A stretch of 34,651 bases of DNA from an uncultured virus (IMG/VR IMGVR_UViG_3300021957_003318) (lineage: Duplodnaviria; Heunggongvirae; Uroviricota; Caudoviricetes; Demerecviridae): IMG/VR virus record IMGVR_UViG_3300021957_003318. One strand, written 5' to 3'. Below the pieces are notes generated by a model. The model did not search any database, was not told the DNA's origin, and was given only the letters and a program-made list of their open reading frames with translations. The position numbers were made by a program, and so were the translations under genes. This document shows positions 1-34,651 of the stretch, one piece after another. Positions within the stretch are counted from its first letter, which is position 1, and each line of letters begins with the position of its first letter.

Positions 1-557
1 TTCTTTGTGTCATAATGATAAAGCTGCCCTGGTTCTACTTTTCTTATACCCTTGAAAGGTGAGTCTGAACCTGACCAAATAGGATTAGATAAAAACTTTT
101 TATTAAGTTCTTTAGGTTTCGCACCAACAAAACTAGCAAGACTTGTACTTACTGATATTCCTCCATTGTCGCTTTTTATCCATAAAGGTTTTGCCCCAAA
201 ATGGTCTCTAACAATGTCACATATGCCTGTCTTGTAGTCCATAAAACAAAAAGAACCATGCCAATTTCCGAACTCTATAAACTTGAAACCATACTTCTCG
301 TAGCCTTCAGCTAGGAATTTAGTATCGTTGGGTATATTAGAGTCATACATTTCTCCATTGAATACCATTATGTTGCCCTTCTTAGTTATATAAGGTTGTA
401 CCTCATTTTCTCCTGATATGTCTAATAGTACATGCGCAAAAGTTAAATCGTGCATATACCTTATAGTTTCACCACGAGCATCGGGACCTCTAAATCTCTG
501 TGCGTCAATGTATTTATCAGCTAAATTGTTTTCAGTTGTTACAACAAAACCGCACAT
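1..557 (-). CDS. Asparagine synthase (glutamine-hydrolysing)-like protein, N-terminal class II glutamine amidotransferase domain; runs off the window's left edge
   Basis: Not in the ORF track. Hand translation from ATG 557: MCGFVVTTENNLADKYIDAQRFRGPDARG...QPYITKKGNIMVFNGEMY...VRDHFGAKPLW, containing the Ntn-GATase motifs MCG, RGPD, QP, FNGE and RDxFGxKPL. TAATG overlap with the upstream stop. Confidence 0.88.
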   Translation of the reverse strand, partial: MCGFVVTTENNLADKYIDAQRFRGPDARGETIRYMHDLTFAHVLLDISGENEVQPYITKKGNIMVFNGEMYDSNIPNDTKFLAEGYEKYGFKFIEFGNWHGSFCFMDYKTGICDIVRDHFGAKPLWIKSDNGGISVSTSLASFVGAKPKELNKKFLSNPIWSGSDSPFKGIRKVEPGQLYHYDTK

Positions 558-808
558 TAATACTTTCTCCAGTCTATAATTGTATCTTCTCTTATGTCTG
601 CCCATTTGCAAAATTCAACATCAAACATAAGTATTCTACCACCTAGTTTGTCTCCGTCATTTAACGCACGTGCATCCATACCTCTAGTATTTTCAGGTAC
701 TAAAGTCATCTCTCTTTCTTTTGTTTCTCCTGTTCTTAGGTCTTCATACTGTACTAGTACTATTCCTTCTTCCAGTGCTTTTACCATTTTGTCTAAATCT
801 TGCGCCAT
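557..808 (-). CDS. Small WYL/SH3-like beta-barrel phage protein
   Basis: Pattern 'LEEGIVLVQYEDLRTGETKEREMTL...MFDVEFCKWADIREDTI' typical of stand-alone phage WYL-like proteins; coupled to its neighbours. Confidence 0.6.
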   Translation of the reverse strand: MAQDLDKMVKALEEGIVLVQYEDLRTGETKEREMTLVPENTRGMDARALNDGDKLGGRILMFDVEFCKWADIREDTIIDWRKY

Positions 809-1257
809 GTATCTTTTTTCCTTTCTTCAGCAAACTCCCATATAGCATAAGGTAATCCTTTTTTGTATAGAATACCTGCCCATGTTTGTTCAACTCTTGG
901 TGGTCTAGCAATAGCAAAAGGAAAAGGAACATCCTTAATCCATACTACTGTTGCCACGTCTTTTTTAATAATTTTTTTAATCTTGTGATACTTTAAAGGT
1001 GCTGTATCAAGCTTTTCATTATAGAAGTAACATCCGTTAGAATCTACAAAATGTTTTCCTCTGTGTTTTAACATTGCTACTTCATCATCACATTGGTACT
1101 TAAGAGGATATATACTCTTCATTGGAGTCTGTAATCTTCTTATGCCTAGTGTTTCTCCTAGCATATTTCTATCATCAATAACTTGGTCGTTAAGCCACAA
1201 TAGATTATCCTGTTCTTCAGGTTCTTCATGTATTACATAAACTGGATATTTAATCAT
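793..1257 (-). CDS. Conserved T5-like hypothetical protein found downstream of the polymerase
   Basis: 154 aa ORF with 'LGIRRLQTP...YPL' motif and the syntenic position after the DNA polymerase. Confidence 0.6.
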   Translation of the reverse strand: MIKYPVYVIHEEPEEQDNLLWLNDQVIDDRNMLGETLGIRRLQTPMKSIYPLKYQCDDEVAMLKHRGKHFVDSNGCYFYNEKLDTAPLKYHKIKKIIKKDVATVVWIKDVPFPFAIARPPRVEQTWAGILYKKGLPYAIWEFAEERKKDTWRKI

Positions 1258-1738
1258 TTTCAGTTCTTCTCTGCATCCATGTTTTTTCCCAAAACTTTGT
1301 TACTTGGTCATAGGAATTTTTTCCGTAAGCACAAAAAAATACCTGTTCAGGTTGTACAGTTCTAATTGATTTACCTAATTCTAGGTTTATTATATTGCCT
1401 TTATTCTCTCGTAAATCCCACTCTATGCAAGTCTTTGCACCTACTGGATAATAACGAGCGCCTGAGTATTCCCATCTCCATTCTATTCGTGAAGCTACTA
1501 ATTCTCCTAGTCCCATTTGATGAGTAGTGCCTAGTGTTAATGTTTTTTCACCCCTTTTCTCTGCTATGATTTGTTGTACGTCTATTCCCAAAAATCCTCT
1601 TATACTAGAGTCTATATAGTCTACATAACTATAACCAACATTGACATTTGTATAGGGTGTTCTCTCATAAAAGTTACAAGATTTTTCTAGTATATAATCA
1701 CAGTCTGGTTCAAAATTAATTTGCATACAATTTCTCAA
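1250..1738 (-). CDS. Hypothetical protein
   Basis: 162 aa ORF overlapping both neighbours on the coding strand. Confidence 0.6.
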   Translation of the reverse strand: MRNCMQINFEPDCDYILEKSCNFYERTPYTNVNVGYSYVDYIDSSIRGFLGIDVQQIIAEKRGEKTLTLGTTHQMGLGELVASRIEWRWEYSGARYYPVGAKTCIEWDLRENKGNIINLELGKSIRTVQPEQVFFCAYGKNSYDQVTKFWEKTWMQRRTEND

Positions 1739-3974
1739 ACTTTCCTAATGAATAGTCATCTGCAACATCAAAGTCACATCCAACTGGAGCGCCTGGGATT
1801 GATAATCCTCTATCTTTTTGTATAAACTCTTGAAGTTTTTCTGAGTAATGTTCTATCTCATCTTCAGGTACTTCTGCTAGTACGGAATCGTGAACAAGTG
1901 CAAATATTTTCGCTTTCATACCTGTCTTTTCTATATATCTTTGCATATCTATACCACCCATAAGGTTAATATCGGATGCAACTGATTGTACTAAGAAGTT
2001 AATTCCACTACGTACTTCATGTGAGGCGATTCCCTTATCTTGTGAAAACACATCAGGTAATCTTCTCTTTCTGCCAAACCTACTATATACAAATCCATTC
2101 GCTTGAATAAATTGTTTTTGATTGTCTAACCATTCACGAAGTTTAGGGAAAGCCTCAAAATAGTCTTTGATAGTATTCGCTGCGTCTTGCATACTGAAAT
2201 ACTCTCCACTATCTTTTGTTACTTGTTCACTAATCTTTTTCGGTCCTGCTCCGTACATGATACCAAAGGTAACAGCTTTTGCTTGTTGTCTTTGCGCACC
2301 AAAGTTTGTTGCTATGTCGTCAACGTCCCCTGGCAGTCTGAATACTTGTTTCGCAATCGTACTATGAAAATTACCGCCAGACTTAAATACATTCATAAGT
2401 CCGACATCATTTGCAAGTACAGCCGCACAGTATACTTCTGCTGTTGTTAAATCCATTGCAACTATTTTATGTCCAGCCTTTGCTTTGATACAACCTTTTA
2501 CTGTCGGGTTGTCTCTTGGAAGCTGTTGCATATTCAGTTTACCACTACTACTCAATCTACCACTGGTTGTACCGTGAAGGTTGAATCCTGTGCGAAGTCT
2601 ACCATCTCTATCAAGGTTTGGTATAATTTTATCAAGATATGTAGTTTTGATTTTAACTTTCTGTCTGACTTCTAGTATATGTTTAGGTACGTCATGTTCT
2701 TCTGATAAGTTGCCAAGTACTTCGGCATCAGTTGACAGCGCACCCGTTGCGGTTCTTTTAGTAGATTTAAGTCCAAGATAATCAAACAACAAAGATCTTA
2801 GTTGTAATGTTGAGTTAGGATTAAATTCTCCTTTATCTTTTATAAACTGTTTAATCTCGGGGAACTCATATAAAGCTTTTACTGCTCTATCTATGTCTTC
2901 ACCCATTCTTTTAGAACCAAACTCTAAACGCACAGCATCAAAAGGAACTCCGTTGCTTTCTATACACTTCAAGAATCTACAACCCTCTACTAGAATATGT
3001 TTATATACTCCGTACAGTTTGTCATTAGTCTTTAGTGCTTTTTCAAACTTTTCAAATAACATAAAAGTAACTATCGCATCCATTGCAGCATAGTTACGCA
3101 TAACTTCAAATGGAACCATACTATAATCAAATGAATCTTTGAGTATACCTGTTCTTTTCTTGAAGTCTGCTATCCAATTAGAAAGTTCTGCTTCGTAGTC
3201 TCCATATGGAGTGTGTTTAATTGCTAGTGTTTTAAGACCATGTGTTCCAGGTCTTTCATCAAACATATAATGCATGAGCATAGTATCTTCAAAATGTGGA
3301 AACTCAAAGTTGAAATGATACTCAAACCATTGTAAATCAAACTTAGCGTTATGAAATACAACTCGTTTTTTAGTAAATATTTCTTGCATGAGTCGTTCGG
3401 ATTCTTCATCCATACAATCACAATCTGCATAAATACCATGCTCGTTCTCATAGGACATAGAGAAACCAAGCATGTAGCCATCACGGCAGTACAATGCTGA
3501 TGTCTCAGAGTCAAGGGCTATGAAATCCCCTTGGTGGTCTAACGCTTTCTGCAGCCACGCATTTAATTCTTCTGTGTCTTGTATACCGTAACATTTGTCT
3601 TTCGGTATCGTAAGTTGTTTGAGTTCTCCGCTAACATATCCCGTTATGCTCTCGACGGCTTCCTCGAACGACTTCTTTGCTTCTGGTCTGAACTTTATCA
3701 TTGCGGGATTGATTATTGCCAAAAACTTAGAATCAACAACTTTTCCATTGTACTCAGTTATTGATGTCTTTTTTGTAAACATTTTGAAAGGCTCAGAACC
3801 CACAACTATGAGCCAATCATACGCATCAATATCGATTTCGATATCAACATCTCTTTTTAAAATTTTCTTTTTACTAGAATCTGAACACAGGGCAAACCTG
3901 TCGAGTTCAAACTCAAAGTACTTGTTCCAGTTAGTACTGGACATTGTTGTTTCTATAATTGCTACTTTAGCCAT
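1716..3974 (-). CDS. Family A DNA polymerase (T5-like) with 3'-5' exonuclease and N-terminal UDG-like remnant
   Basis: Exo motifs DSETS, HNAKFD, YAAMDA; polymerase motifs TTSGRLSS, AKAVTFGIMYG, INFLVQS, LVHDS. Confidence 0.97.
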   Translation of the reverse strand: MAKVAIIETTMSSTNWNKYFEFELDRFALCSDSSKKKILKRDVDIEIDIDAYDWLIVVGSEPFKMFTKKTSITEYNGKVVDSKFLAIINPAMIKFRPEAKKSFEEAVESITGYVSGELKQLTIPKDKCYGIQDTEELNAWLQKALDHQGDFIALDSETSALYCRDGYMLGFSMSYENEHGIYADCDCMDEESERLMQEIFTKKRVVFHNAKFDLQWFEYHFNFEFPHFEDTMLMHYMFDERPGTHGLKTLAIKHTPYGDYEAELSNWIADFKKRTGILKDSFDYSMVPFEVMRNYAAMDAIVTFMLFEKFEKALKTNDKLYGVYKHILVEGCRFLKCIESNGVPFDAVRLEFGSKRMGEDIDRAVKALYEFPEIKQFIKDKGEFNPNSTLQLRSLLFDYLGLKSTKRTATGALSTDAEVLGNLSEEHDVPKHILEVRQKVKIKTTYLDKIIPNLDRDGRLRTGFNLHGTTSGRLSSSGKLNMQQLPRDNPTVKGCIKAKAGHKIVAMDLTTAEVYCAAVLANDVGLMNVFKSGGNFHSTIAKQVFRLPGDVDDIATNFGAQRQQAKAVTFGIMYGAGPKKISEQVTKDSGEYFSMQDAANTIKDYFEAFPKLREWLDNQKQFIQANGFVYSRFGRKRRLPDVFSQDKGIASHEVRSGINFLVQSVASDINLMGGIDMQRYIEKTGMKAKIFALVHDSVLAEVPEDEIEHYSEKLQEFIQKDRGLSIPGAPVGCDFDVADDYSLGKFEKLYAN

Positions 3975-4386
3975 TTTTTTCTCCGTGTTCTTCTAAATAT
4001 TTTACAGCTGCTTTTAACCAAGTAATATCGCTGTCGCTTAAATTCTTATTGCAAGTAAAACATAGTACTCCTCGTACGTCTGCTGGTTTACCTGTTCCTG
4101 GTCCTCTGGAGCCTCTTCCTGTCCCAGGGGTGTGGTCTATTTGTCCACTTACTTTGCCTCTTCCTTGATGCAGCTTAACTTCTGTTTTGCAAATTTTACA
4201 TTTGTTATCTTGTGAGGCAAGTAATTCAAGCTGCTCTCTTCTATTTAAACCGTATCGACTTCTGCCATTTTTACATACACTACACAAATCACCATAGCTT
4301 ACAGGAAACCCCTTGTCTTCAGGACAATATTCTTTTACTTCTTCTTCTGAAAACTCACAAACTTTACAAATTTTATTTGTGGGCAT
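3967..4386 (-). CDS. Endonuclease VII-like HNH (probable homing) endonuclease
   Basis: QDNKCKIC...IDH...VRGVLCFTCN signature, plus N-terminal CxxC...CxxC. Confidence 0.85.
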   Translation of the reverse strand: MPTNKICKVCEFSEEEVKEYCPEDKGFPVSYGDLCSVCKNGRSRYGLNRREQLELLASQDNKCKICKTEVKLHQGRGKVSGQIDHTPGTGRGSRGPGTGKPADVRGVLCFTCNKNLSDSDITWLKAAVKYLEEHGEKNG

Positions 4387-5218
4387 ACAATTTCTCCTTT
4401 AATCTTTCTATCTCTGGCGTTGTTAAATTGCCAGGGTCTATATTATCTCGTAGTTTTACTACTCTAGCACTTAACTCTAGTTGTTCTGCTAGACCTTTTG
4501 CTTTTTCAGCAGCTAGTTCGCCTGCTTCATCTCCATCAAACATGATATCTACACCAGTTATCCCTTGGAGTTTTAATAAACTAAGCTTAACCCAGTTTAC
4601 TTGTTGTGTGCCAAAACAGCACACTGTATTCTTGAGACCTTTGTCCCAAAGGTTAAGAGCATCGAAGATGCCCTCTACCAATATAACTCTGTTTTGAATA
4701 GGTTTTATCTTCGCTGGACAAAAAGGCATCTCTACTCCCTGTGGGTAGATATAATACTTTTGAGTGCTAAAGTCGTCCAGACTTCTACCTATCAATGCCA
4801 CGGTCTTTCCTGTTAAATCGCGTATTGGAAAGATGATACGATTCTCGAACTTAGGTACGTTCCATGTGAACGCTCCCCATATTGCAAGAGTCTCCTCAGA
4901 TATATTTCTGATTCCACCACCTCTCCAAGACAGTCTATCCTTTGGGAGTTGGATTCCGACAGTTGCTGACCTGACTTTGTTGATTGATTCTTTAATGCGG
5001 TGCATACGAACTTCTAGTGGAGAAGCTGGTGCACCAAAATGTGTAAACAGATTACCTTTGTAGCCACATGAGAAACAGTGAAATATTCCTGTAACTTTGT
5101 CTACTCTCATTGATGGAGAATTATCTTCATGCTTTGGGTTCAAACACTTTATAAGTGCATCCCTGCCACTAACGACATAATGTATCTTTTTCTCTCTTAA
5201 TAAGTCTTCTGCTATCAT
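4373..5218 (-). CDS. DNA primase (CHC2 zinc finger + TOPRIM)
   Basis: CLNPKHEDNSPS...FHCFSCG zinc finger; VEGIFDA and FDGDEAG TOPRIM motifs. Confidence 0.95.
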   Translation of the reverse strand: MIAEDLLREKKIHYVVSGRDALIKCLNPKHEDNSPSMRVDKVTGIFHCFSCGYKGNLFTHFGAPASPLEVRMHRIKESINKVRSATVGIQLPKDRLSWRGGGIRNISEETLAIWGAFTWNVPKFENRIIFPIRDLTGKTVALIGRSLDDFSTQKYYIYPQGVEMPFCPAKIKPIQNRVILVEGIFDALNLWDKGLKNTVCCFGTQQVNWVKLSLLKLQGITGVDIMFDGDEAGELAAEKAKGLAEQLELSARVVKLRDNIDPGNLTTPEIERLKEKLYAHK

Positions 5219-5228
5219 AATTATGTAT

Positions 5229-5267
5229 ATTATATCAAATTTTTATATTGTTGTCAAGAACTATTTT
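5229..5267 (-). promoter_or_regulatory. Sigma70-type promoter for primase (near-leaderless)
   Basis: Minus strand AAAATAGTTC-TTGACA(5257-5252)-17 nt-TATAAT(5234-5229); ATG at 5218. Confidence 0.85.
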
Positions 5268-5845
5268 CGGATAAGCCATGATTTATCATCAAAAGTTTGC
5301 ATCATTTTTCCCTTAAACTTCTTGTTGACTGCGTTGTATACTTCAGGCCAATACTCTGGATTGTAGTCATGACCTCCCATATACCCGCCAGGCTTTACTT
5401 TCGGCCAGTATAGTTCTAAATCTTGTTCTACTGCTTCTCCTCTATGGTCGCCATCAAGATATACTAAATCAAATACACCGTCTGTAAATTTATTAGAAAT
5501 TTTTTGAGAGTAATTTCTATGAAACTCTATGTTATTCCAGTATCTACAGTTAACTTTTGCTTCCATAAATACCTCATGCCCACACCCATAAAAATATGGG
5601 TCTATTGTATGAATCTTTTTAAATTTACCACTAGATGCAAACATTGCAGTACTTTCTCCTGCGTATGTACCTACCTCTATCATGTGTCCATCAGATATAT
5701 CTAAAGAGTTTATAAACCCTATTAGTCCAAACCATTCTCTATTAGGTTTTACATTCCAACTTGATGGAGGACTAAATCTCATACTACCCCATTCAGGAAG
5801 TCCCCCTTCTAAATAATTCTCAGGTTTGTTTGTGTTTCCAGCCAT
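5261..5845 (-). CDS. Class I SAM-dependent methyltransferase (Methyltransf_24-like)
   Basis: IEVGTYAGEST motif I, TIDP, DLVYLDGDH, KVKPGGYMGGHDY. Confidence 0.9.
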   Translation of the reverse strand: MAGNTNKPENYLEGGLPEWGSMRFSPPSSWNVKPNREWFGLIGFINSLDISDGHMIEVGTYAGESTAMFASSGKFKKIHTIDPYFYGCGHEVFMEAKVNCRYWNNIEFHRNYSQKISNKFTDGVFDLVYLDGDHRGEAVEQDLELYWPKVKPGGYMGGHDYNPEYWPEVYNAVNKKFKGKMMQTFDDKSWLIRK

Positions 5846-6302
5846 CTAGCTCGTCTCCTATTTTTTCAAATTCTTTGTAGTCTATTCCTTTTGAATCTGT
5901 AGCATCTTCGTAATACATTGACTTCCATACTAACTCTAGCATTTGGAAGTAAATTGCTACTATTCTATCTCTTTCTGTCTTTTCCCATAGATAGAACACT
6001 AACCACCACTCTTTGTCAAAACGACATACTCTTATCTCTTGTCCATGTAGCGCAGGGAGATCTTGAAGACATCTCATCCTCTGACTCCCTGCTATGGGGT
6101 ACCAGTTTGGCATACAGAGTATGGGAGATTTTACTCCGTCAGTTGCCAAACTGTCCTTTAACTTTTTATTAAGCGGAACATTTTTTATGTTTTCTTTTAT
6201 TTTTTCTTGTTCTAATAACCATCCTACTGTTCTTACGTACCATGTATGTGGTGGTAATGGTACTAGTTCCGCTGTCTCTCGGCTTACTCTATCATAAGCC
6301 AT
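5820..6302 (-). CDS. Hypothetical protein with possible ParB/sulfiredoxin-like domain
   Basis: 'LKDSLATDGVKSPIL...IAGSQR' resembles the ParB-N SL..G..P...GxxR pattern. Start moved to ATG 6302 because a separate small gene lies upstream. Confidence 0.55.
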   Translation of the reverse strand: MAYDRVSRETAELVPLPPHTWYVRTVGWLLEQEKIKENIKNVPLNKKLKDSLATDGVKSPILCMPNWYPIAGSQRMRCLQDLPALHGQEIRVCRFDKEWWLVFYLWEKTERDRIVAIYFQMLELVWKSMYYEDATDSKGIDYKEFEKIGDELDGWKHKQT

Positions 6303-6465
6303 TGTCCATTTCCTTGTATTTCTGTGTCCATTCGGCTTCAAATATATCTCTAAACTCTTCTAAGCCTGGAAGGGGTATTTCTATACCTTGTCTATTAGTT
6401 GTTATTAAATTTTGTATATACTTTTCGTATGCTAATTTAAGTTGTCTTTCTGTGTATAAAAGCAT
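6292..6465 (-). CDS. Small hypothetical protein (57 aa), not in the ORF track
   Basis: AAGGAG RBS then MLLYTERQLKLAYEKYIQNLITTNRQGIEIPLPGLEEFRDIFEAEWTQKYKEMDNGL*; fills the gap on the coding strand. Confidence 0.7.
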   Translation of the reverse strand: MLLYTERQLKLAYEKYIQNLITTNRQGIEIPLPGLEEFRDIFEAEWTQKYKEMDNGL

Positions 6466-7111
6466 TAGATGTCTCCTTGTTAAAATAATATTTTAGTGCT
6501 AATTCATATACTCCTGAAACATCTTTTACGTTCCAGTGGTCTTGTGCATTTCCTACTGCACCAATGTACTCATTGTTGTGCCATATATGAAAACCTGTTT
6601 TACTTGATACTTCATTCCACTTTGCACTATTACTCTCGGTTCTTAGCTGTGGTAGTATTCTATCTTTATCGAATACTATTTCGTATAATCTGTTATCTGT
6701 CCTGTGTTGAGCAGTTAGTTTTATGTCTCTGTTCCCGTTAATATCAGTTCTTAACTTAGTAATACCTGGGAATAGTTTTCCTAGTCTTCTGTAGTTGTTT
6801 ACATCATAACTAATTACCCATGCTTTCATATCTAAATTTAGTACTCTATTTAGCATGAGCCTATTCATTCCTGGATGTATAGAAAACTCTTTTGCAGTGT
6901 CACTATACCATATTATAACTGGGTTGACGAACCCGTTGCTCAACACATCTTTTACAAAAGCGTACAGTCTTATGTCTAATCTATCCTGCTGTCGCTCGTA
7001 CCACCCCTTGACATTCCAAAGGTCTACAGGCGGTAGTGTTTTTAATAAATCTTTAGTGAGTATTTCTCCAATACACACTCTTTGTTGTAGAGGATTATAT
7101 ATCATAAGCAC
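6437..7111 (-). CDS. Hypothetical protein with possible ParB/sulfiredoxin-like domain
   Basis: 'VKDVLSNGFVNPVIIW...IHPGMNRL' ParB-N-like pattern. Confidence 0.5.
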   Translation of the reverse strand: MLMIYNPLQQRVCIGEILTKDLLKTLPPVDLWNVKGWYERQQDRLDIRLYAFVKDVLSNGFVNPVIIWYSDTAKEFSIHPGMNRLMLNRVLNLDMKAWVISYDVNNYRRLGKLFPGITKLRTDINGNRDIKLTAQHRTDNRLYEIVFDKDRILPQLRTESNSAKWNEVSSKTGFHIWHNNEYIGAVGNAQDHWNVKDVSGVYELALKYYFNKETSNAFIHRKTT

Positions 7112-8456
7112 TTTCTCCTGTGCTTAGAGCCTCTTTCATTTCTTCTTTAGTATCAGGGTTTATCTCTGTCTCAGGTCCCATTCTCAATGTTTCCCAGTTC
7201 ATTCTAGTAATAAAACCTTTTTCTTTTCCACTTCTCATTTTATCACATTTAAATTCTACACAATCATGCTCATCACCCCAATGGTCTAGGGTAAAGGCCG
7301 CATCAACAGCGTCAAGAATACCCTTAGAGAATCTTGCTTCACCGTCTTTATTTACTTGATATGCTGAGAGAACAAGAACGTTACTCTCTTGGGCTAGTGA
7401 TTTTAACCCTTTTGATATTTCTATTTGTTCAGTCCATTCGTACTGACCTCCACGAGTAGGCGCGTTATGGCGCTTAACTTGGTTTAGATAATCCACTATG
7501 ATAATCCCTAGATTAGGGTCTTCTACTAGTTTTTGTTTTACTACGCTGATAACTTTTGCTAATGTAAGGGAAGGGTCATAATAGATGTCTATTTGAGGAA
7601 CATCTTTACGAAGCGGATTACGAGTCAATTGATAATGAAACTTGTCAAAATCTTGGTGATCGTCGTACTCTTTCCTAACCTCGTCTCCATTCTCGAATCT
7701 TGCAGCCCACCAGTCAGCTACCTTATGCCACTCCATAGTAGTAAGGTTTCTAGCTTCTAGTCTGCCAAGCGGAACACCGACTGACATTGCACATATTCTT
7801 TGTAGTATTTCTCTAGTAGACATCTCTATAGTAAAGTATAATGCTGACTTACCTCTTTGAAGGGAAGAAACAGCACTATTACATAGAGAAAGTGATTTAC
7901 CTTTGCCTCGTGAAGCACCGATAACTACTAAGTCTTTGGGAGAGAACTTATAATCAAAATCGAATTCTGAGTTCAGACCTAGTGGAAGAGCCATTGCTAA
8001 ATCTTCCTCACTATCAAATAACTCAATATGTTCCATACTTTCGTTGGCATCATTCGTTTCTACTCTATCTTCAACTTGTACTACAATTTCTTGCAACAAG
8101 TCAATGTTTTCACGAGCATCTCCGATAGCTATTTGAGTGTCTACAAAAGTTTCAATTCTTGTAAGAATCTCACTTTGTGTAAATTGGTTTTTTAAATAAT
8201 CTAATAAAAGTTCTGGAGCAACATCTGTTTCCACAGTTTCAATGGCATAGATTTTTTCTTGAAGTTCCCTTGAACGGACTTCTAGTTTTAAATCTTCAAA
8301 TGTTGGCAAATCTTGGTACTTATGTACATGCTTGTCTACTATTTTCCACAGTTTTCGGTACTCACCTTCAGGGAAGTAGTGTTCTTTTAGACCATTCCAA
8401 GTATTGAAATCGCCTAGCGCAAGTATTTGCTTTAGTAATGCACTTTCTAATGTCAA
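7095..8456 (-). CDS. DnaB-like replicative helicase (T5 D6-like)
   Basis: Walker A GASRGKGKS, YFTIEM, Walker B IIVDYLN, SAYQ. Probable TTG start at 8456, 6 nt after a GGGAG RBS (the track starts at 8474). Confidence 0.93.
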   Translation of the reverse strand: MTLESALLKQILALGDFNTWNGLKEHYFPEGEYRKLWKIVDKHVHKYQDLPTFEDLKLEVRSRELQEKIYAIETVETDVAPELLLDYLKNQFTQSEILTRIETFVDTQIAIGDARENIDLLQEIVVQVEDRVETNDANESMEHIELFDSEEDLAMALPLGLNSEFDFDYKFSPKDLVVIGASRGKGKSLSLCNSAVSSLQRGKSALYFTIEMSTREILQRICAMSVGVPLGRLEARNLTTMEWHKVADWWAARFENGDEVRKEYDDHQDFDKFHYQLTRNPLRKDVPQIDIYYDPSLTLAKVISVVKQKLVEDPNLGIIIVDYLNQVKRHNAPTRGGQYEWTEQIEISKGLKSLAQESNVLVLSAYQVNKDGEARFSKGILDAVDAAFTLDHWGDEHDCVEFKCDKMRSGKEKGFITRMNWETLRMGPETEINPDTKEEMKEALSTGESAYDI

Positions 8457-8486
8457 TTGAATCTCCCAAGACAATTATTAATTTAT

Positions 8487-8521
8487 AAAAAAGGCGAGGC
8501 AATCCCGAAGGAAAGCTCGCC
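8487..8521 (-). terminator. Intrinsic terminator after D5
   Basis: Minus strand GGCGAG-CTTTCCTTCGGGATTGC-CTCGCC-TTTTTT. Confidence 0.85.
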
Positions 8522-8536
8522 CGCGATGTATAGGTA

Positions 8537-9253
8537 TTAGCCTATATCTTTTTTAGCAGCTCCGTTATAGTCTGAGCATTGTAGACCTCTTCTAGTAAGC
8601 ATTGTTTTCACGCCTCTTACTGTTTTGCCGATTTCATCAGCAATTTCTTCAACAGTCATGCCGTCAATGTCGACACCTGCTAAAGGGTCAGCTTTGCTAG
8701 AACCTTTAGTTTCTTTCTGCTTAGGAATAGCATTGATTTCACCAGCTCTTAGTAGTGATAAAGCTTTTCCTCTGATTGAATTTACGCTTCTGCCCATAGC
8801 TTCTGCGATATCTTCAATAAACGCACCATCATTAACTAATGATACGAACTGTCCTTCTTCCTGTTCGTTGTATGACTTTACAGTCTCAACTTTAGGTGCT
8901 GGTTTAACATGTTCTGTTAACTGCATAGAAAGGATTTTTCCTTGAATTGACTTAGCTGTGAAGCTTCCATCTTCAAAGTTTGATGCAATTTCTGCATATG
9001 TGTAAGAACCTGAGTTATCTTGCACAAAAGTGCTAAGAGTTGCTTCTTGTTCGTCTGAAAAAGACTTAGAAGCTGAAGCAGAAGCTAGTTCTACATCAAA
9101 ACCCATTTTTCTTAATTTGCTAGATACACTTCTTACAGAAGTTTCTAACTGCTCTGCTGCTGACGCAACAGTAGTTTGTGAGATAGGGGACTCACTGCCC
9201 ACGAAAGAAGTTAACTCTGAAGTTCTTTCGTCTGTCCATTTTGGTAATGCCAT
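8537..9253 (-). CDS. D5: T5 D5-like DNA-binding transcription regulator with repeated HTH units
   Basis: KWTDE...RSVSSKLRKMG, TYAEIA, KSIQGKILS, TVRGVKTMLTRRGL.DY; lies between ligase B and the helicase as in T5. Confidence 0.88.
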   Translation of the reverse strand: MALPKWTDERTSELTSFVGSESPISQTTVASAAEQLETSVRSVSSKLRKMGFDVELASASASKSFSDEQEATLSTFVQDNSGSYTYAEIASNFEDGSFTAKSIQGKILSMQLTEHVKPAPKVETVKSYNEQEEGQFVSLVNDGAFIEDIAEAMGRSVNSIRGKALSLLRAGEINAIPKQKETKGSSKADPLAGVDIDGMTVEEIADEIGKTVRGVKTMLTRRGLQCSDYNGAAKKDIG

Positions 9254-9255
9254 TT

Positions 9256-10014
9256 TTAATTTTCTCCAATTAAATGTTTTATATTACTTATTATAATAAC
9301 ACCTCGGTCACGAGCTGTTTCCGTCTTTGCTGACTCAATGCCTGACTCATTTATAAGATGAGTACAAACTTTTGTTAGACTTGATTTTACTACGAATCCA
9401 TACTGTTCTAATACTTTAGTAGCATGGGCTTTTGTAGGGTAGCTTTTTAACTTACCACTAATACATACAACACCAGTGACCTCTTTCTTTTTATTAATTT
9501 TATTATTCCAATTGAAGGGTAATGTGTCTTTGTATCTGTTAGGATAGAATTCTGTTTCCATGAAATTTACCAAGTTAGCTGATGCTTTTGGTCCGATACC
9601 TGCCTCAGTACAACTGTTCTCGCTAATATCTTCGATGTTTGATATTATATCGCATAATTTTTGAGAAGCCGACCGACCAATAAGTGGTATTGAGAAAGCT
9701 GGTAGAATGTCTATCAACTTACTACTCTTTGACTTCTGCAATTCATCAAAAAGTTTCTCAGCTAGTTTTTCACTTTGTATTCTATCCTGTATATCTGATA
9801 CAGTAAGTTCGTAAAGCTCGGGCAAAGATTCAACACCTAACTTAGAGATAGTTGAAGGTCCAAGCCCTTTTATTTTAAGAGAAGATGAAAAGGACTCCAA
9901 CTTTTTACTCCATTGTGCAGGACACTTTGTGTTTCTGCAGAACAACTGCTCATTGACTAACTCTAAAATAGAGTCGCAACAAGGACAATTGGTTGGTGGT
10001 GTAATCGTTGTCAT
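9256..10014 (-). CDS. NAD-dependent DNA ligase, C-terminal subunit (zinc finger, HhH, BRCT)
   Basis: PTNCPCCDS...FCRNTKC zinc finger, IKGLGP and GIGPK HhH motifs, VCISGKL...THLI BRCT. Confidence 0.93.
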   Translation of the reverse strand: MTTITPPTNCPCCDSILELVNEQLFCRNTKCPAQWSKKLESFSSSLKIKGLGPSTISKLGVESLPELYELTVSDIQDRIQSEKLAEKLFDELQKSKSSKLIDILPAFSIPLIGRSASQKLCDIISNIEDISENSCTEAGIGPKASANLVNFMETEFYPNRYKDTLPFNWNNKINKKKEVTGVVCISGKLKSYPTKAHATKVLEQYGFVVKSSLTKVCTHLINESGIESAKTETARDRGVIIISNIKHLIGEN

Positions 10015-10041
10015 TTCTTTTCTCTCTCAAATATATAATAT

Positions 10042-10081
10042 ATTATACAAAAAGTTTAAGCATCTGTCAAGAACTATTTTT
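10042..10081 (-). promoter_or_regulatory. Sigma70-type promoter for ligase B-D5
   Basis: AAAAATAGTTC-TTGACA(10070-10065)-17-TATAAT(10047-10042). Confidence 0.85.
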
Positions 10082-10116
10082 GAAATGCTCAGGAAAATTT
10101 CCACATTCAAAATTTA

Positions 10117-10221
10117 CTACTCCTCGTAGATGTGGGTATCTTCCACAATGTTTCGATTTTTCCACTGAAAGTATAATGCCTTTAGTTTTTTAACTAAAGA
10201 GCTTATCCAATTTTTTATCAT
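10117..10221 (-). CDS. Small hypothetical protein (34 aa), not in the ORF track
   Basis: GAGG RBS then MIKNWISSLVKKLKALYFQWKNRNIVEDTHIYEE*. Confidence 0.5.
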   Translation of the reverse strand: MIKNWISSLVKKLKALYFQWKNRNIVEDTHIYEE

Positions 10222-11023
10222 AAATATCCTCTATTATTTTATCCGCCATTGCCTTATGACCATCTTCTAAGGGGTGGTCCATTGGCCCGTACTTTGTTTG
10301 TATTCTATACTTAGTTAACTCATAGAAGCCTTCGTCTGCTAGTTCAGGTATTTCTCTAAGGAAATCATCTTTTTTCATATTGTACTGCTGTTCCCAGACC
10401 ACATTAGCTCCTTCTTTCTTTACATCATCTAGTGAATCAATAGCACAGTCTACCTGTCCTTTACTCATCCAGTAATATAAATGTGGAATACCTAATCCAT
10501 TTAACATGTGCCTAAGATATATCATTTGCATAAGGGTCTCATGTAAATTCCATTTAATATTTCTACAATATCTCATGTAATTCTTCCAACCATCGTGCTG
10601 ATGTCTAGTCATGTCTGGGTGACAATATATTTCACTTCTTTTTATTTCTAAGTTTCTTTTATCAAATGCAAACCTAATATGACCTACCTGTCTCCAGATA
10701 TTCTCGTCATTTAGGTACTCTACTCTGTTTGGTCCTGACCACAATATAATTGCTATCTTCGGTTTCTTAGGCATTTGTATCATATCTGTACTAGTAACTC
10801 TGAGTATTCTGTCATTACCTCCACCTATCTTAGAAGACCTACTCCAAGTTTGGTCAAAATGTTCTGCAACTAAATGCGTATAGCATCCGTTGAATCTATC
10901 TTGTAGTTCCATTCCTTGTGTAAAACTGTCTCCATTAAAATACATGTCAGGCTTTGTGCTAGTATATCTTTTGCACTGCCCTGGATTATCTATATAATTT
11001 AAATCTAGTACTGACTCACTCAA
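10190..11023 (-). CDS. SGNH/GDSL-hydrolase-like protein
   Basis: FNGDSFT (block I), GGGNDRI and C-terminal DHPLEDGH (DxH-type). Confidence 0.7.
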   Translation of the reverse strand: MSESVLDLNYIDNPGQCKRYTSTKPDMYFNGDSFTQGMELQDRFNGCYTHLVAEHFDQTWSRSSKIGGGNDRILRVTSTDMIQMPKKPKIAIILWSGPNRVEYLNDENIWRQVGHIRFAFDKRNLEIKRSEIYCHPDMTRHQHDGWKNYMRYCRNIKWNLHETLMQMIYLRHMLNGLGIPHLYYWMSKGQVDCAIDSLDDVKKEGANVVWEQQYNMKKDDFLREIPELADEGFYELTKYRIQTKYGPMDHPLEDGHKAMADKIIEDIYDKKLDKLFS

Positions 11024-12348
11024 AATACTTTTACTCCATATCTTTTTTCAAATAATTTGGCGTCTTCCCATGTGTTAACCATAGGTTGCCCTTTTATATT
11101 TAAACTTGTATTTAATAACATTGGTATCTTCGTCACTTCGTAATACGCTTCTAGTATTGGTCGTAATGCTGAGGTGCTGTCTTTACGAACCACTTGTACT
11201 CTTGCAGTTCCATCAACGTGGGTGACTGCTTTGTGGTCGTGTTTTGCTTTTGCAACATACTGCATATACTCGTTACAATGCCCTTCAAAATATTCATCTA
11301 CAAACTCCTCCAATATCGCGGGAGCGAAGGGTCTAAACTTCTGTCGTTTTTTGACATCATTAACGGTGTCTTTAATGTCATAACGGATATCGCCAAGAAG
11401 ACTGCGATTACCAAGCGCCCTAGGGCCAAACTCTGCTTTTCCATTTGCTACTCCTACCATTCGGTTATTAATTAATTCTTCTACTACTTTATAAGGATTG
11501 ATAGGTCTATCAATATCATATCCTAAAAAAGTATCTTTAAATTCTATCCTTTGTTTTGTACTAGCAAGTATGCAACCTAATGCACTACCTGCGTCTCCTG
11601 GATTAGGAAATATCCACATCTCTTTAAACTTGTTTCTTATTTTACTGTTTGCTACACAGTTTAGTGCAACGCCACCAGCGTATGCTACTTTATCTCCGTA
11701 CGTTCTTGCCTTATCAAATATTTTTCCAATCTCAAATTCAATTTGCAACTGCGCACTAGCGGCAATATCTTCAGGTGTTTGCCAAAACCATTTTTTCATA
11801 GGAATACCTTTATGTAGATTTTCATGTACTATACTAGTCATGTCTATACAAGGTGTACCATATGCAGCCATGCCCATTGTTATATACTCATCTTCGTTTG
11901 GCTTGAGTCCTATTCGTTTTGTAATTGCACTATAGAATAATCCTAGTGACCAAGGGTACTGTCGACTCCATACTTTCTCGTGGTCTACCCAAATACTTGC
12001 TGTGTCCCATTCTCCAATAGCATCTATAACTACTGTAACATCTGGAACAAAAGGAGCAGTATAATAAGCTGCTGCCATATGACTCTCATGATGTCTAACA
12101 TGGTTTGATATAAACTTACCATTATCTGTGGGCTTCATGCCACTAGCTATTCTACGAGCATTTTTCAACTCTGTATCTTCATAGAAAAAACTTTGATTAC
12201 ATTCTAGTTTCTTAAACTCTATAGGAAGATGTTTATCATTCTTGACACGACTATACCTCTCAGCTTGAGTTGCAAATAGAATCTTATCGTCTTCCATATG
12301 TGCCACTGCGGCATCATGGAATCCTTCACTAATCCCTAAATACTTCAT
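11020..12348 (-). CDS. Carbamoyltransferase (NodU/CmcH family)
   Basis: LGISEGFHDAA, ERYSRVKND, HHESH, DAIGE, GGVALNC, EFGPRALGNRS, RPFAP, HVDGTARVQ, LNTSLN. Start moved to MKYLG at 12348. Confidence 0.96.
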   Translation of the reverse strand: MKYLGISEGFHDAAVAHMEDDKILFATQAERYSRVKNDKHLPIEFKKLECNQSFFYEDTELKNARRIASGMKPTDNGKFISNHVRHHESHMAAAYYTAPFVPDVTVVIDAIGEWDTASIWVDHEKVWSRQYPWSLGLFYSAITKRIGLKPNEDEYITMGMAAYGTPCIDMTSIVHENLHKGIPMKKWFWQTPEDIAASAQLQIEFEIGKIFDKARTYGDKVAYAGGVALNCVANSKIRNKFKEMWIFPNPGDAGSALGCILASTKQRIEFKDTFLGYDIDRPINPYKVVEELINNRMVGVANGKAEFGPRALGNRSLLGDIRYDIKDTVNDVKKRQKFRPFAPAILEEFVDEYFEGHCNEYMQYVAKAKHDHKAVTHVDGTARVQVVRKDSTSALRPILEAYYEVTKIPMLLNTSLNIKGQPMVNTWEDAKLFEKRYGVKVF

Positions 12349-12709
12349 TTTTCTTGGGGAAACTGTGTAGGATTTTTGAGTCCATGCCAAAGCATTCCGT
12401 ATGCCCTCCAAAATGGTGTTGTGTTTTATGTCTGTCTTTTTCATACATCTTGTGTAATTTCTGTTCCCATCTCCAGCAGTCGTATATCGTCCCCTGCCAA
12501 AGTCTCTGTATTCTTATGTCGTAGTTTGTAAATCCACGCCCTCGCTTTACTGCGTCTTTGAATGTTCGCCCTTTTGCGATTCCTACTTTTATTGTTTCTC
12601 GTTCCCATGTTTGCATGTTTACCAGTACTATTCCGTATAGTATGCCGTCTTTTTCTTTTTCCCACGGATGGTTGTTGAAAAAGGTTTGATTATATACTCC
12701 GCCACTCAT
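12329..12709 (-). CDS. GIY-YIG/T5orf172-like nuclease-fold protein
   Basis: GILYGI...IKVGIA...R...WEQKLH...FGGHTECF pattern. Confidence 0.7.
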   Translation of the reverse strand: MSGGVYNQTFFNNHPWEKEKDGILYGIVLVNMQTWERETIKVGIAKGRTFKDAVKRGRGFTNYDIRIQRLWQGTIYDCWRWEQKLHKMYEKDRHKTQHHFGGHTECFGMDSKILHSFPKKNEVFRD

Positions 12710-13347
12710 CGTTGATATCTATATTTAGTATTCAAAAAATTATCACAAAGTTCTTTAGAATCTATTGGAAGACCGAAATAACTTTGCCTTTGTTTATTAT
12801 TGAAAATTTCTTCATAGTATGTTATATCAACTTCTAATTTTCTTGAAAGCAATTTTAAAAGTTCACTACTCACTTCTTCCTTGATGTAGAGTTCTTTCAT
12901 ATTTTTATAGGGAGGTATTATTTCTTTTTTGAATTCATACTGACCATCCCACGACTCGTAGTGTTGTGCGTGTAATGCACTTACTACTTTTGCTTGGGTA
13001 TCGTATCGATCTAGCAGTATAATTTTGTCAAACTTTTGTGCAAACCTGTACCAAAATACAGCTTCACTTGCATTGTCTAACCAGTCCAAACCTGAACAAT
13101 CAAAAGGACGGTTCGTCCAATACATATAGAATCCAAGATATTGTTTTACATTAACAATAACTTTAACAACCACATCTTCGGGAAGATTGTGATAATCTAT
13201 ATCATGATGTATAGGTGGCAAGTTATCTACTAGGTCTAGATTCCAAGGTTCAGCTATATAATTACAGCCAAGTCCGTTGGCAAGTCCTTTCATTAATGTG
13301 GTACTTCCTGTTCTTCCATTTGCTAAGATTAATACTCTCATTACCAC
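12706..13347 (-). CDS. Sulfotransferase-like protein
   Basis: N-terminal ILANGRTGSTTL PAPS-binding loop followed by EPWN; C-terminal ITYYEEI. Confidence 0.75.
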   Translation of the reverse strand: MVMRVLILANGRTGSTTLMKGLANGLGCNYIAEPWNLDLVDNLPPIHHDIDYHNLPEDVVVKVIVNVKQYLGFYMYWTNRPFDCSGLDWLDNASEAVFWYRFAQKFDKIILLDRYDTQAKVVSALHAQHYESWDGQYEFKKEIIPPYKNMKELYIKEEVSSELLKLLSRKLEVDITYYEEIFNNKQRQSYFGLPIDSKELCDNFLNTKYRYQR

Positions 13348-13538
13348 TCGCTTCCATCTTCGATTGAAGACTGACAGCCTTGAATAAAGTCTCTATCTTC
13401 TTCGGAGAGTACAGACCAAAACTTACTGATGGTGCAACTGTATTCCATGCACCCGTTGGGGTCTGCAATATGCACATTGTTCTTCATCATGTATTCTAGT
13501 ACATCTAGTTTTTTCTGTATCTTCTCTCTTAGTTTCAT
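13341..13538 (-). CDS. Hypothetical protein
   Basis: 65 aa ORF with ATGA coupling to ligase A. Confidence 0.7.
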   Translation of the reverse strand: MKLREKIQKKLDVLEYMMKNNVHIADPNGCMEYSCTISKFWSVLSEEDRDFIQGCQSSIEDGSEW

Positions 13539-14473
13539 ACTCTTTTCACTATTCTAGGTATGATTTCTCCACTACGAATAACCTCTACATTACATCCAAT
13601 CTCTAGGTTTAGTGCCTCGATATATCCAATGTTATGTAAGGTTGCTCTGCTTATTGTTGCTTCTCCAATAGTGCAAGGCTCTAAAATCGCAACTGGTGAA
13701 ACAGCACCTGACTTCCCGACATTCCATTCAACGTCCAAGAGCCGAGTAACTACTCCAGCCTGTCTTGTTTTTAAAGCGAAACTACCTCTAGGGTGGTGTG
13801 ATGTGTAGCCTAATGTTTCAAAATATGTATTAGAGTCGACTCTTACAACTTTACCGTCCTGAGGGAATTCACGATAATCACTTTTGGTGACAGCGTTAAA
13901 CCCCATACCTGATACTAAGTTCATATCTTCTGTCCATTCAGCACCAATGGCTGGTTGGATTCCATATGCAACAAAAGTAAGGTTACGGGATTTAAATTCT
14001 TCTAAGTCTTTTAGATTCAAAGCACCACTCGCATAATTTCTAGCGTTTGGTATTGTTTTAGGGGCAACGATTTCTCCAGTAATCTGTTTGATTCCTTTGC
14101 TCCATATTTCATTTGGCACTAAAGTCTTAATTTTATCAGTAATATCTAACCCTGCTTTACCATCACCACGTGTGAGTGCTTGATAGAAGATGCCGTCTAC
14201 ATAAGTTATAGACACAGCTGCACCATCCAGTTTGGCAGTCATAATAGTTGGTTGTTTGGCGTCCCAGTTTGGTTCTTCATCTTCTCCTACAAAGACTTTC
14301 TGAAGTGAATACATTGGGAAAGGGTGTGAATATCGTGCATCAATACTTGCATGACCTACTTGCTCCTCAAGAGCAGTGTTCTCTACAAGTCTATCGTATA
14401 CTTCATCTGGCAATATAGGAGTGCCTTCTGCATACATTTGATTACAATATTCTAGGTATTCTGTCTTATTCAT
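13535..14473 (-). CDS. NAD-dependent DNA ligase, N-terminal subunit (adenylation + OB domains)
   Basis: DEVYD, MYSLQK, KLDG active site, TRGDG, NARNYASG, DGKVV, RATLHN, RSGEIIP; ends just before the zinc finger. Confidence 0.95.
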   Translation of the reverse strand: MNKTEYLEYCNQMYAEGTPILPDEVYDRLVENTALEEQVGHASIDARYSHPFPMYSLQKVFVGEDEEPNWDAKQPTIMTAKLDGAAVSITYVDGIFYQALTRGDGKAGLDITDKIKTLVPNEIWSKGIKQITGEIVAPKTIPNARNYASGALNLKDLEEFKSRNLTFVAYGIQPAIGAEWTEDMNLVSGMGFNAVTKSDYREFPQDGKVVRVDSNTYFETLGYTSHHPRGSFALKTRQAGVVTRLLDVEWNVGKSGAVSPVAILEPCTIGEATISRATLHNIGYIEALNLEIGCNVEVIRSGEIIPRIVKRV

Positions 14474-14479
14474 ATGAAT

Positions 14480-14519
14480 ATTATACAGAATTTTTAAGGA
14501 TTTGTCAAGGATTATTTTT
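14480..14519 (-). promoter_or_regulatory. Sigma70-type promoter, leaderless ligase A transcript
   Basis: TTGACA(14508-14503)-17-TATAAT(14485-14480); ATG at 14473, 6 nt after the -10. Confidence 0.85.
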
Positions 14520-14524
14520 GTGTG

Positions 14525-14827
14525 CTATAGGTAAATCTTGTCTAACACTTCTTTAAAATGAGTTTCTAGCACTCCTTTGACTTCTGATATCGAGAGAATC
14601 TCTACTAACGCCTCAAACAATCCACGACTATTATTAAAATCTAAAGGCATGGCTATGCCGTTCCTTGTAGGTTTCCATTCTTCGTCAAAGTCTTGATAGT
14701 ACTTTCTTATATGTAAATACTCTGTCTCACGAAAAGTATTGACCATAACGAAGATTTTTTCATGTTTAGCTTCGTTATAACCTATTTCTTTTTCGTAAAC
14801 AGCTGGTGCGTTATGTAATTCTATCAT
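14525..14827 (-). CDS. PC4-like ssDNA-binding protein
   Basis: VNTFRETEYLHIRKYY...EWKPTRNGIAM PC4 signature; T5 has a homologue next to the ligase. Confidence 0.85.
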   Translation of the reverse strand: MIELHNAPAVYEKEIGYNEAKHEKIFVMVNTFRETEYLHIRKYYQDFDEEWKPTRNGIAMPLDFNNSRGLFEALVEILSISEVKGVLETHFKEVLDKIYL

Positions 14828-15083
14828 TTTTCAAAATCCTCGCTAGAGGTAAGATAGAAGTTACGCTTTCAGGAGATAATAGTCTATAAGAATCAGTGTC
14901 CCAACAAAATAATAATACTTGATTATTATTCGGCTTTGCTCTGTTTCTTTTCTCCTGTATGTATTTATTGTCGAAGTCTCTAGTACAGACATTATATTTC
15001 ATTCTGCGACTGTTCTGACTTCTGTAAGTGACTACTGCATCACCAGCGTCATCAATTTTTTTAACAAAATCGTCTTTTTTCAT
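14811..15083 (-). CDS. Conserved T5-like hypothetical protein (WYL/SH3-like)
   Basis: GDAVVTYRS...KYNVCTRDF...LFCWDTDSYRLL; position between D3 and the PC4-like gene. Confidence 0.65.
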   Translation of the reverse strand: MKKDDFVKKIDDAGDAVVTYRSQNSRRMKYNVCTRDFDNKYIQEKRNRAKPNNNQVLLFCWDTDSYRLLSPESVTSILPLARILKNDRIT

Positions 15084-15159
15084 GCGTTCCTTGTTGGTAG
15101 GTTAATATCTATTACCGTCCAATCATGGTATCGTCTTGCAAGGTCTTTCTGTTAGATGC

Positions 15160-15194
15160 AAAAAAGTGCGGGCAGTCCTAAGACTACCCACATT
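15160..15194 (-). terminator. Intrinsic terminator after D3
   Basis: Minus strand GTGGGTAGTC-TTAG-GACTGCCCGC-AC-TTTTTT. Confidence 0.8.
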
Positions 15195-15203
15195 CCAGGG
15201 GTA

Positions 15204-15557
15204 TTAATCGTTAAGTTTGTTGATTAGGTTTGTGAAATACACAGCTGCTTTACCTGTAAGCTTACTTACAATAGCACTGTCTGCTTCTTCGCCTGCATCA
15301 GCAATAGCTTTAGTCAATCCATCTTGAGCTGCTGCAACATTGACTCTACCGCCACCTGTTCCACCGCTGCTTGATTTGACTGCTGGTGTTTTCTTAACAT
15401 AAACACCTGCTTTAGTTAGAATCATTCTGACACCATTTGGGCTCTCGCCTAATTCTTCAGCAATCATCTTAACAATCTCCATACTGTTTTCTGGAGTTGG
15501 TTCTTCTGCAGTATACATTTCAACTGCTTGTTCTTTACTTTCGTCTGTCCACGCCAT
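15204..15557 (-). CDS. D3: T5 D3-like DNA-binding protein (possible in-frame upstream start at 15674)
   Basis: MAWTDE...IAEELGESPNGVRMILTKAGVYVKK...KLTGKAAVYF; syntenic position. Confidence 0.85.
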   Translation of the reverse strand: MAWTDESKEQAVEMYTAEEPTPENSMEIVKMIAEELGESPNGVRMILTKAGVYVKKTPAVKSSSGGTGGGRVNVAAAQDGLTKAIADAGEEADSAIVSKLTGKAAVYFTNLINKLND

Positions 15558-15698
15558 AGTTCTTTTCCTTTTTAGTTTATAGTTTTGTTTGTATTCGGCA
15601 AGAGTGTAGGTACTGCGGTAGCCAGGACACCAACCTGTGGTTTCCAGCATTTGTGTGTAATACCTGTCGCTCATTGCTTATTTCCTTAATATAAATAT

Positions 15699-15738
15699 AT
15701 TATACAAGAATTTTGAGCATGAGTCAAGAACTATTTTT
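15699..15738 (-). promoter_or_regulatory. Sigma70-type promoter for D3
   Basis: AAAAATAGTTC-TTGACT(15727-15722)-17-TATAAT(15704-15699). Confidence 0.85.
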
Positions 15739-16091
15739 TAATAGTCATATCCGAAGTGATTAATCTCATCATGATACAGCTGGTACATTAAAGTTATACT
15801 TTTCATTGTATACCAATTCTTATAGTCCGATATATGATTTAGACCCGCCATAACTGATGTATCTTTCGGATGTAAGTCTAATGACTCTAACTCATTCTTC
15901 CAGTCTCTAAAATCAATAAAGTAAGTACAGTTTTTATATAGTTTCTTTTGGTCTAGTAAGTTGCCTTCTGCTAACCAAATATCAAAACCAATCCAATCCA
16001 TACCTTGAAGGTAACAAGCTACTGCTCTCTCATAGCTGTTTCTTACTACAGCTATATCTTTACCTTCATAGGTTAGTATTAGTTCTTGCAC
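15738..16091 (-). CDS. Short sulfotransferase-family-like protein
   Basis: AVVRNSYERAVACY resembles the VRNPxxRxxSxY 3'-PB motif; C-terminal YHDEINHFGY. No 5'-PSB loop. Confidence 0.5.
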   Translation of the reverse strand: MQELILTYEGKDIAVVRNSYERAVACYLQGMDWIGFDIWLAEGNLLDQKKLYKNCTYFIDFRDWKNELESLDLHPKDTSVMAGLNHISDYKNWYTMKSITLMYQLYHDEINHFGYDY

Positions 16092-16291
16092 AAACTTTCC
16101 AGTGCTTGTAGATTTTCTTCTGCACTTGCTAATTTATTAATCCATTTATCAAACTCAGGTAACAGGTCTGAGTGTTCCCCAATCCCTACTGAATTTTGAA
16201 AATATGTCTGTAGTACTGCTAGTGCTTCTTTCTTTTCTGCAATATACTTTGCTTCTAGAGCATCGTAGTAAGGGTTTCCTTTATACGCCAT
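16079..16291 (-). CDS. Conserved phage hypothetical helical protein
   Basis: NSVGIGEHSD motif common in aquatic phage small proteins; GGAG RBS. Confidence 0.75.
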   Translation of the reverse strand: MAYKGNPYYDALEAKYIAEKKEALAVLQTYFQNSVGIGEHSDLLPEFDKWINKLASAEENLQALESLCKN

Positions 16292-16292
16292 T

Positions 16293-16532
16293 TTATTCTC
16301 CTAATAATCCTTTCAGAAAACTGTTCTGAAATCTTAATTTATGTGTATCACTCATCATTGGTAATAATAATAAAGGTACTAAGAAAAGTACTAATACTCC
16401 CATTACTAGGAACGTGATAATTTTATGTTGAACTACAATATTATTTTTCGGTAGTGATAAAAACATTGGTCTAAATATTGTCCACAATTGTATTACCCAT
16501 GCACTTAACCACATAGCTACTAAATATTCCAT
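16293..16532 (-). CDS. Hypothetical membrane protein
   Basis: Two hydrophobic segments; AGGA RBS. Confidence 0.7.
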   Translation of the reverse strand: MEYLVAMWLSAWVIQLWTIFRPMFLSLPKNNIVVQHKIITFLVMGVLVLFLVPLLLLPMMSDTHKLRFQNSFLKGLLGE

Positions 16533-16543
16533 AATTTTCCTTT

Positions 16544-17203
16544 TTACATATACTCGCGTAAATGTCTTAGACTGCCCATCTCATAAGATGCTAGGCAATA
16601 TTGTTTACCTGCAAAACTTAGATATGGAAAGTACGTATCTTTTAAATCTTCTTGTGTACACTCTATTGTATTTACTAAATACACTCTGTACCCTCTTTCG
16701 TCTGCCAATTCAGGTTGAATCTCTTTATTAACTATCGCTGGATAGTTTTGTCTAATTGCCCAAACTTTTTCTTCAGGCTTAAACTCTTCAGATACGCACT
16801 GCTCTGGTAGCATTGCGTTCCTTCTTCCTTCATAGTCTGTCATTGAGAGCTTCTGAGGTACTCCAATTCTATCAATGATACCTTTTACGAAAGCAGGAGA
16901 ACGATATAACCCTTTGGCTATATCTGATACTGTAGCTCCTTCCAAGTACATCGCTACTGCGGTTGTAATCTCTTGTGGTGTTGCTGCCTTACCTTTGTTC
17001 TGTGCTTTTCGTTTTGCACGAAACTCCATAGTCTCGTTAAATTCTGTTATAATATTACTTAATCTTGTTGTGTTGTAAGCAATATTTAGTATACCACAAG
17101 CTTCCTTCTTGGTAATAGGTCTACTACCATCCGTTGGATTTAATAACTCAATTACCTTGGTTATATTCGCTTGTGTAATCTGTTCGTGTTTTTTTATTCT
17201 CAT
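16544..17203 (-). CDS. D2: T5 D2-like protein
   Basis: TKKEACGILNIAYNTTRL plus HTH 'YLEGATVSDIAKGLYRS'; order D2-D3-PC4-ligase as in T5. Confidence 0.78.
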   Translation of the reverse strand: MRIKKHEQITQANITKVIELLNPTDGSRPITKKEACGILNIAYNTTRLSNIITEFNETMEFRAKRKAQNKGKAATPQEITTAVAMYLEGATVSDIAKGLYRSPAFVKGIIDRIGVPQKLSMTDYEGRRNAMLPEQCVSEEFKPEEKVWAIRQNYPAIVNKEIQPELADERGYRVYLVNTIECTQEDLKDTYFPYLSFAGKQYCLASYEMGSLRHLREYM

Positions 17204-17465
17204 TTTCTACCCCCAGTAGAATTATTGCATAATGCAGAATCTTTAATAAGTCCTGCTCGTTTCTTCCATCTTTCTTTCCATAGCGTTGGGCATACTTTAT
17301 AATGTTGCCTAGGCAGAAGCCTTCGCCATGACCAGCGTCAAAGATAAACTCCGTTGACTGGATTTTATTCATACTGTAGTGACTGTCATAAGTTTTTAGT
17401 ATGTGATTTTTTAGCATGTTCAATGCCACTCTTTCGTTAAACTTATCGTTGTTGTATTCTGTCAT
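17148..17465 (-). CDS. DUF3310 / T7 gp1.7-like nucleotide kinase-fold protein
   Basis: HY...GFCLGNIIKYAQRYGKKDG...DLLKILHY. Confidence 0.8.
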   Translation of the reverse strand: MTEYNNDKFNERVALNMLKNHILKTYDSHYSMNKIQSTEFIFDAGHGEGFCLGNIIKYAQRYGKKDGRNEQDLLKILHYAIILLGVENENKKTRTDYTSEYNQGN

Positions 17466-18444
17466 CTTTAATGTACTCTCTGTATTTGTTTTCTATTTCT
17501 AATATTGCCATGAAAGTTTCTTGCTTTCTATGGGTCTTTGTCTCTAAAGTATCTGTAAACATAGGTTGAAACAAGTGAAGGTCTTTCTCAGACTGATGTG
17601 TTGTAGAGCTGATAGATACATATTCTTTTACATCTCTATACCAACTATAGTTTTTCCACTTATGTTTCTTGCCCCACAAGTACCAACAACTTTCATCACA
17701 ATGATTATTATCTAGTAATGTGTACAACGCCCATGCTTTGTAAGCATCTGTCTGTATAGCTCTAGGAGAAAAAGTAAATATATAAGATATATTCCATATG
17801 GTATCAGTCTCTAATAAATCCTGTAGTTCCATACCTAGTTCTTCTTCTATATCCCAAGCATATGTATGTGGATGCAAAGTCTTAGACCTGCCTCTCTTGT
17901 GCATAAATGTATGTGATACGTTTGGTTTCTCTTGTCTAGAGAATGCCCATACGAAAGACTCAGGGTCATTATTTATCATATGTTTTATGATAGATAAAGG
18001 TCTTGTTAAACTACCTTTCTTTCCTAAAAAGAATAAGTCTGCATCTAAAAAAGTTGCTTGTTTATAATCTTTTAGTAAACGATGGCATGCAATGACTTGT
18101 TTATAACAAGCTGCAGTACCATTCACATATATTATATCATACTCAAACATCAAGTGTTTAAGTTCTTGTTTTGCTCTTGCCCAAATTTTTGCTTCTGCAA
18201 ATACTATGATTTTACAGTCGGGCGCAACTAATCTTAAACTCATTATAGAGTATCTAAGATAAGTCAGATACATTTCATCCCCGTATAATGTATATACGAA
18301 GGCATGATTAACTGGTCTATCCCATAAAGTATTAGTTATAGGAATAGTTTTTAATTCTTCATAATGCTTTTCAGACCTAAGTATATGGTCATTTAATACG
18401 CTTTTCTCTAAGTCTCTAACCTTGTTTCCATCAGGACTTAACAT
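17443..18444 (-). CDS. Putative GT-A fold glycosyltransferase
   Basis: YSIMSLRLVAPD..IIVF, FLDADL DxD motif, later DE. Confidence 0.6.
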   Translation of the reverse strand: MLSPDGNKVRDLEKSVLNDHILRSEKHYEELKTIPITNTLWDRPVNHAFVYTLYGDEMYLTYLRYSIMSLRLVAPDCKIIVFAEAKIWARAKQELKHLMFEYDIIYVNGTAACYKQVIACHRLLKDYKQATFLDADLFFLGKKGSLTRPLSIIKHMINNDPESFVWAFSRQEKPNVSHTFMHKRGRSKTLHPHTYAWDIEEELGMELQDLLETDTIWNISYIFTFSPRAIQTDAYKAWALYTLLDNNHCDESCWYLWGKKHKWKNYSWYRDVKEYVSISSTTHQSEKDLHLFQPMFTDTLETKTHRKQETFMAILEIENKYREYIKDDRIQQR

Positions 18445-19112
18445 TGTTCATATCCTTTTTCTACTCCTGATTTCTCAGCGTAAAAGAAGAATATTTGTAT
18501 TAGTCTACCTGTTTCTTTATCATGTCCAAACCCTGCATTATAAGGGGCATGCCAGTAAGTTGCTGGATATACTACTATTCTGTTGTAGAGATTGTCTACA
18601 TAAGTATGTAATTCCCACTCTTCTTTCTCTCTGTACTGCCACTCTCCTCTAAAACCTACTGTTTTGTTATAAGTGTACTCTGGAGTTACCCAGTTTGAGT
18701 TGTTCTTGTTAGACCTAAACAAAGCAGTCCCATGCCCTCTAGGAGCATTAGGAGATAAATAGCAAACAGCAGCAAACATTTGACTCTGTAGTTCTTTGCT
18801 TCGTTTCTTCTCATGATTACCTTTGTCCATATGAACCCAGTTATCATACTTTAAACCTTGTGAGTTAAACTCTTTACCTAAAGTAAAGGCTGCATTACTG
18901 TTGCTTGATGGAAATTGTACTATCTTTCTATTGATTAACTGTTCCATTCTATTTTTACAGTATAGTCTATTCTGTGTAGAAAAAGAACCTAAAGTTCTTT
19001 GACCTGCAAACATATTCTTATGACCCTTTTGTCCAGGGTATAAAAACATATCAAGTGCGCTCTTACGCACCTCATCTGGGTTTGGATAAAAATCGTCTTC
19101 AACTACTATCAT
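18438..19112 (-). CDS. 2OG-Fe(II) oxygenase (DUF6445-like)
   Basis: VVEDDFYPNPDEVR, WVHMD (HxD), AAVCYLSP, GTALF, YNRIVVY...H, RLIQIFF. Confidence 0.85.
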   Translation of the reverse strand: MIVVEDDFYPNPDEVRKSALDMFLYPGQKGHKNMFAGQRTLGSFSTQNRLYCKNRMEQLINRKIVQFPSSNSNAAFTLGKEFNSQGLKYDNWVHMDKGNHEKKRSKELQSQMFAAVCYLSPNAPRGHGTALFRSNKNNSNWVTPEYTYNKTVGFRGEWQYREKEEWELHTYVDNLYNRIVVYPATYWHAPYNAGFGHDKETGRLIQIFFFYAEKSGVEKGYEQC

Positions 19113-19312
19113 TTTAGTAATTCATCAACTACATCTATTCCACCCTCTATTTTTGCGAGGTACTCTTTTTTATCAGCTAACTTTTTCTCTAGTATGCCAA
19201 TCTCAGCACTAACCTTTTCATGTTGTACTTGTAAGTTTTGTTTTACTACTTCTGCTTTTCCCATAACTCTTGGAGGCTCCTCTGCCACTGCTATTAATTC
19301 TGACAAGTTCAC
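19109..19312 (-). CDS. Hypothetical coiled-coil protein
   Basis: 67 aa, 4-nt overlaps with both neighbours. Confidence 0.65.
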   Translation of the reverse strand: MNLSELIAVAEEPPRVMGKAEVVKQNLQVQHEKVSAEIGILEKKLADKKEYLAKIEGGIDVVDELLK

Positions 19313-19503
19313 GATGAGTGTCTCTTGCCTTGCATTCTTACGCCATTTAATAATTTATATTCTTCGCCATTGCTTTTTCTAACAACAATAGGTCGTCTAG
19401 TAAAGTATAAATTGTTTAATCTTTTCTTGATTGCTTCATGCATCTCTTCTTCTGTAATGCTGTCTGGAAATACCATTGACATGCCATTTACTTCTATTTT
19501 CAT
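19309..19503 (-). CDS. Hypothetical protein
   Basis: 64 aa, ATGA coupling. Confidence 0.65.
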   Translation of the reverse strand: MKIEVNGMSMVFPDSITEEEMHEAIKKRLNNLYFTRRPIVVRKSNGEEYKLLNGVRMQGKRHSS

Positions 19504-20099
19504 GTTGCTGTTATCCTTTTCTCATAGTCAGCGTAGTCTTCGCTCCACCAATGAGGCTTGTCTCTGTGAGACCATGCGGCGAACGTAGCTTTGTCTAGAT
19601 GATAGTAGTCCCGATAGCTTTGTATCGGATTCTCATAATCTTTCAAGTCATCTGGCATTGCTAGTCCAAATTCTGTAAATCCAAGTCTGGGCATATTCTT
19701 TGGCTCAGGTAGTTTATTTACTACTTCTACTATAGATTTGTGTTGTTTACCATAACGATAGTGGTACTCATCATTCAATGCGTTAGCATAACAATGAGTC
19801 CACTCAAAGTTATCCAAGCTCGACCTAACCCATATCGTGCAGGGATGATTATACATCATCGGCAAGTAGGGCGTGAGTGGTCGCTGGTCAAGCGGTAGGT
19901 GCTTAATCTTGGCTTTCTCACTATTTAGTACCTCACGTTCGTCCTTGTCAAGCGCACGGGGTACAAAACCTAGTTTGGCATCAATCCATATCGCAGTACA
20001 TAAGAGTTGTGCTGCCTCGAGAGGCATCTTTACTATGTGCTTGTCGACATGATACTCTGCGCATTTGTCTAGGTCTTCGTCTAAATAAAATAAATTCAT
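19500..20099 (-). CDS. Pyrimidine-dimer DNA glycosylase (DenV-related) family protein
   Basis: MNLFYLD...HVDKHIVKMPLEAAQLL...NHPCTIW...EYHYRYGKQH...AMPD...YRDYY; start at 20099 by TAATG coupling. Confidence 0.8.
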   Translation of the reverse strand: MNLFYLDEDLDKCAEYHVDKHIVKMPLEAAQLLCTAIWIDAKLGFVPRALDKDEREVLNSEKAKIKHLPLDQRPLTPYLPMMYNHPCTIWVRSSLDNFEWTHCYANALNDEYHYRYGKQHKSIVEVVNKLPEPKNMPRLGFTEFGLAMPDDLKDYENPIQSYRDYYHLDKATFAAWSHRDKPHWWSEDYADYEKRITAT

Positions 20100-20257
20100 T
20101 ACGCAATCCAGCACTTATACTTAGGACATTCGCCAGTATCTGACTGTACTGATGTTCCGCAGTGTTTGCACTCTCCGTAATGGTATGTTTCAAACTCTTT
20201 TGTTTCTGAGTTCCACATATTAACTGTTTTGTGTTCGTTGTATTCTGTATTTTTCAT
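20099..20257 (-). CDS. Small Cys-rich (zinc-ribbon-like) protein, 52 aa, leaderless; not in the ORF track
   Basis: MKNTEYNEHKTVNMWNSETKEFETYHYGECKHCGTSVQSDTGECPKYKCWIA*; ATG 6 nt after a TATAAT; stop overlaps the next ATG. Confidence 0.7.
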   Translation of the reverse strand: MKNTEYNEHKTVNMWNSETKEFETYHYGECKHCGTSVQSDTGECPKYKCWIA

Positions 20258-20263
20258 ATGTAT

Positions 20264-20302
20264 ATTATACTAAAATTATAAGCATATGTCAAGTATTATT
20301 TT
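20264..20302 (-). promoter_or_regulatory. Sigma70-type promoter
   Basis: TTGACA(20292-20287)-17-TATAAT(20269-20264). Confidence 0.85.
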
Positions 20303-20393
20303 CTGATTTCTTACAATATGGACACCTCATGCTAATGGGTACATAAACTATATTACGTACCCACTTGCAATAGTGTTTCCACATCGACTCCAT
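20289..20393 (-). CDS. Possible small metal-binding protein (34 aa)
   Basis: MESMWKHYCKWVRNIVYVPISMRCPYCKKSENNT*; HxC...CxxC; fills an intergenic gap; weak RBS. Confidence 0.4.
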   Translation of the reverse strand: MESMWKHYCKWVRNIVYVPISMRCPYCKKSENNT

Positions 20394-20396
20394 GGT

Positions 20397-20774
20397 TTAC
20401 TTGCTATTGATTTTGTCCTTTGCTGTACCAGCGTAAAGTCCAAACCAAGCCGCACCTGCACCAACAACAATACTAATCAAACCTGATTGTTCCATTGAAG
20501 GGTCTGGTAAATCCATAAACCATATTGTACATTTATAGAGTAGTACAATGTATACTGTTAGAAATAAACGAGGGAAGATTCTCCAAGCGTCTATCATTGA
20601 AGATAGCCAAATCCAGCGTTGCCACGGATTCTCAGGTTCTTTATCGTTTTCTAACTTTAATATTTCAGCTTTCAGATTACTGTTTTCGGTGACGAGTTCC
20701 ATAAACTTATTAAGGTCTATCTCTACTTCGTTCCGTGACATATCTCCTGAAAACTGATTACTTGGTTCTGCCAT
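20397..20774 (-). CDS. Two-TM membrane protein, holin candidate
   Basis: N-terminal coiled coil, DAWRIFPR, two hydrophobic helices, basic C-terminus; AGGAG RBS. The holin role is inference. Confidence 0.6.
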   Translation of the reverse strand: MAEPSNQFSGDMSRNEVEIDLNKFMELVTENSNLKAEILKLENDKEPENPWQRWIWLSSMIDAWRIFPRLFLTVYIVLLYKCTIWFMDLPDPSMEQSGLISIVVGAGAAWFGLYAGTAKDKINSK

Positions 20775-20783
20775 ATTGTTCTC

Positions 20784-21470
20784 CTACGGCTTCCAATCGT
20801 ACCAATCTTTCCTTTTAAATGGTTTGTCTCCTCTTTCTTGAAAGTGAAAACTAATTGATATTCTTGGACTCAGGGTCTCGACCCTATGATATTGTCCCTT
20901 AGGAATGTAAAGTAAATCACCTTCGTCAAGGACAAAACTTTCGAGTAAGGTTGCAGAGCCAGGATTGTAAGGCATTCCTGGACGGTGGAATTCATTATAT
21001 ATAAACCACCTTATCTTACCCCTTACATGAAATAAAAAATTATCTGTAGAGTCAGAATGAATACTAAATACTTTTGCATCTTTTTGACCACTGCAATAAA
21101 TATTTGCTTGTCCAATACCATAATGTTTCTCAAACTCTTGGCACTGTTGCCACATTTGTTTGTTAAGAAACTCACTGATGGTCAGTATAAAACTATGTCC
21201 ATCTCTCCACATTTTCAATAAATCTTCTCTAGTTTTTGGTTCAGGTGACTTTTTCTTGCACCACTTGTTACCATCATGGTCAACTACTTGTAGTTGTGGG
21301 GTTCTATCCCATTGACTGATTTTGTACTGATTTAAATAGTTGTCAAATTCTTTCCAACTAAAGTAATCTTGAAATCTATCTTCAGACTTAATTACAAAGT
21401 GTCTTTTACCTTTGTATCTTTCGTTAAATTGTTTAAGACCCACTGGGCCTAGCAGCTCCTCAAACTTCAA
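20784..21470 (-). CDS. JmjC/cupin-4 2OG-Fe(II) oxygenase (YcfD/ROX-like)
   Basis: ANIYCS...FSIHSDSTDNFLFHVRGKIRW...LDEGDLLYIPKGQYH...RISISF. Confidence 0.9.
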   Translation of the reverse strand: MKFEELLGPVGLKQFNERYKGKRHFVIKSEDRFQDYFSWKEFDNYLNQYKISQWDRTPQLQVVDHDGNKWCKKKSPEPKTREDLLKMWRDGHSFILTISEFLNKQMWQQCQEFEKHYGIGQANIYCSGQKDAKVFSIHSDSTDNFLFHVRGKIRWFIYNEFHRPGMPYNPGSATLLESFVLDEGDLLYIPKGQYHRVETLSPRISISFHFQERGDKPFKRKDWYDWKP

Positions 21471-22443
21471 GGTCTCTTACCTCATCTACTAATTGCCACC
21501 AATAATCTGTTATATCTCTTCTTTTGTGGGTTGCTTTTGCAGTCATCAAATATGGACTATGCCACGGCTGAAAACTAAGTGCGGTTAAATGTAAGTGAAA
21601 GATATTGTCTAAAGGGTACTGTGGTAACGTATTTTCTTTTGCGTTATACTCTCCATCTGTGATGTCTCCATCAAAACAGTTCCATCTAGAATCTACTCTA
21701 ACTACTGCTGGATTATCTGATGCATCATTTGGATTGCCTCTTTCTCTTATTCTTTGCATAAACATCCATTTGAAACTAGGTTGTGTAGCGCCCCAGCTAT
21801 GGCACTCATCCCAAGTAAAAAATTCTTGAGTCTTGGAACAGTCCATCATCATCATACTATCGCAATATCCTCCTCTCGGACCTCCCTTTACTGTTAGTTT
21901 TGAGTCATATATCATTGCGAAAGGTCTACCTAACATATTTATAGAATAAAACTCTGCAATATTTCTAAAGTTTATCATATCCATATCCATATAGATAGCA
22001 TTGCCCTTAAAGCCCATAAGTTTTGGTATTACATAGCGTAATCCTGTAAATGGAGTTCCCCAACCAAATGATGACACTCCAGGAAACATACTAGGTCTTA
22101 GAAAGGTTACATTTAAAGGTCTAGTAGAGTTTTTGTGTAGTGTATATAATAATACTTTTTCTTGTATTCTATCGGCAGGATGGTCACTTGCTCCAACAAA
22201 TATTGGTATAGGAGTTTGATTATGTGGTTTTGGTACTGCAATTGTGTGTGCGTTACCATCAATTTGTAAATGTTGGTTCAACTTATCGTTTGCTCTTAGA
22301 TATTTTTCATCTGCACCATGCCCTGTTACATTTTCTTCTATCTGTGTGTCTCCTTGATGGTGGTGAATATACTTTTCATCTACAGGTATATTAAAACTTG
22401 CATTAGTTTGATGTGTTTTTATTTCGTAAAAATCAGTTTTCAT
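21460..22443 (-). CDS. GT8-like glycosyltransferase
   Basis: IPIFVG...TPFTGLRYVIP..MGFKGNAIYMDMDM, SMMMMDC, WNCFD, HLT...QPW. Confidence 0.8.
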   Translation of the reverse strand: MKTDFYEIKTHQTNASFNIPVDEKYIHHHQGDTQIEENVTGHGADEKYLRANDKLNQHLQIDGNAHTIAVPKPHNQTPIPIFVGASDHPADRIQEKVLLYTLHKNSTRPLNVTFLRPSMFPGVSSFGWGTPFTGLRYVIPKLMGFKGNAIYMDMDMINFRNIAEFYSINMLGRPFAMIYDSKLTVKGGPRGGYCDSMMMMDCSKTQEFFTWDECHSWGATQPSFKWMFMQRIRERGNPNDASDNPAVVRVDSRWNCFDGDITDGEYNAKENTLPQYPLDNIFHLHLTALSFQPWHSPYLMTAKATHKRRDITDYWWQLVDEVRDLEV

Positions 22444-22943
22444 TTATATAATACCTCTATAAAACTATGCCCCTCTTCTGGGTATACACAACTTACTGAT
22501 GTGTTTCCTACTACATCATACTCCTCTTCTTCAACATCTCTTACCCATATCCTTTTTTGATTCCAAAAATCTGATCTCCATGAAGGTGTAGTGTTTACTT
22601 TGTCTATCTCTCCCATTAATGCTACAGGGTCTCTTTCTACGCTACCTACTAGTATATTGCTATTTAAAGATATATACACAGCTTTTCTTTTCATAGGTTG
22701 ATGAAAGCCTCTGCCTTTGAATTTTATTAGGGTTATTTTTAGGGGAGTTGAGTACTGGTCAAAAGTGCCTGTTAAGTTTAATTCTCTTACGACTTTCTCT
22801 TTGTACTGTTGCCATAGGGGATGGGTGTGGTTGTAGTCACCTCTTTTGTAGAATAGTATAGCATCACACCAAGGAGCTGTCCAATCACTGCTCCATACGT
22901 TTCTACTTGCTATCGATTTTATTACTGATATTGTTAAGTTCAT
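22440..22943 (-). CDS. Hypothetical protein
   Basis: 167 aa ORF coupled to the downstream gene. Confidence 0.6.
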   Translation of the reverse strand: MNLTISVIKSIASRNVWSSDWTAPWCDAILFYKRGDYNHTHPLWQQYKEKVVRELNLTGTFDQYSTPLKITLIKFKGRGFHQPMKRKAVYISLNSNILVGSVERDPVALMGEIDKVNTTPSWRSDFWNQKRIWVRDVEEEEYDVVGNTSVSCVYPEEGHSFIEVLYK

Positions 22944-23178
22944 TTTCTAAAGTTGTTATTCTGTTGATTAATTCGGGATAAACTTCAAACTCATGCAATT
23001 CTTTGCAGGGGTGTGAATTAGCTTCTAATTCTACTATTCTTTCTTCTAGTTCTTCGCTCCAATCTTCTAGTTCCCAAAATCTATCTTGTGCTGGTTGGTT
23101 TTTATCAAACCACTTAGCTGAAGAGTTTAGTTCTTTTCTCCAGAATAATAAAGTTAAAAATGCTTTTAGTTTGTCCAT
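22903..23178 (-). CDS. Hypothetical coiled-coil protein
   Basis: 91 aa, ELEERIVELEANSHP. Confidence 0.65.
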   Translation of the reverse strand: MDKLKAFLTLLFWRKELNSSAKWFDKNQPAQDRFWELEDWSEELEERIVELEANSHPCKELHEFEVYPELINRITTLENELNNISNKIDSK

Positions 23179-23897
23179 CGTTGGTTTACTACGGAGTATT
23201 CACTACTTGTTGTAGGTTTTACTCCTGAAATATCTGTTTTGTTTCCTTCTGCTAAAATTTGTGCAAACTCTTCCATAGTGGCTGTATATTTAGAAGGTAA
23301 TGTAAATTGTATTATAACTCTCTTGTGACTACCTAAATTTCTATCGGATAGATACTGTCTTCCGTCTAGTTTTCCTATTAAGCAATTCCAAGCTTTTTGT
23401 CCTGTATACTTAGAGTCTTTGTATTTGTAGTGTTTACCATCTGATACATAATTTGTAATACCAATACCTGAATTCCATATGAATCTTGCAAAGTTTACTG
23501 GTTTATTTTTACCACTGTGCCAAGGAGTCCACCCATGATGTTCGGGTTGTATTTCCCATGTGTCCATTTCCCATGCTTGATTATTAGTTGTCTTTCTTAT
23601 CCAATCTAGTAACTGGTACTTCGTAAAGCAAGGAACTGGTTTGTTAAATGTTTTTATTCCTGTTCTAGCTTCGGGATAATGTTCAAATTCACTTGTATTA
23701 AAATGTCTACCTGAATAGTCTACTCCATTAGATTCTTCTATTCTGCCATCATCTGCTGTCATAACTTCTTTTAATCTAGCCATGCTCACATTTGGACTAG
23801 GTAAATACCTAAATGTAGAAGGATGTCTTAGTACTTGTTGTGCTAATTTATCTAAATCTTCTAGTATACCTCTATTGTTTATTAAAAGTTTTTTCAT
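23166..23897 (-). CDS. Hypothetical protein, possibly a degenerate double-stranded beta-helix/2OG-oxygenase fold
   Basis: 243 aa; GWTPWH...RVIIQF pattern only loosely supportive. Confidence 0.5.
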   Translation of the reverse strand: MKKLLINNRGILEDLDKLAQQVLRHPSTFRYLPSPNVSMARLKEVMTADDGRIEESNGVDYSGRHFNTSEFEHYPEARTGIKTFNKPVPCFTKYQLLDWIRKTTNNQAWEMDTWEIQPEHHGWTPWHSGKNKPVNFARFIWNSGIGITNYVSDGKHYKYKDSKYTGQKAWNCLIGKLDGRQYLSDRNLGSHKRVIIQFTLPSKYTATMEEFAQILAEGNKTDISGVKPTTSSEYSVVNQRWTN

Positions 23898-24379
23898 TTG
23901 TCATCTTTTATCTCGCTTGGAGCTGTAACTGTTCGATAGTATATTACTACTTCTCCTAGTTGGTTGATGTACCTTTTTAATTCTTGCATATCTTCTGACA
24001 TGACTTTATAATCACCAATGGTCGTTCCTACAAATAGTACTTCTCCATTGTTTTGTTCTTTCATTTCATCCAAGAACTGGTCTAGGTAGGTATAACCTTC
24101 TGGCCACTCTGGATTTTCTGTATCTTCTTTAAGACAAGTCTTTGGTCTTTTCATACTACCATCATCTTGTACTCTTTTGATACATGGGTTTGTAATTCTT
24201 GCATTTGATACTACCCACCACTGAGGAGCTGTAAGCTCTACTGGTCTTGGTAAATCAGGTTGCATGATGTCGATTTCAATTGGTTTTGATACTATCTCTA
24301 CTTTCTTAGTAGGAAGTAAACTACAACTACTAATCGTTAGTGCTAGGCACAGTAAGCTCGTATAACTTTTCTGTATCAT
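23894..24379 (-). CDS. Outer-membrane spanin (Rz1-like lipoprotein)
   Basis: Lipobox LTISSC, proline-rich region, overlaps the 3' end of the i-spanin. Confidence 0.75.
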   Translation of the reverse strand: MIQKSYTSLLCLALTISSCSLLPTKKVEIVSKPIEIDIMQPDLPRPVELTAPQWWVVSNARITNPCIKRVQDDGSMKRPKTCLKEDTENPEWPEGYTYLDQFLDEMKEQNNGEVLFVGTTIGDYKVMSEDMQELKRYINQLGEVVIYYRTVTAPSEIKDDK

Positions 24380-24713
24380 CTTCCATTCCCTCCATCACTT
24401 TTTCACTACCATTGTTGAACCTGTTAGTCATAAGACCAGGCTTTTTCAATGCTAGCATATCTAAATTGTGTCTGCTAAATATTGCAAGATACTCTGCTTT
24501 TTCAGCTTCTATTTCTGAGTTTCTTCTAGACATACTCATAAGAGACTTACCTTGTTTTTCGTAAGACTCTCGCAGTGTGTCCATTGCCTCTTGCTGGGCT
24601 TGTACTGCATTTTCTAACTTGATATTGTTTTCTTTTAAGGTTTCATTCTGACTGTATAGAAAGTAGCATAGACCTCCTAATACAACTAATCCACCTATTG
24701 TTAATTGGTTCAT
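24330..24713 (-). CDS. Inner-membrane spanin (Rz-like)
   Basis: N-terminal TM, long coiled coil, KKPGL motif; two genes downstream of the lysozyme. Confidence 0.78.
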   Translation of the reverse strand: MNQLTIGGLVVLGGLCYFLYSQNETLKENNIKLENAVQAQQEAMDTLRESYEKQGKSLMSMSRRNSEIEAEKAEYLAIFSRHNLDMLALKKPGLMTNRFNNGSEKVMEGMEDDTEKLYELTVPSTND

Positions 24714-24949
24714 AATTCTTGAATCCTGTAATTAAGTCCATCAGCACCACTAATTTCCACTAGTTCTCCTTCTTCTGTTATGAATGATATATACTTTGGT
24801 TGCTTTTTGATGAACTTCTTGACGATAAACTCTTGGTCGTCTGCATCTCCCCAAGTAGCATTATAACTAACTTTGAGACTATAATAGGTAATGAATAAGT
24901 TTTTAAACCAAAACCACCACTCACCTACTTTATCTAGAAACTTAGACAT
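24710..24949 (-). CDS. Hypothetical protein inside the lysis cassette
   Basis: 79 aa, overlaps the lysozyme stop and the i-spanin start. Confidence 0.7.
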   Translation of the reverse strand: MSKFLDKVGEWWFWFKNLFITYYSLKVSYNATWGDADDQEFIVKKFIKKQPKYISFITEEGELVEISGADGLNYRIQEL

Positions 24950-25385
24950 TGCTCCAGTCTTTCCCCTCGTATAGTAAAGCTTCTGCTTCCCTTCTTCGGA
25001 TTAATCCTTCAAGCACTTTACCACCTGCCTTGTTCCACCTTTTGATTTGAGCAGGTACACCAGCATGGTCGCTAGCGTTGATGACTTTCAACATAGTTGA
25101 AGCGCGAAGATTTCCATTACCTAGATTGAACACCCATGATACAATTGCATCGAATTGGCACTGAGAAAGTGGAACGGTTACGGCTGTGTTCACATAGTTT
25201 TCGTACTCCTCTATCTCGTGTACTAGCATCTCATCTGCTTCTGCTTTAGTAACTACATCTCCTTCTTTGACATCTTTTATATGTCCATATCCGATAGTCC
25301 ATACTCCAGCCGCGCACTTGTACGCTTCTGTTTCCATACCTTCGAACTTTTTAATTAGGGATAATCCCTCTATTGAAATTTGCAT
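24942..25385 (-). CDS. Endolysin, GH24 phage lysozyme
   Basis: IKKFEG...AYKCAAGVWTIGYGH...QFDAIVSWVFNLG...WNKAGGKVLEGLIRRREAE; AGGAG RBS before ATG 25385. Confidence 0.96.
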   Translation of the reverse strand: MQISIEGLSLIKKFEGMETEAYKCAAGVWTIGYGHIKDVKEGDVVTKAEADEMLVHEIEEYENYVNTAVTVPLSQCQFDAIVSWVFNLGNGNLRASTMLKVINASDHAGVPAQIKRWNKAGGKVLEGLIRRREAEALLYEGKDWSNV

Positions 25386-25402
25386 ATTTTCTCCTATAGG
25401 TT

Positions 25403-25420
25403 GGGGAGCCGAAGCTCCCC
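25403..25420 (-). other. Stable cUUCGg hairpin without a U-tract, upstream of the endolysin RBS
   Basis: Minus strand GGGGAGC-TTCG-GCTCCCC. Confidence 0.7.
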
Positions 25421-25437
25421 TAATACATTCTGACAGT

Positions 25438-25566
25438 TTAAGTAAGTACCGTAACACTCTGCACCATTATGCCACCAAAGGCTACCACTAATGTATAATT
25501 AGCTACCATGTTGCAGAACTCTCCGTTCTCACATATACTATCACGAACTTTTGATAATGTTTTCAT
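25438..25566 (-). CDS. Small protein with hydrophobic C-terminus (42 aa), not in the ORF track
   Basis: MKTLSKVRDSICENGEFCNMVANYTLVVAFGGIMVQSVTVLT*; TGATG coupling to Hsp20. Confidence 0.65.
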   Translation of the reverse strand: MKTLSKVRDSICENGEFCNMVANYTLVVAFGGIMVQSVTVLT

Positions 25567-25958
25567 CAATTAATCTCCAAGATTTTCCTCTTGGAATCTG
25601 GAGTTCGTAACAGTCTGATTGTCAGCAATCCGTCTTGTAGACTTACTTCTTCTACTTGTAGGTCGGCGTTTAGAATAAATCTTCGTTCAAAAGACTTTAA
25701 ACTTAATCCTTGATGAATGAAATTTTCATCTTCTCCTAGTTTTGTTTCTTTTTTACCCTTTATGTGGAGTTCTTTGTTATCAAAGACAATCTCCAGTTCT
25801 TCTTTTTTCCACCCTGGCACTGCGACTTCTATACGATAGTCTCCTGCCTTTTCGATTAGGTTATATCTAGGATATGCTGCATCCGTATAAGACGGCAGTG
25901 TAGGCATATCCAATCCAAGCCAAAATTTGCTTAAATCTATACTCATAATTTTCTCCAT
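25566..25958 (-). CDS. Small heat-shock protein Hsp20 (IbpA-like)
   Basis: YPRYNL...YRIEVAVPGW...FIHQGLSLKSFERRF...LQDGLLTI. Alternative start at 25946. Confidence 0.95.
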   Translation of the reverse strand: MEKIMSIDLSKFWLGLDMPTLPSYTDAAYPRYNLIEKAGDYRIEVAVPGWKKEELEIVFDNKELHIKGKKETKLGEDENFIHQGLSLKSFERRFILNADLQVEEVSLQDGLLTIRLLRTPDSKRKILEIN

Positions 25959-26038
25959 AATTCCTTTTCAGTAAATAATTCACGCCTCCTTACGGTAGAC
26001 GCACCAATATGCAAGTGAATTCTATCACTTACTAAATA

Positions 26039-26078
26039 ATTATATCAAAAATTAACCTTGATGTCAAGAACTATTTTT
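26039..26078 (-). promoter_or_regulatory. Sigma70-type promoter for the hsp20-lysis operon
   Basis: AAAAATAGTTC-TTGACA(26067-26062)-17-TATAAT(26044-26039). Confidence 0.85.
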
Positions 26079-26217
26079 CAGAGTCATCAAACTCTATGAG
26101 TCCTTTCTCTTCCAAATAGTCTACCGTGGTTTGGATTCCGATTTGTTTTCCTATCGTATATGCACAAGCTGTACACATAACTAAGAATATTCCATAACTT
26201 ATATCATTTTCTATCAT
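26071..26217 (-). CDS. Small single-TM hypothetical protein (48 aa), leaderless
   Basis: MIENDISYGIFLVMCTACAYTIGKQIGIQTTVDYLEEKGLIEF...; the track's longer start falls on the promoter's -35. Confidence 0.65.
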   Translation of the reverse strand: MIENDISYGIFLVMCTACAYTIGKQIGIQTTVDYLEEKGLIEFDDSEK

Positions 26218-26224
26218 AGATAAT

Positions 26225-26313
26225 ATTATAGCAACTTTCCAAGCATAAGTCAAGAATTATGTTCAACATACCTAAAAATAGTTCTTGACTTTCGCTCAAA
26301 ATTTTTGTATAAT
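26225..26313. promoter_or_regulatory. Divergent pair of sigma70-type promoters
   Basis: Minus: TTGACT(26253-26248)-17-TATAAT(26230-26225). Plus: AAAATAGTTC-TTGACT(26285-26290)-17-TATAAT(26308-26313). Confidence 0.85.
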
Positions 26314-26321
26314 ATAGACAT

Positions 26322-26498
26322 ATGAAAAGAACATGGACTATAACAGAAAAAGAATACATCAGACGGCATTACAATGTAAAGTCAACGGAAGATATTGCAC
26401 TTGCACTGGACAGGAGTCCAGCATCTGTCACCTCATTAGTATACTATCTAAGAAAACGTGGATGGACTTTCAACAGGAGGTCAGATGCCAAGAGTTGA
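26322..26498 (+). CDS. Small HTH DNA-binding protein (58 aa), leaderless; not in the ORF track
   Basis: MKRTWTITEKEYIRRHYNVKSTEDIALALDRSPASVTSLVYYLRKRGWTFNRRSDAKS*; WT..E...IA..L.RS..SV pattern. Confidence 0.75.
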   Translation: MKRTWTITEKEYIRRHYNVKSTEDIALALDRSPASVTSLVYYLRKRGWTFNRRSDAKS

Positions 26499-26712
26499 TG
26501 CTAAGAACATGAGTTTTGAAAAAGCACTGAGAATCTTTCGCAAAAAATGTGACAATGCTGGGATAAAAGAAGAGTGCAGAGATAGAAAATATTACATCAA
26601 ACCCAATGTCAAAAAGAATCAAACGAATAACTATAGGAAAAGAACACGAGAGTTAGAGGCACGAAAAGCATTTCAACTCGAAAGAAGATTACGAATCACA
26701 AAGAGAATCTAA
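26485..26712 (+). CDS. rpsU: 30S ribosomal protein bS21
   Basis: AGGAGG RBS; MPRVDAKNMSFEKALRIFRKKCDNAGIKEECRDRKYYIKP matches the bS21 signature FE.ALR.FK....AG...E.R.R..Y.KP. Confidence 0.92.
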   Translation: MPRVDAKNMSFEKALRIFRKKCDNAGIKEECRDRKYYIKPNVKKNQTNNYRKRTRELEARKAFQLERRLRITKRI

Positions 26713-26835
26713 CCTATAGAAAATTGTCTTCATAATAGAACTAAATTTCACAACCCTCACAGAAACCCCAAACTATTTTATTATAACCCGAACCCAATCC
26801 AAAACACAAATCCATACTGCTGAGAAAAACACTTC

Positions 26836-26864
26836 TTGCATTATGATAAAAAGTGTGATAAAAT
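26836..26864 (+). promoter_or_regulatory. Sigma70-type promoter with no downstream ORF
   Basis: TTGCAT(26836-26841)-17-TAAAAT(26859-26864), with extended -10 TG. Confidence 0.65.
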
Positions 26865-26870
26865 ATTTAT

Positions 26871-27019
26871 ATTAATTTGATATACAGTCAATACAAACTA
26901 CCAGTTACACTGGTTCTTCCTAACTGATGTATGATGCTGGAGTGAAGCGTCAGCGGGAACGACAGCAGAACATCCAATCTGGGAAAGAGATACAGTGTTT
27001 ATTGTATAATCAATATCAA
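26871..27019 (+). ncRNA. Candidate rod-shaped ncRNA (or origin hairpin)
   Basis: Nested pairs TTGATAT/ATATCAA, ACACTG/CAGTGT, TCTTCC/GGGAAAGA (imperfect), GATGT/ACATC, TGCTG/CAGCA, directly after a promoter. Confidence 0.5.
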
Positions 27020-27145
27020 CAAGATACAACCAAGTATCGACTAAGTTCAACTCATGAGCTTATAAACTCAACATAACAACTAATTCGTACAAACTCGTCT
27101 GAAACTAATGAAACTTGCACCAATTCAAATTTTTTTAAAGCACAC

Positions 27146-27169
27146 AAAAAACCCACAATTAAGTGGGTT
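27146..27169 (-). terminator. Intrinsic terminator at the point of convergent transcription
   Basis: Minus strand AACCCAC-TTAATT-GTGGGTT-TTTT. Confidence 0.75.
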
Positions 27170-27195
27170 CATGTCAAATTCTGTCTAACTTGTGG

Positions 27196-27408
27196 TTAAT
27201 CCCAGAAGCTTCCTCTTGACTTAGGTACATCTGCCTGTAGCATTCTTAGTCTTCGTACTGACAATTCAGTCTTGAATCCATCAGCGAATTCTAACTTGGC
27301 TTTATACCCGTTGGGACTTTCGAAAAGCTCTAACACTTCTGCATATATTCCATGCTTGTCTATTGTTCCTAGGTTCTCACCTGCTTTTACTAATTTACAT
27401 ACTCTCAT
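27196..27408 (-). CDS. Hypothetical protein
   Basis: 70 aa, AAGGAG RBS. Confidence 0.7.
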   Translation of the reverse strand: MRVCKLVKAGENLGTIDKHGIYAEVLELFESPNGYKAKLEFADGFKTELSVRRLRMLQADVPKSRGSFWD

Positions 27409-27718
27409 TTGCTACTCCTTTTAATATTGCTTTTAATGCAGTCTTGGGTGCTTTTTCTAGACCTGCTAGTTCCCATTCCTGTAGTTGTAATTTCTCTGCT
27501 AATTCTTCTACTAATTCTAACTTTGTGACTGGCTTTTCACCCGCTTTGGTTGTGTACTCGGTTTTCCTGTACACTCCTTCTCTTGATAGTTTTCCTATGA
27601 TAGATTTTACACTCTTATTGAGTTCTTCTGCTAATTTTTCTACTGTTTCTCTAGTTGGTTCTAATCTATACTGGTTTACTATATACTCTACTTGGTCTTG
27701 TGTGTAATTAACTGCCAT
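27395..27718 (-). CDS. T5 A2/D3-family DNA-binding protein (copy 1)
   Basis: NYT...Y...PTRETVEKLAEELNKSVKSIIGKLSREGVY...TKAGE.PVTKLELV...LEKAPK..L; clear paralogue of 32707-33012. Confidence 0.75.
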   Translation of the reverse strand: MAVNYTQDQVEYIVNQYRLEPTRETVEKLAEELNKSVKSIIGKLSREGVYRKTEYTTKAGEKPVTKLELVEELAEKLQLQEWELAGLEKAPKTALKAILKGVANESM

Positions 27719-27774
27719 TTCTATCTCTCCATTGTTTTTCTGCTGTTCGTTTGAATGACCACTCTAGTAATCTC

Positions 27775-28023
27775 TCAATTATCCTTCCTAGAAAACGCAT
27801 CTATAACCTCCTCTATTGACTGTGGGGGTTGAACTATTGTTATGTTCTTACCCTCTAGTTTATGTACTGCTCCATTGTTGTAGTAAACAAAGTAGCCCTC
27901 TCCAAATCCTAAGTCACCACCCTTTTTACAAGCATAGTGTTGACATATCTTATTACCCCAGTCTTCTGCAGCGAGGTAAACCCTTCGTCTTTCAACTAAC
28001 TCTGTATGTTCAGTCATTAGCAA
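27775..28023 (-). CDS. Hypothetical protein
   Basis: 82 aa, GGAGG RBS, coupled to the upstream stop. Confidence 0.65.
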   Translation of the reverse strand: MLMTEHTELVERRRVYLAAEDWGNKICQHYACKKGGDLGFGEGYFVYYNNGAVHKLEGKNITIVQPPQSIEEVIDAFSRKDN

Positions 28024-28661
28024 TCCTCCCAGAATTTATCTGCTATCTCATCTAGTACTTCGTTTGGATAGATAACATCTCCACCGACTTTGTACTCTCC
28101 ATAGTAATCAAAGTCCTCTGATTCAGTATCTATACTAGGAAAGCGTTCATTGAATGATTCCATGAGTGCATCTGCATCAGTCTCATTGTAATCTCCTTCC
28201 CAAGCATACCAGCCATTAATGCTTTCATCTTGCTCTTTATCAGAACCATAGTACTGTTTACCCATGAAGTTTCTGAACTCATCTTCATAAGTCATACTTG
28301 CAGTTACTTCAGTATCGTACTTGTTTGCATAGTATTCTATTACATTTATTACTAACTCATGTGGTTGTCTCCAAGCACTGTAGCCAGCAATATATCCATC
28401 CTGTGCTTCGTCAAGGTGACACCATTTAGCACCTACTTCATTACAGTACCAGTCATATGAGTTTTTTAAATCGCCATCTTCGTCAAATTCCTTAGAAACA
28501 TTACTCATAAATGGTTGTTCTTCAATCTCTACTAACGCATTGAAAGTGTAGTCTTCGTTGTCATAGTTCTTTGCTGTTCTTTCTTCAGTCTTCACGCCTT
28601 CGTTAAACTGGTCATCTTCAATTCCTTGTACTTGAATTGTAAAGTGTACATGATTTGCCAT
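28017..28661 (-). CDS. Acidic DUF1281/YubB-like ferredoxin-fold phage protein
   Basis: MANH...YDWYCNEVGAKW...SAWRQP...YEDE pattern; AAGGAG RBS. Confidence 0.6.
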   Translation of the reverse strand: MANHVHFTIQVQGIEDDQFNEGVKTEERTAKNYDNEDYTFNALVEIEEQPFMSNVSKEFDEDGDLKNSYDWYCNEVGAKWCHLDEAQDGYIAGYSAWRQPHELVINVIEYYANKYDTEVTASMTYEDEFRNFMGKQYYGSDKEQDESINGWYAWEGDYNETDADALMESFNERFPSIDTESEDFDYYGEYKVGGDVIYPNEVLDEIADKFWEDC

Positions 28662-28662
28662 G

Positions 28663-29448
28663 TTAAATCTCCTTTAGTTTTATTTTGTTGTTATAATTAT
28701 CCCATAATTTGATACCTTTGTGAAGGTTTCTGTAATCCTTCTTAGGTTTCAAACTACTCCATTGTTCTTCTAGTGGTGGGAAATAACAAGTATCACACAT
28801 TTTTAGAGGTCTGTTTAGTTTAGTACCCCAGTCTGAAATGTGTATGCCTTCTACTTTCCTTCCGAAAGATATAGCACATTGATACATTGTTTCTCCTTCT
28901 ATTGTTCTGCAGTGTTCTTTTTGCCAACATGTTTTCCAATTACCTTCAGGTGTATACTCAATATTAGGTTGAGGTACACCAAATCTTTCAAAACTTGTCA
29001 TTACTGCTATGTGGACTTTATTAAATTCCTTAGAGAGTCCACTCTCCTTCCATTTTGCTACTTGATTAATACTTACATCTACCATAGGATAGATACTTAT
29101 TAAAATTTTATCTAATTTAGAACATGCACTGATAACTTTTTCAGTCATATTCAGTGCATTTGTATTTAACCACACTTGTTTTGCTACCTCTGAAGTTAGT
29201 AGAAAGTCTACTATTTCAGGGAACTCTGGGTGTGTGGTTGGTTCTCCACCCAATATTTTAAGAGTTTCTAGTTGATATCCCCACTTTTTGATTAACTTTA
29301 CCTGTTCTTTTACTTGATTTAGGGTTAAAAACTTGTTGATTACACCATATTCTTCATCTTTGTACTTATAGTCAAGCACAGAGCAATGCTTACAACTCAG
29401 GTTGCAAGCATTTATAATGTGTATATCAAACTCTCCTGTTAAAAGCAT
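28663..29448 (-). CDS. Radical SAM protein
   Basis: CNLSCKHC (CxxxCxxC), LGGEPTTHP, NTNA, C-terminal Cys cluster. Confidence 0.92.
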   Translation of the reverse strand: MLLTGEFDIHIINACNLSCKHCSVLDYKYKDEEYGVINKFLTLNQVKEQVKLIKKWGYQLETLKILGGEPTTHPEFPEIVDFLLTSEVAKQVWLNTNALNMTEKVISACSKLDKILISIYPMVDVSINQVAKWKESGLSKEFNKVHIAVMTSFERFGVPQPNIEYTPEGNWKTCWQKEHCRTIEGETMYQCAISFGRKVEGIHISDWGTKLNRPLKMCDTCYFPPLEEQWSSLKPKKDYRNLHKGIKLWDNYNNKIKLKEI

Positions 29449-29882
29449 TAGATATCGCCTTCTGCCCTTACTTCTGAACGAATCACCTCAAAACCATTCG
29501 GATATCTCTTTTCTAGTTTATTAATGTTTTCGTCCATTACTTCGTCAGGTGTGAATCCTAATGCTATACATCCTTGAACCCAGTACCAAAGTACATCACC
29601 TAACTCTCTTTTCATGTGAAAAACTTCGTCGTTTGTGAACTGTGTATCGTTCTGAAATACTTTCTTTTTCACAATCTCAGCAAATTCTCCACTCTCTGCC
29701 ATCATACCTATCAGTGCAGTCATCAATCTTGCCATATCTATCTCACAGTCAATCAATACACCATTCTGCATAGTGTGATTTCCCATAAGTTTATCCAATC
29801 TGTCGCACATTTTAGTCGTATCTTTACTTGTTTCGGATGTGCACTGGTCTACGAACTTAGCGTAGTCATTTATTTTACTCAT
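29448..29882 (-). CDS. MazG-like nucleotide pyrophosphohydrolase
   Basis: GMMAESGEFAEIVKK...RELGDVLWY...NINKLEKRYP. Confidence 0.93.
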   Translation of the reverse strand: MSKINDYAKFVDQCTSETSKDTTKMCDRLDKLMGNHTMQNGVLIDCEIDMARLMTALIGMMAESGEFAEIVKKKVFQNDTQFTNDEVFHMKRELGDVLWYWVQGCIALGFTPDEVMDENINKLEKRYPNGFEVIRSEVRAEGDI

Positions 29883-30148
29883 TACGCTACACCTCCACTG
29901 ATATTAGATATGAACTTTTCTGCTTTCTCAATCATATCCCACTCTCTTTTAAGTATTAATTCATCATCACGGAGTATTCTTCCGTCCTCTAGGTAGATTG
30001 TCATGTGTTTACAGTTTCTTGATGGACATTCCCAGTGTTCGTACTTAGGTTTTGTGTCAATCGGGTACTGTATGCTTTTGATTTTGCTACCATTTGCTTC
30101 CATGCCTACTGCATAGTGTCTTCCGTTTCCATATAATTTATTTGCCAA
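29882..30148 (-). CDS. Hypothetical protein
   Basis: 88 aa, AAGGAG RBS, TAATG coupling. Confidence 0.65.
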   Translation of the reverse strand: MANKLYGNGRHYAVGMEANGSKIKSIQYPIDTKPKYEHWECPSRNCKHMTIYLEDGRILRDDELILKREWDMIEKAEKFISNISGGVA

Positions 30149-30416
30149 TGTCTTTTATCTCCTTCTTTGGTATCACTTGATAAGCACCTTTATTGTACGC
30201 AATAGATACCGTATATTGCTTTGATACTTCTTTTCTATACGAGTTGTCTTGTGGAGTTTTGTACTCTCCGATTGGCATACTAGGTATTTCACTCGCTTCC
30301 TTAAATTGTTTTGCCTCTTGTTTAGCGAAATTAGGCGTCGCTTTCTTACTTGTGTATAGTTTCTTTACTTTACGTTTACGACCATATTGGTCATACATCA
30401 TACTTCCCTGTCTCAT
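30138..30416 (-). CDS. Conserved basic phage hypothetical protein
   Basis: C-terminal TVSIAYNKGAYQVI motif seen in phage hypothetical proteins. Confidence 0.7.
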   Translation of the reverse strand: MRQGSMMYDQYGRKRKVKKLYTSKKATPNFAKQEAKQFKEASEIPSMPIGEYKTPQDNSYRKEVSKQYTVSIAYNKGAYQVIPKKEIKDIGK

Positions 30417-30619
30417 TCTTTCTCCTGTGGTAATTCGATGTTGTTAATAGTACAGAGTCTGTTCAGGAGTTCTTCATACTCCATTGTTAACTCTAATATA
30501 TGTTCGTTTAAAGACTGTAAGTCGTCCAAGCACATTTTGATTTCTTCTTCCTGTGCTTGGAGTTCTTCCACTAGTCTTGTCGCTTCGGTGATTAATGGGA
30601 ACTGTATTACCTTACCCAT
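30413..30619 (-). CDS. Hypothetical coiled-coil protein
   Basis: MGKVIQFP N-terminus, acidic heptads. Confidence 0.7.
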   Translation of the reverse strand: MGKVIQFPLITEATRLVEELQAQEEEIKMCLDDLQSLNEHILELTMEYEELLNRLCTINNIELPQEKE

Positions 30620-30687
30620 AGTATCGCCACTGCTAGTCCTATATTGAATAGGACAAGTCCAATTACAAATGCGTGTCCGTCTATCAT
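30607..30687 (-). CDS. Possible 26-aa single-TM peptide
   Basis: MIDGHAFVIGLVLFNIGLAVAILWVR*; ATGA coupling with the upstream gene. Confidence 0.5.
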   Translation of the reverse strand: MIDGHAFVIGLVLFNIGLAVAILWVR

Positions 30688-30821
30688 CTGCCCTGTCCTC
30701 TATACTTCTTGAACGAACGCTTCTTGTGTTTGTTCTTGTTGAGGGACATATTTCTATGTGAATCGCCTTGTGATGTTTTCTTTACATGACTCTTATGTTT
30801 TGCTTGACCACTCCACCTCAT
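30684..30821 (-). CDS. Small highly basic protein (45 aa) ending KKYRGQGR; not in the ORF track
   Basis: MRWSGQAKHKSHVKKTSQGDSHRNMSLNKNKHKKRSFKKYRGQGR*; GAGGTG RBS, ATGA coupling on both sides. Confidence 0.75.
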   Translation of the reverse strand: MRWSGQAKHKSHVKKTSQGDSHRNMSLNKNKHKKRSFKKYRGQGR

Positions 30822-31039
30822 GATTGCACCTCACTCCACTCTATAACTATACCTCTGCGGACTAGTTCGTTTAGACACTTCTGTCTTACTTTAGGTTTCA
30901 TGTTTGCACCTCTATCGTTGATGTACTCAAACAATTCTTGTTTTGGTGTGTCTTTGATGTAGAAGTGTTCCATAGGTAATTTACTTGCTGGTACGCCTCT
31001 GACATATTTCTTTGCACTTGGTTTAAATTTTATTGGCAT
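30818..31039 (-). CDS. Hypothetical basic protein
   Basis: 73 aa, AAGGAG RBS. Confidence 0.75.
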   Translation of the reverse strand: MPIKFKPSAKKYVRGVPASKLPMEHFYIKDTPKQELFEYINDRGANMKPKVRQKCLNELVRRGIVIEWSEVQS

Positions 31040-31164
31040 AATGCTCTCCTTTGTTATATTGTTAAATTGGGGAGGGCATTTTCATCCCTCAGTGTATGTT
31101 CAGACATAACCTCCACACTCATTCATCTAGGAAAATGTGGTTTCCTTTTTCTTTTCATATAGAT

Positions 31165-31203
31165 ATTATACAGATGTTTGAGGGGTTTGTCAAGAACTAT
31201 TTT
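31165..31203 (-). promoter_or_regulatory. Sigma70-type promoter
   Basis: AAAATAGTTC-TTGACA(31193-31188)-17-TATAAT(31170-31165). Confidence 0.85.
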
Positions 31204-31243
31204 GAATTAACATAAAGAATTTTGATGTTAAGTTATTTGAAGC

Positions 31244-31269
31244 AAAAAAATGGGAACCGAAGTTCCCAT
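31244..31269 (-). terminator. Intrinsic terminator closing the large non-coding transcript
   Basis: Minus strand ATGGGAAC-TTCG-GTTCCCAT-TTTTTT. Confidence 0.9.
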
Positions 31270-32204
31270 CCAAAGTTTTTGTTGTTTAAAGTGGTCGTGG
31301 CGGAATAATTCACGAACCTATCCACTGCGTAACGAGAGGTGATGGATATTACGAACTTCAATCTACGACTTGCGTCTATGGTATACTGCTCATTTCGCAT
31401 CACTTCTTTACTACTGTCGACTAATTGAGTGCGAACTTCTTCAGTATATCTACTGGTTGACAGAGCGACTGCCGTTCTCGTTCCAATCTCTTTCCAACTT
31501 AATGGTAGCGACATTATCTAGTGCATCTGCCCCCGAAGTCCTAAGACGTTCTCGCTCTCGCAGTATGCGGTGGGAAGCATCACCCTTCCCTTGCCCGAAT
31601 AGATGTATCTGCTTACTTCCGTGACACCCTAAGGTGGCAGATAACGAGGTTTACTCTTTAGAAGGTTAGACTTGACAGTTAAAACTGAATCTCCTCTAAT
31701 CTTCAAGCGTGGTTTCCTCACACTGGGGTTGATTCTATGGTCGTAATCCACCCTGTTCAATTACCTCTGTTTTAGTAAACCCGAAGGTCGTAACGCCCAT
31801 TAAAACAGTAAAACAAATCGGTTTTATACTATCGACATAGTGCTGAAGTCTCTTGCGTTGTTTTCGCCTTGCTTACTGCCCTTGCTTTCGTATTGCTACT
31901 AAGTTCGCAGGACTTACAGAAGGTATCTACTCAACCCCTTTACCGACCAGTTAATCGGGTTATCACTCGCTCCTTGCTGCGGAAGGTATGTCTGATAACG
32001 ACTCTCAAAAGCGGACATTATTCACAGTTAACGCAATCTCATCTATGTCTAAAGAGCATACGGCAGTGTTTTACGAGTCGCCACTCAGGTAGAAAAGAAC
32101 TCTCGATTATTTATTCGCTGCCACTTTCAATCCCGAAGGAGTCTGGGTGGGTCACTGCTAAATCATTAATTTTTTCGATTTAGTGTTCTTTTCTTTGTTT
32201 CTGA
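31245..32204 (-). ncRNA. Candidate large (~950 nt) highly structured non-coding RNA
   Basis: Own promoter and terminator, no credible ORF or RBS, raised GC, many nested helices, UUCG/GNRA loops on the minus strand. Confidence 0.72.
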
Positions 32205-32210
32205 ATATAT

Positions 32211-32249
32211 ATTATATCCACTTTCTAACCATTTGTCAAGAAGAATTTT
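32211..32249 (-). promoter_or_regulatory. Sigma70-type promoter for the candidate large ncRNA
   Basis: TTGACA(32239-32234)-17-TATAAT(32216-32211). Confidence 0.88.
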
Positions 32250-32303
32250 GATGTATTTACTACTTGGTAGTTAATACTTTAACTCAGTCCCAACGGGGTC
32301 GCT

Positions 32304-32489
32304 TTATAACTGCATTGCAATTAGAGCAGCGACTAGAAGTAATGTTACACTTCCGACAATCTCTGCAAAGGTCATGTTTACAAGATTGTTTAGTTCCTCT
32401 GTGATGTAGTTTAATACCCACACCAATATTCCACCTGATATTATTATTCCAAATACTACCATGAAGAAGTTCACTATAAAGTTTTCCAT
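32304..32489 (-). CDS. Small two-TM membrane protein
   Basis: AAGGAG RBS, own promoter, two hydrophobic helices. Confidence 0.75.
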   Translation of the reverse strand: MENFIVNFFMVVFGIIISGGILVWVLNYITEELNNLVNMTFAEIVGSVTLLLVAALIAMQL

Positions 32490-32515
32490 TTCTTCTCCTT
32501 TTTAAATATAAGTAT

Positions 32516-32553
32516 ATTATACTCACTTTATTACCATCTGTCAAGAACTATTT
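32516..32553 (-). promoter_or_regulatory. Sigma70-type promoter
   Basis: AAATAGTTC-TTGACA(32544-32539)-17-TATAAT(32521-32516). Confidence 0.85.
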
Positions 32554-32562
32554 AAGGAGAAC

Positions 32563-32704
32563 TTGACGAAACTTTGAAAAGGGCAGAGATACTTTGCAGG
32601 TCAAGAGTCGAACTTGCTACTTCCATTTGGTGTGCTTCCGAAGACACTTCTCCAAAGTAGATACCCTTTTCAAAATTGATTACTTAGGGCAATCACTCCG
32701 TCAA
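32563..32704 (-). ncRNA. Candidate ~140-nt structured RNA with a tRNA-like T-loop
   Basis: TTGACG/CGTCAA outer stem, perfect 11-bp TTTGAAAAGGG/CCCTTTTCAAA, cUUCGg arm and CAAG-TTCGACT-CTTG arm. Confidence 0.55.
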
Positions 32705-32706
32705 CA

Positions 32707-33012
32707 TTATAGACTGTCGACTAGTCTCTGTAAATCTGCTTTACCTGCTTTTACTAGTGTTGGTAATTCAATCCCGAAGTGGTCTTGTACTGCCGCTACT
32801 AATTCTGATTTACTTACTACTGCTTCACCTGATTTTGTTGTTCTAGGTTGTGCAATGTATACACCTTCTCTGCTTAGTTTAGCAATGATACTTCTTGTAG
32901 TTTTGCCGAACTGTTGTGCTAGTGCGTCTACAGTTTCTCTTGTTGGATTATCAGTGTATGCTGTAGTCATTTCACTTACCATTTCTTCTGTGTAGTTTTT
33001 AGCGTTTGCCAT
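32707..33012 (-). CDS. T5 A2/D3-family DNA-binding protein (copy 2)
   Basis: MANAKNYTEE...PTRETVDALAQQFGKTTRSIIAKLSREGVY...TKSGEAVVSKSELV...LVKAGKADL; GGGAG RBS before ATG 33012. Confidence 0.78.
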   Translation of the reverse strand: MANAKNYTEEMVSEMTTAYTDNPTRETVDALAQQFGKTTRSIIAKLSREGVYIAQPRTTKSGEAVVSKSELVAAVQDHFGIELPTLVKAGKADLQRLVDSL

Positions 33013-33057
33013 TGTTATTCTCCCAAATAATTGTGTTTTTGTTTTCTTTATATGAAT

Positions 33058-33185
33058 ATTATACACACTTTCTTTTGCTTTGTCAAGAAGAATATTACAT
33101 TTTCTTGAGAACTTTGCGGTGATTGTGTCGTGTTTAAATCTTATCATAATACCAATATTATATCCACTTTAGCACTAGTTGTCAA
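33058..33185 (-). promoter_or_regulatory. Two tandem sigma70-type promoters for the A2-like gene
   Basis: TTGACA(33086-33081)-17-TATAAT(33063-33058) and TTGACA(33185-33180)-17-TATAAT(33162-33157). Confidence 0.85.
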
Positions 33186-33300
33186 TAGAAAATGCGAATT
33201 AATTATAGAAATGTGGAGGGGAATCTCGGGGGCAGGGACGCGACACTGTGACGGGTGCCTCGCAAATCCTTCCAAAAACGCAAATTTCTCGTAAATTCTC

Positions 33301-33329
33301 TTGACACCCGCGATAAGCCATGTTATACT
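33301..33329 (+). promoter_or_regulatory. Sigma70-type promoter reading into the repeat region
   Basis: TTGACA(33301-33306)-17-TATACT(33324-33329). Confidence 0.7.
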
Positions 33330-33376
33330 TATAGAAACTTATAATAGACTAGCATCACTTTAGCACTTTGCGCGGT

Positions 33377-33415
33377 TTCGTTTTTGCACTTCGTTTTTGC
33401 ACTTCGTTTTTGCAC
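33377..33415 (+). repeat. 3 x 13-bp tandem repeat TTCGTTTTTGCAC
   Basis: Exact copies at 33377, 33390 and 33403, followed by TTTGGCGC. Confidence 0.95.
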
Positions 33416-33580
33416 TTTGGCGCGGGCTGGGGTCCCCAATACACCCCCTGCTAAACTGGCGCTCTTATGCGGGTCTCACACGGATTGTGCAAATTCTACA
33501 CAATTTCTAGGGCAATGCACCCGCCTTTAGGTTCGTTAGACTAGTGTTTCACAGAAATGTATCTAATTTTGAAAAAACCC

Positions 33581-33688
33581 TTGCCAAGCTTGTCAGAGTG
33601 TGATAAAATCGGCGCGATGCGCATCGACTTAAAATAATTCATTTATTTTCGATTTACCTATTGATATTCTCATAGATATCTGTATAAT
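33581..33688 (+). promoter_or_regulatory. Two plus-strand sigma70-type promoters upstream of a 50-aa gene
   Basis: TTGCCA(33581)-17-TAAAAT(33604) and TTGATA(33661)-16-TATAAT(33683). Confidence 0.65.
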
Positions 33689-33712
33689 AGTTTCTATATT
33701 AAGGAGAACATT

Positions 33713-33865
33713 ATGAAAAACGAAAAAACAAAAAAAGTGGCAAAAACAAAAGCGACATTAGTTGCAGAATTAGAGGTAATCGCAAAATGCGACAAAGGTT
33801 TCCTAGACAGTCTAGAGAGAGCAAATGCTTCTACCATCAAAAAACTAACAGCACTTATGTCCTGA
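33713..33865 (+). CDS. Small basic protein (50 aa) resembling the C-terminal part of the A2-like proteins; not in the ORF track
   Basis: TAAGGAG RBS, promoter and terminator; MKNEKTKKVAKTKATLVAELEVIAKCDKGFLDSLERANASTIKKLTALMS*. Confidence 0.85.
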   Translation: MKNEKTKKVAKTKATLVAELEVIAKCDKGFLDSLERANASTIKKLTALMS

Positions 33866-33871
33866 TACAGT

Positions 33872-33896
33872 ACCCGACGAAAGTCGGGTTTTTTTT
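33872..33896 (+). terminator. Intrinsic terminator
   Basis: ACCCGAC-GAAA-GTCGGGT-TTTTTTT. Confidence 0.92.
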
Positions 33897-33911
33897 ATTT
33901 TTAAAAAGGTA

Positions 33912-33940
33912 TTGACAAACACTGCAAAGCGTGCTACAAT
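33912..33940 (+). promoter_or_regulatory. Sigma70-type promoter with no downstream gene
   Basis: TTGACA(33912-33917)-17-TACAAT(33935-33940). Confidence 0.7.
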
Positions 33941-33982
33941 ACCAGGGTGGAGGGCGGGACGCAGGCGGGACGCACAGAGACT

Positions 33983-34002
33983 TGTGGATATCCTGTGGAT
34001 AA
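33983..34002. promoter_or_regulatory. Two tandem DnaA-box-like sites
   Basis: TGTGGATAT (33983-33991) and perfect TGTGGATAA (33994-34002), the reverse complement of TTATCCACA. Confidence 0.7.
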
Positions 34003-34032
34003 CTCGGCATGTCTCACGAAGACATCACTTTT

Positions 34033-34098
34033 ACACTTCACTTTTGCACTTTGGCGCTGACGCCATCGATTTAACACTTCACTTTTGCACTTTGGCGC
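34033..34098 (+). repeat. 25-bp direct repeat ACACTTCACTTTTGCACTTTGGCGC (2 copies)
   Basis: Exact copies at 34033-34057 and 34074-34098; shares TTTTGCACTTTGGCGC with 33408-33423. Confidence 0.95.
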
Positions 34099-34124
34099 AG
34101 GGCGCACCCGCCTATAAAAAGCTG

Positions 34125-34143
34125 AATGAGAATCATTCGCATT
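34125..34143. promoter_or_regulatory. Fur-box-like palindrome
   Basis: AA-TGAGAAT-C-ATTCGCA-TT, compared with the 7-1-7 consensus TGATAAT-N-ATTATCA. Confidence 0.6.
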
Positions 34144-34149
34144 TGGAAA

Positions 34150-34171
34150 TTGTCACACAATTGTCACACAA
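34150..34171 (+). promoter_or_regulatory. Pho-box-like 11-bp direct repeat
   Basis: TTGTCACACAA x2, TGTCA core with an 11-bp period, directly upstream of a -35 element. Confidence 0.6.
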
Positions 34172-34177
34172 AAGGTA

Positions 34178-34228
34178 TTGACAAAACCCGAAACGCACCC
34201 TATAATTTATCTTATAAATTATAGGGTG
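34178..34228 (+). promoter_or_regulatory. Promoter whose -10 element lies inside a perfect 15-bp inverted repeat
   Basis: TTGACA(34178-34183)-17-TATAAT(34201-34206); CACCCTATAATTTAT-CTT-ATAAATTATAGGGTG (34196-34228). Confidence 0.7.
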
Positions 34229-34260
34229 TGTCAATCCTTTTTTAAAAAAATCCAAAACAC

Positions 34261-34290
34261 AAAAAAAAATCCCGAGGGGTAGTCGGGATT
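34261..34290 (-). terminator. Intrinsic terminator (possibly bidirectional)
   Basis: Minus strand ATCCCGA-CTACCCC-TCGGGAT-TTTTTTTT. Confidence 0.8.
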
Positions 34291-34382
34291 TTAGGTTTAC
34301 CTAGTTAGGAGTAGGATTTAAATTTGAGTGCCGAGGGCAAAATTTTCTACTAACATGTTAATAAATAAAATTCTCGGCTCTC

Positions 34383-34651
34383 AAAAAAGGTGGCTCGGTT
34401 AGTTCGATATAATCTCCCCAACCTTGCCGACTCGCTTTGACTTTCCCCTTGCTACAGTATGCGTTCCCTTTAGCTGTTAAGTCTTGATACAGTTTCAAAA
34501 TCGTGAGATAATAAAACCTTTCAAACCCTAGAGCAGTTAATCAGTTGGCTATCTTTAGCGATAGACATTGAGTCCCTAGCTAGTCCGAGGGTTAGAGGTC
34601 TGGGCGTTCTCTTAATTGCCGAAGCGTTGGGAGTGTTCCTTTTCCTCTCAT
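34383..34651 (-). ncRNA. 3' part of a second candidate structured ncRNA, probably continuing beyond the window
   Basis: No ORF; stems AGAGG/CCTCT, AACCCT/AGGGTT, CTATC/GATAG and GGTTGG/CTAACC before a T-run; short motifs shared with the 31.2-32.2 kb element. Confidence 0.45.

Follow-up and report, generated by a model that had tools for sequence, protein, structure and literature searches.

The locus at 31245..32204 raises the question of whether some 960 nt on the minus strand, in a phage genome whose genes otherwise overlap end to end, encode a structured RNA, and of what kind that RNA would be. The window analysed here is the whole 34,651-nt stretch of DNA from an uncultured virus (IMG/VR record IMGVR_UViG_3300021957_003318). 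An earlier note, made from the sequence of the window, had taken the locus for a sizeable non-coding RNA that might represent a new class, and this reading is supported by covariation, by an absent coding signal and by the lack of a match in Rfam 15. Our analysis revealed a minus-strand gene of ~960 nt that is apparently transcribed on its own and in which a 5' domain is followed by a core with a pseudoknot and by a series of 3' hairpins, all upheld by compensatory substitutions. The gene belongs to a modular, uncatalogued family of 0.85-1.35-kb RNAs that occupies one fixed locus in marine T5-like phages. We regard it as very probable that this is a real structured non-coding RNA gene of an undescribed family. 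As for the note's observations taken together, the boundaries and part of the stems stood, whereas several stems did not.

The promoter TTGACA-17-TATAAT (32211..32239, minus strand), which had been described as perfect, indeed matches the sigma-70 consensus at 12 of 12 positions, with an inferred start site at ~32204. It is one of six perfect promoters within 28000-34651, a region with 30 promoter-like sites (18.5 +/- 4.5 in shuffles). The RNA itself (31245..32204, minus strand; ~960 nt; a unit position u is 32205 minus the position in the window) ends at an intrinsic terminator (31244..31271, minus strand), and here too the proposed hairpin with a CUUCGG loop was found, with a 10-bp stem at 31271-31248 and a T-run to 31244. 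The terminator stem shows compensatory substitutions in relatives and is also altered by module insertion. About 50 nt past the terminator lies the next perfect promoter (31165..31193, minus strand; 12-position consensus scan), which shows that the 73-aa gene downstream belongs to a unit of its own. A perfect promoter heads every complete relative unit and the following promoter recurs in 43 complete relative units, but both were extraction criteria. Within the unit the minus strand has only ORFs of 93, 43 and 34 aa, none of them conserved, in agreement with the claim that it contains no RBS-led ORF. The G+C content of the unit is 0.42-0.48, against mostly 0.32-0.40 in the flanks. Among the predicted pairs there are 434 G.U cells versus 64 A.C cells, so the minus strand fits as the RNA strand, which the orientation of promoter and terminator also favours.

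Viral and metagenome contigs yielded 72 distinct promoter-to-terminator units of 855-1352 nt, which fall into 9 sequence clusters; 43 complete units (34 distinct) came from syntenic viral loci and were bounded by the perfect promoter, the T-run and the next perfect promoter. A first fold based on 17 sequences contained 132 predicted pairs, 52 of which had compensatory changes. Alignment A3 holds 27 relatives and 188 predicted pairs, and alignment A4 covers the 149-nt core with 47 sequences and 27 pairs. Covariation among homologues, a check set beforehand, was found in both alignments above shuffled and slid controls. With a shuffle control that ignores kinship, and a structure derived from the same alignment that was used for counting, 94.9% of the A3 cells were paired (85.7 +/- 0.3 in shuffles, none of 500 of which came as high; 39-45% when partners were slid), 74 pairs were changed on both sides (49.9 +/- 3.2 shuffled; 15-32 slid), double-change cells numbered 410 (128.6 +/- 8.9 in shuffles) and the covariation score was 0.256 versus 0.110. 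For the A4 core the corresponding values were 97.2% paired cells (75.8% shuffled; 28-50% slid) and 239 double-change cells (78.9 +/- 6.1). Four extra helices including the pseudoknot, picked by a covariation scan on an overlapping sequence set, were paired in 91.8% versus 74.7%, and 12 of their 15 pairs were compensatory. Folding energy, another check set beforehand, went against the earlier note: the whole RNA folds no better than its shuffles (MFE -252.7 versus -247.0 +/- 8.4 kcal/mol; z = -0.68; 5 of 20 shuffles as good). When pieces were folded separately, the 5' domain reached z = -2.58 and three other pieces z = -0.8 to -0.9.

The 5' domain (unit 1-116; 32089..32204, minus strand), which covariation also supports, consists of a closing stem (32185-32194 with 32091-32100), an inner stem (32157-32163 paired to 32113-32118), conserved strands rich in A and a UUCG-capped arm that varies. 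The 10-bp closing stem AGAAAAGAAC/GTTCTTTTCT had been predicted from the single sequence; its inner pairs are broken in 0 of 27 sequences and show three pair types each, including a change from G-C to C-G in relative L041. This domain was detected by nhmmer in 8 of 10 type-B units, with the remaining two below threshold.

The core domain (unit 115-263; 31942..32090, minus strand; 47 sequences in A4) was detected by nhmmer in 52 of the 72 units. It contains a hairpin GAGU-GGCG-ACUC (32075-32086), a helix (32045-32049 with 32014-32018), a hairpin at 31943-31958 and a 7-bp helix (31993-31999 with 31959-31965) around a hairpin (31972-31986) with the near-invariant loop CCGCAGC. Across the 47 sequences every pair of the 7-bp helix is formed, and all 7 show compensatory changes. 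The CCGCAG part of the loop is complementary to CUGCGG in 24-27 of 27 sequences at five pairs and in 16 of 27 at the sixth, a putative tertiary pairing whose bases are almost invariant. The two nested long-range helices of the earlier note did not survive the alignment: GACATAG/CTATGTC is broken in 19, 14 and 14 of 27 sequences at three pairs, and TTGCGTT/AACGCAA in 24 and 14 of 27. The partner of GACAU is the local AUGUC (unit 156-160 with 187-191). The stem CATCT/AGATG likewise failed, with 12-16 of 27 broken at four of five pairs. A long-range helix given by RNAalifold (188-195 with 879-886) is doubtful, as it has no compensatory changes and conflicts with the covarying helix 156-160/187-191. 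In the pseudoknot, the 3' strand (unit 360-362; 31843..31845, minus strand) pairs with the loop 31948-31950 (unit 255-257) of hairpin 31943-31958; all three pairs are formed in 27 of 27 sequences (types UG/UA/CG and GC/UA/UG), in a test that is not independent since the helix was taken from the covariation scan. Next to it, the covarying helix 31934-31937 with 31846-31849 (unit 268-271 with 356-359; spanning 31846..31937, minus strand) encloses a second helix, formed by 31919-31923 and 31867-31872, together with an arm that varies.

Downstream of the core, all on the minus strand, the segment 31767..31841 holds a hairpin ACUAU-NUCG-AUAGU (31828-31841), GUAUAAAA, a small hairpin and a long hairpin, as indicated by covariation in A3. 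The predicted stem CTGTTTTA/TAAAACAG turned out to be a long UUCG-capped hairpin at 31767-31808, paired in 25-27 of 27 sequences. The invariant GUGAGGAAACCACGC, a hairpin with a 7-nt loop AGGAAAC (31707..31721), does not change in any type-A sequence of either set (17 of 17 and 27 of 27), and the 19-mer that extends it is matched exactly 52 times in viral contigs. It is followed by the plug-in hairpin module GAUUCAGUUUUAACUGUCAA (31672..31691), common to otherwise unlike RNA versions, and by a covarying hairpin UAUCUGC...GCAGAUA (31606..31643) with an inner CACC-UUAG-GGUG hairpin. The outer stem of the latter had been listed as TATCTGC/GCAGATA and covaries as well (pair 563-598 is AU12/GC8/UA1). 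The A3 helices further include a GGGAAGGG/CUUCCC hairpin, then a conserved CAUACUGCGRGA...GGGGCAG helix (31522..31590), and, at 31293..31411, a long 3' hairpin (unit 794-876) and a hairpin GGUUCGUG...CACGACC (unit 887-912). Between these, the hairpin GGCAG-UCGCU-CUGUC (31459..31473) has pairs CG15/AU8 and AU17/GC8, a change visible even among three sequences. The proposed stems TTCGCA/TGCGAA and TATCCA/TGGATA gave a divided result: they are kept in most sequences, but they never covary and compete with other pairings.

The locus is fixed in uncultured marine T5-like phages, where it precedes the genes for MazG, radical-SAM and replication proteins. A tRNA-like element is found just upstream of the RNA, and only 3 of 60 loci have a true tRNA (tRNA-Glu) as the immediate upstream neighbour of the RNA. 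The neighbouring proteins of 73, 61, 68, 92, 88, 45 and 214 aa have no match in Pfam or PHROGs, and for the 146-aa protein upstream PHROGs gave no more than weak D5-like DNA-binding hits. A different RNA version (type B) occupies this locus in phages with a MazG 94% identical to that of the window, and an RNA of 92-96% identity is found where MazG identity is 88-90%. The module GAUUCAGUUUUAACUGUCAA is shared by 28 of 42 units from types A and B and by 7 of 9 sequence clusters, metagenome contigs match it exactly at least 120 times, and plug-in hairpins are reused at differing places and in differing RNA versions.

Part of the stretch was present in 20 of 23 listed runs, 12 of them recorded as RNA. 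The summed contig depth over 31303-32173 was 61-10,757 in runs X2, X3 and X6 and 0-1,466 in X7, while that of the downstream gene (30700-31235) was 0-24 in the same four RNA runs, which come from four studies; depth here is one figure per assembled contig and sums relatives, and the runs were chosen for containing the stretch. In assembled contigs of the four studies the unit is covered 100-1000 times as deeply as the downstream gene, and contigs cannot show the strand, ends or level of the RNA. The contigs over the unit are short (~90-530 nt), and those of X7 have a gap at 31437-31771, although a gap in contigs proves nothing. The RNA-library contigs continue upstream across the promoter to ~32512, so some of the RNA may start at an upstream promoter. 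The claim of strong expression is backed by high contig depth in the RNA libraries of four studies, which is indirect evidence only. The claim of early timing in infection stays putative, suggested only by a promoter of host type and by a place ahead of the replication genes.

To our analysis the RNA had no known counterpart among the collections searched. Among 4227 Rfam 15 models there was no gathering match in the whole window, and at E <= 10 over 31100-32350 the only match was PYLIS_5 (E 7.3, opposite strand). The note had seen no tRNA, tmRNA, RNase P or intron signatures; accordingly, ARAGORN reported no genes, and Rfam 15 gave no match to OLE, raiA, HEARO, RNase P, tmRNA, SRP, 6S, group I/II introns or rRNA. 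GOLLD (RF02032; 416 positions, gathering score 150 bits) matched the window neither at the gathering score nor at E <= 10, nor any of 4 related phage records at E <= 10, and this model rang in 5 of 14 control genomes, none above the cut-off. ROOL (RF03087; 574 positions, 99.1 bits) likewise matched neither the window nor any of the 4 related records at E <= 10, a negative that is only as good as the reach of the model, since no control genome rang. On 32480-34651, Rfam at E <= 5 gave only sub-threshold terminator-like matches, and Rfam and ARAGORN found one tRNA and nothing else on 11 further loci with other RNA versions. BLASTN of four versions (type A from the window, B from L018, C from L171, E from L188) obtained no match in 50,697 GenBank phages, and the nearest virus record searched, the 52-kb fragment G001, has no match to the RNA. 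The 20-mer module had 5 hits in 185,579 prokaryote genomes, about as many as expected by chance, and none was RNA-like by nhmmer beyond the 20-mer. The core model R1 had no hits in T5 or Aeromonas phage Akh-2 and one hit (E 3e-32) in a complete 105-kb relative. The literature that was searched contained no description of this RNA.

The mechanism that we consider likeliest, and propose tentatively by analogy with GOLLD and ROOL, is that of an architectural RNA which holds or sequesters a host tRNA or translation component. The host RNA polymerase would make the RNA in large amounts, and the RNA would act in trans as a stable folded particle. It may build a defined tertiary, possibly multimeric, body, and this body would engage a component of the host tRNA/translation machinery during takeover.

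Another possibility, unlikely but of some weight, is an anti-defence decoy or sponge, in which an abundant RNA mimics a tRNA or other host or phage RNA and titrates a host RNA-targeting nuclease or effector. The RNA versions are mosaic relative to MazG identity, a pattern typical of arms-race loci, and a decoy would also suit the strong host-type promoter and the adjoining tRNA-like and tRNA genes. However, a decoy has no need for a 960-nt architecture with a conserved pseudoknotted core, and Pfam and PHROGs revealed no protein family of defence or anti-defence in the neighbourhood. GOLLD too has a variable half, according to the account of it in PMC12286853, so variability alone cannot separate a decoy from an architectural RNA.

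We consider it improbable that the core is a ribozyme or RNA-processing scaffold that catalyses or guides an RNA reaction, such as processing of a tRNA or tRNA-like element, ligation or cleavage. Such a role would fit the invariant unpaired stretches (the CCGCAGC loop, GUGAGGAAACCACGC, GUAUAAAA and CUGCGRGA...GGGGCAG), the pseudoknot in the core and the tRNA-like element close by. Yet Rfam 15 has no match to RNase P, group I/II introns or self-cleaving families, and the CCGCAGC loop is altered in distant members. Moreover, 20 of the 72 units lack the core, and R1 with filters off found nothing in 14 loci holding 14 of these 20 (types B, C, E, G and I). A similarly small probability is given to a precursor, in which the 960-nt transcript is cut into stable hairpin-sized small RNAs that are the active species. 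The modular build, with hairpins reused across places and versions, and the shortness of the RNA-library contigs would agree with this, but strain mixtures at high depth also yield short contigs, and pseudoknot 255-257/360-362 and helix 268-271/356-359 join parts ~90-105 nt apart, so that a covarying pseudoknot with its enclosing helix argues for one folded body. Signs of processing were also absent, although contigs would not reveal such sites.

That the unit codes for protein, for example through the 93-aa ORF at 31233-31514, or is merely the leader or trailer of a neighbouring gene, is hardly credible. In its favour are the overlap of this ATG ORF with the 3' third of the unit, sense ORFs of 96-117 aa in some relatives and RNA-library contigs that run from the 61-aa gene upstream across the promoter. 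But L004 and L041, relatives with 96% and 92% identity, do not have the ORF, which also shows no codon-position bias (substitutions 34/36/30, p = 0.76) and has no PHROG match. Moreover, a terminator closes the unit, the next gene starts from a perfect promoter of its own, and compensatory changes run along the entire unit. The coding-potential check detected no signal, with variable columns at 112/111/119 by phase (p = 0.85). Each frame of the RNA contains 16-31 stops, with all three stop codons present per frame, and the longest sense ORF has a median of 51 aa over the 72 units, at positions that differ between relatives.

Returning to the architectural reading, a broader joint proposal is possible though doubtful, namely that these RNAs are a third, independent giant 'ornate' phage RNA class specific to abundant uncultured marine T5-like phages. 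If so, a fixed promoter-to-terminator locus would carry interchangeable RNA versions, unlike GOLLD and ROOL; these versions, put together from a common kit of hairpin modules around a pseudoknotted core, would be swapped between near-identical phages. The RNA would then rank with the most abundant transcripts of phages in seawater and would form an RNA-only, possibly multimeric particle targeting the host tRNA/translation machinery or host defences. The family is rich in sequences, with 72 distinct members and at least 120 metagenome matches; its phages are widespread in the sea, and seawater RNA libraries cover it very well. With so much covariation, it lends itself readily to cryo-EM and chemical probing. 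The modular build and the replacement of versions between near-identical phages amount to a natural experiment on the evolution of large RNAs, which also bears on the purpose of giant phage RNAs beside tRNA genes.

To our knowledge, only a handful of bacterial and phage RNAs near 1 kb have an elaborate conserved fold. The rRNAs, RNase P, group II introns, OLE, GOLLD and ROOL are each remarkable in their action or a prominent puzzle. Among phage RNAs, T4 species 1 and 2 are stable non-tRNA RNAs of ~120-140 nt that are encoded with tRNA genes in the early region and made by the host polymerase. The window RNA resembles them in being phage-encoded and sited with tRNA genes, but is ~960 nt long and multi-domain. 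Covariation-based structured RNA candidates from IMG/VR viruses, as presented by Fremin et al. 2023 (PMC10690425), are 29-151 nt long, so none presented there describes a 1-kb RNA. Pieces of the window RNA could be among these candidates, and a motif search in the supplements of that paper other than files 1, 2 and 4 gave 0 occurrences.

GOLLD and ROOL, as portrayed in PMC12286853, are both abundant, lie near tRNA islands and have no assigned function; ROOL is there a large, pseudoknotted RNA of phages and prophages with no known protein partner, and GOLLD an RNA of aquatic metagenomes, often beside tRNAs, with a variable half. Characteristic of both is an RNA-only homo-oligomeric nanocage; for the window RNA a multimeric body is a conjecture. 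Unlike ROOL, the window RNA has no model match, is ~300-400 nt longer than the 574-position ROOL model and has been found only in uncultured marine lytic-type T5-like phages, not in the prokaryote genomes searched; like ROOL, it is large, pseudoknotted, phage-borne and well covered in RNA libraries. From GOLLD it differs in lacking a match to the model and in being conserved in the 5' domain and 5'-central core and variable towards the 3' end, the reverse of the arrangement given for GOLLD in PMC12286853. It shares with GOLLD (RF02032) a phage-borne gene of more than 800 nt (units of 855-1352 nt) beside a tRNA-like element, and an ornate multi-helix fold that combines a conserved with a variable part.

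The large RNA (31245..32204, minus strand) is very probably a structured non-coding RNA, encoded by a gene that has its own promoter and terminator and belongs to an uncatalogued family. The perfect TTGACA-17-TATAAT promoter that the earlier note had placed at 32239-32211 (minus strand) is present with 12/12 matches; six such 12/12 sites lie within 28000-34651, where promoter-like sites number 30 (18.5 ± 4.5 in shuffles). The proposed terminator was also found: at 31271-31248 a 10-bp stem is capped by a CUUCGG loop, and a T-run comes after it. Some 50 nt past this terminator lies another perfect promoter (31193-31165, minus strand), and for that reason the downstream 73-aa gene is a separate unit. 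The G+C content of the RNA unit is 0.42-0.48, compared with mostly 0.32-0.40 in its surroundings.

An exact 35-mer retrieved four viral contigs, two of which carry full-length copies of the RNA (identity 93% and 91%). Anchoring on the MazG-like gene nearby yielded 268 related loci; the best 80 of them were used, and in most of these nhmmer detected the whole RNA or some portion of it. A unit was taken to begin at a perfect promoter and to end at the last T-run ahead of the next perfect promoter. With loci truncated by contig ends left out, 43 complete units (34 distinct) were obtained, of 855-1218 nt and with 48-96% identity to the window RNA. Another 52 viral stretches came from one further pattern scan and at least 120 metagenome stretches from a second, 80 loci of the latter being used. 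Five promoter-to-promoter units with upstream protein genes were excluded by hand. Clustered by sequence, the 72 distinct units form nine groups (46 in A, 10 in B, 5 in C, 4 in D and 3 in E, plus four singletons), the window RNA being type A. Four RNA versions gave no match in 50,697 GenBank phage records, types B, C and E being among those without a match, and a 20-mer module searched against 185,579 prokaryote genomes gave five matches, about the chance expectation, none of which resembles the large RNA. A covariance model of the core (unit positions 115-263, where unit position u is window position 32205 - u) found nothing in phage T5 or Aeromonas phage Akh-2 and a single match in a complete 105-kb relative (E = 3e-32). 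The phage itself is a distant relative of T5, with a DNA polymerase ~43% identical to Demerecviridae enzymes, and its same-strand genes downstream of the RNA encode primase, DnaB helicase, NAD-dependent ligase, endolysin, Hsp20, MazG and a radical-SAM protein.

Compensatory changes appeared in four stems with only three sequences, and with 17 sequences RNAalifold gave 132 predicted pairs, compensatory changes occurring in 52. For A3, an alignment of 27 type-A sequences, the RNAalifold structure comprises 188 pairs in 37 helices, and it was compared with shuffled alignments and with a slid control in which partner columns were shifted by 1-3 columns. Of the cells in the predicted pairs, 94.9% were paired (shuffled, 85.7 ± 0.3%, with 0/500 as high; slid, 39-45%), 74 pairs had changed on both sides (49.9 ± 3.2; 15-32), as had 410 cells (128.6 ± 8.9; 28-52), and the covariation score was 0.256 (0.110; 0.04-0.06). 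The 149-nt core, which aligns cleanly over 47 sequences, was 97.2% paired (75.8% shuffled, 28-50% slid), and one 7-bp core helix was 100% paired with compensatory changes at 7/7 pairs. Four extra helices, taken from a scan for covarying stacks beyond the nested fold and then counted on A3, were 91.8% paired versus 74.7%, with 12/15 pairs compensatory, a test that is not independent because the helices were chosen for covariation on an overlapping sequence set. Three of the four are GACAU/AUGUC (unit 156-160 with 187-191), a helix at 501-503 with 542-544 and an enclosing helix (268-271 with 356-359); in the fourth, a pseudoknot, bases 360-362 pair with the loop of hairpin 247-262, and do so in 27/27 sequences. 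G.U cells far outnumber A.C cells (434 vs 64), which favours the minus strand as the folded strand.

The individual stems proposed in the earlier note fared unequally. Compensatory changes support the 10-bp stem closing the 5' domain, and CTGTTTTA/TAAAACAG and TATCTGC/GCAGATA are supported as well. The long-range helix GACATAG/CTATGTC has to be given up, being broken at three pairs in 19, 14 and 14 of the 27 sequences, and its 3' strand is taken instead by a covarying local hairpin (unit 364-368 with 373-377). TTGCGTT/AACGCAA (24/27 and 14/27 broken) and CATCT/AGATG (12-16 of 27 broken at 4/5 pairs) fail in the same manner. TTCGCA/TGCGAA and TATCCA/TGGATA are retained by most sequences, but never covary, and each has competing pairings. 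The earlier note had named a folding energy no better than that of shuffles as a result that would refute the RNA, and this is what was observed for the full-length RNA (minimum free energy, z = -0.68). Among four sub-pieces the 5' domain alone stands out (z = -2.58); the other three have z of about -0.9, and their single-sequence folds disagree with the covariation-supported folds. This energy result counts against structure, but it weighs less than the covariation.

Part of the 2-kb stretch centred on the RNA is contained in 20/23 listed sequencing runs, 12 of which, from 12 studies, are recorded as RNA. Depth was compared on the contigs of X2, X3, X6 and X7, four RNA runs that each come from a different study and were selected for containing the stretch; depth is one value per assembled contig with related strains summed, and contigs carry neither strand nor RNA ends. 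Summed contig depth over the RNA body (31303-32173) was 61-10,757 in X2, X3 and X6 and 0-1,466 in X7, compared with 0-24 over the downstream gene (30700-31235) and 31-916 over the upstream small gene (32241-32508). These values give indirect support, not proof, that the large RNA is very abundant. Contigs span the RNA's own promoter and reach ~32512, and one X2 contig, which takes in the RNA together with the 61-aa gene upstream, stops at 32512 and there runs into sequencing adaptor. This junction is close to the start expected from the upstream perfect promoter (32544-32516), which fits extra transcription from there, and part of the RNA may be made as a longer transcript including the small membrane-protein gene upstream.

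Between this upstream promoter and a D5-like DNA-binding gene lies a tRNA-like element (32560-32680, minus strand; MFE -41.1 kcal/mol, z = -2.76), which was not called by ARAGORN or Rfam. In it, GAAAAGGG...CCCUUUUC make up a long stem, a UUCG hairpin lies inside, and GCAAGUUCGACUCUUGA resembles a T-arm. In 3/60 loci scanned (L063, L067 and L186), a canonical tRNA-Glu(UUC) follows the tRNA-like element and precedes the large-RNA promoter. Farther upstream, 33200-34300 looks from its motifs like an origin or control region, perhaps one comparable to the T5 injection-stop region. It holds perfect and near-perfect promoters diverging on both strands, two DnaA-box-like sites (TGTGGATAA/TGTGGATAT) near 33983-34003, at least five iterons of 13 nt (CACTTTTGCACTT) at 33353-33423 and 34018-34098, and an 18-bp palindrome (34193-34231) overlapping a promoter (34178-34206). 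A 50-aa lysine-rich ORF (33713-33865, plus strand) with a strong AAGGAG ribosome-binding site points away from the early genes and has both a near-consensus promoter (33661-33688) and a terminator (33872-33889) to itself. The window also carries cargo unusual in a T5-like phage (10190-12444, 25566-25958 and 28017-29882, minus strand), namely a Nol-like carbamoyltransferase (474 aa), an Hsp20 small heat-shock protein, and a radical-SAM protein adjoining a MazG-like pyrophosphatase.

We infer that the RNA would act in trans as a stable folded particle. Among the roles weighed the likeliest, though still tentative, would by analogy be that of an architectural RNA of the GOLLD/ROOL kind, binding or sequestering some component of the host tRNA/translation machinery. 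An anti-defence decoy is a rather less likely role, one favoured by the replacement of RNA versions among near-identical phages. Phages with a MazG 94% identical to the window's have a type-B RNA (1020-1123 nt) at the same locus, and phages with 88-90% MazG identity carry type-A RNA 92-96% identical to the window's. By nhmmer, likeness between types A and B is limited to the 5' domain, in 8/10 type-B units, the remaining two being under threshold, and the core model had no match in 14 loci covering 14/20 core-less units (types B, C, E, G and I). Structure is seen in type B too, with 285 predicted pairs in eight sequences, 40 of them compensatory, and 73/2181 cells broken. The same promoter-to-terminator slot is filled by different ORF-less RNAs of ~1.0-1.35 kb at other related loci (L018, L023, L034 and others, type B; L171, C; L188, E; L222, I). 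The RNA versions have short modules in common, at differing positions: GAUUCAGYUUUARCUGUCAA, UCAGUGUGC...CCAUCAAGUAAUGUGA, GGGCAAGG...CCACGC...CUGCGG, GAACGGCAGUNGCUCUGUCAA and AGUAGUAGGGCAAGUCCCACGC. The last of these looks like a mobile structural cassette and is found in the terminator hairpin, including its tip, at L058:4600-4638, L048, L037, L014 and L053, and in internal hairpins at L007, L028, L060 and L082.

A ribozyme or processing scaffold is improbable, and a small-RNA precursor equally so. That the stretch is coding or cis-regulatory DNA is extremely improbable. The earlier note had seen no RBS-led ORF here, and none of the 72 units has a conserved sense ORF (median longest ORF 51 aa). 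Minus-strand ORFs inside the unit are of 93, 43 and 34 aa only, variable columns are even across phases in nine close relatives (112/111/119, P-value = 0.85) and across codon positions within the 93-aa ORF (34/36/30, P-value = 0.76), and each sense frame has 16-31 stops in every sequence. TAA, TAG and TGA are each present in all frames on both strands of the window, and therefore no single stop reassignment opens a frame.

Searching the whole window against Rfam 15 (4227 families) with cmscan gave no family at gathering score, and a permissive-filter scan of 31100-32350 at E ≤ 10 gave a sole match, PYLIS_5 (E = 7.3), on the opposite strand. Versions B, D, F and G and cluster-A members L069 and L082, the six searched, had no Rfam match, and ARAGORN found no tRNA or tmRNA genes in the window. 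The GOLLD (RF02032) and ROOL (RF03087) models at E ≤ 10 had no match in four related phage records, a negative only as good as the models' reach, because no control genome exceeded a cut-off; one of the four records carries an RNA ~96% identical to the window's. No published description of the large RNA was found in the literature searched, which comprised titles and listings and passages of some papers. According to passages of an IMG/VR-wide structured-RNA screen, its candidates are only 29-151 nt long (PMC10690425), and fragments of the large RNA may be among them. GOLLD and ROOL are described, in passages of PMC12286853, as abundant phage RNAs of unknown function near tRNA islands that form RNA-only nanocages. 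The window RNA resembles them in being phage-borne and in lying close to a tRNA-like element.
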